This document shows, piece after piece, positions 1 to 64,000 of a stretch of DNA of 64,000 nt (its first letter is position 1; each line of letters starts with the position of its first letter). The notes beneath the pieces are model-generated. The model saw nothing but the letters and a program-made list of their open reading frames with translations. It was not told where the DNA came from and did not search any database. A program made the position numbers and the translations under genes. The stretch is taken from NCBI GenBank assembly GCA_037379345.1, contig CM074523.1, positions 30,953,678 to 31,017,677 of the forward strand. Reading direction: 5' to 3'. Origin of the DNA: Perna viridis. Its lineage: Eukaryota.

Positions 1-1680
1 ACTTCAGGTTTGACAGATATTTCAACTTCAGTCTTTTCATGTGGTTGTTCTGATTCCGAAGTTGTGATTTCAACTGTTTCCTCAACAGTGACTGGAGTCT
101 CCTCAGCAGGAACCTCAGTTGGTTTTTGCTCCTCAACTTCAGGTTTGACAGATATTTCAACTTCAGTCTTTACAGATGGTTGTTCGGATACTTCTGTTGT
201 GATTTCAACTGTTTCCTCAACAGTGATTGGAGTCTCCTCAGTGGGAACTTCAGCTGGTTTTTGCTCCTCCACTTCAGGTTTGACAGATATTTCAACTTCA
301 GTCTTTATAGATGGTTTTTCAGATACTTCTGTTCTGATTTCAACTGTTTCTTCAACAGTGACTGGAGTCTTTTCAGTGGGAACTTCAGCTGGTTTTTGCT
401 CCTCAACATCAGGTTTGACTGATATTTTAACTTCAGTCTTTTCAGTTGGTTGTTCTGATAATTCAGTTGTGATTTCAAGAGTTTGCTCAACAGTGATTGG
501 AGTCTCCTCAGTGGGAACTTCAGCTGGTTTTTGCTCCTCAACTTTGGGTTTGATAGATATTTCAACTTCAGTCTTTTCATGTGGTTGTTCCGAAACCTCA
601 GTTGTGATTTCAACTGTCTCCTCAACAGTGACTGGAGTCTCCTCAGTGGGAACTTCAGCTGGTTTTTGCTCCTCAATATTAGCTCTGACAGCTATTTCCA
701 CTTCAGTCTTTTCAGTTGGTTGTTCAGATACTTCAGTTGTGATTTCAACTGTTTCCTCAACAGTGATTGGAGTCTCCTCAGTGGGAACTTCAGCTGGTTT
801 TTGCTCCTCAACTTTAGGTTTGACAGATATTTCAACTTCAGTCTTTTCATGTGGTTGTTCAGATTCCTCAGTTGTGATTTCAACTGTTTCCTCAACAGTG
901 ATTGGAGTCTCCTCAGTGGGAACTTCAGCTGGTTTTTGCTCCTCAATATCAGCTCTGACTGATATTTCAACTTCAGTCTTTTCAGTTGGTTGTTCAGATA
1001 CTTCAGCTGTGATTTCAACTGTTTCCTCAACAGTGATTGGAGTCTCCTCAGTGGGAACTTCAGCTGGTTTTTGCTCCTCAACTTCAGGTTTGACAGATAT
1101 TTCAACTTCAGTCTTTTCATGTGGTTGTTCTGATTCCGAAGTTGTGATTTCAACTGTTTCCTCAACAGTGACTGGAGTCTCCTCAGCAGGAACCTCAGTT
1201 GGTTTTTGCTCCTCAACTTCAGGTTTGACAGATATTTCAACTTCAGTCTTTACAGATGGTTGTTCGGATACTTCTGTTGTGATTTCAACTGTTTCCTCAA
1301 CAGTGATTGGAGTCTCCTCAGTGGGAACTTCAGCTGGTTTTTGCTCCTCCACTTCAGGTTTGACAGATATTTCAACTTCAGTCTTTACAGATGGTTTTTC
1401 AGATACTTCTGTTCTGATTTCAACTGTTTCTTCAACAGTGACTGGAGTCTTTTCAGTGGGAACTTCAGCTGGTTTTTGCTCCTCAACATCAGGTTTGACT
1501 GATATTTTAACTTCAGTCTTTTCAGTTGGTTGTTCTGATAATTCAGTTGTGATTTCAAGAGTTTGCTCAACAGTGATTGGAGTCTCCTCAGTGGGAACTT
1601 CAGCTGGTTTTTGCTCCTCAACTTCAGGTTTGACAGATATTTCAACTTCAGTCTTTTCACTTGGTTGTTCTGATTTGGCA
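1..1680 (-). repeat. Coding tandem repeat, 120-bp (40-aa) unit, ~14 copies, with 1080-bp higher-order period
   Basis: Unit KTEVEISVKPEVEEQKPAEVPTEETPITVEETVEITTEVSEQP; 1-540 nearly identical to 1081-1620. Confidence 0.95.
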
Positions 1681-4600
1681 ATAGAAAATTCAACTGTCTC
1701 TTCAAATGTTTCAGTTGTATCTAAACCTGGCACTTCAGCTGGTATATTGTCAGTTACTGATGAAACAACTGTTGTTTCCACGACAGTTTCCTGTTTTAGT
1801 TGAATAAATTCTTCTGGTTTTGTTTCTGGGACCTCCTCTTCTGAAACTCTTTCGTCTTCTACTTTTACAACAGATAACTTCCTATCTTCGCTGGATGGTG
1901 TTTCTGCTGGTTGTTGTACTGTTTCTTCTGCAATCTGTGTAGCAATGGAGTCATCAGTCATGACAGATTCCATTATTTCTTTAGTATATTCTTCAGCATA
2001 TTTTTCAATCACTGAAGTTGATATATCTTCAGTTGTTTCTTCCGGAGTCTCCTCTGATTGTTCTTCAGTTTTCACAGGTGTTTCTTCTTCAGAGATAACT
2101 AATTCAGTGACTTTTTTCACTTCCTCCTCTTGTGGTGCTTCTTCTACTATCTCTTGAATATATTTTTCTGTTTCTTCAATTTGAAGCTCATTTTCAACAA
2201 TTTGTACTATTTTCTTTTCTTCAGTCAATACAGATTCCAAGATCTCTTTTGTGATTTCCTCAGCATATTTATCAACAACAGTGACAGATATTTCCTCAGT
2301 TGATTGATCTTCAATTACAAGTTCTACCTCAGTGGTTGAAGGTTTTTGGTCTTCAACTGTTTCTCCAAATGGTTGATCTTTTATGACTTCTGGAAGATCA
2401 GTAATTATTTCAGTAACCTTTTCAGTCTCTTTTATTTCGACCTCAGAAGGCATTTCCTCCTCTGTTGCTACTTCGGCTGTAGATGTCACAGTTTCAATTT
2501 CCTCAGAAACTGTTTCAGTTGTTTCAACTTGAATTTCACCAACTCCGTCAGAAGGTGTGACAACTTCCTCTGGCATCAATTCAGATGGAAGTTCTTCTGT
2601 CTTCGTTAGTTTGGTTTCAAATGAAACAACATCTTCCTCTGAAGGTACAACTTCTATAGTTTCAGTGATATCTTCTGTGATTTCTGATACCTTTCCTTCT
2701 GTAATAGGTGCTGAAGTTGGCTGATCCTTTTCAACAGTGATTGTCTCTCTTAATTCTTCAACCACTTCCTGTTTAGGTTGAACAACTTCACGTTCCGGAA
2801 TATCTTCTTGTTCAGTTTCTGCTGTTTCAATTTCAGTCACTGTTGTAGGTTTAATATCAACAGAGACTGACTCCTGAACTTGTTCTGGTACTTCATCTGA
2901 TGAGGCTTCATCTTCTTTGGTTTCTGGAACTTGTTTAACTGATTCTGTTTCAGGTACTTGTTCCTCAACAACTTGGGTTGGTTTAATATCCTTAGAAATC
3001 TGTACAACCATACCAACTGTGGTGGTTTCTGTAGGTTTCTCTTCCACAGTTATCATCTCTTTGTATGTTTCTGCAAGGGTGTCATCCAGGACTGTCTCAA
3101 TCTGACTAAAATCTTCAGGAATAATTTCCTTTTGAGCCTCAATAGTTGGTCTTGTTTCTTCAACTGTTTCCTCAGCTGGAGCAGCAGATTCTGTCACAGT
3201 TTCAGTCTCCACTGGAAACTCGTATAGCTGCAGAGTTTCTTGCTCTGAAATAACAACCTCTTCAGATGGCATCGGAACCTCATGCTTTTCATCGACTTCC
3301 GGAGTCTCAGTGACCTCCGTAATCTGTACCTCAGTTTTTGGTTGACCTACAGTTATTTTGAACTCAATTTCCTCTTGTGTGGTAGTTGCAGGCTTGATCT
3401 CAATTGTTTCAGTAAATTTCTCAGTTATCTCTTCAGAAATTTGTGTATCCTGCTGAGTTGTAATTTCAACATTTTCCTTGAACTTTTCATCAGAAACAAC
3501 TTCTACAATGTCTTTGAATGTAGCTGTAGTGACTTCAGTTGGCACTTTTATATCTATTTCAACCTCCTCAGTTGGTTTCTTGTCAATTTCGACTGACTTT
3601 TTAAATATTTCTTTTTCATCAGAGGGCTGTGGAACAACCTCAATTTCCTCCTTAAAGGTTGGTACTTCTTCAGTTTGTTCAAACTTTTCAACCTCAATCT
3701 GATGTCTGAACAAGACTTCTGTTTCTTCGTGATGACCTGAAAATTCTTCACTTAGTTGAGCAGTTTCCTCAACAGGCATTTCTTTGCTAACCTGAATAGT
3801 GTCCCTGAAGGTAACTTCCTCCTCCTGTGTAGGAGCAACAATCTCACTCTCCGCCTCCTCTGACTGTTTGGGAGTCAGTTCAATACTTTCAGTGTATTTA
3901 GTATCTTCAGAAGTTTCAATTGTCTTATCTATTGATGTTGTGATTTCAATACTATCTGTGTAGTGCTCATCTTTAGGTCTAGTGAATTGTATCTCCACAG
4001 CAGATGGCTGGTCAATGCCTATTGTCTCAACGAATGTCTCATCAGAAACTGTTTCCGGGACTTTAGAGACTTCAATAGTCTCTCTATAAGTTTCAGTAGG
4101 TTTACCACTTGGAGTATCAAAGTCATACTCCACGTCATCCGGTTGCTCTTGTGTGGCAGGTTTTTTAAATGTCTTAGTTTCATCAATTTCTGGTAAATGT
4201 TCCTCGACCTTTTGCCCTTCAGTTTGATCTTCTAACACCTGGAATTCGGTAACAACCTCTGTAGGTTGTTCATGTTGAACCTCTACAGTTTCTGTTATTT
4301 TAGCTTCCTCGATGATTTCCTCTTCAGTTTTCTCAGGTGCTTCAAATTCAATTTCTACTATCTCTGGTTTCTTAAGTTTAGGTGCTATTTCAACAGTTTC
4401 CTTGAACTTAGTCTCTTCACTTAATTGTTCCGGTAACTCTTCTGCAATTTTGGTGACTAGAATTGTCTCACTAACAGTTTCGTCTGTAATAAGCTGAGGA
4501 GCTTGGATTTCAACTTCAACTTGTTCTGGTTGCTTTGGTGTAATTTCAAAAGTAGTTTCGTGGACCTCTGGTTTCTCCTCTGTCACTTCAACAGTTTCTG

Positions 4601-6421
4601 TGGTTGTTTCTTCTGGTTTTGGAGCTTCGAATTCGATTTCAACAAACTCTGGTTTTTGTTCTTCAGTACTTTCTGTTGGTTTAGGAGCTTCAATTTCAAT
4701 TTCAACAACATCTGGCTTTTGTTCCTTAGTTATTTCCACAGTTTCTTTAAAAGTCTCAATTGGTTTAGGAGCTTCAAATTCGATTTCAACAATTTCTGGT
4801 TTTTGCTCTTTTGTTATTTCAATTGTTTCTTTAAATTTTGTTTCCTCTGTTACTTCTTCAGGAACCTCCTCAAATTCCTTGGTAATCTTGATGGTTTCTC
4901 TGAATGTTTCCTCTGTAATTTGTTGAGGAGCTGCTACCTCAGTTTCAACAATTTCACGTTGCACTTGAGAGAATTCAGCTCTAGTTTCATGAACATCAGT
5001 TTGTTCTTCTATCACTTCTATGCTTTCTTTAAATGTCACTGAAGGTTTTTTAGCTGTCTCAAATTCAATTTCAACAACTTCTGGCTTTTGTTTTTTAGCT
5101 ATTTCAACTGTTTCCTTGAAAGTCTCTGTTTGTTTGGGAGCTTCAAATTCAATATCAACAATTTCTGTTTTTTGCTCTCTTGTTTCTTTAAACTTTGTTT
5201 TCTCTGTGACTTCTTCTGGAACTTCCTCATATTCCTTCATGATCTCAATGGTTTCTCTGAATGTTTCCTCTGTAACTTTTTGAGGAGCTTCCATTTCGAT
5301 TTCGAGAGTCTCTGGTTGTTGTTGAACTATTTCAGCTGTTGTTTCATGGACCTCTGGTTTTCCCTCTTGAGTAATCTCAATGGTTTCTTTGAAAGTTTCT
5401 GTCCGTTTTGGAGCTTCAAAGTCAATTTCAACCAATTCTGGTTTTTCCTCTTGAGTAATCTCAATGGTTTCTTTGAAAATTTCTGTTGGTTTTGGAGCTT
5501 CTAGGTCAATTTCAACCTCTTCTGGTTTTTCCTCTGGTGCAATTTCAATCGATTCTTTGAATTTTGTTTCTTCATTGATAACTTCAGGTACTTCCTCAGT
5601 GACTTTAGTAACTTCAATAGTTTCTCTAAATACCTCCTCAGTTACCTGCTGAGGGCCTTCTGTTTGAACCCCAATAACAACAGGCTGTTTAGGTGATACC
5701 TCAATAGTCTCAGAGTATTTGGTGTCCTCTTTTATTTCTTCAGGAATTTCTTCTTCCAGTACTTCAACAATTTCAGTTGTTTCCTCTGCTGTTTCAGTCA
5801 CCTTTGAAGTAACTTCTACAATTTTCTTATCAACTGGAACCTGAAACTCTATTTCAACGGTTTCTGATTTCTTTGGACTGATTTCAACTGATTCCTGATA
5901 AGTTGTCTCTTCTTTGATATCTTCTGGTATTTCTTCAGTAACTTCAACCGTTTCATGAGATTTGGTTATCTCCACAGTTTCTTTGAAAGTTTCTCCTGTC
6001 TTTGGAACTTCAAATGAAATCTCAACTACTTCCCGTTTTCCAGGAGTGACTTCGATAGACTTTGTGAATTTCATCTCTTCAGAGATCTCTGGTATTTCTT
6101 CGGTTTCTTTGGAAACAGTTATTGTTTCTCTAAACGTTTCTTCAGTAATTTCAACAGGAGCAGGGGATTCTACCTCTGCATCAATTGGTTTCTTAGGTGC
6201 AACTTCAAGTGAAGTTTTATGAGGTTTCTCTTCCTCTGATGAAACCTCTTCTACCTCCTTAAGGACATCAAGTGTTGCCCATTTGTCCTCATCTGCTAAT
6301 TCCTGTACATCAATGGGTTTAGGTTTTGATTCAGTTGGTGATACTAATTTAGCAGTTTCTATGATTTCTTCAACGTCTTCAAATTTTTCAGGAACACCTT
6401 CAGAAGAAGCTTCACTACATG
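1..6421 (-). CDS. Giant exon (at least 6421 nt, open at window edge), E/T/V/P/K-rich repeats
   Basis: ttttcag acceptor at 6422, phase 1; same frame at both ends; absent from the ORF track, consistent with no stop inside the window. Confidence 0.9.
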
Positions 6422-9400
6422 CTGAAAAAGTGAAGGATCAAAAGGTCACTCACCTTGAACTTTGAACTTACTTGTGACCTTGATATGTCCTTGTCAACTG
6501 TCCTTGTTGTAATTCCTTAAGATGAGACATATACAATTATTCAATGATCTGCACAATTTTTGGATTCTCAAGATCAATCAGGTGCTAACTGCTGGAACCC
6601 CCGTATACGATCCCTCTACACTGGTGAAAAATGTTTTTTTCGCATTAAATCTTGATTTTTCACAAAACCTGTCTCAAAATGCTTTTTTTCTTGCCTGGCC
6701 TATAATTTTATTCACCCCTTTCCAAAACCAGAAATCCTGGATCCACCCCTATCTACATAATTTTTGCAGTCAAAATTTCCATGTATTTCTTCTTTATAAT
6801 CAGAAGGTATTTTTAAATAAACTGTATAAAATTTCAGATATTCATTGATTGTTACATGAAACCTTCCATCATCAGAGTAATACTTGACAATTTGATGAAC
6901 ACTTTATATTTTAAGTAAATCCAAATTTAATAATAGGAGAAGTTTGAATAAAAATGACAAGAATACAGTACAAAATTCTTCATATTAATTTATAAATAAA
7001 GATCTAATTTTAACAAAAGTTTTCAAAAACAAAACATGACGTTGCATATCCCCACTTGTACAGGAAGTTGATATCGAATATCAGCCAAAATGACTTACAA
7101 TGTATGCTCCATCTGTCTAAACCCATACACACAACAGATCGGCAATACACCAAATAATTATGGTGAAATCTGGACAATGGATAGGCAGAGCGACTCCAAT
7201 ATAACAGTCACTCTTCATTTTAAGTTCAAACCTAAATTGTACAGAACATTGAATAGACTTTCAATCCGTTCTATCAATGCCAACTGAGAGAGTTCTCTAG
7301 GAACAATCAAGGAGGCAAGGAAAAGTCAGGATGCTACAAAGGTCAAAAGGTCAAGGACATGTATGGAGATCATATCAAGGTCAATGGTAAGGATGAATGC
7401 AGAAAAGTGATTCGATTTGTGTTGATGTTTTGTGTGAAAGTGTGCTTTTCATAGGAGTCTCACTCATTCAAACAAGACAAAGTGTGTTACATGCAAAACG
7501 TTACCTATGAAAGTTTTTGATGTTTCAAAATTTTAGCCATTGCCAAATATTTCATAAGCCTATCAGTATTTGTATTTAAAGTGGTGCCAGTCAAACTCAT
7601 ATGGCTTTAAGGAAGTAGACCTAGGGTACTCTTGAAATCAGTGATATGTTTGTATCATATTCAATATCACCAACACCAATCAAGCTTACTTGAAACAGAA
7701 TGAAATCAATTCAAGTTACTTTGATGCTTACATGAGATTGAAGTCAAATGCTGAATACAAACGTTCCAATGATTTTTTAAGAGTTGTGTCCCTTACCCGA
7801 GGTCTTCCTCCTTAAAATTATGCATGGAATATAGTTATTTTTATCATAAGATGAATTTTTTATTCATTCTTATATAGGATAATGAAGCATTATATACAGA
7901 GAAAAATATATTTTAACAAAAATCAGTTGAAAACCATGATAAATTAAAAATAGCAAATCCAAATTTGCTTTAGTGTAGCAAACTTTTGACTTTTTCTCAA
8001 CTTGTTTTACTGTTGTATCCAAATTGCTCATGCTTATATATACTGATCACGCTAATAAGATACTAATCTTTTGTAAAACAGGATTGTTTCTTTAAGGTAT
8101 TGGATTTGGACTGTTTGTGTCATGGATGTCAGATGCAAACTCTGGCCCTGTATTGAAAATTGCAGAACATTTTAAAGTTTAAATAGGCCAATCAAATTGT
8201 CTTGTGCTTCTCAAACCTTCCCTTTTCTCCAATGAGTGTGTCCTATTTACAAAAAATTAGCTTTAAAAGCCTTATTTTCTCTATTTAACCATGGTAATTG
8301 AAACACATGCTAATTTTCAAATCAGGACCATAGTACAAATTCTATTGAACTTACGTAGTACTGTGATATATCCTGTTGAGCGAACCTTTCCGACATCATT
8401 GGCCACCTCAATCCAATATTCTCCTTCATCCTCAGGGAATATCTCTCTGAAAGTGAGGACACTTTGTCGCTCCGTGGTGACAATGTCGATACCATCCGTG
8501 GGAGTAATCTCATCACCATCCAGGTACCAAGTCACCGTTAGTGGAGCACGACCAGTGTACTCCACAACTAATTTAACAAGCTTGTTCTCGGTTTCTGACA
8601 AATCCTCAAGGGGGATGGTGAATATTGGAGCTTCTAGCTCTAGAGTGGTTACAACTGTTTCTTCTGGTTGCTCCTCAATAGTTATCTCCTCTTTGGTGAC
8701 TTCCTGTGGTTTAACTTCAATAGTTATCTCTTCTTTGGTGACTTCCTGTGGTGTTACTTCAATAGTTATCTCCTCTTTTGTCACTTCCTGTGCAACTGTT
8801 TCCTTGGTAACTGGTTGTGGTGTTATTTCTACACATATCTCCTGGGTTGTTACCTCAGTTGGCTTAGTTTCTTCTGATTTTTCAGGCTGGAGTTCTGTGA
8901 TTTGAACTTCAGTGGCAGACACTTCAGAAACAGTGACTAATGATTCCTCCTTTGGAATATCAGTAGTTGGCTGTGTTTCCTCAGTTGAAACTTCTGTTGG
9001 TTTTGATTCGACCTGAACTATTGTTTCTACTTCAGAAATTTGAGATTGTTGTGTTTCAATTTCAACTGTAACTTTGGATTCAGCTGGTTTTTCATTTTCT
9101 GGCGTGGTGTCTTCAGTTGGAACATCAGAAGGCTGTGTTTCCTCTGGCTTAGAAATCTCAACTTCAATGATCTGGGGTTGCTCTGGTGTTTCTTCAGCAA
9201 TAGTCACTGTAGATTCAACTGGTATCTCAACTTCTGGTTTAGTCTCCTCAATTGGAACTTCAGAGGGCTGTGTTTCTTCTGGCTTAGAAATCTCAACTTC
9301 AGTGATCTGGGGTTGCTCAGGTGTTTCTTCAGCAATAGTCACTGTAGATTCAGCTGGTATCTCAACTTCTGGTTTAGTCTCCTCAATTGGAACTTCAGAG

Positions 9401-12400
9401 GGCTGTGTTTCTTCTGGCTTAGAAATCTCAACTTCAGTAATCTGGGGTTGCTCTGGTATTTCTTCAGCAATAGCCATGGTAGACTCAGTAGGTTTCTGAA
9501 CCTCAGGTTTAGTCTCCTCAATTTGAACTTCAGAAGGCTGTGTTTCCTCTGGCTTAGAAATCTCAACTTCAGTGATCTGTGGTTGTTCTTGTGTTTCTTC
9601 AACAGCAACTGTAGATTCGACTGGTTTCTCAACTTCTGATTTCATATCTTGTACTGGTACTTCTGAAGGTTTTGTCTCTTCTTTCACTGTGACTTCAACT
9701 ACTGAGACTTCTGGATGTTGTTGTGTCTCAATTTCTACAGTGACCTTAGACTCAGTTGGCTTCTGAACTTCTGGTTTTGATTGCTCAGTAGGAACTTCAG
9801 AAGGAATAGTTTCCTCAGGCTTGGTTTCATGGAACTCAGTAGCTTCTGATGTTACTTCCTGATGTACTTCAGTAATGAATTCATGGATGTCAGTGGAAAT
9901 TGTTTCGTCTCCTTTCTGCTCTGGAGAAACCTGAAAAAGGAGAAATACTTCTTTAATTAAGTACCATTTAAATCCTTTGTTTATGGAAAAATAAAGATAT
10001 ACAAAATAGATTGATTGATTGATTGATTGTGATTTTATGGCAGATATTTCATGTTTTTCAAGACGAGAGAATTAGTTTTATACAACAGATCTTGCTTTGT
10101 ATTTATTTAATAATATAACCTGAGTTTTATTGTGCACATAAGTACCAATACCCATAGGAAAGCTTGTTCCCAATCAGGAAAAAGAGTAATCAAGGAAACC
10201 AAGGTTATAGCGGTAATCAAAGAGTAATCAAAGGAACCAAGGTTATAGCGGTAATCAAAAGAATATAATCCAGGGATAAAGACCAGACATGGAAAACAGA
10301 AATACACAACAAAGAACATAAAGTAACTCAAATCATACATACAAAGTAACAAAAGTAAATAAGCAACTCGGACTCCACTAAAAAATGGGAGCGTGGACCA
10401 GGTGCACCGGTAGGGTAAGCGTCCTCTGCTTTTCTAGAAAAAATACTCTTATTTGGAGCCATCCAGCTGTCACACTAACTGAGTCCAAGATCACTCAAAC
10501 TTGAGGCAAGCATGAAATCACAAAGTGGTCTTTTAAAATTGAATTTCATTTTAACTGGTATCATAAAAATATTCTGAAGCAGTCAATTGCTCATGTAACA
10601 TTTTTATTGCCATATCAATGAAATATAAACAAAAGCCATTTGTCTTATAATTGTCGGGACTGAGAAAGAGTAATCAAGGGAACCAAGGTTATAGCAGTAA
10701 TCAAATCAATGTAATTCAGGGACAAAGACCAGATATGGAAAAAAGACATACACAACAAAGAACATAAAGTAACTAAAATCATACATACAAAATAACAAAA
10801 GCAAATGAGCAACTCAGATTCCACTAAAAACTGGGAGCATGGACCAGGTGTACCGGTAGGGTAAGCGTCCTCTGCTTTTCTAGAAACACCCACTAAGTTG
10901 CTCATAAAAACTCAAGTCCGGGGTAGGCGAAAGAGGAAAAGAAAAACTATGACATGTTGAACAAATCAGGTTTCTTGGGGCAGATGATGACCATAAAACT
11001 TTTGTAGTGATGACTTCAATCTTGTAGCAACATAACCCGGTTTCAGAAGCCTATTTGTTAGAATTCCAGCATGATACAAAAAAATCTGCGTAATTTCGAC
11101 AAGCTCTGGCATAACATATGAGTTGTGATATGAACACTCCATATGCAGTTGCTGAAGGGATGTAGCCACAGAAAAAAGTAAACTCACTAAAATCACATTC
11201 TTTAAAAATAATAAAGAGTAAAAAGAAATATGTCAAGTCTTCTCTCTACCTATTATTGGTTCACATGAGCCTGAGAATCCTACAGTTTTAAATGACCTTA
11301 GTGGTTCTTTTGTTATCTCCTTGGTATCAATGGAGAACTGTACAAAATTGAACTATCGTAAGCAATCTCATAAAGTAAATACCCCGTCTCAAATGAAGTT
11401 AAATACATAACTCCTTAAGTCAATAACCTCCTTTTGGAGTCCCCCAGCAGTAGCTATATTTATAAATGATGCCCAACCTTCCTACTGAATTTCATCAGAA
11501 TCTCTTGACTGGTTAAGAATTTTTTTTTTTTACAAAAAAATATGGATTGTCAGATGAAAGGTCAGACAACAGACAGACAAATGGTATGACTCCTGTATTC
11601 CCCCAAACTTTACTTGCAGGAGGTATAACAGATTCCTTTAATACACCACAAGCACCTTGCATGGATATCAAATTTTTTTTAACTCACTCATGGAAATCAT
11701 ATTACTAAACATACCTCTTCAGGTGAGAGTTCTGATGAAGGAATAGACTGTATTTCCTCTGGACTCTCCTGGAGTTCCATTTCAGCTGCTCTCTTCACCT
11801 CATCAATGTCAACTTCCATTCCAGTAGACATCTTCTTAATCTCTTCCATAAACTCTTTGGCAATGTTGGCACCCTCATCCGAGTCACTTGGTGGGCGGGG
11901 AGAGGGAGTGTCCATGGAAGACATGAAGGAGTCAGATGCTTCCTCTGTGTCAGGCACATACTCATAGGCTGCAAAAAGATTGAGTTACTGATTACAGTCA
12001 TTGTTACATGTCATTCAGAACAATACTGTTTGATTTATTGAACAGACTCTTTTGGTAACTAGTTCAAAATGCTTTGCCAGATTTTTAAGTACTTCTATGT
12101 ACATGAATCAGGCAAAATGTGTACAAGTAGTGGCACATGAAGAAAAAACACAGATATTTTATCCAAGTATTTATACCTCATGACTTTAAAAAATAACCAC
12201 TAAAGTGTTTGAGAATTTAAGCCATTTTAAGATATTGAAAGGTCAATTTTAGTTTAAATGCACTATTGAAAATTTTTTTCCACAATTTTTCCCTATATAT
12301 CTACATCACAGATGCTTCAGATAATTAAAATATATAAACTGTACAGAAATATACAGCATAAGGTACATTTTTTGTTTTTAGTACAAATAAGATAATACTG

Positions 12401-15400
12401 CATGGCAGGTTATTTTGGTGTACGCCAAACTTCCGTGATTTTGAGGCATTGAGTACTTCAGCTCAAAATAAACAATTCATAAAATCTATTATGGTGTTTT
12501 TAGACATATCACTGAAATACCCCAAAACTAGCACCCTGCGAAAATTACCTGATGAACAATTGAAAACAATACAATAAAATTAGCTCAATGTAGACTTTTG
12601 TTTTAATTGCAATAATAAAACAGTCTTGATCTGCAAGGGCAAATAATAAACTACACTAATACAGTATGGGCATGCATATAAATACAGTGAATCCTATCAG
12701 AAACTGAATAATCCAAAAACCTGTCTAAACCAGACATCTTTCAAAATCCCTGTACATCAATTCAAATGTAATTTAAGGAGGTAGACCTAGGATAAGGGAC
12801 ATAACTCTTTAAATCAGTGATATGTTTGTATCATATTCAACTTCACCAAACCCTATCAAGCTTTCATTTGAGACAGAATGAAATCAACCCAAGTTACTTA
12901 GATGCTTACATGAGATTGATGTAAAATACTGAATACAAACGTTGCAACAATTTGTAAGAGTTGTGGCCCTTACACTAGGTCTACCTCCTTAAAACTTGGT
13001 AAACCAAACACCTGTCAAATTTTAATGTCCAAAAGAAGTTCAGTTTAGGCAGATTTCACTGTAAAATAAAAATGATAAAGGAAATGAGGAAGACTTACAT
13101 TCTACTTCTAAGAAGCCTTTTGTGACAGCTTTGCCATATGGGTTGACAGCCTCACAGCGATATTCACCAGCATCCTGTGGGAAAACTTCCACAATCAACA
13201 GGGAACAAGCTCCTGACTCTGGGTTAAAGGTCAGATGGAAATCTTGTGTCTCATAGAGTGGTTTGTCATCATGGAACCAAGAAACCTCACAAGTTGGAAT
13301 TCCCTGGAGCTCACATCTAAATTTGGCCTCTTCACCATCCATTACTTTGAGGTTGGTTAGACCCCATGTAAATTCTGGTGGACTGTGTCCTTCTGGGATT
13401 TCTACATCAAAAATGTCTTGAGTGGTTACAGCCTTATCTTCAACTTCCTTCGTCTCTGTGGTCTCTTCCTGAGTAATGACTATTTTAGCAACATCTTCTT
13501 TGGTTGGCATTTTCAATGTCAATTTCATCTCTTCCTTTGGTTTGTCCTCTATTTGCAGAGTTACCTCCTCTTTCTCTGTTTCAGAGACTTCTGATATTTC
13601 AAAAGTCACTTCCTCTGAAACATCCTCTGAGGTTGTTTCAATAGTAGTCATTTCTGTGACCTCAGGGGCCTCTTGGTCAGTAAGTTGAAATGTCATCTCA
13701 ATTTCTTCTCTTGGTTTTTCCTCAGTTTCAATTGTTGTGATTTGTACTGTAGAATCATCACTTTCTGGGATTTGGAAGGTAAATGCTTGCCCAACATCTC
13801 CTACAACTTCAGTTGATGTGGTTTCCTTGACAACAGTAGTCTGTTTTTCAGGACCACCAATCTCTAATGTCATCTCATATCCTTCTTGGGGTCGACCTTC
13901 AATGTTCAAGGTCATTTCTTCAGTATATGTGTCCTCAGAAACTGGTAGTTCAAATGTTTCTGATGTTTCAGTGGTGGTTCCTTCAGTGAAGGTTGTTATA
14001 ACTTGCTCTGCTGTTTCCCTTTCAGGAGAATATTCCATAGTAAATGCAGCAGATTCAGTATCCTCAGCTTGGAAAGTGAAGGTCACTTCCTTTTCAGCTG
14101 TATCCATGGCAACTGGTGCTGAGGTTGCTAATGTGTCCTCTATGACTAATTTTGTTGTCTCTGTTGGGGTTTCCTCAAAGGTCACTTCCTGTTGTTTGGT
14201 TTCCTCAACATCAGTAGTCTCTATGGTAAACTGGGTCTCTGTTGATTCTGTTACTTCAGAAGTAGAGGTAGTTTCAACAGTGGTGGTTTCAGTATCACCT
14301 ATTGCAAATGAAAAGCTGACTTCCTCATGAGGTTTTTCATCAATTTGAATAGTTAATTCCTGGGGTACTTCCTGTTCACTTTCTGGTAAAGTGATAGTCT
14401 CAGAACTAGTCTCAGTAATGGTTTCAGTCTCAGAAATCTCCTTGACAACTGGAACTCCCTGTTCGTGCTGTTCCATTTTTATGTCAATCTGGACATCCTC
14501 ACCTGAAACCTCCTCAATTTCAAATGTAACCTCTTCCTTCTGAACATCCTCAGTTTCTGGGACTTCAAAAGTGAACTCCTCTTTGACTGTTTCTGAGACT
14601 TCCTGAGTAATAGTTGAGACATCAGGTGTTCCTTCCTCTGGTTTTTGTACCTCAATAACTATCTCTTCTGTGGTTTCCTCAACAGGTTTGGTTGGGATCT
14701 GAATTTCAACTTGTTCTGTAACCTTTCTGTCCTCTGTTGGTTTGACAGGAAGCTTGAATTCAACTTCTTTCAAAGCTTCTCCAACAATGTCCATAGTCAG
14801 TTCTTCAATGTGTTTCTCACGTTTGTCAACTTTGACCTCGGTGAGAGCTGTTTCAGTCACTTCCTGTTCAGGAACAGGGATTTCAATTTCTACTTTTTCT
14901 TCCTTTGGTAAGCTATCAGCGATTTCCATGATAACCTCAACTCTCTCATCTTCAGGAATATCTTCCTTTGGTTTAACCTCCACTGTGACTTCATCCTTGA
15001 AACTTTCATCGACTGTTTTTCTTTCAATTGATGTTTTGGAAATAACAGTTTCAACAGTTTCTTGGACTTCTTCAGTAACGGGGATTGTGGTCTCAGTCTT
15101 TTCTTCAGGGAATGGCTTCTCTTCCTCTGTTGGTTTGATAGGAAGCTTGAATTCAACTTCTTTCAAAGCTTCTCCAACAATGTCCATAGTCAGTTCTTCA
15201 ATGTGTTTCTCACGTTTGTCAACTTTGACCTCGGTGACAGCTGTTTCAGTCACTTCCTGTTCAGGAACAGGGATTTCAATTTCTAATTTTTCTTCCTTTG
15301 GTAAGCTATCAGCGATTTCCATGATAACCTCAACTCTCTCATCTTCAGGAATATCTTCCTTTGGTTCAACCTCCACTGTGACTTCATCCTTGAAACTTTC

Positions 15401-18400
15401 ATCAACTGTTTTTCTTTCAATTGTTGTTTTGGAAATAACAGTCTCAACAGTTTCTTGGACTTCAGTAATGGGGATTGTAATCTCAATCATTTCTTCAGGG
15501 ACTGTTTTTTGTTCTTCAGGAACTTCTTCCATTGGAACTTCCTCTGGTTTTTGTTCTTCTGGAACTTCTTCCATTGGAACTTCCTCTGGTTTTTGTTCTT
15601 CAGGAACTTCTTTAGGAACTACCTCTGGTTTTTGTTCTTCTATTACATCCTCATGTGGTTTCTCAATTGTTGTTCTTATTTCTTCAATTTGCTCATCTAA
15701 AGGACGTGGCATGTCCTTCATTTCAGTGACCTCTATCTCAGCATCACTGACCTCTTTGACAACCTTAGCAATGATTTCAGTTGGCTTCTGCTTCATGGTA
15801 GTCTGGTGCACTTCAACCTCAATTTTCTGAGCAGAAGGTCTTCTTTCTTTGCCAGTGACAATTTCAGTTTTATGTACTTCCTGTGAAGGTAATGTGACCT
15901 GAAGTTCCACTTCTTGTTGTTCATCGGGAACTATTTCAATAGATTCCATATGAACTTCCTGGGATACTTCAACTTGGTCAACAGGAAGTGTTCTGATTTC
16001 TTCAGTAGTTATTGTTCTTGTCTCCTTGGTGATTTCAGTGACACTTTGTGGGCCCTGATCAGGCATTTGAACTACAAGTTCTACAGGTTTTGTTTCCTGT
16101 TCTTTGTCTGGTATAACTCTTGTTGTGAACACTGAATCACCTTCCTTAATTTTTGGAATGTCGTCATCATCTTGGAATGTTTCCGTGGTAACCTGAGTGT
16201 ACGTTGTTGTTTCTTTGATAACAGAAGACGTGGTAACCGCCGTCTGCTGTGGGAAACCAATCTGGATTTCAACAGCTGTTGGTTTTTGCTGAGTTGGCTG
16301 AGCCACTTTGTCCAGCGTTATGGTTTCTATATAAGAAGTATCCTCAGGTATAATAATTGGTTGAGTTTCCTCAGTCGGTTGAATGTCAATCCTGGTGCGA
16401 TGGCGTTCATGTACTGAAATTGGTGGTTCTGTCTCTTTTGGCATTTGTTGGACTTCAATAGTTGTCCTATGGTATTCTTCAGATGGAATTTCCTCATCTG
16501 GAGCTGAAAAGGTCAAAGGGCAGGATTTAGGACAAACAAAGGATAAATATGGTCCAAGGTCAAATAAAAATATATGGAAGAAAAATAAGAAGGCATAGGA
16601 TTGAACAGAGGAATCTACATCTAAAAGATTCTATTATATACCCTACTCTAATTCAAGCTTATACTTCTAAATACATTGTATACTAATTATGTACGTTTGT
16701 TCATGCATGTGTTTTCCCTATATGTTAAAAACTGAGGGATGCTTAGGACTAATACAACTGGTGTGATTTAAAATCGAGAGAATTTCGTTTTCATTTCATG
16801 CTTTTTCTAAATTGGCCTTACAGTCTTTCATCACATGAGTATCAATACATAAAACCATATTTAGTAAGGCCTCACAAAGTAAATTACTTCTTTCTCAGGC
16901 CCTCTCTTCTCACTTTTATGGGCCTCATAAACCAAAAAGCAACTCTCTCAACAAAATTTCTATCAACAGTGTAAAAATCACCACACCATCTTTTTGAGGC
17001 AATGAAATAGTAAGAGAAAGTGGCCTGAGAACTTAGAAATTAACTCTGAATGGCCTTGTTTAATGACACTCACCAACAACCATTAACCTACAGGAAGTGA
17101 TGGACTCGCCATAAGGGTTTTTGGCCGTACAGGTATATTCTCCTTCGTCCTCAGGGAAAACTTCGACGATAACGAGAATACTCTCCCTCTTACTGTAGTC
17201 AATGATAATCTGGAAGTCGTGGCTGGGTTTAATTTCCTGGCCGTTGTGATACCAGATTATTCTTGGCTGCGGTTTTCCAAGGAATGCCACCTTGAGTTCA
17301 ACACGAGTGCCATCACGGACAGTTATTGGTTTGAGAAGTTCAGTAAATTCTGGTGGAATGCCTTCCTCCGGTTGTTTTGGAGTTGTCTGCTCTTGCTGTT
17401 GGGTTGGGACCTCAAATTCTACCCTCTTTATTGCTGTGATTGGAATTAAATGCAAATTTTAAATATCTTAAAACATTAAATAAATTCTATGCAAAGCATA
17501 ACTTTAAAATACTGATGTTTTAAAAGCATTGTAATCAGAATTCATATACTGATAATCAACTTCAATCAGAATACACATACTGTGCCAATTAAATTTCAAA
17601 TCTCCAACTGGCAGCTATGATTTATTTACAAAAAGAAAACCAATAATGTAAAGCATATTGTTTTCCAAATAGTTCTGAAACCCACCTTTATTTGTATTGA
17701 AAGTGTTATCAGTTTGCTATAAATTAAAAATACCCCAGTTCTTCCACTATTGAAGTGAATTTGGTCAAATCAACCCAGACAGTAATGTACTTACATTTGA
17801 TAATAAGTGTAGATTTACAGGTGACAACACCTCTCTCATTCTCAGCTACACAAATATAATCCCCAACATCCTCTGGGTTTACATTGTCAATTGTCAAGGT
17901 CGTCTTGTTTCTCTCCTCAATGACCTTGACCTTGTCTGAAGGTTGAAGTTTGACCTCATTTTTATACCAGGTCACAGCAGGTTGGGGTTCACCTCTAACC
18001 TCTACTTCAAACCTAGGAAGACAAAACAAAAATTCTCAGACAGTTTCGTAAGAATTGAAAATTTTCTACAAACACATACAATTTTGGATCATCCTACAGG
18101 CATTGAAGTCATAATTAAATCTAAATATACTGCTATATATGAAAACACTTAAAAAAAAAAACAAACTGTTGCCACTAAAACAAAAATTCATAGCCAGAGA
18201 AGATTTTACGAGGTGTACAAACAAAGTGGATTTGAAAAATCATCCCTGCATAACACCCCTACCCCCCACTTTCTTTGGTCACTTTTGTGAGTGCCTCATT
18301 AACCATTTTTATCAACTTATTCATGAAATTAAAATAACACCTCCTTCATCATTTTTGAAGCAATAAAACAGAAAAAAATGACTCTATCCCTAATTTGCCT

Positions 18401-21400
18401 TCAAGAAAATATGTCGAAGAACCAAAGAATCACCATGGAATGGCCTACAAACCAAAGAATCAACATTGAATGCCCTATAGAAGTTAGGAATCATCTTTGA
18501 ATGTCCTACAACCAAAGAATCCACTTTGAATGGCCTCAGTATATTGTTAATCAATTTACCTAGCAGTTTCTCCCTGTGGTACTTTAGTTTCTGGTACCAA
18601 AGGTTTGATGAATTCTGGAGACATTTCCATGGTGGTGGTGTGTTTCTCTGGTCCCTCACCAACTTCTATCTCCTCAATGTCTTCCTCCTCTTCAGAAGAT
18701 GCTGAAAAGAAGAAAAACACATTTATAGGTGATTTAAAAACTTATATTATCAGTGTGAACCAACCAGCAGGGCAAACAAGTCTGTCTGCTCACAAGGGGT
18801 CTAATTAAGTATCTGTCCTTATAAAAATCAGAGAGGAGGTGATTCATGCATGTCAAAAACCCACTGAATTCACTTTTATTTCTTATTCAGAATCAGTTAC
18901 AGACCACATAACCAGTCATATTTTTCATTTGGGTGCTGCGATTTTGAAATAATATTTATATAGATTGTACATGAAATTGTTACTTTACCAGAGTTATTGT
19001 TCTTGATTTTGTTTCATTTGGTTAATTTTAGTGAAAGATAAATGTATGATTTTCTCAAAAGTACAGATCTGAATATGTAAGGGACATTTGTTATGTAAAA
19101 ATATAGCATATGTAGATTGAAAAAGACATTGTTTGTTTGGTGGCTTTTTCTTCACCATGAATCACTTTATCATTGGCAGTGTCTGAATTTTATATGGACT
19201 AGTACTTACAATAAGCAGGTTCAACTATCAGAATGATCATTTCATCAAACAAATTTAAGTAGTCAAAGTATATCACAAAAGACTATTTGTCTGCAATTAA
19301 TAACTCTAATTATACTTACGTTGTACAACCAGATTGGCGGTGGTCACACTTTCACCAAATGGATTCTTGGCAGCACAGGCATAAACACCCGCATCATCAG
19401 GGAAGACTTCTGGAATTGTTAATTTACATACTCCTGTTTCTTCATCATATTCAACCTTAAAGTCAGTACTTGGTACAATTTCATGATCATCTTTGTACCA
19501 TTTAATAACAGGTGTTGGAACTCCAGTAACCTGGCAGGTCATTGTGACCTCATTGCCATCTTGGATAATTTGAGGTTTCAGTAAGTCAGAGAATTCAGGA
19601 GGCACTTCCTCAATAGCTTGTGCCTCTTCAATAGTGTCATATTCTGGAACTAAATCTGGTTTAGGTTTAGGTTGTTCTTCACCAGGCAGGGCACCAGTTT
19701 TGTCAAACTTTTCAGCAAGCTCCTTATCAGGAATTTCAATTTTCTTAGTAACAATTTCAGGAACGATTTGTTCCTCTTCAGGAATTTCCCTTTTCATCGG
19801 AGGTAACTCCTTCTTAGGAGCTTTATCGGGTGATATTGTCTCTTCTTGAACGACCTCTCCAGCTTCCTCCATCTCTGTTGGTGGTTTAGCTGCCTCCTGT
19901 ACAATTGGGATGTCACCGATTGGTGATTCCTCTCTGGGTTTCTCCTCCTCATAGATAGAGACAGGTTTGGGTCGGTCTAGGACAGTTGGAGTGACCTCCA
20001 TTTCCTCAACTTCATAAGATTTGGTGTCAACTGGAAGTTGTGGTCTTTCAACAACCTGAGATTGAAATGATAAAAAAAAAATTGTATTAATAGAAATTAT
20101 AGATACTGACAGAAGTCATCAACATATACTCCTTAGTTGCTACTATAATTGTAGAGTTATTTATATGTTTGTGTATCTGCATCTTTCTTTATTTCTTTTT
20201 TTTTTTCACAATTTCCACATAAATCATTAAATACCTGGTTGCTTATAAGATATATTTTGAAAGTCTGTTTAGTATATGTAATCTATGGTTTAGTTTTATG
20301 AAAAATCTTAATGAGGACCATAAAATTGGCAAAAAAATACGAAAGCATAGGAAGTGGCAGAGACTAAAACCCAGCTTAATATTTACCTTAGGAACAACTT
20401 CATCTTCTTGAATATCAGTTTCCATAGGAATTTCCTCCTCCATATATGGCTGGACCTCAGCATCGATTACTGTCAAGTAGGATCTCGTACTGGCATCTCC
20501 AACAGGATTCTGGGCAATACAGACATATTCGCCCTCATCCTCAGGGAAAACCTCAACAATCAGCAGTTTAATCTCACCAGTGTCTGGGTTGTAGGAGATG
20601 ACATACTCGTCGTCTTGGTCAATGTTTTTGCCATTGTGGAAAAAGGAAATCTGAGGTGGTGGTTTGCCAATGACTTTGCATGGTATTGTGAGTTCCTGTC
20701 CATCGACAGCTTCAATTGATGGTAATTGTTCGACAAATCTGGGTGGTTGAAGTGCTTCGGTTGGTGATGGTTGGATTTCAGCTGAGTCGCTCGGTCTCTT
20801 TGGTATGGACAGTTCTTCAGTAGCTGGTTCTAAATAAATAAATTTAAAACTTTTTCAAACATTGCAAAATTCAAAATCATTAACTAATCTAACAATGAAT
20901 TTTTTATTCCATATAGAGTGAAACAAAAAATAACTAAATTGTTTAAGATAAAAGTGAAAACATTCCTGTCATAGAATGTGGCAGTAATGTAGATTATAAG
21001 GTAACTATATACATAAAAAAATTCTACTGGGTCTCTGAATCAAAAATAGAAAATTTGTCTTTATTTAAATGATCACACAGTACTTTATGTGTTTTGTTAA
21101 AAACTATGAACATGTTTGGTGAAGCAAATGTATTCAACTTTACAACCTTTAGAAAACTAAACAAACAAAATGAAGAAATTTTCTGAAAAAGGGGTGCAAC
21201 GAACCACTTGCCCCCTCTCCTGTTATAAGCCTTTCAAGAAACTCTTATAGATTAAACTGTACATTTAGTGAAGAATTAAGTCAATCCCAGCTTTGACATG
21301 TCTCCACAGAGAAGGGGGAGAGGTAGCAAATAATTAAACCAACTGTTGCCTTCCATATTGTAGGTCTGTCAAGAAAATTGTCATTAAGCGTAAGTGTTTG

Positions 21401-24400
21401 TAAGAATCAGGCAAAATGGGAAAAATCAGAAACATGCATGTGAAAAACCCACTGATCTGACATATCACTCAAGGATGCTTTCTATATTTGAAAATACCAT
21501 TATTTGATCTCTGCATCACTGGCTTTGCTCAGTAATTTTTCAATAGAGTGTTAGAAAAATAAGATTTTTGACAGAGTTATCTGCCCTTGAAATGTTCATT
21601 TACAGTGCATTTCAATGAAATTGTAACTCATTGGGTCAGCATGATATAGAAAATCTTGTCTGTTTTCCTTGATTCTGATGGTAAAAATAGTCAAATTAAA
21701 TTATCAAAATGGTGGGTTTTTTCATACCATGTTTCACTCACTGCCTGATTCTTACAGGAACTAACACTTAATACCCACCTTGTACATAGAGTGTAGAACT
21801 ACATGATGTCTCTCCAAGCTCTGAGACGGCTCTACAGGTGTACTCCCCTGTGTCCTCAGGTCCTACCTCTATAATGAGTAGTGTACTCTTACCATCCTCA
21901 TACAGAACCTCATAATGAGGTGATGGAACGACTTCTACACCATTGATGTACCATGTGACTAGTGGTGGTGGATATGCTCCAATCTTGCACTCAAGTCTGT
22001 AAAACATTAATTTTTTTTTTAAATGCTTAGATCAAGGGAAGTGTTCTTAAAAGATCAAAACTGGAATTAACTATTTTTAGAATGGTAAACTTCAATTTTA
22101 TTATTGCATTTTAAGATATTCCATTGCTTTTATAAATAATATAACGAGAATGGTGTATATGTCAAAGAGACAACATAAAAAAGTACAGGCCATCCATTGG
22201 TCTTCAATGAAAGGAAACCCTCATACCACAAGGCAGGCTGAAGCTGGCCCCAAAACATCATTATACACAGGTACAGTGAAATAGTTGCCCCTATATACTC
22301 AACACAAAAAATAAACTAAAGGTGAAAACAAAACTAGGCATAGAGAGGCCAGAATTTCTTGTCTCATTAAAAAACGCGATACCAGACTATTCCAAAAAAA
22401 GCCATACCAGACTATTTCAAAAAAGTGATACAAAACTATTCCAAAAACAAAAGCCATACCAGACTATTCCTGTTCACTCGCAAATACTCTCCGATTTCTT
22501 TGAACTGAACTCAAGTTTGATCATAACCATTTACAATATCCATGTTATGTTGATATATTTACCTTGCAATTCCTCTCTCCCTGACAAAAATTTCAGGTTC
22601 CATTGGAGTTGTGAACTCTGGTTTGACCATCTCCTGGATAATTCTCTCCTCATGAGTCACAGTGGTGGTTGTTTCAGTCAGAGTGAAGGTCTCTTCGGTC
22701 TTTGGTACAATTTCTATTATTCTCTCTTTGGCTGTGAAAACAAAATGAAAAATGTCATGTAAATCTAAGGTCAATCAGTTTCCAATGAGGGAGAGAAGGC
22801 ATTTCTTATTACAGTGGATTCTGCTTAATTGCATAGCCTATTTGCCAGTAAAAATTATGCAAATAACAGGGCTATTCTTATAACCGAAATTACGATTTTA
22901 ACGGAAGTGTGAGTTCAGGTAAGACGATGATACTGTGGATCAACCAGGGATATCACTGTTCAACATTTCTGATCTGGTATTTAATTGTTATAGACCTTCT
23001 CATTGTATTGTTCTTTTATCAATAAATAATAATATATATTGTGTTTGTCTTGTTTATTGACCTTCTTTACGTTGTGTGTATTTATAAGTAAAACCATGTG
23101 TTTCTCATCTATAAATAGTCAAGTAATTTCCTGACCTTTCTACGAAAGCAAATCCTATATTTCATATTTCAGCCAGGATTCAGTGTAATATTCATCAATG
23201 TTTGCAGTTTGTGGGCTTTTGAAATGGTCTGTGTGTTTTCATTCCTCTGTTCATTGTACACTGATAGTTGTGTATTATACGCGTCATTGACCTCGATATA
23301 TTCCTATAAAGTGTGGATAGTATGGGGCACCTTAGGGTAGTTGAATTTCATTAGACATTGTACTGAATGAATAACTTTTAATTTTCGTATAATATTTATG
23401 CCTAGTAACCCAAGCTCACTCAAAACTGTTCAGCTCATTAAAGAAAATTAAATTTACATTGATAATCATTTGTAGTCGGAAGAATTTAAATAGGGACAAA
23501 AAATACCCCAAGCCGAACCTCAAGCCGCATCATAAGGTGATGTTCGGCATGTCGTCAGAGGTCATTGTTCACCTAGGTGCTTGTTTATTTTAATGTAATT
23601 AGAAATCATTTATATTGTCTTTTATGTCCATGATTTTTTTAATCCATTATTAACACCTCCTGATTGATGATAATCTAGTTTTTACAACAATAAATATGAT
23701 TGACATATTTATGACCCGAAGGCTTAAAATAGAATTTGGGAAAACCTGTCTTTACCTTGACGAGGCAAAATTCTCTATGCAATGAACAGAAATGCACCTC
23801 CAAGGCCTATGCAAATAAGCGATTTTTTTCCCTAATAGAATAATAGGAAATGGTTTTGTGCAGGAGAAAATTATGCTAATAACCGAAATATGCAATAAAG
23901 CGATATGCGATTAAGTGGAGTCGACTGTATATATATATATATATATATAGCTGTGAAAAAAATTCCAATAATTCACACTGAAATAAATTTGGTAATTTCA
24001 CTCAGAATTTCTCCTATCAAAACATATCAACATGAATATCAATCCGAAAATTAAAAAAAAAAATTAAAACTTACATTGATAAATTATGGAGAAAATCTCC
24101 ATAAGTAGAACAATCAATTGGTTATTGCCAAGAATGCATTAATGTGTGAATAACAATATCCACTCTCGTTAAATCTAGGCATTGTTCGGCACTTGTGAAA
24201 ATATTTTGGTAAATCACTGTTTACAATTAATTATCCTATTATAATTACTTTTTCAATGTCCTAATAGTGGGTGCTATTTTTTCTTTCTTTTTTTTTTCTC
24301 TTGGATATGTCATCAAGCACCATTAAAAGAGATATGGAAGGGCCTGATGTTACTTCCTGTTTTGCATAAATATCAGTAATTCTTACAAATCATCAGAACG

Positions 24401-27400
24401 TTTGTATTCAATATTTTACATCAATCTCATGTAAGCATCAAAGTAACTTGGATTTATTTCATTCTGTTTCAAAAGAAAGCTTGAAAGGCTTTGGTGAAAT
24501 TGAATACAATACAAACAGATAACTGACCTCAAGAGTTATGTCCCTTACCCTAGGTCTACCTCCTTAAGAAATAAATCCTCACTATCAGAATAGCACAATA
24601 CTTACGTTCAATCTTGAGAGTAGTTTTACATGTGACAGATCCAACCTCATTTTCAGCCTTGAGGAGGTAGTCACCCTCATCTTCTTTCTGTGCATTGATA
24701 ATAATGAGGATAATCGTATCTTTCTCCTTGAGGATATTACGCCTCTGAGTTGGTACAATTGGCAGGCCATTCACGTAGAATGTACATCTAGGAGGTGGAT
24801 AGGCACTTATGCTGGCCTCAAGTCTACAAATGGAAAGGGTGTATGGTTTATCTCCCAATTTCACAATTCATGCACAGCATTCAATAGTCTTTAAAAAACA
24901 TTAAGTAGCATTCCAGCTAAGAATCACACAAAATGTGATACATGGCTGGAAAGCCTACAAATTTTTATTTTTGATATTTTGTTTAAAATGCTTTAATAAA
25001 CAGAAATTAACATTTGGTTTTTCATATAATTCATGCTCATAGGAGATAAAAATTGTATAGAATACACTGTAGAATTCAAAATTAAGGGAGATAACTGTGT
25101 AAATGACACTCAAATACAATACAATCTATTTTCAATATTGATTATCTCCTAAGAGCTGGCAGATTTGAATGAATAATTACACATTTTATAGTAAAGACCC
25201 ATAAAACAACTTAATTACAAAAATAAAAATGTGTAGCATTTTTTGGGGTGTATCACATTTTTCATATTTTGCACGATTCTTACAAAGACAGCTACTTAAA
25301 AAGATCAAACAAATGAAAATTCATGTTTTGTTGATTTCAAATTTTTTTCAACATAATACATGTATTAATTTCAAATATAAAATGTAAACACAAATTTTAA
25401 TCACCTTAAACTAAGGAGTTTCACACTAAACAGCTTTAATCTCCAATTCTACACATTCTAATACTTAGCGAAATACAGAAAATATTCAGATGTACTTAAA
25501 ATAAAATTATCACAGCTGATGAAAGACAAACATTTTATACTATTACATCCTACCTGGCGGTGTCACCTGGTTTGACTGAGGTCACAGGTTGTAGAGCCTT
25601 CGTGAAGTCAGGTGGGGTGGTCTTAATTGTTGTGATATATTTCTCTTCGAGCAGTCTGGCTTCCTCTGTGTCTGTTGATTATAAAATTCATTAATTTAAG
25701 TACTTGTTAAAAAAATTTAAAATGAGTATCCAGACAACAAACTTCAATATAATAATCATAAAATTGGTTCAAACTTGTACAAACAAATTGTTCTGTTCCC
25801 AAATGAGTTGGTTTCATACGGTAAAAATCTAATAGGATTGAATAGGATTTCATACTCTTTGAAGCTTTATAGATTGCCAATTTTATATTAAGTTTCTGTG
25901 TGTATTATTTTATTTAAGTATCAGTCCACATAAAATTCAGACATTACCAATGGTAAAGTGATTCATGGTGAAGAAAATCCCACCAAACAAAAATGCTTTT
26001 TCAGTCTACATATGCTATACTTTCATATAACAACAATTTTTTCTGCAGTCAGATCTGCACTTTTTAGAAAATCATACATTAACCTCTCATTAAAATCAAC
26101 AAAATGAAGCCAAATCAAGAACGATAACTCTTGCAAAGTGCAAATTTCATGTACAATCTATATAATTTTTATCTCGAAAGTGCAACAACCAAATGAAAAA
26201 CCAAGACTGGTTATATGATCGGTAACTGTTTCTGAACAAGAAATAAAACTGAATTATGTGGGTTTTTGACATGCATGAATCACCTTTTGTCCGATTTTAA
26301 TAAGACTGATACTTAATTTGCATTACTTATGAAGTTTTGTTCTTGGTCTTTACTTCATTCTTATCTATGTGTCCTTACTTTTACTTTCCCCATGTACAAT
26401 TTTTTTAACACTAATTATATACAATCATTGAAAAAAAGAGAAAAAGAAAAAAACAAATTAAAAATTATAACATATGCTTCTTTACCAAATGACTTACCCT
26501 TCAAAGAATCAGGTAGATCCCATCATGCAATATTCTCACATCAAACAGCACTTCCTATCACATGACAAACTCCATGCAAATCAGACCTGTCAACTTACTA
26601 AATCTTGCACTATACTCATGTTAGTAAAAACAATGTATGATTAATTCACATAGGTATCAATACAAGCTATACATATCACTTGTCTGAAAGAAACAAACTA
26701 ATTATATACAAAATGCATGCCAAATTAATATTTGCATCTATCACAAATATCTACAGGTTCAGAAAGTCATTAATAAGACTGAAAGAATATATTAAAATTT
26801 TCAAAATTCAATTGACCATGAAATCAAGAAGAGTATGGTGTAACATCATTAGTTTTGTACCAACTGGCATTTCTACCTGTATATGCATCTTGCAAAGGAG
26901 ACTTCAAAATATAAGACCAAATCCTGTAGAAATTCTGGCATACTTTTATGAAAATGCTAACTTCAAAACCAACCATACTCATTGATACATGGATATGCTT
27001 GGTTAATCATACACACAAATAATCCATCCAAGCTTATCTATCTTCAACCATCAAAACAGTGGTATAGATAAACTTAGAATGGCACTACACTACAGGGAAC
27101 AACAGCCATGCCACATTATTTTTTTTGTACATCTTTATAGAAAATTGAATTAGATCAGTAACATTTTCAATCCAACTCTGTTAGCTACTAATGTATAAAT
27201 AACTCTCCAAGTAGAGCTATTAAGGAAGAATGATGATAACCAGGAAAGCTATTTTAACCACACAGTAGCTTTATCTAAAATTGTATTTAAAATGATACCA
27301 CTCTTTTCTCAATTGCCATAAAAATGGTGCCACTTTTTTCATTTGGCATAAAAATTGTATCACAGTTCTTTCATTTGCAATATTTTAAAAAAAATATAAT

Positions 27401-30400
27401 TTCACTCTACGTCTGGATTCTTTGTCAAGCTGGAAGGTTTACCATAGCATGCCACTGCAGCACTGCATCTGTAAAAATCTCATCACAAAACATACACCAG
27501 CAATTTTTTTTTCAAATCTCTTAAAAAAGATCACATGCTTTTATTTCAAAAGTAATTCAGTTCTTTTAAAGATCACATGCTTTTATTTCAAAAGTAATTC
27601 AGTTCTTTTAAAATAGTTTTACTTCTGGTTCTTTACTCATGCCATTTTTTTTTTCATGCCTTGATTTTTCATTAAATTCAATTGTCATGCCTTTTTAACT
27701 GGTTCAATAACAGATTGCATTCCATGCTCAATCAATTTGTACATTCTTGTCCAAGTTTAAGACCAATCAGCTGAACTTTACCATCATTGATGTCCAGATT
27801 TTTTTGGAGTTACCTCCCCTTACCTTGTACATATAATTCAGCTGAACATTCAGTTGTTCCCATGGCATTCTTCAGGCGACATGTGATCAGTCCACTGTCC
27901 TCTGGGAATGATTCCTTGATTGTGAGAACTGAACTGTTGGGATTCTTTTCAATCTAAAAATAAAAACACACATAGTTTCCATTATTGCAAAATTCATTGT
28001 GATAAAATTGAACAAAAAGAAATCATAAAGTAACATTATTTAGAAAAGTAGATGGTTGTAGAAAATTTCAGTATTGAAACAAAAAAAAAAAACAAATAGT
28101 GAAACAATCTAGACTTATTATTTAAAAACAATTCTAGATCAATTAGATATTGTTCATCAAAATAAAGAAGTGAAAGGGACCAAAAATGAACCCATTAAGC
28201 ATCTCACCTTGTAGTTCCTAGAATCTTGAATCACCTGAAGACCATTTCTAAGCCATTTGATCTCAGGTTGTGGTTGGCCAGAGAATTGACATTCAAACTT
28301 GGCGCTGCTACCTTCGACAACCAAGGTGTTGGTGATCGGTTTGGTGATGCTTGGTGGCCCAAGTTTCTGGGTTGTTGGTTGTTGTGGTTGTTCTGGTTCA
28401 CTCTCTAATCCTGGAGGTAGAAAAATATATGATGAGACAAAAGACTATTCACAGCAAGCAATGTATACCTATCACATAATTACAGCAAGCTTTCCAATGT
28501 ATACCAATCACATCATTAACCAGATTATTGTAAAATGAACTTAATCTTTGTAAGAATCAGGCAGTAGGTGAATCATGGTGAAAAAAGAGACACAAGTCTT
28601 TACAAGGAACTTTATTAAAAGTTTTATCTGAATTGCAGAAATGGCATTCAATTTTTTCAGTGTCAGTAATTCGAGGTATAAATTATACATGAAATGCATT
28701 GAATTTTCATCATCAAAGGGAGAAAACTCCCCCTTCCCCTTTCATTCTATGGTAACTTTAAACTCATTTTTCTGTGTCCTCTGAAACTTCCTAGATGAAA
28801 GAACTTCAATAGACATAAACTATGTGCCCACATTGTGTTTTTTCTGATTCATCAATTTTCAATTTTGCCTGATTCTTACAGATATCACAAGTTTAGGTTT
28901 GACATCAAATTATGAAGAAAAAAATAAATTCATAACTTACCATGAACTTTAAGGAAGGCTGAAGCAGAAACTTCTCCTGCTTTGTTCCTAGCAACACATC
29001 TATAGGTTCCAGTATCCTCTGGGAAGGCCTCAAGTATGTTCAGACTGTGAGTGCCATCTGGTGTCATCTCCATCTGGAAGTACTTGGAGGGTTTGACAAT
29101 CTGGTTGTTACGGTACCAGTTCACAACAGGTGCTGAAATTGAAAGCAAAAATATTATTCTATAAGTTCATAAAGTCATTAATGTATGTAGCTTAAAGTTA
29201 ACTCTGAACATTCTCATATAAAACATGAAAAATGAACAGATAAAATTTTCAAGAAGTAACTCCTGCCATTTTTAAAGAAAAATTAGAAATCCAAATATTC
29301 AAACACGAACAGCCAATTAATGCAATGGACTCCATATCTTAATAACTTTTTACTACAGAACAGATTAAATAGAAAGATTCCTAATTCTGGAAATGGCAAT
29401 ATAAGCCATCTTACAATCACAAGAAAAAGAAACATCCCAAAATTATTTGATAAAAGTAAGTGATGGCAAGATGAAATGATTTTTACCTGGATATCCAGAG
29501 ATCTTTGAAACAAATGTGGCTGGTTCTCCTTCATCAACCACAATGTTCCTTGGACCTTCCACTATAGATGGAGCCTTGATTGGCTCAATGGGCTGTGGTG
29601 GTTCAAGAGTCTCTGGTGGCCCTACTGGAACTAAACAAAAACATACACTATCAAATCTAGATGTTCATTTTCAATCAACTTGATTTAAGGAAGTCAACCT
29701 TGTTAAGGGACACAACTCTTGAAACCAGTGATATGTTTGCATCAGTTTGCCATCAATGTAATAATAAAAAGAATATGTTGACTATAACATCAAAAAATGT
29801 TAAGATTACAAACCTTTTGTGCCCTGCGAGTGCTATATAAATAACTACCAATTTCAACACAAAGACTAGTAAAAGTCAATTGGAGCATTGATGGCTTTTT
29901 TCAAAGCTTAGGAGTGTATAGTTAATTCATACTCTTAAATCCATTTTGCTATTTAATTAATTTCAACAAAAATTCATCTATACTATTAATCATAAAAATT
30001 TCACAGTAACTAAGTAATGCCTTTTCTAAAATGTAGTTCTTACCTTCAACATTGAGACTGGCAGTACATGTTGCCTTGCCAACAGGGTTCAAGGCCACAC
30101 AACTGTATTGACCTGCATCCTGAGGTTTGACCTCATAGATAAGGAAGGTGTTGTTCTCGTCTTCCTCAATAAACTTGCTACGAGGACTGTCTGGGATATT
30201 GGCACCATCCTGGAGTAAACAAAATTCTTATGTTGATTTTTAAATTCATAAAGACTTATCAATTTATCTAAATACCATAAAATGAAAGGCCTAAATTTCT
30301 CAAATTTCTTCTTGACCTTTAATCTTAAGACATACCAATTTTTCTTTACATGTACAATATTAAAATGAAAAACTACATGTATTTCAGACTATTTTCTTTC

Positions 30401-33400
30401 TAATTTCTTCTAATCCATTACATTAGAGACAAAATTTTAGAAATTGAAAGTATATAAATCTTAAGTTTGAAGATAGGGTTTAATTTTACTAGCATCTTAA
30501 ATTTATAGACCAAATTTTTCGAGGAGGGGGCAGTGTAACGTTGACATACTTTTTGCCATTCAACAGTTGGTTTAGGACGTCCTGTGACCTGGCAGTCAAA
30601 TGTGGCTGGCTCTCCTTCTATAGCATTGGTGTCACGGATCAAAGTTTTAAATTCTGGGGGTATATCTCTTTCAGTTTCTTCTTCTTCTGCAATAAATTCA
30701 TGCATACTCCATTAATATCACATTATCAATATTGATATCCTTGCTTAGAAGTACAAATGCATAAAAAACTAACAAAGAAAGACAACTAACTTATTTACAA
30801 CTTGCAAAAAACATAGACAAAGTACCATCCATTTGAAGAAAATTTATTAAAAAAAAAAACCAAAAACAGCAATACATATTTGCTTAATAGGACTGCATGG
30901 CATGTACTATTTAACAATCAAAATAAACTGGAAGTCCCATCAAATACTTCATTTCAGACAGTTTCTAAATTTACTTTAGACACTCAAAATTTCTTTAAAC
31001 ACTCTTGAATATTTTTCTCTAAGCCAAGAATTCAGTCACTTACCAACTACAGTGAGTTTGGCTTTACATTGTACAGTACCATACATGTTGTAAGCTTTAA
31101 CTGTGAACATTCCGGTATCTTCAGGGAACACCTCTGGAATACTGAGTGTGCTCACTGTCTCTGTCGTGGTGATCTGGAAGTCATGTGACGGCTGGATCTC
31201 AAAGTTGTCACGGTACCATGATATGATTGGTGGAGGGAATCCCTTGAAGTGAACCTCCAGTCTATAAATAGAAAAGCATTGAAAGTTAAAGAAACAATTT
31301 CAAACATAATAAGTTTGATATAAGTCAAAAACAACAACTGTCCATATATTGTGATAATCATTTAACTTTGACGTATAGCCTTTCACTTAGGCAAAAGGAT
31401 TTGACTAGCACTCAAAAGACATGATTTAGGAATGCCTGTCAAAAATTCCTGTCCATTATGTTAGAGTTTCTTTAGGCAAACTTCTTAATCATTTCCAGTA
31501 GTCTCTTTTCATTTTGAAGGATTTACAGCCAGTAAAATAGTTCAGGTAAAAGAAATGGTTTTCCTTTGATAGAATGAACTGGTAAATACAGGTAACTAGA
31601 TGACTGACAAGGAGATTTAAACATCCTATCAGACATAAATTCAAATATCTATGGAATAACCAAAAGTTTCAATCTCCTTGCCAATTTTCATTAAACAACC
31701 CATTCAATTAGGTAATGGTCATTCAATCATTCATCAGGTAATGGTCATAAGATCAACTCTATCCCTCTGAAGTTAATAATTCCAATAGTTGTAACACCAA
31801 ACACTTACGTGACAGGTTTTCCCTCAGTGACTCGTGAAGGTCTGAGAGGTTTGGTAAAGACTGGTGGTTCACGTCTCTCCAGTGTAATAAACGTCTCAGA
31901 GACCTTGGCCTCCTCTGGCTGTTGTTCAGGAATAACAGGAATAATCTTAGCCTTCTGTATGTCAATCTGTATCTCTGGGCGATCTGGTCTGATTGCCCGG
32001 GCAGCAGGCATGGGTGGAGCCTGTTTGTACTGGCTGGAGACACTGATGTACTCCGTTTTCATGATTTCTTTGTCATGTCTCATCTTAACTCTCGTTTCAG
32101 CAGCTGGAACAAGTAATAAGACAATGTAACTATGTTCAATTCTCTAAATTCAAATGTGCAAAATATTTGAAAACAGACCTATTGTATATTCCATTGCACT
32201 GATATTTTTTTTTATTATGGTGAGCATACAATATTAACAAAATACTATATAAGAGGTTATTTTCATGGTGCATTCAATTTATTATCCCCTCTTAACTTAA
32301 AAAATGCCTAAAATATTTTCTTCAGAGTATTTTTTTTTTGAAGACAAGTTGTATGAACACATCATCACTTTTGCATCATCATTCCATATTTTAAAAATCA
32401 TACTCCAACAGAAAATGTAAAATTTTATACATCATTTATTCTAACCTCTTTCTATCTGTTTCAGTTGGAACTCAGTAGCCCTGGGTTTCTCAAAAGCTTT
32501 CTGTAGCTCTGGTGTCCTGAGTTCAATCTTCTGTCTCCTCTCAAGCTCGATCTCAAGTTCTCCTAAAATCAGATAAATATAAAAATTGGAAAAATCTGAT
32601 AATTCACAAGTAAAATTGTGAGACACTCTTTTTCTATTTTCTTATATGATTTAAATTGATTTCAAATTATCCCACCCTTTGTGGTAATACAGGAAGGATA
32701 ATTCAAAAGGATTGTGCAAATATATATTGCAAAAGATTGGTCAGTTTAAAAAACTGATTCTAACTTAATATTCATTAAAATTCAGAAATTTTGATAAAAA
32801 ATAGAAAATATGTATACCTGCCCTGGGTATCATAATAAACTCTTAAATCTTCTTCAAATCCTTGAGTTTTCCTCAAATCTTCAGTTTAAGGTGATTTGAT
32901 TGATAGAATTTTAGTTGAGAAAGGATTTGAGGAAATCTCAGGGATGAAAACAGGCATTGAAGAACTAATCAAGGAAATATCAGGGATGAAAACAGGCATT
33001 GGAGAACTAATCAAGGAAATCTCAGGGATGAAAACAGGCATTGAAGAACTAATCAAGGAAATCTCAGGGATGAAAACAGGCATTGGAGAACTAATCAAGG
33101 AAATCTCAGGGATGAAAACAGGCATTGGAGAACTAATCAAGGAAATCTCAAGGATGAAAACAGCCATTGAGGAACTAATCAAGGAAATCTCAGAGATGAA
33201 AACATTGAAGAACTAATCAATCATATTTAGAAATTTTGAATTATAGAAAATGCAAAGGAAAAATGTTCTTCAAACAATCAGTTTTAATAGTGAACTGTAA
33301 ATTCATTAGAACATAAATGTTTCATTTTGGATGTTTTTTTACAAACAGTAATACTGTGTAACAGAATAGCAAATTACTAAGGTTTTAAATTAGGAGATCT

Positions 33401-36400
33401 CCCTCTCAAAAATGTTTTAGTTTTAGTTTTCACTACATGTTTTAACACAAATTGAAGTAATTTATTATGATTTAAAGCTGAAAATTCAAATAAGATAGGA
33501 AAAATTGCTGCAAATATAGCTAAATCAACCTTTCTGACACAGGCACATGAGCTGGATATTATTTAATTTTTCATGAAACATTAAGAAACTCCAGTGGAGA
33601 CTTTATGGAGTATCATACCTTTAGGAGCTTGTCTGAGTTTAGATCTCCAGTCATCCTTTGGTACAACAGTCAAGTTAGTGTAAGCCTCAGCTTCACCCTC
33701 AGAGTTCTTGGTAACGACTCTGACCTGTCCTGTCTCATACTCTCTCGTCTTCAGAATTGTCATGTAGTGCATCATACCATCGTAGCGCACCTTGTGTCTG
33801 GATCCCTGTAATATAATACGAACATCAGTAACCAGCAAAGACCAAAATATGCCAGAAATAAGTGCATGCAATTTTTTTTTTTTAAATTGCTATCAAACAA
33901 ACATAATCATTTTCCTGACTTCCTGGACGCAGAGGCCTGAATATGAATTCATTGTACAATTTTAATTATTCTAATTACATTTATGCAAAAAAAAGCAATA
34001 AAGAAATAAACACCTTTAAACATCATCCTATTTCTAATCAAATTTTAGATTTTATACTTACAGCAACAATTTGGGTTTCGTTGACCCACCATGTGACACG
34101 TGGACGTGGGTAGCCACTGACTTTGACCATGAATTTAGCCTGATCACCTTCCCCTACCTCGACTGGTTCTGGTTTGAGGTCAATGGAAGGAGGATACCTC
34201 CTCTTCTTTGGCTCTGTCATTTCCTGTTCATCAAGAATCATTGGACTGAAAAGAAAAAAAATATGCTTAGTGTTTATTTTCTGGCAATTGTTATACATTT
34301 TCTAATTTCTCTCCATTCTATATATCAAAACACATTTCAAACTACTTTTGCAACATCTACTCCTTTAAAATCTACAGGATTCCCATTTTCAAGGTTTAAG
34401 AAACCATAGATGAGAGAATTCTTAAGTCAGACAGAGATATCACAAAACAGGTGCAGATTCATAGATTTTTAAAAGAGGAAATTTTAAGGACAATATTAGC
34501 CCTTTTTGCCCAAATAAAGCACAAAATGGAATACTTTTTCTAACAAAGAGGGGTTCAACTGTTGGAAATCTTGCCCCCTGAATCCATCAAAACATTCTGT
34601 TTTTCCTTCAAATCTTTTTCTTACCTTCTCCAATGTTCTTCCATCTCCTGAAGTTTGATGGCTCCTTCTCCTGGTAACTGTGTATCAGATATTACAGCTC
34701 TCTTTCCTAAAATAAAATATAAGATCTTCTGTATGAAGTTTCTTTCCCCTAACTACAATACCTACCTTTTGTACCATATATTTGATATAATTTTAAAAGA
34801 TTTATTATTCCACTATATTTCATAGACATTTACATGTACAAACAAACAATTACATTTGATACTGTTCTACATGTATTTCCAATTGCACTTCTTTAATCAA
34901 TTTTTTTTTCTATTTGCATTTCTTCATGTTGTGTGTGTAAAGATCTGTATGCCCTAACCTTTAACCAAACTCACCTTTGACCTTGACCACACTGGTAACC
35001 TGGTCCTCCCCATACTGGTTGGTAGCTTTGCATGTGTAGGTTCCTGAATCTTCAGGGAACACATACTTGATATCGAGGACAACAAAGCCAAAGTCATATA
35101 AAGGCTTGAATCTGTGACCTAAAAAAATACAATGAACTTAATTGCATGTTTAATGAAAGCTGCAATAAAAGTAACATTACTATTCACAAGTACTGCCAAC
35201 TTGTAGTTACATGTAGATTCCCTATTCACAAGTACTGCCAACTTGTAGTTACATGTAGATTCCCTATTCACAAGTACTGCCAACTTGTAGTTACATGTAG
35301 CGATTCCCTATACACACAAGTACTGCTAACTTGTAGTTACATGTAGATTCCCTATTCACAAGTACTGCCAACTTGTAGTTACAAGTAGAGATTCCCTATT
35401 CACAAGTACTGCTAACTTGTATTTAAATGTAAAGATTCCCTATTCACAAGTACTGCCTACTTGTAGTTACATGTAGAGATTCCCTATTCACAAGTACTGC
35501 TTACTTGTAGTTACATGTAGAGATTCCCTATACACACAAGTACTGCCAACTTGTAGTTACATGTAGAGATTCCCTATTCACAAGTACTGCCAACAAATTT
35601 GTATGGTACTAACCATGATGTAATGGCTGCCCATCTTTGAACCATTCCACTTTCATGGTGGGATCTCCAAATGGTGCCAACTTGCACTCAAAGTGGGCTT
35701 TGTCATTTTCTTTGAGGTTTGTCAGGTCCTTTAATGCAGTCTTAAATTTGGGAGGACGAGCATGTTCCTTGTTGTACAAGTCCTCCTCAGCTGGTTGTTC
35801 ACCTTCACGACGAATGAATTCACGGACTGCGCTCTCTCTGTCCAAGTCCCTGAAAATTAAATAGAAATGATTGTTACAAAGATTCAGTACTGCTATTTTC
35901 AATCTTTTGCCCCCTTTTTCCCTAATAAACAAAAGAATGTAGGAATTAAACCAATGAAGATAATGTTTTATCAAGTACATCTCGCTTTCTTTTTCTTTTG
36001 AGGAGAGATGATCCCAAAGACACTAAAAAATCTGCTACCATAAAACTGAAAACTTTTTTAAAAAAGAACTGAAATTTAAATTTTTTTATTCACACACAAA
36101 TTTTGTTGACATGATTTCAGATATCAACACATGCAATAGCCAGACATGCATTAAATTGGTTAAGGAACAAATTGAGAAGGAACTCATCTGCCATTTCTAT
36201 GAATTACTGGTAAAATTGAACAGACAAGATTTACCAGAACACCAGGAACAGTAAAAAATAATCTCATATAAATGACTATTTTTTTATAAATAGACAAGAA
36301 AAAGGTTCAAAAGAACAAGATTCGGAAAATAAGTCAAGAATATTTAATCTGACATTATCTAACAGTATGATATTTAAAAGGTCATCTCCAACATCACTAG

Positions 36401-39400
36401 AAAGGTCAAGGTCAAGGTAACATGACATTACATGATGGAGGAAAAGTTCAGGTCACATAGTGAAATAGGAATATGGGTTACTTCAAATCAGACAGATTCT
36501 GACATTGTTTAGAAGTACATGTTCAGAATGAAATGAACTATGATTTTTCTGGGAGGATGCAAAAGTATTGATCAAATAGTCAAGGTAAAATGATGACCTT
36601 TGACCTATTGGTGGAATAATAGGAACACACTGTCCAAACCTGATGTGTAACTGTTTAATGGCTGGTGTTCTTATTCTAATCCGTCTCCTATTAAATGAAA
36701 ATCATGAGTTGATCTCAAGATAAAAACAAATAAAAACATACCAATTCATGTATTTATTGGACAGGTGATTCAAAAAGAGATATAGATGTGCAAAACATTA
36801 GAAAAATATAGAAATATTCAAAAAATATTGATGAGTGAAAATGATCAATAAATAAAAAGCAAATTAGTCATAAAACATTCAAAACATCACATGCTAAAAT
36901 AGAAATATAGTAACAAACAAATGAACAAATTTGAGGTTTATTTTTTATTTTATCAATGCATTGCATGTCAAAAACTGGTATCCATTGGTAAGAGATAACA
37001 AGAAGAGTTACATTGCAATGGTAACAGTGGTAACAAGTCATGGTAACCAATGGTAACAAGAAATGGTAACCAATGGTAACCAATTTTAACAAGACATGTT
37101 ACCATAAAAAGGTAACCAATGGTAACAAGACAAATTAAATCACACAGGTTTTTTTTTATATTCAAACAATGATTAGAAAAGCAACCTTGGGAACACAAGT
37201 TTTTTCTTAATCCTGAAATATATAAAGCCATGATTAATTGCAGACAAGAACATTAGTAAACAAGAACACATCTTAAATCGGTTTCATCATAAAACATAAT
37301 ATTCCTTTTATTTCACAGACAAGGAACTTGCATTCATAAAGCAAGAAAGTTCATAATCATCTCTGGCTGAAAATCACACACTCATTAAAACTTCAATACT
37401 TTGCATGTAACATACCAGACATAAACTGGTATAAAGCCAAGCAAGGAACCAAACACAATCTGGTTTACAGTCCTGAACAAAGCCAAACTGAAACCAGTCA
37501 CACAATCTAACCTTGACTGTTCTAGCCTAATTACAGCCTCACTGACGGTGTCAGTACTAGGTTTCCATGGTGATGCAAACACAGCTTCCAACATGATAAA
37601 ATCATCATGAGGATATGGACTCTGGACAATGGATTGTGTCCGTACTGGAATAGTCAGTTTTAGATCTTCCACTGGGATTACTAATTTAGAGGGCACAGTT
37701 GGGAACTTCTCATGAATGGTCCTTGTTGTGATATCAGTTTCATGGACACCTATGCCTGTTGGTTGGTCAGCAGGCAATGTTTTGGTTACAGGTTCTGAGG
37801 ATTTTGTTGGTTTTGGGGCAGGTATTGGCTTGGTTATTTTTTTCTCTGCCAAAACCATTCCTTTTTGTAAAGGCCCTGGGAATGATTGTATTGTTTTCTC
37901 TGTTTTGACTGTCACTTTCTTCTCCTTTTCTTCTAATGGACTGCCTTTTCCTGGTACTGTGACAGTAGTCTGGTAAGTCTGATCAATTGGCTGACCAGGA
38001 CTGCCGTAAGCTGTGACAGTAGTAGTCTTATCTATTTCAGTTTCTCTTACCCACGGTGGATAATCTTGGGGCTTATGTTCATCACCAACTGTTGTTTTAA
38101 CAGTTGTTTCAAATTTCTTGGGAGCAGATTTCCAAACCTTTTTTTCAGCAGTAACAGTGGTCTTTTTATCCACCTCTGTGTCTTTCATCCATGGTGGCAT
38201 AGCAACCTGTGGCTTTTTGGTTGGCACTGGCTTTTTAGGTGCCTCTGGTTTTTTCTTCACTGTTATTGAAGTTTGGTAAGTCTCGTCACTTGGTTGAGGC
38301 ACCTGGCGACCCTCAGCTGTGACTGTTGTTGTGTGTTCGCATTCTGTTTTTTTCATCCATGGTGGATAGTCTAATTTGGGTTGTTTCATCTTGTTGTCAG
38401 GTTTTCTTGGTACAGTCATTGATGTTTCATATTTTTTGTCCGGTTGTTTTTTAGGTGGTTTAGCTTTTCTCATTGAGTCAAGCTCATCCTCAGATACCAG
38501 ACGCAGGTGCCCAGATTCAGTTTCTGAGGCGTAATTAATTTCTTGGACTGGTCCGACTGGCTCTATCTCATACCTGAAGTAAAATCTGTTTGTATAATAC
38601 CAGTAACATGTACGAGTGCTATAAAAATGTTAGTTTCATTAGCACTTTGCAGTTAATTGCAAATATCCATTTTTTATAAAGTTTCACCTATACTGTTGTC
38701 AACACTGCAATTTTATACCAATAGCCAAAATTTGATATGTTGAATAGAAAATGTAATATTTTAATGCATTTTGAAAATCATACCCTTATAGAACTTTTTC
38801 ATGATAGAACCAAAAAATACAGTGACACCTGTCTAATCTGAACACTTTTTAGTTGTTTTTTCTTTTTTCCAGTTTAGTCACAAAACTAGGGACCAACTTT
38901 TCATGATGTCTGTTTTCGAAAGCTGACTGGTTTATTCAGGGTATAGTTAAGACAGGTTTAACTGTAAAAGAAGGGGAAATGAGATTTGATATATATGAAT
39001 AAAATAAAAATTTAAGGATTTTTCAAAGCAAAGTTCAGAAAGCAGCAGCATTGCAATTCTAAGCAAATGGGAGAAGCAGCCTTCCCAGAATGCAAAGCAT
39101 ATAATCAAAGGGGAATAACCTTGGAGGACTGCCTGGTTCTACTGGTTTCTTTCCAGGCTTCAGAGGTTTTACACCAGTCTGATCCGGTTTCTTATCTACT
39201 AATACTGATGTTTCATAGGTCTGGTCTGGTTGTTTAGGGACATGTCTGCCCTCTGTTGTATACTTTGTGGTAGTTGTTTCTTCATAGTCAGTTTCTCTGA
39301 CCCATGGAGTTAGTCCTTCCTCAGGCTGTTTCCTCAGATCTGATGGTTTCACACCAACAGTAATGGAGGTTTCATCAGTCTCATCCATTGTTTGTTCAGG

Positions 39401-42400
39401 ACCTTGACCCCTCTGTTGTTCAATAGAGGTCATGGTCTTATCTACAAGTTTGGCCTTAACCCAAGGTGGGAAGGTCAACTGTGGGGGACCAGTTTCATCA
39501 TCTGGTTTTGTGTCTACAGACATGGATGTCTCAAATGTCTTGTCTGATGGCTGAGGTATTTGGCGACCTTCAGCAGTCATTGTAGTGTTTTGTTCCCACT
39601 GTGTCTCCCTGGTCCATGGTGGATAAAATTGTTCTGGTTGTGGTATGTCCTTCTCAACCTTTTTGTCAACTGAAATTCTGGTTTCATATTTTTGAACAGT
39701 TGTCGTAGGTTTATCTGGAGAGTGTGGTTTCCTTTCTTCCTCAGGAACGAGACGTAGATATCCTGATTCAGTTTCTGAGGCATATGTTATTTGCTGGACA
39801 GGTCCTTCTTCTTCTATTTCATATCTAAAGTTAAAAAGTTTACTCATTCAAGGGATACTTACTTCATACCGAGTGTAATGTGTAATTAATAAGAAGTATT
39901 TGTATTACATCATTTTATTTATGAAATCAGATTCCTTTCAAAAGAGAAAAAAATTGTTTTCAGAACATAATCTTTAAGGTAAACTTTTTTTTTTATAATA
40001 AAGAAGATTAAAATACTATCTTGATTTTCATATCATTTGCATTATCATAAAATGTTTATGCCTATAAAATTTTCAAAGGGGAATAACCTTGGAGGACTGC
40101 CTGGTTCTACTGGTTTCTTTCCAGGCTTCAGAGGTTTTACACCAGTCTGATCTGGTGTCTTATCTACTAATACTGATGTTTCATAGGTCTGGTCTGGTTG
40201 TTTAGGGACATGTCTGCCCTCTGTTGTATACTTTGTGGTAGTTGTGTCTTCATAGTCAGTTTCTCTGACCCATGGAGTTAGTCCTTCCTCAGGCTGTTTC
40301 CTCAGATCTGATGGTTTCACACCAACAGTAATGGAGGTTTCATCAGTCTCATCCAGTGGTTGTTCAGGACCTTGACCCCTCTGTTGTTCAATAGAGGTCA
40401 TGGTCTTATCTACAAGTTTGGCCTTAACCCAAGGTGGGAAGGTCAACTGTGGGGGACCAGTTTCATCATCTGGTTTTGTGTCTACAGATATGGATGTCTC
40501 AAATGTCTGGTCTGATGGCTGAGGAATTTGGCGACCTTCAGCAGTCATTGTAGTTTTTTGTTCCCACTGTGTCTCCCTGGTCCATGGTGGATAAAATTGT
40601 TCTGGTTGTGGTATGTCCTTCTCAACCTTTTTGTCAACTGAAATTCTGGTTTCATATTTTTTAACAGTTTTTGGTGGTTTATCTGTAGAACTTGGTCTCC
40701 TATCTTCCTCTGGGACAAGACGTAAATATCCTGATTCAGTTTCAGAGGCATATGTTATCTCCTGAACTGGTCCTTCTTCTTCTATTTCATATCTATAGCA
40801 AAATTAATTGTTTTAAATGTATTGATATGCCATTATCTTGGTACTTGCGTACACTTCCTTGATATGTCATTATCTTGATACTTGCAAACATTTCATTTTA
40901 CACATTTATCAGAAGATTTTTTTATTTCTTTATTTAAAATCATAATAATTTTATCTAAATAATATTAATTTATTAATTTATCATTTCTTATCTAAATTCA
41001 TTGCAATTTAAAGATAGAAGATTTTTCACATTTATAGTAAATCTATGGCAATAACCTAGGAGGACTGCCAGGTTGAACTGGTGGTTTCCTGTCTGGCTTC
41101 TTTTCTTCCGATGTCACAGATGTTGTTTGTTGCCAATCTGTTTCCTTCACCCAGGGTGGATATTGGGAACCAGGCTGCTGTTTTGTCTCAACTGGCTTTC
41201 TGGCCACTAAAACTGATGACTCGTAAATCTGATCTGGTTGTTTAGGGACATGTCTGCCCTCAGTTGTGAATTCTGTGGTAGTTCTTTCTTCATATTCAGT
41301 TTCCCTGACCCATGGAGGTAGTCCTTCATCTGGCTGTTTCTTCAAGTCTGAGGGTTTCACACTAATTGTCATAGACGTCTCATGTGTTTCATCTACAGGT
41401 CTTTCTGGTGTTCTTCTTTCTTCAGTCACTGTAGTTGTCTGTGTGACCTCAGTGTCCTTGACCCATGGTGGGAATGTCACTTTTGGTTTCTTATCTTTAG
41501 TTGGTTGCTTACTTACAATATTTGTGTAAGATGGCTTTTCTGGACTTCTCCTCTCCTCTACCACTGTTCTTGTTTGTGTGACCTCAGTGCCCTTGGCCCA
41601 GGGTGGGAATGACCCTTTAGCTTTTTTCTTTTCAGCTTCATCTGGCTTCAGTGGCTTTTGACCTTTCTGTTGTTCAACAGCCTTATCTACAAGCTTTGCC
41701 TTGACCCAAGGTGGAAAGGTCAACTGTGGGGGACCAGTCTCATCATCTGTCACTGTTGTTTCATACACCTGATCAGGAGGACCCTCTCCTGTAATAGTTG
41801 TTTTCTTTTCATATTCAGTTTCTGTTACCCAAGGTAGATAACTGTCTTTTGATTTTACAGGCTTGTCTTCTGTTTTTTTGTTTACTGTTACTTCAGATAT
41901 GTAGGTCTGGTCTGGTTTTGGCTGTTGTCCTGTTGATGACTTCTTGGGTGTGTCCAGTTCATCTTCTGATACAAAGCGTAGATATCCAGATTCAGTTTCA
42001 GAAGCATAGTTGATCTCCTGTACTGGACCTACAGGTTCTATTTGATAGCTGTAGAAAATCATAATAATGGTTCTACACTTATGAAGTCAAGTTTTCTTTT
42101 AAACCTAAAATTTCAAGTTTTGCTAATCACCAAAATTAATTTTTTTTTATTAACTAAGATATTATTTATTTTCCTTATCATGAAAAACTGATTGTCAAAC
42201 ATTAATTTTTTTGAAGTAGGAATATGAAATTTAATATTTTTTTTTAAAGTTATATTACAACTAAAATATTTATCTTTTCCTAAATAGTTATATCTAAACT
42301 TATATAAGTAAATCATGGTTTCAATATAAAGATAAATCAATGTCAATAACCTTGGTGGGCTTCCAGGTTTTACTGGTGCTTTCTGAGTTGATTTCTTCGA

Positions 42401-45400
42401 TGGCTGTTTCTGTTTTGAAACTGGTTTCCTTTCCACTGAAACTGATGTTTCATAAATCTGATCTGGTTGTTTAGGGACATGTCTGCCCTCAGTTGTATAT
42501 TCTGTAGTAGTTCTTTCTTCATATTCAGTTTCCCTGACCCATGGAGGTAATCCTTCATCTGGCTGTTTCTTCAGGTCTGAGGGTTTCACACTAATTGTCA
42601 TAGAGGTCTCATGTGTTTCATCTACAGGTCTTTCTGGTGTTTTTCTTTCTTCAGTCACTGTAGTTGTCTGTGTGACCTCAGTGTCCTTGACCCATGGTGG
42701 GAATGTCACTTTTGGTTTCTTATCTTTAGGTGGTTGCTTAGAGACAGGTTGCTTATATACAGCAAATTTGTCCATTGGCTTTTCTGGTGTTTTCCTTTCT
42801 TCAGTCACTGTAGTCCTTTGTGCAACCTCAGCGTCCTTGACCCAAGGTGGGAAGGTCACTTTTGGCTCTTTTGTATCCTTTGTAGGTTGTTTAGCAACAG
42901 AAACAGATTTTTTATACATTATATCATAAGGTCCTTTCAAATCCTTTGTTATTGATGTTGTTTGTTTTTCAGTTGTGTCCTTGACCCAGGGAAGGGATTC
43001 ATATTCAGGTTTATAGTCTGGTTGACCTTGACCTTGAACAACCATTGTGGTCTCATAGGTCTGATCAACAGGCCTTTCCCCATACTGTTGACCAGTAATG
43101 GTAACAGAATGGGTAACAGTTGTATCCTGAACCCAGCCAGAATAAGCACCCTGAATGGGTTGTCTCCCTTGGTCTTCTGGTGAAATTATTGACACTTCAT
43201 AGGTTTTATCAAAGGGTTTTGGACCTTTCACCTCTTTGGTAATGACAGTTCTATTATCAATTTCTGTGTCCCATGATAAAGGTTTATCCTGTTTAGGTTT
43301 TTGTTTGTTGTCTTCTGGTTTTTTTGTTACAGACACAGAAGTTTGGTAAGTTTTGTCTTCTGTAGTTTCTGGTGGCTTTTGTTCACCAGTGACAGTTACT
43401 GACTGGTCAACTGTTGTTTCCCTAGTAACCAACCAAGGAGGATAACTCTTTTTGCTAAAATTGGAGTATACATGGTGAGCAAATCTATCTACTGGTGAAA
43501 TGTAATGAAATCATTTGCCATTTATTTAGTAGTTAAAGCCATGAAATTAAAATATAGTTTATTTTTTAATAAATAAACATGCTATCTTGACTAAAATAAA
43601 ATCCAGAATATGTTTGTAAAGGGAGGTAATCCTATGGGAGATGATTCCCATTCACTGTTCCTTAATTTCAATTTTGGTAATGGCAAGTAATTTCATTGCT
43701 TTAGGAAGCAAAGGGAAACAAATATCAGATATTAAACAAAATTTTTAAAGGTAAGAAAAACTTATATGATTTCTAACTACGGTAAACAGTGTACATGCCT
43801 TGCAAAATGAAAAATAGATTGACTTAAATTAAACTAAATTGATAGTAACTATTCTAAAAATTATCTCAAAACATGCTTAAGGAGGTAGACCTAAGGTAAG
43901 GGACATAACTCTTGATTTCAGTGATACGTTTGTATCATATTCAATTTCACTTAAGCTTTTCAAGCTTTCCACTGAAACTGAATGAAATCAGTCAGTTACT
44001 TTGATGCTTACATGAGATTAATGTAAAATGCTAATACAAACATTCCAATGATTAGTAAGAGTCATCTCCCTTACCCTAGGTCTATCTCATTAAAATAAAC
44101 AGAAAAAAGACCAAATTATCCTCTATTAACACTGACAATGAAGGTAACAGTTTTCCTAATTGAAAAGAAATATTACAACAAAGGGACATAACCACAACAA
44201 AGGGAAATAACTCAGACCTTGGTACACTCTCCTTGGGTGGAGATGGCTTCTTGGCTTTCTTTTTCTCTCTTGGTGACAGTGGTTTGTTATACCTATTATA
44301 TTAGTTAGAGAAAAGAAGAAAGTAAGATACTAACTACAATATATACACAGAGATTTAATATATCAACTCATCTTATGCCACTACATTCAAACACAGTAAT
44401 GATGATAAAAAATTATGTGTTAAGTCAAAAACTATTTTCTAATTATTAAGTATATATTGAAAAAAGACTTTTCTAACTCTGTTTTTCATGCAAAAAGACT
44501 AATGAGTTCTAACAACATTTTCCTTATTTAAGAATATTTTATGACAATCAAAACAGTGTTCAAACCAATCTAAACTTTAAATGTTTGTATCTAGGGAGAC
44601 AATTCTTTAAAAAAAGGGTAAGACAGGGGAGGTAATTCACCTGAATTGTTCATATTTGGTCTGCAGTGAGATAGGAATCTGTGGTTGATATGGAGGCTTT
44701 AGATCATCATATCTGAAAAGTTTTACAATTCTAAGACTGTTTGTCCTGATAAAATAATTATTGAAACCTATAACACATTTAGGCCTTAAAATCAGAAGTA
44801 ATGACTTTCATACTGCAAAATGGTCTTAGATTTCACTTTAGACCATACTAGAAAGGGTGTAAAAAAATTTATTCTTAAAGCAAGACAGAAAATGACCTGA
44901 TACAGAAAACTAATCCAGACAAATACCCATCATACAGTCTACAAAGAATAATTAAATTAAAACTTATATTCAACAAAACATAAGAATTAACTAGAATATA
45001 TCAGTGAGTTCTATTTCATTTTCTATCCATGCCTTGAAAAAATATTGTGTTTTTTAATCCTATTCATTATCCATGCCAGTCTATGTTTTAGACTATGCCT
45101 ACCTTCCAGCCTCATCATCAGTAGAATGAACAAGCCTTAGTGTGGCCTTCTCGGTGTCAGAGACATAATGTATTTCCTGGACTGGACCAGTTTCCTGGAT
45201 CTCATAATGACTGTAAAGCATTATGGGAAGGTCAACACAAAGTACATTGAGTTATATTTAGTTTAAGGCAGAAATATCTTTTTTTCTAAGACAAGGATTT
45301 TTCTGCATGTAAAAGATTTTAAAGAAAATTCTAAGATATCTCTGCAGATTAAATGAAAAAAAATCACAACTGTCAAAATTTTCATTCATGTATTTTGTCT

Positions 45401-48400
45401 TTATAGAAGTCCAACTTCAAGATTATAGAATAAAAGAACATAACTTCACCAGAGCATTCCAATTAGTAGCACTATTTAGGAACATGCCATTGTAATACTG
45501 TTTAAAGGACTATTACTGTATCACAGAAAATTACAAAAAAATTGTTTCAGGACTAATAATATTCATGCCACTACAACAAATCCATCAAATCATCTCCAAT
45601 CAAAACCTTAAGAAAAAGAATAACAGCAAATGGGACACTCAAAATATTATGTGAAATTATGTTGTGATCTTCCAAGCAAGGTATTAGGAAAACAAAACTA
45701 TGGTAAAAAATATGATGAAAAGCAGCAATCTGCAAATCAAAACAGGATTGAAATCAGAAAATTTATAAAATAAAGAGAGACAACCTCAAAATAAATTTCA
45801 CTGCAACAGGTACCAATTCCAATCAGTTTCACAAAGGTAAGGACCATTCCAAAGTCAGTATCACTGCAATAGGAGTCATTTCAAAACAGTCACTACAACA
45901 GGGATCTTTTCAAGACACATTTCCTCATGGGTATATTTTCAAACAAATTCACTGCAATGGGGACTTTATCAAACAACTCAATTCTGACCTATCAGAGTCA
46001 GTGTGACTGGAAGGCGGCTGTATTCTCACCACTGCCTTAGGTTTGTAAGACACCGGAGGCCCAGTTGTGGGCTTCTTCAAAACTGGTTTAGGTTTAGTTT
46101 CTGGAGGCAAAGAGGCAGCCTTGCTTTGCCTAGTTTCCAAAATAATTTCTTGCCTTTTTGTCACCTTGACAGGTTTAGGGGCAAGTTTAGGCATCTTAGG
46201 GGTCTCCAAAAACAGTTTCTTCTCAGTCTTGTGAGTAATTCTGGAATGTTTCAATATAGTGATAAAAAACAGTGTCAATATGAGGGATTCCAACTACAAC
46301 ATATTGACATCCATTTAAAGCTTTATTATAATGTGTTACTACTTTGTTAATCATTTCCGCTACAACTACATTAGTGAAGAAACCTTTTTTTTCCTCATCA
46401 ATAACAGACATTCTTAGCTTTACAACATAGATAATCAGATTTAAAGGCTATTCAGTTAATGCCATTCAAAGTTATTTTCTTGGATTTAAAGACTATTCAG
46501 TTAAGGCCATTCAAAGTTATTTTCTTGGTTTTAAAAGGACATTTTTCATCTCTTGTCCAATGTTTAATGTCATATCAACAAATAAGAAAACAAAAAAGCA
46601 CCTTATTCATCAAAATGTTTGTAAAAAGCGTCCACAAGATGGGGGTCAGTAAAGGGGTAAAAACAATTTGCCTCAATTGTTTTCATTTAAAAAAGGCTGG
46701 AGAACTAACTTTAATTAGCCTTAGTCAGAGACTTCCATGCAAATTGACTCAATTTCACCCAGTTGCATATTTATCAGTGCTAGAATTTGTGTCTACTTTG
46801 TTCATTCAAAGTGGTTCTAACTTTCTAATTTTAACTTAGAATGGTCTTAGTTAGTGTCAGCCATGCTTAACAAATATATCAATAGAAAGTAGAATATGAA
46901 CCTTTCATCCTCAGGGTAATGTTGACCATCTGGTATAGATCTCTGTAGATCTACAGGCCTATTGTAATACAAACAAGTACATATGATTGGATTGAATTGA
47001 ATAAAATTCAATGTTCTGTTTTTCAAATTAATGAATATTAAGAGCTTATTAATTTATAGCAATTTGAATTGAACTGTTTTCACTTTAAATTTATATTTTA
47101 TTTTTCTCATTAAGAATCCTAGATTTATATTGAAAGTAGTACCAGCTATATTCAAATTGCAATAACCACATAAAATAATCGTTAGCAAGGTGGAGAGACA
47201 GAGCCTATATTAGTATATAGGGATAAACAAAAATTCTGGGTCTCCTCTATTATTCAAAATAATGAATTTTAAAAACTTGGTAGTTTGATAACTGCTAAAA
47301 AATAGGAATTTCTGCAAGCCTGAAAGAGAAAGCCTATGATAATATAATTGAATCAACAACAAAACCCAGAAATTCATATTATTACAAAATGTAACCATTT
47401 CAAGAACCACAACTCTTCTGAAATCCTGGAACTAAAATATGTTGGACTATTAAAAGCTGTACAGTTCAGCTTTTTCCTGAATTGTTAACTTTAAATTAAC
47501 ATCAGAGGTGCAACTATCATCAATTGTTTGTTTTTAAAATATTCATTACAAGGTAGAGCATTACTGATACAAAAATTTAAAAATGTTGCCTCCATATATG
47601 TACACCTGTCTTAAAGATAACAAAGAATCTCTCCACTTTATTTAACCATGCAACAACAATAAGGGTGGGGAATACCATGCAGAATCCCACCTTTGTTTCT
47701 CAAGGTCATCTTCTGACACCAGACGGAGATATCCTGACTCTGTGTCAGAGGCATAGCTGATTTGCTGGACTGGTCCTTCTTGCTCTATCTCATAACTATG
47801 AATAGGTACAATGAATAAATTGTAGGGAACTAAACTAGCAAAAAGCTGTCCTAACATTACTCCCTATACTAGAAAACCATGAATGGGTACTACATGTCAA
47901 ATAGCACCCGGGTTAATTAGGCCAAGGAAAAAAATGTCTGCTTAAGGTTACATTGGATGAAAAATAGGGCAGGTAGGTACGAGTAGGTAAAATCTTTTTA
48001 TTTTTATTATTATTTTCATAGGCACTTATGGGAAGATTTCTTGACTAATTAGAAGTTAACTAAAAAATGATTGTTTACCATCATTTCATAAAAAAATACC
48101 AAGAAAATGTGCTAGGGTAGGCAGGGTAATATTAAACAGACATGGCCTTATCAACAAACACACATAAGAATATTCATCACTATATTATTCAAATATTATG
48201 AAATACTTCAGATAAATATCAAATGTCTACTTTTAAGCTATTTGCCACAATTGCTACCATATTTCAAAATACACTACAGAAAATTTAACATCATCATGCA
48301 TGATATTTTCTTACTCAATTATCAAAACAAAATCTATTGGCAATTTTGCAAAGCATTTATAATGCATTTTGGAAAACAATCACATTATCCAAGCATGCAT

Positions 48401-51400
48401 TATGGGTAATAACCTTGGTGGAGATGGCTGTTTAACTCTTCTCTTGGCTGGTTTCTCTTGAGGAGCAGAAGGCTTCCACTTCTGAACTGGTTTCTTTTCA
48501 GGAATCAGTTGTTCTTCTGAAACTGGTTTTCTTTCTGCTGGTTTCTTAACAGGGGCTGGTTTCTGTGGTGGACCAACCTTTCTAGGTGTGTCAAGCTCAT
48601 CCTCAGATACCAGACGCAGGTACCCAGATTCAGTTTCTGAGGCATAACTAATTTCTTGAACTGGACCAACTGGCTCAATTTCATAACTGAAGTTAAACAT
48701 ATATCCACTCAAGTCTTGTTTTAAAATTGAACTCATCATCTGAGAAAGTTCTTTTGATGAAGAAATCTAGTTATTAAAGCAGACTAACTACATGTGAAAA
48801 AGTAGGTCCCAGAAGTCGCAAATTTTAAGGAGTCCAAAATGTTTGAACCTCCAGATTTGGTTACTATATTAGTCAAAAGGTCTATCAAGGTACTAACTGC
48901 ACCTTCTCCAAATTTCATATCTATTAACAACTCTGAGGATGAAAATATGTAGAAATGGATTCTGTACATTTTTCAGTACATAAAAGGCCTAATGATGCAG
49001 TAACAGCCCTTCTTTTTTCAAATTTTAGATCTATAGCCCTGAGGAAGAAAAATGGATGAAAATAGACGATGTTTTCAGCATGCAGACAAAAATAGATAAT
49101 AACCTAGGAGGACTTCCTGGCTTAACAGGGGCCTTCCTCTTTGATGGCTTCTGTTGAGGCATTTTAGGTGGCATTTTAGGCCCTGGTTTCTGAACAGGTG
49201 GAGCTCTTGATGGTGGAATACCTTCCTCTGGAACCTCAAATGCTCTCCTAGCATCTGAAACTGACTGTGGTAACATTTCCTCCTCAACTTCCATTGGCTG
49301 TTCTTGCTCAGTGGGAGGAGCTTGTGGTCTTGGGACCCAAGTGGGTGGAGCTTGTTCAGGCTGTTGTTTAGCTCCAAGTCTAAAGGGGGATATCAAGGTA
49401 GTTTAATGGCAATTATATTTGTTTACCTTTTCAATCTACATTATTCACATTGGGTAAGTGAGAGACCATTTGAAATGAAAGTAAGAAAATAAAATAAAAA
49501 AAAGCACAAAATCATTTTTCAACTGCAACAGTAATTTAATCTTTTTCTTTCAATTCAATCCATCAATGTTCAAGTAAATACATACATTTATAAATCCTCG
49601 TGCAATCAAAACAGTCAAAATCAAAATGGCATAAAACACAAAAATAAAACAGCAAACTCATTTTAACGTTCATAATTATTCATCCATGTAGATTTAATTA
49701 CCTCCCTTTTTGAAGTACCAGAAGACCATACTAAAACCTTTTGTCAATTTCAAACTTTCATTTAATTATTTCAGAAAAAAATCCTGACAAAATGTACATT
49801 AAATTCTTCCAAAGCTAACCTTCTTCTCTTCGGTATTGGTGAAGATTCAGCCGACAATGTGGCTGGTGTCGGTGGTGGTGGTCTAGGTGGCGCTATCTGC
49901 TCAGAAGGTTTTTTAGATAGAGCAGTTTCCATTGGCTCCTCAACATCGCTTAACATTCTAATAAAATTTGTTGATTTATTGTTCAAATTTCAATTCAACT
50001 AAAATGTAAATACCTAAAATCTTCTGAATTGTAAAGAAAGGACTCTTATTGAAAATGTGTCACTTTAACCTTTAACCTTTAACATTTAAAAATAATTTGA
50101 AAATTAATTTGCTTTTTCCCCATCAGAACAAATCACATATTCTAAAAGTTATAACTTTAATAAAATTTATTCCAATAAAAAATTCAGAAAATAAATCAGT
50201 TTATGATTATCAAACAAAATACTTCTGTTAGGTTCTCTAAGCAACATGACAAAGTGTGAAGGTTCTTTAATCTTATTTTAATGTGAATCTATGCATTCAA
50301 TACTAATGTCCAACTAGCTTTGTTTAATAAGTGGCAAATCCAAATAATAGCCTTAACCCCCCATATTTTCTGGACCCCTACCCTTTTCAAATCTCTGGAT
50401 CCGCCTATGTTTCTACACTAAAGATTATTTCTCTACATGGAGTTAAAACTAAAAGAATCAAAATAGACACCACAAGACAACATGCATTGCAATCCACACA
50501 CACTTTTCATTTTGTTTAAAAGTATTTCAAAATTTCACACTTATTATCAATTTTTTATCACCTGTATACATGGCCCAAAAAAAAACAAAGAATTGGAAGT
50601 AAATCTATAATCCTAATAGTAAATATCAGTAAAAGTTCCACTTTAAAGTAGCAGAAAACCATGAATTGTATTAGATCTTCAAGAATCCCTGCTAAAGATT
50701 TTTTTCACTCCATTTGAAAGTAAAATGTCTTAGTGATCAGAATGTAAAATGTGAATTTATAATCTATCAAAACTTGACAAGTACGAAATGTATAAATGTA
50801 ACTCTTTCAAGAGGAGCTCAACAACTGACAAAACAAACACACTGATCACATGGTAAACAACAACAAAACTTTGGGAAAACTCAGGATCTTTCAGTCTCCC
50901 AAGAGAAACTAAACTAGCTATTCACACAAGTTAAACTAAACAAAACAACCAAAACTCAGATTTGAACATGCAAGTCAAAAACATTGCAGACGACAAATAA
51001 AAATCAACTGGGTTCCAGATCATGCTAAGGAAGAATAGTAACCTCCTAGCCTCATCCTCAGGAACCAGTCTAAGTGTACCACTAGCGCCCTCTGTTGAGT
51101 ATGATATCTGCTGTACAAAGCCCTCTTGTTGGATATTATAGTGTCTAAAGAGAGGAAGAAAGGGAGACAAATAAGAACAGAAATATGGATGACGGCATTT
51201 TTTCAATTATGGTACATAAGTTTTTGTCAATCACAGCCAGCCAGGGTTTGACAGAGAATATCATATATCATGTACAGTGTTGCCTATCTAAAACCCCTTT
51301 TTGACTGAAGTGTTTGTCTGTGCAGGGATTTCAAAAGATGTCTGCTTTAGGCAGAAAACAGTTTATTCAGGGTTCAGTTGAGACAGGTTTCACTGTAAAG

Positions 51401-54400
51401 GTAAGTCAATTGACATCCCACTTGATTACACCATAACTTTAGTTATCATTGTTCAACATTCAAAGTCACTCATCATAAATAAGAAAACTCTACATTAATT
51501 AAAAAGAATAAATTCAGTCTATAGTTTTAAAGTATTCCACTTTTATTTTACAAATGAAGAAAATCTAGGTCACTCCTGCACAATTTTCCTACTGGGAATT
51601 CATTGTGTAGGAAAGGGAAACATGGTATTATGCTCTTACACATAATGACATTTCCACTGGGAAAAATAACCAGATCCACTGGGATCCTCCATCAATAGGA
51701 AAAATGACCAAGCTACTTCAGAGATCAAACAAATATAGACCACCCTCCTTTTCTCCATGATCTCTAAATAAGCCTGGAAAACAATAAAATGTCTAACTTA
51801 CGGTGGTGATTCAGTCCTTGGTGTCGTCTGCTGTGGTTTAGGAGTAGGTCTAAGAACCACAGGTTTAGGAGCTGGCTCTGGAACCTCCTTTACGGGGGAG
51901 ACCTGCTTCTTCTGGATCGTGATCTTCTTCTTTGGTTCTGGTTTCTTGGCCTCAGCTTGAAGAACAAACAATAAACCTCTCAATACATGTATGTTGCACA
52001 ATGTATATTATTTTATTTGGAGTTGATGAGAGTACAAGGTCTACAACCAGTCTTTTAAAAAGTGACCTTTAGAATAAGACTATAGAAATGTGTTACAAAA
52101 GATATATGCCTACAGACTAAAGTAAAACTTAATTCCAATGTTAGAGGGTAAAACTCCCAAAGAATCATTAGCAAAATATCATTATGGAAGATACATGTAC
52201 AAATACTTACGTTTAACAGAGAGTTTGCCTCTGGTAGAAGCTGTGCCAGCAACATTAGCAGCAGAACATTGAAACCATGCAGAGTCAAATGGCTGAACTG
52301 CATCAATGGTCAATGTAGACCTGCCACCCTCTGTCTCAATTCTGTAAGGTTTGTTAGGAACCAACATTTTGCCATCTTTCTGCCAGCTGATCATTGGCTG
52401 TGGTATACCAATCACCTGACATCTCAGAGCAACAGGTTGTCCTTCACGGATGTTGAAGTTCTGGATTCTCTCAACGAATCTTGGTGGTTGCATCTGTTCT
52501 TTCTCTGTTAAAATTGATTAAGATTTTAAAATGCTATGCATTTTACAAGGATAAACAGAAATTAAAAATTCTGTATAGGATGTATTACATTTAGTAAAGT
52601 ACACAAATCTCATGGAAATCCAGCAAGTAATACAGGGCGAGTTTGGGACAAGATAATATCCCCAGGAAATCCAACAAGTAATACAGGGCGAATTTGGGAC
52701 AAGATAATATCCCCAGGAAATCCAGCAAGTAATACAGGGCGAGTTTGGGACAAGATAATATCCCCAGGAAATCCAGCAAGTAATACAGGGCGAGTTTGGG
52801 ACAAGATAATATTCCCAGGAAATCCAACAAGTAATACAGGGCGAGTTTGGGACAAGATAATATCCCCAGGAAACCTTTTTTTTGTTTGTGGGGAAAAAAG
52901 AATAATCTTAGTCATTAGTTTCTGTACCCAGTATTTTAAGTTCCAGAGTGAATGAATTCTCTCCAGCTTTGTTCTTGGCCAGACAGGTGTAGTGTCCAGC
53001 ATCATTTCTGGAGGCAGCCAAAATAATAAGGGAGTTAACTCCATCCTCATTTACCACAATCTGTAAAAGGAAAATATAAATGTCTTTATAAAAATAACAT
53101 GCTTAAACAAAGATCCACACTGCATCATAAATCAATGTTTAACATGTAACTCCATATTTGTTAATGCTTTTAAATTATAAGGAGGCCACTTCAGAAAGAT
53201 ATTTTTCATCACAGATGTTAAAAATTTCCAAAGACAAGTCCATTTTGGGTGAATGATAATAGTAGAACCTAAATACTTTTTTATATTATTATGAACCTAA
53301 ACAGTACACGTTCAGGGGTTGAATGTCAGAAACTAAGAGTATTGCCCTCTGACTTAGGGTCAAACCTTACCTTGTGTTGGTCATCATTATGAACCTGAAC
53401 ATCATCTCTGAACCATGTCAGTTCTGGGACAGGACGTCCAGATACTAGGGTATCAAATCTAACAGTGTTGCCCTCACGGACCTCACGGTCTTCAGGGACT
53501 TTCTTGAACAGTGGTCTAGACAAGGCCTCCATGATTCCACCTTCTTCTTCTGGGGCTTTCTGCTTGTCTGTTTGGTCACTGAAAGAGAGAGACAGACAAT
53601 TTCTCATTAAATTAATAGAGAAAATTAGCTGATATATTAACCATTCAAACATTAAACTATTTACAAGTTTTTTTTTTCAAAGGCTTTTTCATTATACATA
53701 AGAAAAAGTATTTCACATAACTGGAATCCTGTTCTCCTGAAAAAATATTGATTTGATACAGTTGAACTGAGTAATCTCCTTCTTCAACCTTATTTCACTA
53801 GAGAAAGACATACATTTTTTTACTGAACTCATTTTCTTTTCAAAGTCTTCAACATTCCCTTGCTACTTGGAAACAAATTAGAGTTGTGTCCCTTTAAAAA
53901 ATATAGAATTATCAAATATTACACTTACACTCCAAGAATTTTGTCCAATGCTTCCTTTCCAACGAATGAAGTGGAATCAATATTTCCAACACTATCTACA
54001 TAGAGCTCACTAGAGCAAGTGTCTTTTCCAGCAGAATTAACAGCCAGGACGGTATAATGTCCAGCGTCCTCTGGTAGTGCCATCCTAATACGGAGAGTAC
54101 AATAGCCATCTTTGGTGTATTTCATCTCATAACGGCTGGTACGTTTGATCCTTTGGCCATTTCTATACCATGCAACCTTAGGTCGTGGTCTTCCTGTGAT
54201 GCGGCACACAAATGTGGCATCAGATCCTTCCATAAGTCTAAAGTCTTTAAGTGTTTGCACTATTTTTGGTGGTGCAGGAGCACTGGGTTGTAATCTGTCT
54301 GTTGTGACATCAGATTCATACTCAGATGTTTCTGTCTCACTTGAGAACTTGATTCGGCCATCCTTATAGAATTGTTTTTCCATCAGTGACTGCTCAAATC

Positions 54401-57400
54401 CAACTGGAGTGAATTCCTACAACAACATAAAATGACATCCTGTTAATGTGTATGGTTAACATTCTGCTAATGTGTATGGTTAAACATTCTGTTAATGTGT
54501 ATGGTTAACATTCTGTAAATATGTATTGTTAACATTCTGTTAATGTGTATGGTTAAACATTCTGTTAATGTGTATGGTTAACATTCTGTTAATGTGTATG
54601 GTTAAACATTCTGTTAATGTGTATGGTTAACATTCTGTTAATGTGTATGGTTAAACATTCTGTTAATGTATATGGTTAAACATTCTGTTAATGTGTATGG
54701 TTAACATTCTGTTAATGTGTATGGTTAAACATTCTGTTAATGTGTATGGTTAAACATTCTGTTAATGTGTATCATTAAACAGGTAGAACATTTGGTAAAT
54801 TCAACAAACCTTCTAGTTTTTAATGTAACTAGTTTCTGTGAAATGATCTTTTTTTTCTGTTATATTAATTAACATGACTCAATAAATGTTTGCAGTATTA
54901 TGAGATAAAATCAATTTTTATTTGTTATTTTTTTGCCTTTCTTTTTTGTCCTCTGAGAAAATTGACACATATTGTGTCAACATATCTGTTTACCCAAATC
55001 CTGAACATTCCATCATTCCAACAGTAATGCATTATATTTTAATTTAATCTTGAACTTTGTGATTTTCCACAATTTAAAAATGGTGCTTACTATTCAAAAT
55101 CACAATCAGAATTTCCAAATTGCAATGAACTTTCATTCAAATTACGGAGAATCGGTCAAGTAAACACAATGAGTATTAAGTAGCACTCCAGCTAAGAATC
55201 ATGCAAAATGTGATTCATGGGTAAAAAGCCTACATATCTATATTTTTGTTTGAATTGTAAACAGAAATTAACATTCATTTTTTCATATGACCCGTGTTCT
55301 TAGGAAATAAAAATAATATATAATGCACTGCAGATTTCAAGGGAACCAAGGTTATAGCGGTAATCAAAAGAATGTAATCCAGGGACAAAGACCAGACATG
55401 GAAAACAGACATTCACAACAAAAAACTTAAAGTAACTAAAATGACACTCAAATACAATCGAATCTATTGGATTTTCAATGTTGATTATCTCCTAAGAGCA
55501 GGCAGGTTTGAATGAATAATTACACATTTCATAGTATAGACCCATAAAACAACTTAATTACAAAAATAAAAAATATGTAGCCTTTTTTAAGGTGTATCAA
55601 ATTTAACAGAATTCACATGATTCTTACAAAGACTGCTACTTAATTATTGAATTCTAATATGACATGCTACAAAGCCCTTTAGACCACAGCCATGGTAAAA
55701 AAGTGATATACACATGACCAACATTTCATGCCACACATAGAAACTAGTCCTATCAGAATCCATTTTATCATTGTTTCACCACAGAATGTCATTTATGTCA
55801 TTTTTTAACCCCTCGTAATAACTCAGGTAAAACAAACGATTTTTTTCTTAACTGAATTACTAAGACGAAGGAAAACAAAAATAAACAGTACCAGTGTTGA
55901 TGTAACAGTAGGTATTTCTCTCTCCTGAGACAGTCTATACTGAATGTTACTCTCAAGAATCTTTTCAGATCTCGGCACAACAAAGTCTGATCGTTTACGT
56001 GGCTGTGCCATCTCTGGTTGTTGTTGCCATGGTTTCACTGGTTGCTGGACTAAATCAGGCTGTTGTTGCCATGGTCTGACTGGTTTCTGGGTCATCTCTG
56101 GCTGTTGTTGCCATGGCTTCACTGGTTGCTCAGCAACCTTTGGCTGCCATGTTTTTGGTGCTGGTGGTGGTGGAGCTACTTTTTCTACAATATTTATAGA
56201 TTTTTTCTAGCCATCAGTTTGTTACAAAATCTTTAATCATATAATCTTACTGCTATACCAAAGAAACAGGTGCATTCAAATCAGAATGTCTTATCCGTAA
56301 AAATTCCAAACTATAATTTCAAATCCGTTAACAGTTAGAAAGTAGTTGATAACCAGACTTAAATGTCTTTAACGTCTAAAATGATAGCATAGTACACATT
56401 TATAAACAAAGTGCCCCCTTTTCAATCACAGGGTGATATATTGGTAAAACTTGGTCCATCCTTTATTCCATCTGTCCTAATTTTGTAACAATATCTGGGC
56501 CCCAAGGGAATGGATTGATTTCAAATCGTGAAAGAATTGGTTATTTACTGCAATAGTACTTAATTTCACAAAATAAATTATCAGGGAGTCTTGGCTTAAA
56601 GGAAAAGACCATGTTATTATGCAAGTCATTAATATAGAATCTGTTTAATGTTCATGAAAATAACATTGAAACAAAATAATTTCATTTTCTTAATGAGCCA
56701 ATCCGAAGCTATCAGTAAAAATCAATAAGTCTGCTTATGATCTTCCTTCAGATAGGAGAGTTCAGCAAGATGGCTATCCACTTATATTTCAAGAATTTCG
56801 AACTTTGCATAGCCTTGAGCATTTCATAAAAGTGCATTTTGCATTAAAGTTATTTATTTTTGTTTACGTGGGTATGATTTATCATAAGAGCCTAACTTAA
56901 TGCAAAGGTGACCTTTCCCTTTAACCTTCCTGATTTGTGAAGTATGTGAAAATTGAAATTTGAATTTGTGGATTCATAACCCACTAACACCCATGAATTG
57001 ATACACAAATGATTAAAACTGTCATGCTGTATTTTGCTGTTATTACCTTCTGGAGGAACTAGTGTAGCTGTAGTATCAGTCTGTCCCATCAGGTTCACTG
57101 CTGTACAGGTGTACTGACCAGCATCGTCAGGTTTACAATTAACGATAGTCAGAGTTATCTTTCCTGATCTGTCATCAATGGTTATCCTGTATCTATAATT
57201 AGAAATAAAATTTTATTAAAACATTTGCAATATGCCTTCACCACCACTATGTATCAGAAAATATACCCTCAGTTTTATTTTTATGAAGTCGGCACAAAGA
57301 GAAAAAAGTTTAAGTCCAAATCTTCATCTTCAAAATTTTGAAACATGCAAAATAAATTTACTTCTTTCTCATATTTTCAAGCTTTCTGAAGAGACAAATA

Positions 57401-60400
57401 CAAACCTTTGACTGACTCTGATTGGGAAACCCCGTTTTCTCCATGATACATCTGGGAAAGGTTTTCCAGTGACAGTGCATTCAAACACAGCATTGGTACC
57501 TTCTCTCAATTTCTGGTTTTGTGGATGTTGGGTGAAGCATGGTGCTTCAGGCTCGATAGGGGAGGGAACCCTTTCTTCCCTAAGTGGTGCCTTATCAGCC
57601 TGGAAAGCTTCACTCACTGGTGACATAATTGGTGATCCTAAAAATAAAGATAAAGTAAAAATGAAGAAAAAAAATTTCAATATTTTTTTTCAATAAATGT
57701 CAATATTTTACATAAAGATAATGGGTCATTTCATAGGATATGGGTTAGCGCACCTCAAAAACATTATACTTTATATCAACAAAATCTATCATTCGCACAA
57801 TAATTTGGTACAAAATCAAAAAGGTATGGATGGACTTTGCCATATCCTCCTTCCACATAAGATAAGGACACTCAGTGAACAAATATTATAACAGTTACCA
57901 CAGGGTGTAACCCATACAGTACTGAATAGAACCACATAAATTGGATAACTTTAATCCTTTGAATGAATAAAATAACCTAATTAATGATGCAATGCTTGAA
58001 CTGAATACATTAAAAAAATCTATTTCCATCATGGACAAGTAGAAACTACAAGCACCACATGGATTGTATTCCATCATGGACATGTGAATATTACAAGATC
58101 CACACAAGTTGTACTGTATTTCCAGAATTACTTACTCTGTACAAACAGATTAGCCTGGGTTGTATCTGAACCTTCAGCATTTGTAGCAATGACCTTGAAC
58201 ACTCCAGAATCTTCTGGGAAGGTCTCCGCAATGGCAAGTCTACACACACCATTGTCGTATGTAATCTGGTAGTCAGGTGAACTTCTGATTATGACATCAT
58301 CACGATACCATTTGATGATTGCCTCTGGCTGCGCCTCAACGCTAGCTTCAAATACAACAGGCTCTCCTTGGTTCACATTCATGTTCTGTAGAGGCTGTAG
58401 ATATAAAATAAAATAGAAACTAACAAAGGATTTTGAATCCAATGCCCTGCTTAAGGTCATAGATACTGAAAAAAATTTAAGGGTCCTGGGATGGGATTTT
58501 ATTCATTTATCAATTTGTTTTTATATTAAATATAATATCAGAAATATTCCAATGGAGATATAAACTTTGCTGTAAGTCAATACAGCTTTTGGCTTGGTTT
58601 AACAAATAAGCTTACAATTCATCTTACCTAAAGCTTCAAAAATACATTAGATATCCAAGCCCATAGTCAGAACTGTTTGGGGAGTTTGGAAAGTGGATGG
58701 TTCATTCAGATGGCATTTTTCCCACGTTAGTAGTTTTATCAAATTAAAGCTTTTTTCAAATTTTCAACACTTTTTTGAATCCAAGAGGTCATTATAACCA
58801 CCTCCCCTTGACCCCTTTGGATATGAGTGCCATTTATGAGTTTTAAGTGCAATGGACAGCACATGAATCAATTGTATTGGCCATACCATAAAAAAATCTG
58901 GTTTGCTGAAGGACATTAGAAATTGAGGATAGGAGTGTGACATTACCTGAGTAAATCTGGGTTTTTGTTTTGGTGTAACTTGAACTGGTTGCCCTGGTAA
59001 TTTAACTGTTTTCTTGTATGATGGTTGCTCTGGTTTCTTGTCTAGCTGCATGCTGACTTCCTCCCTATACCTTGGTGACTTTTCCTGTGGGGACTCTGCT
59101 CTCTTGACAAAGTCAGACGGGAGCTGAAGTTTACGGACCTTTGATGTTGGCTCCTCAGGGGCACTTCTTGGCGCAGGTGCTCTCTTGGGCTCAAATCTTT
59201 CCTCCTGTACTGGTTTAGGAGTTTCCATGGGAACTGCAATTATAATTAAAAAGAATGAAAATAATTTGAAATCTTGCTTTTTCTAAAAATCTGATGAAAT
59301 CGCAAAGTATAATATTAATAGCATAATTAATTGGAAAGAGTGCATAGCCAAAACATGATCAAAAGTGCCAAAGAATGCTTAGATTTAACGAGTTCCATGT
59401 TCAAGTTAATGCATCCTTGGCACGAGTGATTATATTTTTCACAATAACTAATTGATCCTATTTATTCTATAGATTCTCTCCCTTATTTCTTGCTATTTCT
59501 AATATAAAATTCAAATTTTTGTAAATGGCCGATTGATATACATGTTATGGTGTTTTGTGACATTCTGGCAGGAGAAAGTCCAGATGTGAAATTACAGAAT
59601 TTATTTCACAGTGTGAATTATTGAAAATTTTTATACTTGTAACATTTGGTTAATCACTGCTGTCTATATAATAAGGAAAATTCTCAACTTGTTGATGTTG
59701 TGACAAAAAGTTAAGTTTGATATATTTAAGAATTGGCAATTATAAAAATTTTGTCTATTGAAAAATAACATAAATTTTCCATGCGCATATTATTTATTGC
59801 GTGAAGTGTACATGGAAAATTTATGTTATTTTTTTAATAGACAAAATTTTTATCATACCCAATTCTTATAAATTAATTTTAAAACATATTTTTATCTTTA
59901 AACATGAGAAAAGTAGCTCTGAATTTAACTGAATAGGAACGTGTCAATATGTTTTTTTCCATTGAGATATAACAAAATTATTTTAACCAATCAGATTACA
60001 GTATTTATCTCAAATTAATTTATTGTCATTTATTGGTACTAGCAGTTTTGCTAAGGAGAATTTTTTTTAAAATAGGACAATTAATATTTTGTCATTACCT
60101 TCCACTCTGAGGTTAGCTGTACATGTTGTCTGACCAGCTGGGTTTCTGGCCTCAGCGGTGTACTGCCCTGCATCTTCGTAGAAAACTTCAGGAACATGGA
60201 GGGAGCTACTGTCTCCTTCATGTACAATCTCAAAGTCTGGTGAGCTTGTGAGTTTAGAGCCATCTTTAAACCATGTGATCTCAGGAGGTGGATGGCCAGT
60301 CACACGGACTGTAAATTTGACAGGGTTACCTTCCTTTACCATCTGTGATTGTGGTTTCTGTACAAAGGCGGGTGGAACCATAGAGGCTAAAAATAAAATC

Positions 60401-63400
60401 AGAATTCAATATTAAGGAAATATGGCAGCTAAAAATAGAATCAAATATAAATAAAATGGAATTACACAGGCTGTTAATAGAATCAGATTACAAAATGGTT
60501 TTTAAAATCAAGGAATACTTCATAGCAATTCTGCCATTGACATGTATGAAATTAACAGAATCTAAAATCTTGATAAATAGCAATGAATGAATTCAAAATG
60601 GGTAATCATAATACTGATGAAGATTTTACAAGTCTTTTTAAAGAAGAGCAATGAATTATTAAATTCAAAATCTCTTCAGGAAACTTGCAACATTGCAATC
60701 ATTGAATGGACCACATAATTATGTAAAAATCACTAAAAAGGAAAAAAAAAGAATGGACAGTGAGTGTTCTTACCTCTGACAATAAGTTCAGCAGTGCTGG
60801 TAGCTTGTCCAGCAATATTTTTGGCTGTACATTTAAACTGACCCTGATCTTCAGGGAAAGCCTCTGGTATACTGAGAGATACTCTTCCATCCCTGTAAGA
60901 GATCTCAAAGTCTGGTTTCTCTGTCAGCTCCTTACCCTCTCTGAACCATTTGACTGTGGGCTCTGGTTTACCTGTCAAGTGAAAAAAAAAATGAAAAACT
61001 GATCATTTGAAAACAGATCCCCCTAAATTTCATAGTTTTCAATGTAAATGCATTATGTCTTATTTTGTCTTTTAGTTTTAAGGTTATAAATCATATCCTC
61101 AGTTTTCTTTTCATTTCAACATCTGAAGTTTGATATTTTTTCAAAAGTATTTGTTCGATAAAAAGCAAAATTGACAGAGTAAAACACAAGTCTAAATATT
61201 TAGAAAAGAGGAGTTCCAGGCTAAATTGGTAATAAATTGCCACAAAATGCACAATATTGACAAAATTTCTTACAAAAGGGATCTAACTGCTGGAAATCTT
61301 CCTGGATACACTAGTAATTCATACACTTCTAACTTCGAGCAAAATAAAAAAAATAATAAACTGGTCTTCTTTCTAGTAAATAGTCCTTACCTGTAACAAT
61401 GCCCTCAAATGTAACTCTAGTTCCTTCCATTGTCTCAATGTTCTTCAGCACCTGTACAAATTTAGGAGGCACAGGGACGGAAATCGTTAGATCTATTGGC
61501 TGGTATTTAGGCTGAACGTCAGCCTTTAATGTCGTGGCATGGGTTTCTCTGGTCTGGATTGGTTTAATGTCATATGGTCTTGAGACATCAATTGGTTTGA
61601 CGTCATATGGCCGAGAGACATCTGTGGTTATTGTCATGCTGTGTTGCTCTGATGATGGGATGTAAGTTGGTTGTGTGTCGTGTGTTTCTACCACACGGCT
61701 GATTCTGGTCTCAGTGGAGGAGACAGTCTCTGTGTGTGACACACGTCTTGTCCTAAAATTGGCAATGAATAACCAAACAGTGAATGATTCTTCCTCAATA
61801 ATAAATATAAAGGTCAAGTGTAGAAATGGAAAATTAACAATTTGAAAAATGGAAAACTTTTTTTTGTATTTTTTAATTTTTTACACTGTATATTTGAATT
61901 TAATCAAGCAATTAAAATTTTGAACATCCTTCTAAATAAAAAATGTTAAGCTACTCCTAGACTTGACTTTTTATGAGCAACTCGGCGGGTGTTTCTAGAA
62001 AAGCAGAGGACGCTTACCCTACCGGTGCACCTGGTCCGTGCTCCCAGTTTTTAGTGGAGTCCGAGTTGCTCATTTGCTCTTGTTACTTTGTGTGTATGAT
62101 TTTAGTTACTTTATGTTCTTTGTTGCGTATGTCTGTTTTCCATGTCTGGTCTTAGTCCCTGGATTACATTCTTTTGATTACCACTATAACCTTGGTTCCC
62201 CTGATTACTCTTTCTACCCATCTTTTACATCTTTTATATTCATCATCATCAAAATAGATTTAAAAAAGCAAAAAATTTTACTAGTGTTCTCAATACTCTT
62301 CTAGGGCAAATAAAGATTGATAATATCAAAATGTACATTAATAAAAGACCATTTCATTTAGTTTACATTTGTCATTCCTACAAACCTAAGAAGTTATACT
62401 TACATTTCTGAGCTACCAAATATTCTAGTTTTTGGTATGGCTGGTTCCTCCTCCACAAACAAATAAGCAGAACATGTTGCCTTTCCAAGTGGATTTTCAG
62501 CAGTGATAGAAAATCGTCCAGCATCCTCATCAAACGTCTCAGGAATATGTAATGTGTGTTTAGATCCCTCCATTTTGATATTATAGTCACGTGACACTAT
62601 GGGCATGCCGTTGAAGTACCATGTGACCTTAGGTTTGGGACTTCCTGAAATTGAGCATTCAATGCTTACAGGTTCTCCAGCATTAACGGTCATATCATGG
62701 AAAAGTCTTTGGAATTCAGGAGGAGACTGTTCCAGCTCTTTCTTGGTCTCCTGAGATTCCTTAGTTTGGATCATTTGTCTCATTTTCATGACTTCTGATG
62801 TCTCCATCGGTTCTGGTGTAGTTTTGACAGATAGTTTGGCGTATGACTTGGCCTCACCAACCATGTTGACAGCTTTTACCATGTAGGTTCCAGAATCTTC
62901 TACAAAGGCTTCTGGGATAGTCAGATTGTGGACATCAGCAAATGCAGTCACCTAGAAATGTATTAAAGCATCCTAAAATGTTTTCACAAGACCTATCTTG
63001 GTATACAATTTTAGAATTTATATTTGAATCTGTGCAATTGTAATTTTGTTTTCAGATTGTAACTTTTGTTTGTCATGTTTCTTCTCAGAGTAAAAAATTA
63101 TCAAATTAATTGAGTCTTTCTGACCTTTCTAAAAACAATCAATTTTCAAGACACAGTGACATAATTCTGTAAAGTCACAAAGAATTTCATGCATTATTTA
63201 CTGGAGAATTTTTTTTATTTCTGTAAGTATGAGTATACATTTTTTTTATGAAAAAAAAACAATATGATGTGTAAGGTCCTTCAATTATAAGGCCTTTAAT
63301 TACCTGAGAAAAAAAACAACATCAAATTCATTGGCAGTATGACGCACATTTTAACAAAATCAAGATTATTAATCTAATTCAAACTACTTTGTACCTGGTA

Positions 63401-63582
63401 ATCAGGTCCTAACTCTATGGGTTTGCCATCTTTGAACCATTGTACATCTGGGATAGGATGGCCATTGACACGGCATTGTAGACAGACACGATGGCCAGAC
63501 TGCACATTCAGGTCTCGGAGTAACTGTGTGAACTTAGGAGGTGTGGCCTCATTCACTGATGCATCACTCAGCTCACTCAATG
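1..63582 (-). CDS. Titin/kettin(Sls)-like giant muscle protein gene, internal fragment (multi-exon; ~23 Ig I-set domains, E/T/V/P/K-rich repeat regions); both ends outside window
   Basis: Chain of GT-AG exons whose phases join in one frame; repeated I-set signatures (PP.F...L....V.EG....F.C.V.G.P.P...W.K.G, FPED.G.Y.C.A.N..G); kettin/titin-type HFECKLAPFGDPTMKVEW...DFGFVVLDI domain. Confidence 0.93.
4330..5660 (-). repeat. Degenerate coding repeats (EIEFEAPK...FKETIEI, ~25-aa core)
   Basis: Recurrent ggagcttcaaattc(g/a)atttcaac motif. Confidence 0.75.
7607..7815. mobile_element. TTAA-flanked MITE family A (Kolobok-like termini)
   Basis: TTAA-GGA(A/G)GTAGACCTAGGG...CCTCC-TTAA inverted ends; six copies in window. 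Confidence 0.8.
8355..9930 (-). CDS. Large exon (1576 nt), 45-aa E/T/P repeats plus terminal Ig domain
   Basis: ttttcag / GTAAGT, phase 0-1. Confidence 0.92.
9080..9630 (-). repeat. Coding tandem repeat, 135-bp (45-aa) unit, ~4 copies
   Basis: agaaatctcaacttca at 9151, 9286, 9421, 9556. Confidence 0.9.
10181..10440 (-). mobile_element. Second copy of the Penelope-like tail, with a short internal duplication
   Basis: Direct repeat of 10665-10887. Confidence 0.75.
10665..11190 (-). mobile_element. Penelope-like retroelement 3' fragment (frameshifted ORF remnant plus tail)
   Basis: IPSATAYGVFISQLICYARAC...RLKSSLQKFYGHH split across two frames resembles the post-RT region of Penelope-like elements (recall); tail repeated four times in window. 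Confidence 0.65.
11715..11968 (-). CDS. Exon, acidic S/P-rich linker
   Basis: ttgcag / GTATGT, phase 1-0. Confidence 0.87.
12683..13063. mobile_element. TA-CAGTG MITE family E, interrupted by family A
   Basis: TACAGTGAATCC...GATTTCACTGTA; relatives at 38818 and 51273. Confidence 0.6.
12773..12992. mobile_element. MITE family A, full copy, nested in a TA-flanked MITE
   Basis: TTAAGGAGGTAGACCTAG...CTAGGTCTACCTCCTTAA. Confidence 0.85.
13099..16503 (-). CDS. Large exon (3405 nt), E/T/V-rich PEVK-like region plus terminal Ig domain
   Basis: ttttcag / GTAAGT, phase 1-1; 1158-aa ORF. Confidence 0.92.
14730..15480 (-). repeat. Near-identical coding duplication, 393-bp period (131 aa)
   Basis: gtaagctatcagcg at 14908 and 15301; duplicated peptide in the ORF. 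Confidence 0.9.
17074..17433 (-). CDS. Exon, linker plus complete Ig domain
   Basis: tcacag / GTGAGT, phase 1-1. Confidence 0.9.
17795..18012 (-). CDS. Exon (218 nt), Ig body
   Basis: tcctag / GTAAGT, phase 2-1. Confidence 0.9.
18560..18701 (-). CDS. Exon, acidic linker plus Ig start
   Basis: ttttcag / GTAAAT, phase 1-2. Confidence 0.87.
18805..19209. mobile_element. TTAA-flanked MITE family C
   Basis: Inverted copy of 25914-26316. Confidence 0.72.
19320..20055 (-). CDS. Exon, PEVK-like linker plus Ig domain
   Basis: tctcag / GTAAGT, phase 0-1. Confidence 0.9.
20387..20829 (-). CDS. Exon, complete Ig domain plus linkers
   Basis: atttag / GTAAAT, phase 1-0; FPEDEGEYVC. Confidence 0.9.
21399..21756. 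mobile_element. TIR element family D
   Basis: TGTAAGAATCAGGCA / TGCCTGATTCTTACA perfect 15-bp TIR; second copy at 28549. Confidence 0.75.
21779..21996 (-). CDS. Exon (218 nt), Ig body
   Basis: ttacag / GTGGGT, phase 2-1. Confidence 0.9.
22563..22731 (-). CDS. Exon, linker plus Ig start
   Basis: tcacag / GTAAAT, phase 1-2. Confidence 0.87.
22810..23929. mobile_element. Non-autonomous Tc1/mariner(pogo)-like element, TA target
   Basis: TA-CAGTGGATTCTGCTTAAT...ATTAAGTGGAGTCGACTG-TA imperfect TIRs, followed by (TA)n; no transposase ORF seen. Confidence 0.7.
24381..24567. mobile_element. MITE family A, inverted, one end missing
   Basis: Reverse complement of the family A body, ending CCTAGGTCTACCTCCTTAA. 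Confidence 0.78.
24606..24823 (-). CDS. Exon (218 nt), Ig body
   Basis: ttgtag / GTAAGT, phase 2-1. Confidence 0.9.
24901..25299. mobile_element. TTAA-flanked MITE family B
   Basis: TTAAGTAGCA..TAAGAATC / GATTCTTAC..GCTACTTAA; second copy at 55176. Confidence 0.78.
25554..25671 (-). CDS. Exon, Ig start (PPDFTKALQPVTSVKPGDTA)
   Basis: caacag / GTAGGA, phase 1-2. Confidence 0.85.
25914..26316. mobile_element. TTAA-flanked MITE family C
   Basis: TTAAGTATCAGTC...GACTGATACTTAA termini. Confidence 0.78.
27824..27953 (-). CDS. Exon, Ig C-half (FPEDSGLITC)
   Basis: tttttag / GTAAGG, phase 0-1. Confidence 0.88.
28208..28410 (-). CDS. Exon, Ig N-half
   Basis: ctccag / GTGAGA, phase 1-0. Confidence 0.87.
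28549..28880. mobile_element. TIR element family D, opposite orientation
   Basis: Same 15-bp TIRs. Confidence 0.75.
28941..29132 (-). CDS. Exon, Ig C-part (FPEDTGTYRC)
   Basis: ttcag / GTAAGT, phase 1-1. Confidence 0.9.
29487..29630 (-). CDS. Exon, linker plus Ig start
   Basis: gtttag / GTAAAA, phase 1-1. Confidence 0.85.
29685..29745. mobile_element. MITE family A, 5' fragment
   Basis: ttaaggaagtcaacc...gggacacaactcttgaaaccagtgatatgtttg. Confidence 0.6.
30044..30209 (-). CDS. Exon, Ig C-half (PQDAGQYSCVALN)
   Basis: ctccag / GTAAGA, phase 0-1. Confidence 0.88.
30550..30686 (-). CDS. Exon, Ig N-half
   Basis: ttgcag / GTATGT, phase 1-0. Confidence 0.88.
31044..31261 (-). CDS. Exon (218 nt), Ig body
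   Basis: ttatag / GTAAGT, phase 2-1; FPEDTGMF. Confidence 0.9.
31809..32103 (-). CDS. Exon, linker plus Ig start
   Basis: ttccag / GTAAGT, phase 1-2. Confidence 0.88.
32446..32562 (-). CDS. Exon, charged linker
   Basis: ttttag / GTTAGA, phase 1-1. Confidence 0.8.
32930..33220. repeat. Intronic minisatellite, 42-bp unit, ~7 copies
   Basis: aggaaatctcagggatgaaaacaggcattg(a/g)agaactaatca. Confidence 0.92.
33619..33805 (-). CDS. Exon, Ig C-half (KVRYDGMMHY...DDWRSKLRQAPK)
   Basis: ttacag / GTATGA, phase 0-1. Confidence 0.9.
34062..34245 (-). CDS. Exon, Ig N-half
   Basis: ttcag / GTAAGT, phase 2-0. Confidence 0.9.
34625..34706 (-). CDS. Exon, kettin-type linker (VISDTQLPGEGAIKLQEMEE)
   Basis: ttttag / GTAAGA, phase 1-2. 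Confidence 0.87.
34975..35118 (-). CDS. Exon, Ig C-half (HRFKPLYDFGFVVLDIKYVFPEDSGTYTC)
   Basis: tttttag / GTGAGT, phase 1-1. Confidence 0.9.
35180..35593. repeat. Intronic minisatellite, ~41-44-bp unit, ~10 copies
   Basis: tattcacaagtactgccaacttgtagttacatgtag(ag)attccc. Confidence 0.92.
35614..35849 (-). CDS. Exon, EEDLYNKE linker plus N-half of kettin-type Ig (HFECKLAPFGDPTMKVEW)
   Basis: ttttcag / GTTAGT, phase 2-1. Confidence 0.9.
36640..36687 (-). CDS. Candidate cassette microexon C16 (48 nt; RRIRIRTPAIKQLHI)
   Basis: ttaatag / AG|GTTTGG, phase 2-2, open frame. Confidence 0.4.
37512..38573 (-). CDS. Cassette exon C15 (1062 nt), YEI motif plus PPW repeats
   Basis: ttcag / AG|GTTAGA, phase 2-2; donor less certain because the ORF reads on to 37385. 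Confidence 0.75.
38818..38966. mobile_element. TA-CAGTG MITE family E
   Basis: TACAGTGACACCTGTCTAA...TTAAGACAGGTTTAACTGTA. Confidence 0.65.
39120..39824 (-). CDS. Cassette exon C14 (705 nt), YEI motif plus PPW repeats, ends PGSPP
   Basis: ctttag / AG|GTTATT, phase 2-2. Confidence 0.85.
40088..40792 (-). CDS. Cassette exon C13 (705 nt), YEI motif plus PPW repeats, ends PGSPP
   Basis: ctatag / AG|GTTATT, phase 2-2; near-copy of C14. Confidence 0.85.
41056..42048 (-). CDS. Cassette exon C12 (993 nt), YEI motif plus PPW repeats, ends PGSPP
   Basis: ctacag / AG|GTTATT, phase 2-2. Confidence 0.85.
42351..43454 (-). CDS. Cassette exon C11 (1104 nt), PPW-TTTVT repeats, ends PGSPP
   Basis: ttttag / AG|GTTATT, phase 2-2. 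Confidence 0.82.
43877..44093. mobile_element. MITE family A, full copy
   Basis: Both TIRs and TTAA ends present. Confidence 0.82.
44218..44292 (-). CDS. Candidate cassette exon C10 (75 nt; YNKPLSPREKKKAKKPSPPKESVP)
   Basis: taatag / AG|GTCTGA, phase 2-2. Confidence 0.6.
44641..44712 (-). CDS. Candidate cassette exon C9 (72 nt; YDDLKPPYQPQIPISLQTKYEQF)
   Basis: ttttcag / AG|GTGAAT, phase 2-2. Confidence 0.6.
45103..45210 (-). CDS. Cassette exon C8 (108 nt), YEI motif (HYEIQETGPVQEIHYVSDTEKATLRLVHSTDDE)
   Basis: ttacag / AG|GTAGGC, phase 2-2; not in the ORF track. Confidence 0.78.
45989..46240 (-). CDS. Cassette exon C7 (252 nt), K/P-rich
   Basis: ttccag / AG|GTCAGA, phase 2-2. Confidence 0.68.
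46902..46958 (-). CDS. Candidate cassette microexon C6 (57 nt; PVDLQRSIPDGQHYPEDE)
   Basis: caatag / AG|GTTCAT, phase 2-2, open frame, GC island in an AT-rich intron. Confidence 0.5.
47691..47795 (-). CDS. Cassette exon C5 (105 nt), YEI motif only
   Basis: tcatag / AG|GTGGGA, phase 2-2. Confidence 0.75.
48414..48686 (-). CDS. Cassette exon C4 (273 nt), YEI motif, ends PSPP
   Basis: ttcag / AG|GTTATT, phase 2-2. Confidence 0.8.
49104..49379 (-). CDS. Cassette exon C3 (276 nt), P/Q/E-rich, ends PGSPP
   Basis: ctttag / AG|GTTATT, phase 2-2. Confidence 0.78.
49820..49957 (-). CDS. Cassette exon C2 (138 nt), proline-rich
   Basis: ttattag / AG|GTTAGC, phase 2-2; an alternative acceptor 9 nt inside is possible. 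Confidence 0.65.
51043..51144 (-). CDS. Cassette exon C1 (102 nt), divergent YEI motif (HYNIQQEGFVQQISYSTEGASGTLRLVPEDE)
   Basis: ctttag / AG|GTTACT, phase 2-2. Confidence 0.75.
51273..51397. mobile_element. TA-CAGTG MITE family E
   Basis: TACAGTGTTGCCTATCTAA...AGACAGGTTTCACTGTA. Confidence 0.6.
51802..51955 (-). CDS. Exon, P/K-rich linker ending TESPP; upstream flank of the cassette array
   Basis: ttcaag (AAG acceptor) / GTAAGT, phase 1-2. Confidence 0.8.
52211..52504 (-). CDS. Exon, complete Ig domain (DSAWFQC)
   Basis: taacag / GTAAGT, phase 1-1. Confidence 0.9.
52614..52873. repeat. Intronic minisatellite, 51-bp unit, 5 copies
   Basis: ggaaatccagcaagtaatacagggcgagtttgggacaagataatatcccca. 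Confidence 0.92.
52928..53060 (-). CDS. Exon, Ig C-half (IVVNEDGVNSLIILAASRNDAGHYTCLAKNKAG)
   Basis: tttacag / GTACAG, phase 0-1; this frame is not in the ORF track. Confidence 0.88.
53371..53578 (-). CDS. Exon, Ig N-half
   Basis: ttcag / GTAAGG, phase 2-0. Confidence 0.9.
53929..54416 (-). CDS. Exon, Ig domain resembling vertebrate titin Ig5 (DFRLMEGSDATFVC...YEMKYTKDGYCTLRI)
   Basis: ttgtag / GTAAGT, phase 0-2. Confidence 0.9.
54440..54780. repeat. Intronic minisatellite, 24-25-bp unit, ~14 copies
   Basis: tctgttaatgtgtatggtta(a)acat. Confidence 0.92.
55176..55643. mobile_element. MITE family B carrying an internal Penelope-like fragment (~55337-55441)
   Basis: Collinear with 24901-25299 except for a ~100-bp insert matching ~10675-10780. 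Confidence 0.78.
55892..56184 (-). CDS. Exon, linker with (K/R)PWQQQP repeats
   Basis: ttgtag / GTACTG, phase 1-0, needed to bridge the phases of its neighbours. Confidence 0.82.
57047..57192 (-). CDS. Exon, Ig C-half (YRITIDDRSGKITLTIVNCKPDDAGQYTC)
   Basis: ttatag / GTAATA, phase 2-1. Confidence 0.88.
57406..57637 (-). CDS. Exon, linker plus Ig N-half
   Basis: tttttag / GTTTGT, phase 1-2. Confidence 0.85.
58136..58394 (-). CDS. Exon, Ig domain (FPEDSGVF)
   Basis: ctacag / GTAAGT, phase 0-1. Confidence 0.9.
58947..59233 (-). CDS. Exon, P/K/E-rich linker plus Ig start (KPRFTQ)
   Basis: ttgcag / GTAATG, phase 1-0. Confidence 0.85.
59727..59868. repeat. Long imperfect inverted repeat (~57-bp arms, ~27-nt spacer)
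   Basis: ataaaaattttgtctatt..aaaataacataaattttccatg versus catggaaaatttatgttattttt..aatagacaaaatttttat. Confidence 0.85.
60099..60386 (-). CDS. Exon, complete Ig I-set domain
   Basis: tttttag / GTAATG, phase 1-1. Confidence 0.9.
60774..60971 (-). CDS. Exon, Ig C-part (KPEPTVKWFREG...FPEDQGQFKC)
   Basis: gacag / GTAAGA, phase 1-1. Confidence 0.9.
61391..61752 (-). CDS. Exon, T/S-rich linker plus Ig start
   Basis: ttttag / GTAAGG, phase 2-1. Confidence 0.88.
61960..62214 (+). mobile_element. Penelope-like tail, opposite orientation
   Basis: Reverse complement of 10665-10918 (AEDAYPTG.PGPCSQFLVESELL pseudo-ORF). Confidence 0.75.
62404..62951 (-). CDS. Exon, C-half of an Ig plus a complete Ig domain
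   Basis: ttctag / GTAAGT, phase 0-2, EDSGTY and EDAGRF motifs. Confidence 0.9.
63395..63582 (-). CDS. Exon, N-half of Ig I-set domain (PPKFTQLLRDLNVQSGHRVCLQCRVNGHP)
   Basis: tttgtag acceptor, GTACAA donor, phase 1-0. Confidence 0.85.
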
Positions 63583-63681
63583 CTACAAAGAAATTACAAT
63601 TGTATAATAACGTTCAAAGCATAAATGTTAACACTTTTGACTGCACTTTTTAAAGTTCAAAGGATATATTTTATGATTAAT

Positions 63682-63775
63682 TTAAGGAGGTAGACCTAGG
63701 GTATGGGACATAACTCTTGATTTCAGTGATATGTTTGTACCATATTCAAATTCACCAAAGCCTTTCAAGCTTTCT
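63682..63775. mobile_element. MITE family A, 5' half
   Basis: TTAAGGAGGTAGACCTAGGGTATGGGACATAACTCTTG. Confidence 0.75.
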
Positions 63776-63872
63776 TAACTACATGTAAATCATATTCAAG
63801 TTGTGTCACCATATATGAACTATTCATCATATGTTTTGTTTATGAACATTTATTTAGAAAAAAATAATTCAA

Positions 63873-64000
63873 GATCACTGCCATATGGATTCCAAAACTA
63901 TTTACGTTCTACATGGAGTTTAGAGATAGTCTGATCATTGCCATATGGATTCCAAAACTACTTACGTTCTACATGGAGTTTAGAGATAGTCTGATCACTG
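63873..64000. repeat. Tandem repeat, 60-bp unit, at least 2 copies, runs off window
   Basis: gatcactgccatatggattccaaaacta.ttacgttctacatggagtttagagatagtct. Confidence 0.85.

Follow-up and report, generated by a model that had tools for sequence, protein, structure and literature searches.

Here, we describe two nested pairs of complementary segments within a 1933-nt intron of a titin/sallimus-like gene of Perna viridis, located in a window of 64,000 nucleotides (the whole stretch of DNA analysed; all positions are window positions). These segments are predicted to fold the pre-mRNA such that approximately 925 nt would be looped out. The looped-out stretch holds a latent acceptor (7333) with its stop codon, along with two fragments of repeats and two hexamers resembling poly(A) signals. 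The loop would bring the upstream intron near the acceptor of a giant PEVK-like exon, to which the upstream donor would splice by default. We tentatively favour the reading that this is a real nested stem, which holds down 7333 and the repeat-borne poly(A) words and thereby favours the giant exon by default. The stem would then serve as a standing guard and a bridge, not as a regulated switch, and we infer that it forms in vivo, is maintained by selection and has this guard function. The features involved are the following.

From about 68,400 to beyond -99,000, minus strand: host gene, titin/sallimus-like, with a run of I-set Ig domains.
8355-9930, minus strand: upstream exon, ending in an I-set Ig domain (approximately number 27 of the gene), with the phase-1 donor GTAAGT at 8354.
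8354-6422, minus strand: intron of 1933 nt.
7605-7817, no strand assigned: TTAA-flanked, high-copy miniature inverted-repeat element, upstream of the stem structure and outside it.
7352-7391, minus strand: 5' arm of predicted helix 1 (5 + 13 + 3 + 8 bp).
7326-7351, minus strand: latent acceptor between the helices, with first exon base 7333 and an in-frame TGA at 7328-7326.
7234-7255, minus strand: 5' arm of predicted helix 2; its end is 2 nt away from a possible but weak donor further on (GTTTGA, 7231).
7044-7130, no strand assigned: dispersed-repeat fragment within the loop, found at 40 other places among the 40 of 427 candidates that were scored.
6926-6931, minus strand: ATTAAA hexamer, by sequence a candidate poly(A) signal.
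6622-6758, no strand assigned: second dispersed repeat within the loop, containing the AATAAA at 6712-6707.
6538-6559, minus strand: 3' arm of predicted helix 2 (20 Watson-Crick pairs, one G-U pair and one U-U mismatch).
6467-6506, minus strand: 3' arm of predicted helix 1, 45-85 nt upstream of the giant-exon acceptor, with three CAAGG(T/A)CA words.
1-6421, minus strand: giant E/V/K/P/T-rich (PEVK-like) exon with its acceptor at 6421; the 8355-6421 joint has GT..AG ends.

The host gene shows the features of the titin/sallimus (connectin) family, namely a long I-set Ig array with interspersed giant low-complexity exons rich in E, V, K and P. The I-set assignment comes from a Pfam match, Ig domains were mapped over 168 kb of the gene, and for one Ig piece titin gave the best solved-structure matches. 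The 5' boundary of the upstream exon (9930) is a prediction, and the open frame of the giant exon comprises 3498 codons in all, extending approximately 4 kb beyond the window edge. Orthologous proteins exist among protein sequences; scans for the orthologous exon returned just other Ig exons or bacterial matches. The relatives of this exon (P0037 and P0155 with 80-81% identity, P0150 with approximately 50%) stop at the same donor position; they are gene calls on genomic contigs and are uninformative on isoforms. Elsewhere in the gene, five long non-Ig exons are located between Ig13 and Ig14 (37385-43510, minus strand), four of them with near-identical starts (YEIE..GPVQ..YASETESG), and these exons are duplicated units, perhaps optional ones. 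Additionally, an intron-less metagenome contig (L044) encodes a distant counterpart of the Ig25-Ig26 region, and the gene layout is therefore old. At the other end of the upstream exon, 10477-10495 pairs with 9739-9757 (minus strand) in a 19-bp intron-exon helix that encloses the predicted 9930 acceptor and has two G-U pairs, both of them possible on the sense strand only.

Helix 1 was proposed in a first-pass annotation of the sequence, every coordinate of which was right when checked. Its three pairings (7371-7383 with 6475-6487, 7387-7391 with 6467-6471 and 7352-7360 with 6485-6493) are exact reverse complements. The last of these, put forward as an extension of the 13-bp core, is complementary as claimed but does not form together with the core: the two are mutually exclusive because 6485-6487 is common to both, and in the predicted fold the partner of 7359-7352 is instead the other CAAGGACA copy, at 6499-6506. 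Within the 5' arm lie one TTGAC that resembles a branch point and a portion of the pyrimidine tract belonging to the 7333 site. On its own, the perfect 13-bp repeat is weak and within chance, being reached in 61 of 500 shuffles of the 1933-nt intron and 15 of 500 shuffles of the 1012-nt part, with the same repeat length found in 14 of 58 real windows. The duplex of the 100 nt before each acceptor has an energy of -50.5 kcal/mol, reached by none of 1000 shuffles and equalled by 3 of 3000 random real pairs. In a looser 70-nt test, an equally good partner was found for 7 of 42 further segments of the region that carry two TGACC words, and the same was true of 4 of 28 look-alike sites elsewhere. 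Among 61 acceptor candidates, 7333 had the second-strongest partner for its preceding 70 nt, the top-ranked candidate being a mis-picked site within an inverted-repeat element. These duplex tests flatter helix 1, as 7333 was chosen after the repeat had been seen and the arms consist of over-used words.

Nested in helix 1 is a second helix, absent from the first-pass annotation, in which 7255-7234 pairs with 6559-6538 at 21 of 22 positions, exceeding the best helix of all 150 shuffles. It is more stable on the sense strand (-26.2 kcal/mol, antisense -20.6), whereas for helix 1 the antisense strand gives the more stable pairing (-41.1, sense -36.9), and there is thus no consistent strand signal. 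A folding check kept both helices, which are co-linear, in the fold of the whole intron (approximately 2 kb), with predicted pair probabilities of 0.98-0.99 for helix 1 and a mean of 0.90 for helix 2. Non-family helices as strong as helix 2 occur at approximately 8 other places in 166 kb of the gene, or about one per 20 kb, as counted with a filter that gave 8 rows, two of which are one structure, and that dropped one long hairpin; approximately one in ten introns of such size would therefore have one. Nested co-linear helix pairs were found four times in the same 166 kb. Three of them are copies of one recurring inverted-repeat element and the 7391-6467 structure is the fourth, the sole non-family one. 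Covariance models of Rfam gave no matches at E up to 1 in 6400-8400. Two other structures were discarded, namely a competing local hairpin over the distal branch region (6482-6475 with 6449-6442), which is present in a 120-nt fold, has a probability of approximately 0 in longer context and was thus rejected as part of a switch, and a stem over a latent AG at 8147 (8334-8312 with 8161-8139), which falls to 0.03 in the whole-intron fold.

The latent site itself is as the first-pass annotation had described it. The minus strand at 7333 reads TGACCTTTTGACCTTTGTAG followed, across the candidate splice junction, by CATCCTGA; splicing from the phase-1 donor (8355/8354) yields a translation ending in YITVLPS and a stop; and ATTAAA (6931-6926) and AATAAA (6712-6707) are present on the same strand. 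The predicted fold places the site between the two helices, in a side branch where it is only partly paired, with the AG (7335-7334) and the nearest branch-point-like A (7351) mostly unpaired. Its acceptor score is 2.0 against a median of 2.5 (home-made matrix, 59 automatically picked acceptors, some of them wrong), which ranks it fourth in the intron after 6421, 8147 and 7169, the two better-scoring latent AG sites being located outside (8147) and inside (7169) the loop. Other latent AG sites of the intron yield short stop-ended tails equally easily. At 8147 (minus strand) the tail would have 18 residues, with AATAAA at 7864, and no joint to this site was seen in the contigs. The 7333 site was rejected as a recursive splice site, since CA and not GT comes after its AG. 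The poly(A) hexamers are no more frequent than expected by chance (at least two in 632 of 1000 shuffles), and the AATAAA at 6712-6707 is not exactly common to four aligned copies of the 6622-6758 repeat. None of the three dispersed repeats in the intron (7605-7817, 7044-7130 and 6622-6758) overlaps the helix arms. No annotated relative ending in the PS-stop tail was found in protein searches limited to 203-2000, 1002-2860 and 2061-5000 residues, and the close matches of a further protein search were gene calls on genomic contigs reading into the intron.

Transcript evidence was taken from sequencing runs, of which 20 contain the stretch and none is recorded as RNA; 8 were examined, under 7 study codes with two apparently representing one data set. 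These runs (guessed or unlabelled RNA) skip the intron at GT..AG, and on that ground they were treated as transcripts. In each of the 8, one contig runs from 8355 directly into 6421, with GT..AG at the intron ends and a depth between 8.7 and 330; there is no loose end at 8355 among the contigs shown, and no contig covers 7122-7591. The junction from 8355 to 7333, expected for the proposed terminal exon, appeared in none of the 8 runs, as seen in contigs, which drop rare forms, from unspecified tissues; a rare or tissue-restricted 7333 isoform may be compatible with such contigs. The first-pass proposal that a duplex loops out the stop exon and switches between a short and a long isoform is supported as far as the predicted fold is concerned; the switch itself has no support in the contigs of the 8 runs, where the distal join is the only one. 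This distal-only joining fits a guard stem and would equally be expected if the stems were inert. Nine further low-share runs, with word shares of 0.28-0.30 against an exon-only expectation of 0.29, were excluded from the joint count. Additionally, short contig pieces with 100% identity to 6581-6892 were observed at depths of 3.5-4.6 in four of the 8 runs (the first four). These are more likely unspliced RNA or DNA carry-over, since two of them extend 90-110 nt beyond the end expected behind the AATAAA, the pieces lie next to A-rich tracts and none came from the run of depth 330.

If real, the mechanism is of a known kind. The closest working parallel for a guard stem is the long-range stem in intron 4 of Drosophila Nmnat (Raker et al. 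2009, PMC2724269); in the available text of that paper, the stems of Nmnat and CG33298 hold back a proximal site, and its authors raise the possibility that cryptic sites of constitutive introns are silenced in this way. As in Nmnat, complementary intronic boxes of at least 9 nt enclose a proximal acceptor. Whereas Nmnat uses both acceptors, the distal join was found here in 8 of 8 runs and the proximal one in 0 of 8 (contigs, with rare forms dropped). A proximal exon with a used poly(A) site also belongs to the Nmnat type; the hexamers here are no more frequent than in shuffles, one of them belongs to a repeat, and contigs cannot reveal RNA ends. Further marks of that type are boxes kept across species with compensatory changes, and a splice choice that shifts on disruption and on compensatory rescue. 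Unlike Nmnat, the present intron has two nested helices, with 3' arms downstream of the hexamers and beside the distal branch region. The Drosophila CG33298 and Atrophin stems, according to the same text, likewise hold down a latent or unannotated splice site, which in CG33298 is used to a small degree; there the site is inside the stem, whereas here the AG would be in a side branch and the upstream tract alone would be paired. In the literature searched, mostly outside the subscription journals, there was no report of the stem structure or of bivalve titin splicing, and in the available part of PMC12198301 oyster and octopus appear in figure legends only.

Close behind the guard stem ranks coincidence combined with motif bias, which we consider somewhat unlikely and in which the arms of helix 1 are TGACCT/CAAGGTCA clusters, helix 2 pairs by chance and the AG at 7333 is cryptic and goes unused. 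Helix 1 is made of TGACCTTG/CAAGGTCA words that are over-represented in the genome: TGACCTTGA occurs 10 times in the window where 0.4 would be expected, and the 13-mer of helix 1 occurs 64 times in the genome, compared with 14 for a reversed control. The arms and their immediate surroundings hold 5 of the 20 CAAGG(T/A/C)CA words and one of the two DR1-type words of the window, and this local and genome-wide enrichment speaks for coincidence, as do the motif-matched controls that perform nearly as well, the frequency of helices of the grade of helix 2, the chance level of the hexamers and the fact that use of 7333 was unseen in the contigs of the 8 runs. Against it stand helix 2, in which no TGACCT/CAAGG-type words of helix 1 occur, the rarity of the duplex energy among random real pairs and the finding that no second non-family place in the 166 kb has two independent helices in such a nested register. 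The arm words are branch-point-like on RNA and possibly nuclear-receptor-like half sites (ERR/NR5A and DR1) at the DNA level. Ten of the 62 other 13-mer sites were inspected, and they have no flanks in common. An inverted pair of the 13-mer on contig C3 was set aside as unrelated, being part of a 3.3-kb perfect inverted duplication (C3:5687500-5695000, L095; arms of at least 3.2 kb, spacer of 934 nt), which is either a recent fold-back or an assembly artefact.

A related pattern concerns the acceptors of the gene. TGACCT is present within 60 nt of 3 of the 59 picked acceptors against a background of 1.8%, which are weak statistics; the three (16503, 6421 and -16078, the last beyond the window edge) all open low-complexity PEVK-like exons. 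A tandem TGACCTT ending in YAG has two matches in the genome, 7333 and 36396, in the same gene and on the same strand, with a pattern that was fitted to both of its matches. As a general acceptor signature it was rejected, given that 28 sites have another last base against the two matches, and the occurrence of two such rare tandem sites in one gene is notable. The second one is an acceptor-like site within 36364-36470 (minus strand) with the tandem TGACCTT before a TAG at 36397. Judging from the letters, 36396-36364 might form an in-frame exon of 33 nt and phase 2, with a weak donor, GTTAGA, at its end. AGGTCA-rich segments complementary to the 36396 site are located at 36593-36605, 190 nt upstream, and at approximately 34965-34996, at the end of the exon near 34970.

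An origin from a transposon, raised as an alternative in the first-pass annotation in the form of an old terminal-inverted-repeat remnant, is weakened because the genome searches below gave no relative of either arm. Searches of the 723-Mb genome with the arm regions, which skipped very common words, returned this locus alone, and degenerate patterns of the helices matched exactly at their own two arms and nowhere else, with one-mismatch matches elsewhere numbering 7 for helix 1 and 2 for helix 2. The lack of exact copies argues against a living transposon family, and an extinct element would be unlikely to retain 13 of 13 and 21 of 22 pairs. We regard it as unlikely that 7391-6467 (or 7255-6538) is an orphaned, decayed transposon of the inverted-repeat kind, in which case an old element with bipartite terminal repeats would have taken up two younger repeats at a later time. 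In favour of this reading, inverted-repeat elements account for the other three nested helix pairs of the gene, helix 2 starts and finishes with TA, although this is expected from any palindrome, and a TTAA-flanked repeat family of the genome has a TGACC-rich core with 12 bases common to helix 1. However, a profile of this TGACC-rich family gave no match on the arms, the searches above found no second copy, the arms of helix 1 and helix 2 do not align with each other, and no target-site duplication is visible around helix 1. The family itself was encountered at 15 of the 28 look-alike sites (within L108-L134) as a dispersed TTAA-flanked family having a TGACC-rich tandem core with small hairpins, and its ends resemble those of short inverted-repeat elements in the introns of the gene.

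A regulated switch, in which 7333 begins a terminal exon in an unsampled muscle type or stage and the opening or late formation of the stem selects a short Ig-rich isoform ending in PS, appears improbable. The acceptor is within the range of real acceptors, its phase is right and its first bases are the same as those of the distal acceptor; the 3' arms would be transcribed approximately 700-850 nt later, leaving a time window; and the exact low-depth pieces of 6581-6892 came from each of the first four runs. Early-stop short isoforms of the titin family are also described for fly and vertebrates (available parts of PMC11081514, PMC9886281 and PMC13649281). Against these points, the distal joint alone was recovered in the 8 runs even where contig depth reached 330, two of the pieces overrun the expected end and the deepest run lacks such pieces, a short tail with a stop would result from any latent AG of the intron, and the length-limited protein searches gave no annotated relative with the PS-stop tail.

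Kettin, the short isoform of Drosophila sallimus, resembles the present arrangement in having an Ig-rich front with long PEVK-type exons behind, and is described in the available parts of PMC11081514, PMC9886281 and PMC3207145 as a short Ig-only protein resulting from an early stop, with 35 Ig domains, constant spacers carrying two motifs and no PEVK; its use is linked there to Bruno 1, a protein, rather than to an RNA stem. The hypothetical product here would instead hold approximately 27 Ig domains and several long low-complexity exons, and the Kettin spacer motifs IXXXQH(P/E) and IQXLE have two matches, both in low-complexity exons, in a search that intron-split spacers can escape; the make-up of a Kettin-type short isoform is not found. 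Vertebrate titin Novex-3 is like the proposal in being an alternative last exon with a stop codon and a poly(A) signal ahead of the spring region, and according to the available part of PMC13649281 it adds more than 2000 residues and 6 Ig domains in 8-14% of transcripts, whereas two residues would be added here and the contigs of the 8 runs include no such transcript. The proposed product would parallel Kettin and Novex-3 in logic, not in build. Of similarly low probability is the extended version in which a two-helix clamp hides a real acceptor before a 10-kb spring exon, its opening in some muscle or larval stage gives a short, spring-less isoform, and the tandem TGACCTT, found also at 36396 with complementary AGGTCA partners close by, is a code specific to this gene that marks exons gated by structure.

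Very unlikely is a hidden poison cassette, a 102-nt stop-containing exon at 7333-7232 with its acceptor side and its 3' end each held by one helix, whose inclusion would lead to nonsense-mediated decay and thereby conceal the message from RNA data: between the end of helix 1 and the acceptor there are 19 nt, helix 2 stops 2 nt short of the possible 7231 donor and there is a consensus GTAAGT donor at 7098, but the 7231 donor (GTTTGA) is weak, the one at 7098 lies inside a repeat and no such joint was seen in the contigs of the 8 runs.

Short versus long isoforms of the titin family set muscle stiffness in flies and vertebrates, and the available parts of the papers above attribute the choice between isoforms to RNA-binding proteins. 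If the switch were true, an RNA fold would choose between a short and a giant titin, for which the literature searched contains no case. If the stem gates the giant spring exon, it would add cis-acting structural control to this choice and provide a compact test case in a mollusc. If the nested stem is a mere guard, it would represent one more intron fold that shields a long gene, in this case against a latent acceptor and against poly(A) words carried by repeats, a useful and unsurprising role.

What the first reader, a model, noticed from the sequence alone, without database searches (positions are those of the whole stretch)
36640..51144. Array of 16 frame-preserving cassette exons inserted in a single Ig-Ig linker of a titin-like gene
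Seen: between the exon ending TESPP (51802, phase 2) and the exon starting DLDRES (35849, phase 2) lie 16 exon candidates of 48-1104 nt. All are multiples of 3, all are phase 2-2 and none encodes an Ig domain; together they total 6075 nt (2025 codons). The flanking exons also join directly in frame. Core exons elsewhere have mixed phases. Inference: this is a combinatorial or mutually exclusive splicing module that can vary one linker by 0 to about 2000 aa, possibly between muscle types. I do not recall it being described, but cannot check the literature.
Basis: partly seen in the sequence, partly recalled or inferred. Interest (0 to 1): 0.9.

Follow-up and report, generated by a model that had tools for sequence, protein, structure and literature searches.

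The report
Alternatively spliced spring exons in mollusc titin
A giant muscle protein gene (titin-like, apparently from a mollusc) carries 13 frame-neutral exons for floppy, spring-like sequence between two folded domains, and RNA reads show they are skipped in different combinations; vertebrate and insect titins tune muscle stiffness the same way.

Summary
The observation largely holds. On the minus strand, between exon 51955-51802 and exon 35849-35614, I recover 13 well-formed exons (75-1104 nt, 5898 nt, 1966 codons). All are multiples of three and all are phase 2-2. None has a Pfam domain.

RNA data confirm alternative splicing. In one RNA-seq run, reads entering acceptor 35849 come from E13 (7), from E8 skipping E9-E13 (21), and from the upstream flank exon skipping the whole array (4). 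Thirteen more reads join E8 to E13. Transcript contigs from three other studies carry E10-E13 at depths like the flanking exon.

The exons are 44% P+E+V+K plus 12% T and are predicted disordered. Most are tandem duplicates of a unit with a conserved ~30-aa start motif and a PGSPP end. Exon order and phase are conserved in several relatives.

This is a PEVK-like, differentially spliced spring segment, as in vertebrate titin and Drosophila Sallimus. It is a new member of a known kind. I found no description of it in molluscs. Splicing is combinatorial, not mutually exclusive. Tissue specificity was not testable here.

The scan's other notes (s1-766539, s1-766667) cover this same stretch, not other DNA.

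The parts
51802..51955 (-). Upstream flanking linker exon (154 nt, phase 1-2). It ends ...TESP + CC and has a strong donor GTAAGT.
   Evidence: Its last 30 nt appear as the loose end of 4 RNA reads joined directly to 35849.
51043..51144 (-). E1, 102 nt, phase 2-2. Head-motif-only exon with a divergent head.
   Evidence: No RNA data were laid on it.
49820..49957 (-). E2, 138 nt (or 129 nt from acceptor 49948), phase 2-2, P-rich.
   Evidence: An E2-like exon with the same donor phase is present in relative L011.
49104..49379 (-). E3, 276 nt, phase 2-2. It ends with the PGSPP tail and donor AG|GTTATT.
   Evidence: An E3-like exon follows the E2-like exon in L011 with the same phases.
48414..48686 (-). 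E4, 273 nt, phase 2-2. Complete short unit with head motif and SPP tail.
   Evidence: It is expressed: 6 RNA reads and one contig run from the head into E4-specific sequence 48560-48589. Orthologues are P0011 and the E4-like exon in L005.
47691..47795 (-). E5, 105 nt, phase 2-2. Head-motif-only exon.
   Evidence: Head-only exons with the same phases occur in L005 and L011.
45989..46240 (-). E6, about 252 nt, phase 2-2, K/P-rich. The acceptor is the least certain of the set.
   Evidence: An E6-like exon follows the E4-like and E5-like exons in L005 and has the same donor (GAT AG|GTCAG).
45103..45210 (-). E7, 108 nt, phase 2-2. Divergent head-motif-only exon.
   Evidence: No RNA data were laid on it.
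44218..44292 (-). E8, 75 nt, phase 2-2. Short K/P-rich exon with a tail-like SPPK.
   Evidence: Its last 30 nt (44220-44249) are the loose end of 21 reads joined to acceptor 35849 and of 13 reads joined to acceptor 38573.
42351..43454 (-). E9, 1104 nt, phase 2-2. It has no head motif, contains Trp-centred repeats, and ends with the PGSPP tail.
   Evidence: Its 3' half is about 90% identical to the 3' half of E10. Its presence in RNA is only implied, by the word share of 0.48-0.52 in runs X1-X4.
41056..42048 (-). E10, 993 nt, phase 2-2. Complete unit with head, repeats and tail.
   Evidence: RNA contigs in three studies cover it and join it to the start of E11/E12.
40088..40792 (-). E11, 705 nt, phase 2-2. 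Complete unit.
   Evidence: It is 95.9% identical to E12, within a 968-nt tandem duplication. RNA contigs cover it, and its donor continues into a head start, that is E11 to E12.
39120..39824 (-). E12, 705 nt, phase 2-2. Complete unit.
   Evidence: RNA contigs cover it, and there is an E11/E12-to-E13 joint.
37512..38573 (-). E13, 1062 nt, phase 2-2. It has a head and repeats plus a conserved C-terminal segment, and no PGSPP tail.
   Evidence: The joint 37512 to 35849 is seen in contigs of three studies and in 7 raw reads. Orthologues are L002 (75% identity, same splice sites) and P0004. AF2 mean pLDDT is 33.
36640..36687 (-). It is probably not an exon.
   Evidence: Zero depth in all four runs. 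The peptide is not PEVK-like, and candidates like it arise by chance.
35614..35849 (-). Downstream flanking exon (236 nt, phase 2-1): linker plus the start of an I-set Ig domain. Its acceptor is used by at least three different donors.
   Evidence: It is spliced onward to an exon starting at 35116.

Best explanation
The array is the differentially spliced, PEVK-like elastic segment of a titin/connectin-type gene, apparently molluscan. It lies after about the 11th-12th N-terminal Ig domain.

Thirteen symmetric phase 2-2 exons encode up to about 1966 residues of proline-, threonine-, lysine-, glutamate- and valine-rich, intrinsically disordered chain. Because every exon enters and leaves in phase 2, any subset can be spliced without breaking the frame. 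Each junction re-creates one Arg, Ser or Pro codon.

The cassette donors all read AG|GT followed by a non-consensus intron start. GTTATT occurs six times, and none is GTRAGT. The constitutive neighbours use GTAAGT. The cassettes are therefore intrinsically weak and open to regulation.

Inclusion differs between samples. One run mostly joins E8 straight to the downstream exon or to E13. Three other studies' transcript contigs carry E10-E13 at depths like the flank.

Shown:
- the exon structure and phases;
- skipping in several combinations;
- conservation of exon order and phase in relatives;
- origin of most exons by tandem duplication.

Inferred:
- Inclusion lengthens an entropic spring. About 0.35 nm per residue gives up to about 0.7 micrometre contour length per molecule.
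- This sets passive stiffness and extensibility for different muscles or stages, as in vertebrate titin and insect Sallimus.

RNA evidence (loose-end sequences located in the window):
- The joint 37512 to 35849 is in contigs of three studies and in 7 raw reads.
- 21 reads join the E8 end (44220-44249) to 35849.
- 13 reads join the E8 end to 38573.
- 4 reads join the upstream exon end (51802-51831) to 35849.
- Introns have zero depth.
- In X22, depth is 26 on the flank, 11-24 on E13 and about 1-6 on E10-E12. In X1, X2 and X4, depth on E10-E13 is like that on the flank.
- All first mates lie on the + strand, which fits a minus-strand RNA.

Protein character:
- Composition is P 13.4, T 11.8, K 11.4, E 10.8, V 8.1%. 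P+E+V+K is 43.7%, above the 40% cut-off used for PEVK in 10.1101/2024.09.30.615857.
- No Pfam family matches.
- AF2 mean pLDDT is 33.

Gene context:
- I-set Ig domains lie on both flanks.
- Fn3 and I-set exons lie on the same strand about 110 kb downstream.
- No Ig-like ORF was found from about 4.5 kb to 40 kb beyond the window's right (5') end.

Duplication and conservation:
- Duplication is shown.
- Relatives keep exon order and phase.

Donor comparison.
Against: - Tissue or stage of the runs is unknown, so muscle-type regulation is not shown.
- E1-E3 and E5-E7 have no RNA evidence here. The single read-laying run covered only 35600-41599. Relatives conserve E2, E3, E5 and E6; E1 and E7 rest on splice sites and the head motif alone.
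- E11 and E12 are too alike for contig joints to tell them apart.
- Contig depths are inflated by shared repeats.
- The AF2 run used a shallow alignment of 8 sequences, so its low confidence is weak evidence of disorder.
- The strongly conserved head motif suggests more than a passive spring.
- Elasticity itself is untested.
Confidence: 0.75

Rival explanations
1. The array is a splice-tunable set of docking sites rather than, or as well as, a spring. Each unit brings one copy of the conserved ~30-aa start motif and one PxxPxR-like tail (PGSPPR). Splicing would then set how many copies of a binding site for a sarcomere or dense-body partner the protein carries. This would be analogous to the variable number of alpha-actinin-binding Z-repeats in vertebrate titin.
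For: - The head motif has 10 invariant residues across 8 paralogues and 4 orthologous copies.
- Among the 8 paralogues, 9 of the 10 invariant residues are encoded by more than one codon, so selection acts on the protein.
- The rest of each exon diverges freely.
- In its own 723-Mb genome the motif was found only in this array.
- A distant ORF carries three head-like motifs (L003).
- The array lies in the N-terminal Ig region.
Against: - No partner is known.
- No family, atlas or structure match was found.
- The head is not confidently folded in the AF2 model.
- The SH3-ligand reading of the tail is from memory only.
- The bulk of the residues (E9-E13) is repeat-rich, low-complexity chain typical of springs.
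Confidence: 0.25
2. All cassettes are constitutively included. The uniform phase is only a by-product of tandem duplication, and the skipping reads are splicing noise.
For: - Most exons are duplicates of one unit, so equal phase needs no selection for splicing flexibility.
- Contigs of three studies show the fully included chain E10-E13.
Against: - In run X22 the skipping joints outnumber the inclusion joint at acceptor 35849: 21 + 4 reads against 7.
- In the same run E10-E12 depth is about 5-20% of the flank depth.
- The non-duplicate exons E2, E6 and E8 are also phase 2-2.
Confidence: 0.04
3. The exons are spliced in a mutually exclusive way, one unit chosen per transcript, as in Dscam or the insect myosin heavy-chain alternative exons.
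For: E11 and E12 are near-identical neighbours of equal length.
Against: - Contigs show tail-to-head junctions: E10 to E11/E12, the E11 donor continuing into a head start, and E11/E12 to E13. Units are therefore included in series.
- No intronic inverted repeats of 40 nt or more were found that could act as docking or selector pairs.
- Exon sizes range from 75 to 1104 nt.
Confidence: 0.03

Closest known systems
Vertebrate titin I-band spring (PEVK and differentially spliced tandem-Ig/N2 region)
   Same: - Disordered P/E/V/K-rich sequence between Ig domains.
- Encoded by many symmetric exons that arose by tandem duplication.
- Exons are skipped in varying numbers to set spring length (PMC6469411, PMC9222585, PMC3575840).
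   Different: - There is no sequence similarity. There are no 28-residue PPAK or poly-E motifs.
- Exons here are few and mostly large (up to 1104 nt), against more than 100 small ones.
- Threonine and Trp-centred repeats dominate.
- Each unit begins with a conserved ~30-aa motif and ends in PGSPP.
- The array lies nearer the N-terminus, upstream of further Ig domains and of giant E/T/V/P/K-rich exons.
- The regulator is unknown. RBM20 is described as vertebrate-specific in PMC6279932.
Drosophila Sallimus (Sls, I-band titin) PEVK exons
   Same: - An invertebrate I-band titin.
- Its PEVK-rich exons are removed in flight muscle, partly kept in leg muscle and fully kept in larval muscle.
- This sets I-band and sarcomere length (10.1101/2024.09.30.615857).
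- It also has a few very large exons.
   Different: - Sls lacks Fn3-kinase A-band parts. This gene appears to continue into an Fn3 rod (scan note s1-755832).
- The repeat families are unrelated.
- Muscle-type dependence is not shown here.
Vertebrate titin Z-repeats
   Same: A short conserved motif, one per exon, lies in the N-terminal part of titin, and its copy number is varied by alternative splicing. This comparison is from my own knowledge and was not checked in a paper here.
   Different: - Z-repeats are 45-residue helical alpha-actinin-binding motifs.
- The head motif here has a strand-like pattern, no detectable similarity and no known partner.
Scallop 'titin isoforms' reported by proteomics and transcriptomics
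   Same: [quoted passage not shown]
   Different: That paper gives no exon structure and does not locate the variable region. This array could be one source of such isoforms, but the species identity of this window is unknown.

Membership tests
Titin/connectin-Sallimus family of giant sarcomeric Ig proteins | Long tandem arrays of I-set Ig domains joined by short linkers | tested here: met
   - I-set hits on both flanking exons.
- Many Ig-like ORFs on the minus strand across the window and within 4.5 kb upstream.
Titin/connectin-Sallimus family of giant sarcomeric Ig proteins | PEVK-type disordered elastic region (more than 40% P+E+V+K in long windows) | tested here: met
   - The array is 43.7% PEVK, and 41-54% in each of E2-E4, E6 and E9-E13.
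- AF2 mean pLDDT is 33.
- Further E/T/V/P/K-rich giant exons lie at 16630-13043, 10071-8320 and 6437-3.
Titin/connectin-Sallimus family of giant sarcomeric Ig proteins | A-band part with Fn3 (and Ig) domains and a C-terminal kinase in the same gene (titin proper, as opposed to Sallimus) | tested here: inconclusive
   - Four Fn3 exons and one I-set exon lie on the same strand about 110-118 kb downstream.
- Continuity of the transcript and the kinase were not checked here. Scan note s1-755832 reports them.
Titin/connectin-Sallimus family of giant sarcomeric Ig proteins | Expression in muscle and location in the sarcomere | not testable with these tools
   Run labels are coded and carry no tissue.
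Differentially spliced titin spring (cassette-exon module) | Exons symmetric and of one phase, so that any subset keeps the frame | tested here: met
   13 of 13 exons are phase 2-2. The phase is conserved in relatives.
Differentially spliced titin spring (cassette-exon module) | Different exon subsets actually present in mRNA | tested here: met
   Four junction classes are seen in raw reads and contigs.
Differentially spliced titin spring (cassette-exon module) | Inclusion depends on muscle type or stage and changes passive mechanics | not testable with these tools
   Inclusion differs between runs, but tissues are unknown and no mechanics are available.
Vertebrate PEVK repeat families (PPAK, poly-E) | 28-residue PPAK repeats or E-rich motifs detectable by sequence | tested here: not met
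   - No Pfam hit at E <= 1 on eight cassette exons.
- Only 8 hits in 1.84 billion representatives, all lineage-restricted fragments.
Mutually exclusive exon clusters (Dscam-type) | Only one exon of the cluster per transcript, with competing intronic RNA pairings | tested here: not met
   Serial junctions are seen. No inverted repeats of 40 nt or more were found.

The most novel reading that the evidence does not exclude
The cassettes are not only spring length. Each unit delivers one copy of a lineage-specific, protein-level-conserved ~30-residue motif, and often a PxxPxR-like tail. Alternative splicing would then set the valency of a docking array on titin near the Z-disc/dense-body end. That would link titin to a partner in a dose that differs between fast striated and catch-type muscles.
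Probability: 0.2. Interest if true: 0.65.

Novelty: new member of a known kind. Interest (0 to 1): 0.4.

Why it matters
Molluscs build very different muscles from similar parts: fast striated, obliquely striated and catch smooth muscle. How their passive elasticity is tuned is little known.

This locus gives a concrete, compact and experimentally tractable module: two flanking exons, 13 cassettes and 0 to about 1966 residues. It could explain titin isoform diversity in these muscles.

It also shows that the same solution, symmetric duplicated exons encoding disordered chain and skipped in varying numbers, has been reached with unrelated sequence in a third major animal lineage.

The principle itself is well known from vertebrates and insects, so the finding is a useful annotation rather than a surprise.

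Tried and rejected
- **Homologue searches.**
  - Searches with E10, E4 and E13 returned only short genomic ORF fragments from unnamed relatives.
  - No annotated full-length protein or spliced isoform was found, so isoform models could not be compared.
  - The length window of the search for homologous proteins excludes giant proteins.
- **ESM Atlas with E4.** No usable hit.
- **Pfam.** Nothing on the cassette exons.
- **AF2 on E13.** No confident fold.
- **Intronic pairing.** A search for inverted repeats that could pair introns found none of 40 nt or more.
- **E11 versus E12.**
  - I tried to tell E10-to-E11 from E10-to-E12, and E11-to-E13 from E12-to-E13, from the contig joints.
  - I rejected this because the short sides (19-32 nt) are identical in E11 and E12.
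  - 36687-36640 has no RNA cover.
  - Other short phase 2-2 candidates (for example 44784-44641, 50612-50562, 51715-51650) are not PEVK-like and are within chance expectation.
- **Literature.** Searches for a mollusc or annelid titin spring-exon description found none in the held library.
- **Species.** It could not be established; tool labels are coded.
- **Joined model.**
  - All searches were exon by exon, by reference.


Full report
**What is there**

The window carries the 5' part of a giant gene on the minus strand.
- I-set Ig exons run from beyond 64000 down to about 17000. Very large E/T/V/P/K-rich exons follow at 16630-13043, 10071-8320 and 6437-3.
- Ig-like ORFs continue for only about 4.5 kb past the window's right end. 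None was found in the next 35 kb, so the array sits after roughly the 11th-12th Ig domain from the N-terminus.
- Fn3 and I-set exons lie on the same strand about 110-118 kb downstream. This agrees with scan note s1-755832, which calls that stretch the 3' half of a mollusc titin. I did not prove transcript continuity, the kinase or the species.

**Checking the observation**

The upstream flank exon is 51955-51802. It is 154 nt, phase 1-2, and has donor CC|GTAAGT. The downstream flank exon is 35849-35614. It is 236 nt, phase 2-1, and holds a linker plus the start of an Ig domain.

Between them I recover 13 exons with AG acceptors and GT donors (coordinates under parts). They range from 75 to 1104 nt and total 5898 nt, or 1966 codons. 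All are multiples of three and all are phase 2-2. None of the eight scanned has a Pfam match at E <= 1.

- The candidate 36687-36640 has zero RNA depth in four runs.
- Two more candidates (129 nt together) could not be identified.
- Short phase 2-2 candidates with non-PEVK-like peptides arise by chance in these introns.

The claim that core exons have mixed phases holds for both flanks and for other neighbours.

**RNA evidence**

One call laid three transcript-contig runs from three studies (X1, X2, X4) and one raw-read RNA-seq run (X22) on 35600-41599.
- Introns have no depth, and the joints fall exactly on the predicted splice sites.
- The joint E13 (37512) to 35849 is present in all four runs, with 7 reads in X22.
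- I located the 30-nt loose-end consensus sequences in the window.
  - 21 reads at 35849/35851 continue into 44220-44249, the end of E8.
  - 13 reads at acceptor 38573 continue into the same E8 end.
  - 4 reads at 35849 continue into 51802-51831, the end of the upstream flank exon. This is complete skipping of the array.
  - 6 reads and one contig leave the E13 head for 48560-48589. These are really E4 transcripts.
- In X22, depth is 26 on the flank exon, 11-24 on E13 and about 1-6 on E10-E12.
- In X1, X2 and X4, E10-E13 have depths like the flank. Their contigs join E10 to an E11/E12 start, the E11 donor to a head start, and an E11/E12 end to E13.

Units are therefore included in series in some samples and skipped as blocks in another. 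This is combinatorial cassette splicing, not mutual exclusion.

Three limits apply.
- E11 and E12 are 95.9% identical, so joints involving them cannot be assigned.
- E1-E3 and E5-E7 were outside the stretch laid.
- E9 is only implied, by the word shares of 0.48-0.52.

**Anatomy and origin**

- Eight exons (E1, E4, E5, E7, E10-E13) begin with a ~30-residue motif with consensus YEIExEGPVQEISYASETESGYLRLV.
- The motif has ten invariant residues across 8 paralogues and 4 copies from relatives. Among the 8 paralogues, nine of these residues are encoded by more than one codon. The conservation is therefore at the protein level.
- Six exons (E3, E4, E9-E12) end in ...SPP + AG with the same unusual donor, AG|GTTATT.
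- E9-E13 contain about 20 Trp-centred repeats of the type PPWVKDTE...TTVT...TYETSV.
- E11 and E12, each with its intron, form a 968-nt tandem duplication. The 3' halves of E9 and E10 are about 90% identical.
- The uniform phase is thus largely inherited by duplication. The unrelated exons E2, E6 and E8 share it too.
- No cassette donor matches GTRAGT. The constitutive neighbours mostly use GTAAGT. Weak donors fit regulated exons.

**Conservation**

The family is lineage-restricted. There were 8 hits among 1.84 billion representatives, all of them short genomic ORFs.

In its own 723-Mb genome, a search with E4 matched only exons of this array.

Contigs from relatives show the following.
- An E13 orthologue with a head and the same splice sites (L002).
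- E4-like, E5-like and E6-like exons in the same order (L005).
- E2-like, E3-like and head-only exons in order (L011).
- All have acceptors and donors in phase 2.
- In one more distant relative, a single 1.6-kb exon starts like E9 and ends like E13, with no internal tail/head module (L001).

**Character of the protein**

- Composition is P 13.4, T 11.8, K 11.4, E 10.8 and V 8.1%.
- P+E+V+K is 43.7%, above the 40% threshold that 10.1101/2024.09.30.615857 uses to call PEVK.
- AF2 on E13 with an 8-sequence alignment gives mean pLDDT 33 and no confident segment. This is consistent with disorder, but the alignment is shallow.

**Interpretation**

The best reading is a PEVK-like spring segment whose length is set by cassette splicing, from 0 to about 1966 residues. 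At 0.35 nm per residue (the figure used in the Sallimus preprint), that is up to about 0.7 micrometre of contour length.

Structure, phases, skipping and conservation are shown. Elastic function and muscle-type regulation are inferred by analogy.

The conserved head motif hints at a second role as a docking site whose copy number is spliced. I rate this at about 0.2-0.25, and it does not exclude the spring role.

**Comparison with what is known**

- Human TTN has 85% symmetric exons (PMC9222585). Its PEVK length is varied by splicing and evolves by exon duplication (PMC6469411, PMC3575840).
- Drosophila sls removes its PEVK exons in flight muscle and keeps them in larval muscle (10.1101/2024.09.30.615857). 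The same preprint notes two titins with "mixed" features in molluscs.
- A scallop study only surmised titin alternative splicing (PMC5963113).
- I found no description of this array or its motifs in the held library.

It is therefore a new member of a known kind.

**Constraints observed**

All searches were made exon by exon, by reference. 

Noticed in passing
L001:411-2039 (relative) versus window 43454-42351 (E9) and 38573-37512 (E13): In a more distant relative, one uninterrupted 1.6-kb exon starts like E9 and ends like E13. It has no PGSPP tail, intron or head module inside. Either this species gained four tail-intron-head modules and units E10-E12 inside an ancestral exon, or the relative lost them.
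   Followed up: partly
L003:104-577: A 634-nt metagenome contig from an unknown, more distant organism encodes three head-like motifs (GPVQMISYASDTESGSLRL...) within one open frame. They are not at exon starts, so the motif predates its exon-initial position here.
   Followed up: no
window 39120-41055: E11 and E12, each with its intron, form a 968-nt tandem duplication. The exons are 95.9% identical (10 synonymous and 15 non-synonymous codon differences), while the introns are clearly less alike.
   Followed up: partly
window 37512-37700 (end of E13): The last ~60 residues of E13 (...PYPHDDFIMLEAVFASPWKPSTDTVSEAVIRLEQS) are the best-conserved non-head segment across relatives (P0004, P0005). 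They are unlike the rest of the array. AF2 gives them no confident fold.
   Followed up: partly
window 52594-53050 and 32889-33212: Intronic minisatellites lie inside the gene: about five tandem copies of a ~51-nt unit in one stretch, and about seven copies of a ~42-nt unit in the other. They read as long open frames on the minus strand but are not PEVK-like or Ig-like.
   Followed up: no
window 35087-35116: Loose ends of RNA reads and contigs show that exon 35849-35614 is spliced to a next exon starting at 35116, across an intron of about 500 nt.
   Followed up: partly
window 3-6437, 8320-10071, 13043-16630: Three very large open exons on the minus strand encode E/T/V/P/K-rich repeats, for example repeated EETQPSEVPIEETKPEVE units. 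They look like a second and much larger PEVK-like region downstream of the cassette array.
   Followed up: no
L013-L016 (G000:C13:31017678-31057677): Ig-like ORFs on the minus strand stop about 4.5 kb beyond the window's right end. None was found in the next 35 kb, so the gene's 5' end is probably close to the window.
   Followed up: partly

What the first reader, a model, noticed from the sequence alone, without database searches (positions are those of the whole stretch)
37512..51144. Repeated ~33-aa exon-initial motif YEIEPVGPVQEISYASETESGYLRLVSEDE in eight cassette exons
Seen: the motif starts directly at the acceptor in C1, C4, C5, C8, C12, C13, C14 and C15, and three short exons (102-108 nt) consist of almost nothing else. 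Divergent copies keep Y.I...G.VQ.I.Y...E...LRLV...(D/E), which suggests selection on the protein sequence. Established: vertebrate titin uses alternatively spliced Z-repeats that bind alpha-actinin. Inference: this is an unrelated, splice-titrated ligand-binding module with alternating hydrophobic residues, perhaps beta-strand forming. I cannot assign it to a known family.
Basis: partly seen in the sequence, partly recalled or inferred. Interest (0 to 1): 0.82.

Follow-up and report, generated by a model that had tools for sequence, protein, structure and literature searches.

The report
Conserved hairpin mini-exon module in bivalve titin
Eight exons in the front part of a bivalve titin gene each begin with the same ~30-residue peptide, which selection has kept at the protein level, which other species also carry, and which matches no described family; it is probably a small beta-hairpin docking site, but its partner and its splicing pattern are untested.

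Summary
There are exactly eight copies, all on the minus strand and all at a splice acceptor. They score 59-75 bits against the motif profile; the next best match scores 6. These are the only copies in the 723-Mb genome.

All eight exons are multiples of 3 nt with the same intron phase at both ends. Three are motif-only mini-exons of 102, 105 and 108 nt.

Selection acts on the protein. Synonymous sites between copies are saturated while amino acids are kept (codon-position identity 0.78/0.84/0.41). Orthologue dN/dS is 0.03-0.08.

A profile search of 1.84 billion proteins found about 45 relatives, nearly all short genomic ORFs from unnamed species with the same exon boundaries. Four foreign contigs keep the same exon order. 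Pfam, PDB sequences, Foldseek, the ESM Atlas and the literature give no known family.

AlphaFold2 predicts a beta-hairpin, with pLDDT 84-87 in the core.

The host gene is a titin/connectin. The array lies among Ig domains downstream of spectrin-repeat exons that resemble CCDC141/Zormin.

The scan has only first-reader notes on this same stretch, and nothing on other DNA.

The parts
52211..52493 (-). I-set Ig exon just upstream of the array. Its best donor is AAAC|GTAAGT, phase 1. The 5' end given here is only the ORF start, not a mapped acceptor.
   Evidence: Pfam I-set E=1.6e-22; donor and phase; orthologous exon is about 61% identical by tblastx in L023 and also present in L020
51802..51955 (-). 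Adapter exon C0, 154 nt, Pro/Lys-rich, ending ..SPP+CC. It takes a phase-1 intron at its 5' end and leaves a phase-2 intron at its 3' end, so it sets the phase used by all the cassettes.
   Evidence: Acceptor and donor phases; its donor region is conserved in L020 and L023
51043..51144 (-). C1: motif-only mini-exon, 102 nt, of the H-Y entry class
   Evidence: 59 bits; C1-type relatives P0040 and P0047; C1-like exon after the orthologous Ig exon in L020 and L023
49104..49379 (-). C3: Pro-rich cassette without the motif, ending PGSPP+AG. It is the upstream splice partner of C4.
   Evidence: conserved in L013, L020 and L023; in L022 the C3-like exon is fused in frame to the motif
48414..48686 (-). 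C4: motif followed by a Pro/Lys-rich tail ending PSPP+AG, 273 nt
   Evidence: 70 bits; similarity to L013 runs 48689..48395 and stops near the exon borders
47691..47795 (-). C5: motif-only mini-exon, 105 nt
   Evidence: 75 bits; orthologue in L009, dN/dS 0.05
45103..45210 (-). C8: motif-only mini-exon, 108 nt, H-Y entry class, a divergent copy
   Evidence: 68 bits; 89% identical relatives P0014 and P0026
41056..42048 (-). C12: motif followed by Trp-centred PPWV(K/R)ETE units and a PGSPP+AG tail, 993 nt
   Evidence: 62 bits
40088..40792 (-). C13: motif, Trp-centred units and PGSPP+AG tail, 705 nt; tandem duplicate of C14
   Evidence: 66 bits; C13/C14 dS 0.57, dN 0.03
39120..39824 (-). C14: motif, Trp-centred units and PGSPP+AG tail, 705 nt
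   Evidence: 67 bits; P0012 is a near-identical ORF in the public collection
37512..38573 (-). C15: motif plus a long tail, 1062 nt if the donor CAAG|GTTAGA at 37512 is the one used. This 3' end is the least certain boundary.
   Evidence: 64 bits
35612..35849 (-). First exon after the array: a linker plus the start of an I-set Ig domain. Its acceptor ttttcag|G takes a phase-2 intron, the same phase as every cassette donor. The 3' end is not mapped.
   Evidence: phase; Pfam I-set E=3.2e-6

Best explanation
Shown:
- The eight copies are translated, exon-initial copies of a previously undescribed peptide module of about 30 residues. The pattern is (H)Y-E-I-[QE]-x-x-G-P-V-Q-x-I-x-Y-[AV]-S-[DE]-T-E-x-G-x-L-R-L-V followed by an acidic tail.
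- They lie in the N-terminal Ig region of a bivalve titin/connectin gene.
- Each copy opens an exon whose two flanking introns have the same phase. An adapter exon (C0) sets that phase, and the first exon after the array accepts it, so any subset of the cassettes could be joined without a frameshift.
- Whichever cassette lies upstream, the motif would be preceded by ..SPP plus one residue, because the mapped upstream exons (C0, C3, C4 and C11-C14) end that way. The three motif-only mini-exons and C15 end differently.

Inferred:
- The module is a short beta-hairpin that folds on binding. It sits between disordered proline-rich and Trp-unit spacers and serves as a docking site for a sarcomeric partner, most simply by beta-strand addition to an Ig-type or PDZ-type domain.
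- The number of docking sites per titin molecule is set by how many of the eight exons are included.
- The partner is unknown.
For: The copies are real and specific:
- Eight copies at 59-75 bits against 6 bits for the next best segment.
- These are the only copies in the genome.

The exon structure is regular:
- 8 of 8 have an AG acceptor with a pyrimidine tract, an AG|GT donor and a length divisible by 3.
- The phase chain runs Ig exon (phase 1), C0 (1 to 2), cassettes (2 to 2), next exon (2).

Selection is on the protein:
- Across all 28 paralogue pairs, pS is 0.76 and pN 0.19.
- Codon-position identity is 0.78/0.84/0.41.
- Orthologue dN/dS is 0.08, 0.03 and 0.05.

Cross-species evidence:
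- 57 hits among 1.84 billion representatives. About 45 are true; nearly all are short genomic ORFs in which the motif starts at an acceptor-like site, and most end about 33 residues later at AG|GT.
- DNA similarity to foreign contigs stops near the exon borders.
- L020 and L023 keep the order Ig exon, C1-like, C3-like, C4-like. L009 keeps C4-, C5- and C7-like.
- L022 has the C3-like tail and the motif fused in one exon, a natural confirmation of the reading frame.

Structure:
- AlphaFold2 with 47 sequences gives a hairpin, strands 12-16 and 21-25, with pLDDT 84-87 in the centre.

Context:
- I-set Ig exons lie on both sides.
- Spectrin-repeat exons lie upstream. This fits the SESTD1-CCDC141-titin / CG15822-Zormin-Sls arrangement described in PMC12198301.
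Against:
- No partner was identified. The own-genome search found the motif in no other gene, so there is no clue from shared use.
- The hairpin is a 14-residue element in a 38-residue model with mean pLDDT 74 and pTM 0.34.
- A natural three-copy ORF from another species (P0009) folded to nothing (pLDDT 44, shallow alignment).
- No annotated giant protein appeared among the hits. I cannot tell whether public gene models include these exons or whether such proteins are simply missing from the library.
Confidence: 0.5

Rival explanations
1. The motif is a mechanical element rather than a docking site. The hairpins of several copies, in one molecule or in neighbouring titins, pair into a small beta sheet. 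This would shorten or cross-link the spring region and open under load as a sacrificial bond.
For: There are several copies per molecule, separated by disordered spacers, in a spring-like region next to PEVK-like exons. A hairpin with exposed edges is predicted. In another lineage three copies sit 45-60 residues apart within one exon (P0009).
Against: AlphaFold2 on the natural three-copy ORF shows no packing of the copies (pLDDT 44), although the alignment was shallow. The invariant Gly, Gln and Tyr and the conserved acidic tail are more typical of a recognition surface than of a generic strand.
Confidence: 0.2
2. The motif is a regulatory or modification site. It could be a phospho-regulated SUMO-interaction-type or degron-type linear motif (psi-x-psi-psi followed by Ser and acidic residues, with CK2-type sites S-E-T-E and S-E-D-E) that controls titin turnover or signalling.
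For: The L-R-L-V-S-E-D-E stretch read from the sequence fits, from my own knowledge of published SIM consensus patterns, a hydrophobic core plus an acidic or phospho-Ser tail. The setting is disordered.
Against: The most conserved positions (G8, V10, Q11, I13, Y2, I4, Y15) lie outside that stretch. The acidic tail is replaced by K-S-E-K in the P0009/P0052 lineage, and L-R-L-K variants exist. A simple linear motif would not need about 26 constrained residues.
Confidence: 0.1
3. The conservation serves RNA rather than protein, for example an exon-definition, enhancer or selector sequence. Alternatively the exons are untranslated pseudo-exons or a domesticated repeat.
For: The motif always sits at the acceptor, where splicing enhancers act. 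The cassette donors are a shared non-consensus AG|GTTATT.
Against: Third codon positions are nearly randomised (identity 0.41) while first and second positions are kept (0.78, 0.84). dS is saturated with dN/dS of 0.2 or less. All exons have open frames and matching phase. The only copies in the genome are in this gene. One species has an in-frame natural fusion.
Confidence: 0.03

Closest known systems
Vertebrate titin Z-repeats (Pfam Titin_Z, alpha-actinin-binding, alternatively spliced)
   Same: A short peptide module repeated between Ig domains in the N-terminal part of a titin gene, with each copy on its own exon or at an exon start, so copy number could in principle be set by splicing.
   Different: There is no sequence relationship (no Pfam hit at E<=1). 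The module is about 30 residues rather than about 45. It is predicted as a beta-hairpin, whereas Z-repeats are helical when bound. It lies after at least ten Ig domains rather than after the third. Alpha-actinin binding is untested.
PEVK / PPAK and invertebrate PEVK-like spring repeats of titin, Sls and I-connectin
   Same: Same gene class and neighbourhood. The cassette exons are phase-symmetric and rich in P, E, V, K and T, and the cassette tails resemble such spacers.
   Different: The motif itself is not low-complexity. It has about 10 invariant or near-invariant positions and a predicted fold. It gives no Pfam PPAK hit.
Beta-strand-addition ligands of filamin Ig domains or of PDZ domains (internal beta-finger ligands)
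   Same: A short peptide with alternating hydrophobic residues and a predicted hairpin, in a Z-disc-proximal titin region. In Drosophila the filamin C-terminal Ig domains are proposed to bind titin/Kettin at the Z-disc (PMC5521747).
   Different: This is a functional analogy only. The paper does not map a peptide site of this kind.
Drosophila Zormin-Sls and human CCDC141-titin head region ('connectitin', Hanashima 2025)
   Same: Spectrin-repeat exons are followed on the same strand by Ig exons and then by spring exons, the arrangement described in PMC12198301.
   Different: That paper reports no motif of this kind. Whether the spectrin exons belong to the same transcript here is untested. The single spectrin hit is below Pfam's cut-off (24.2 bits against 29.9).

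Membership tests
Titin Z-repeat (Pfam Titin_Z) | Sequence match to the Z-repeat profile | tested here: not met
   hmmscan of six cassette exons against Pfam-A at E<=1 gave no Titin_Z hit. The only hit was a chance APC_u14 match at E=0.049.
Titin Z-repeat (Pfam Titin_Z) | Helical peptide of about 45 residues that binds the alpha-actinin EF-hand 3-4 domain | tested here: not met
   The module is about 30 residues and AlphaFold2 predicts two strands with no helix in the core. Binding itself cannot be tested with these tools.
PEVK / PPAK repeat | Match to the PPAK profile and low-complexity P/E/V/K composition | tested here: not met
   No Pfam hit. The motif has defined invariant positions G, V, Q, I, Y, L and R.
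I-set immunoglobulin domain (as a fragment) | Match to the I-set profile | tested here: not met
   The cassette exons give no I-set hit at E<=1, while flanking exons give E=1e-13 to 1e-31.
Titin/connectin-type giant muscle protein (host gene) | Long array of I-set Ig domains with interspersed P/E/V/K/T-rich spring exons on one strand | tested here: met
   I-set hits on eight exons across the window and three more upstream. There are E/V/T/K/P-rich ORFs of 1158 and 456 aa that end in Ig domains and a 1352-aa one downstream.
Titin/connectin-type giant muscle protein (host gene) | Upstream spectrin-repeat (CCDC141/Zormin-like) unit, as in the 'connectitin' arrangement | tested here: inconclusive
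   Coiled-coil exons lie upstream. One gives Pfam Spectrin at E=4.9e-5 but scores 24.2 bits, below the 29.9 cut-off. Continuity of the transcript was not tested.
Titin/connectin-type giant muscle protein (host gene) | FN3 rod and kinase domain at the 3' end | not tested
   This is stated only in an earlier unchecked note of the scan (s1-755832) for DNA 122 kb below the window.
Known short linear motif classes (SUMO-interaction motif, LC8 TQT, LIR) | Consensus residues kept in all copies and binding to the cognate domain | not testable with these tools
   By eye only. The aromatic residue an LIR would need is not conserved (Y/T/H/S). The residue after the invariant Q is E or Q, not T or V as in LC8 sites. 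The psi-x-psi-psi plus acidic stretch is kept in most lineages but not all.

The most novel reading that the evidence does not exclude
The motif would be the founding member of an undescribed family of beta-hairpin docking mini-exons in invertebrate titins. It would be a functional counterpart of vertebrate Z-repeats that arose independently: the number of anchoring sites per titin would be set by exon choice in different muscle types (for example striated, smooth or catch adductor). Relatives would exist beyond bivalves, such as the three-copy ORF P0009 from a marine-biofilm metagenome and the 2123-aa ORF P0045.
Probability: 0.3. Interest if true: 0.7.

Novelty: new variant of a known kind. 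Interest (0 to 1): 0.5.

Why it matters
How invertebrate titins are anchored and tuned is poorly known outside flies and worms, and mollusc muscles cover an unusual functional range: fast striated, smooth and catch.

This is a strongly constrained, repeatable 30-residue module whose copy number could be set exon by exon. That gives a concrete handle:
- one peptide to use as bait for the partner;
- one antibody epitope to place this part of titin in the sarcomere;
- eight exons whose inclusion can be counted across muscles.

It also shows that conserved coding mini-exons of about 100 nt lie in titin introns, where automated annotation may skip them.

Tried and rejected
- Pfam on six cassette exons: nothing.
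- PDB sequence search with the profile: only a chance 12-residue match to a chondroitinase, E=1.9.
- ESM Atlas: no usable hit.
- Foldseek of the hairpin model against PDB: nothing below E=4, as expected for so small a model.
- Literal search of papers for motif strings: no paper. Literature searches on mollusc and annelid titin gave only the 'connectitin' synteny paper and a fly filamin paper as context.
- Naming the taxa of the foreign hits failed: cluster look-ups and contig look-ups carry no organism names. The one sample I could trace is a marine-biofilm metagenome.
- P0045 has no named relatives.
- AlphaFold2 on the three-copy ORF P0009 was uninformative, pLDDT 44.
- Rejected as false or convergent hits of the profile: P0041 and P0048 (repetitive ORFs), and P0037, P0055, P0060 and P0063 (Gly-rich prokaryote-type repeats).
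- Rejected: a ninth degenerate copy in the C15 tail. It is not detected by the HMM.
- Every search and fold was done exon by exon or on natural uninterrupted ORFs.
Full report
**1. What is there**

The window carries one very large minus-strand gene.
- I-set immunoglobulin exons lie at 52-63 kb and at 17-36 kb (Pfam E=1e-13 to 1e-31).
- Giant E/V/T/K/P-rich exons that end in Ig domains lie at 13.0-16.5 kb and 8.3-9.7 kb.

- A regex on six-frame translations finds eight motif copies, all on the minus strand.
- A profile HMM built from 47 aligned copies scores them at 59-75 bits. The next best segment in the 64 kb scores 6 bits.
- A six-frame search of the whole 723-Mb assembly finds only these eight.

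So the repeat is real, far beyond chance, and confined to this gene.

**2. Exon anatomy**

For all eight copies:
- the Tyr codon lies 1 nt after an AG preceded by a pyrimidine tract (1 nt plus a His codon in C1 and C8);
- the frame stays open to an AG|GT donor;
- the exon length is a multiple of three.

| Exon | Length (nt) | Content |
|---|---|---|
| C1 | 102 | motif only |
| C5 | 105 | motif only |
| C8 | 108 | motif only |
| C4 | 273 | motif plus Pro/Lys tail |
| C12 | 993 | motif plus Trp-centred units |
| C13, C14 | 705 each | motif plus Trp-centred units |
| C15 | 1062 | motif plus long tail |

The introns on both sides split a codon after its second base. The upstream Ig exon, however, ends in a consensus phase-1 donor, AAAC|GTAAGT. 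This is resolved by a 154-nt Pro/Lys-rich exon at 51955-51802 that I call C0.
- Its acceptor takes a phase-1 intron and its donor, CACC|GTAAGT, leaves phase 2.
- Its donor region is conserved in two other species.
- The first exon after the array (acceptor ttttcag|G at 35849) also takes phase 2.

Hence any subset of cassettes can be joined in frame. That is a necessary condition for cassette use, not proof of it.

Because C0, C3, C4 and C11-C14 end in ..SPP plus two bases, the motif would be preceded by SPP-x when one of these is the upstream exon.

**3. Selection**

Among the eight paralogues:

| Measure | Value |
|---|---|
| Mean pairwise identity, codon positions 1 / 2 / 3 | 0.78 / 0.84 / 0.41 |
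| pS, all 28 pairs pooled | 0.76 |
| pN, all 28 pairs pooled | 0.19 |
| pN among the six core copies | 0.03-0.14 (synonymous sites mostly saturated) |

Orthologous comparisons with two foreign contigs:

| Pair | dN/dS |
|---|---|
| C4 vs L013 | 0.08 |
| C4 vs L009 | 0.03 |
| C5 vs L009 | 0.05 |

This rules out recent duplication, gene conversion alone, or an RNA-level constraint as the cause of the similarity.

**4. Relatives**

An hmmsearch of the 11-sequence profile against 1.84 billion cluster representatives gave 57 hits at E<=0.001.
- About 45 are convincing. Nearly all are short ORFs called on genomic contigs of unnamed organisms.
- In nearly all of them the motif is preceded by an acceptor-like translation (..S|Y or ..SH|Y), and in most it ends about 33 residues later at R|F/L/W-V, which is AG|GT. 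The motif-only mini-exon with both boundaries is therefore the common form.
- Copies sort by type: C8-type at 89% identity, C1-type at 70-74% and C5-type up to 96%. This suggests old paralogues that keep their positional identity.

Foreign contigs keep the local order:
- L013: C3-like then C4-like.
- L009: C4-, C5- and C7-like.
- L020 and L023: the orthologous Ig exon, then a C1-like mini-exon, a C3-like exon and a C4-like motif.

DNA similarity stops near the exon borders. For example, the match to L013 spans window 48689..48395 for exon 48686..48414. In L022 the C3-like tail and the motif lie in one uninterrupted exon, which confirms the reading frame across that junction.

More distant forms exist:
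- P0009 has three copies spaced 45-60 residues apart inside one ORF. Its contig comes from a marine-biofilm metagenome.
- P0045 is a 2123-aa ORF with four weak copies and other repeats. It has no named relatives.

I could not name any of the source organisms. Earlier unchecked notes of this scan call the genome a bivalve.

**5. Known families**

Nothing matches.
- Pfam.
- PDB sequences.
- ESM Atlas.
- Foldseek.
- Literal motif strings in 8.4 million papers.

The motif is not a Z-repeat, a PPAK/PEVK unit or an Ig fragment.

**6. Structure**

AlphaFold2 with the 47-sequence alignment predicts a hairpin.
- The strands are residues 12-16 and 21-25 of the 38-residue query, roughly E-I-S-Y-A and S-G-Y-L-R.
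- pLDDT is 84-87 in the central 20 residues; the mean is 74 and pTM is 0.34.

This fits the alternating pattern of the conserved residues. The natural three-copy ORF gave no confident structure (pLDDT 44 with nine sequences). Self-association is therefore neither supported nor excluded.

**7. Place in the protein**

Upstream of the window, on the same strand, further Ig exons are preceded by coiled-coil exons. One gives a sub-threshold Pfam Spectrin hit.

This is the SESTD1-CCDC141-titin / CG15822-Zormin-Sls arrangement described by Hanashima et al. 2025 (PMC12198301). It places the array in the N-terminal part of the titin, presumably near the Z-disc, after at least ten Ig domains. An earlier unchecked note places the FN3 rod of the same gene 122 kb further down.

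**8. Reading**

Shown:
- a new, strongly constrained, exon-initial peptide module;
- its phase-compatible exon architecture;
- its conservation in other species.

Inferred (about 0.5): it is a hairpin docking site that folds on binding, and its number per molecule is set by exon inclusion.

Rivals:
- a self-pairing mechanical element (0.2);
- a modification or SUMO-type regulatory motif (0.1);
- an RNA-level or non-coding explanation (0.03, largely refuted).

**9. Limits**

- No annotated giant protein appeared among the profile hits, so I cannot say whether public gene models contain these exons.

Noticed in passing
window 51802-51955 (-): A 154-nt Pro/Lys-rich exon (C0) lies between the Ig exon and C1. 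It converts intron phase 1 to phase 2. Without it, no cassette would be in frame with the upstream Ig exon. Its donor region is conserved in L020 and L023.
   Followed up: yes
L015 7344-9999 (-) and L017 480-7140 (-), i.e. 7-20 kb upstream of the window: Coiled-coil, spectrin-repeat-like exons lie on the same strand ahead of the Ig exons (one Pfam Spectrin hit, E=4.9e-5, below the cut-off). This looks like the CCDC141/Zormin-like head of the 'connectitin' arrangement in PMC12198301.
   Followed up: partly
window 49104, 48414, 42351, 41056, 40088, 39120 (cassette 3' ends, -): Six cassettes end in (P/Q)-(G/P)-S-P-P plus AG and share the non-consensus donor AG|GTTATT. After splicing, five of the six read PGSPP(R/S), which when the junction residue is Arg fits a PxxPxR class II SH3-ligand pattern. 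The shared weak donor may matter for regulated inclusion.
   Followed up: no
window 48590-48685 vs 38477-38572 (-): The C4 and C15 motifs are 91% identical in DNA (dS 0.35) although 10 kb apart, closer than most other pairs. The C4 orthologue in L013 shares the C15-type residues N13 and H22. This could be gene conversion or retained ancestral states.
   Followed up: no
P0037, P0055, P0060, P0063 (profile hits): These are Gly-rich prokaryote-type proteins with 5-6 repeats of V-Q-R-I-T-Y-A-T-D-T-A-T-A-S-x-R-G. The repeat resembles the motif core V-Q-x-I-x-Y-A-S-D/E-T-E. They have no Pfam family. The resemblance is probably convergent, but it may offer a structural analogue of the hairpin.
   Followed up: partly
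P0045 (2123-aa ORF on a 55.9-kb ENA contig, no DNA available): A giant single ORF with units of about 350 aa containing W-K-P-T-P-F, plus four weak copies of the motif. Its only relative is one 85%-identical ORF. It has no name and no Pfam family.
   Followed up: partly
window 52591-53050 (-), 32886-33216 (both strands); L015 47-574; L023 3-335: Tandem minisatellites inside introns of the titin gene show up as repeated peptides in the ORF lists. A similar one lies next to the orthologous Ig exon in L023.
   Followed up: no
window 37512-37620 (-): The C15 tail (..F-A-S-P-W-K-P-S-T-D-T-V-S-E-A-V-I-R-L-E..) looks by eye like a broken second half of the motif, and it carries a W-K-P element also seen in P0045. 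The HMM does not detect it.
   Followed up: partly
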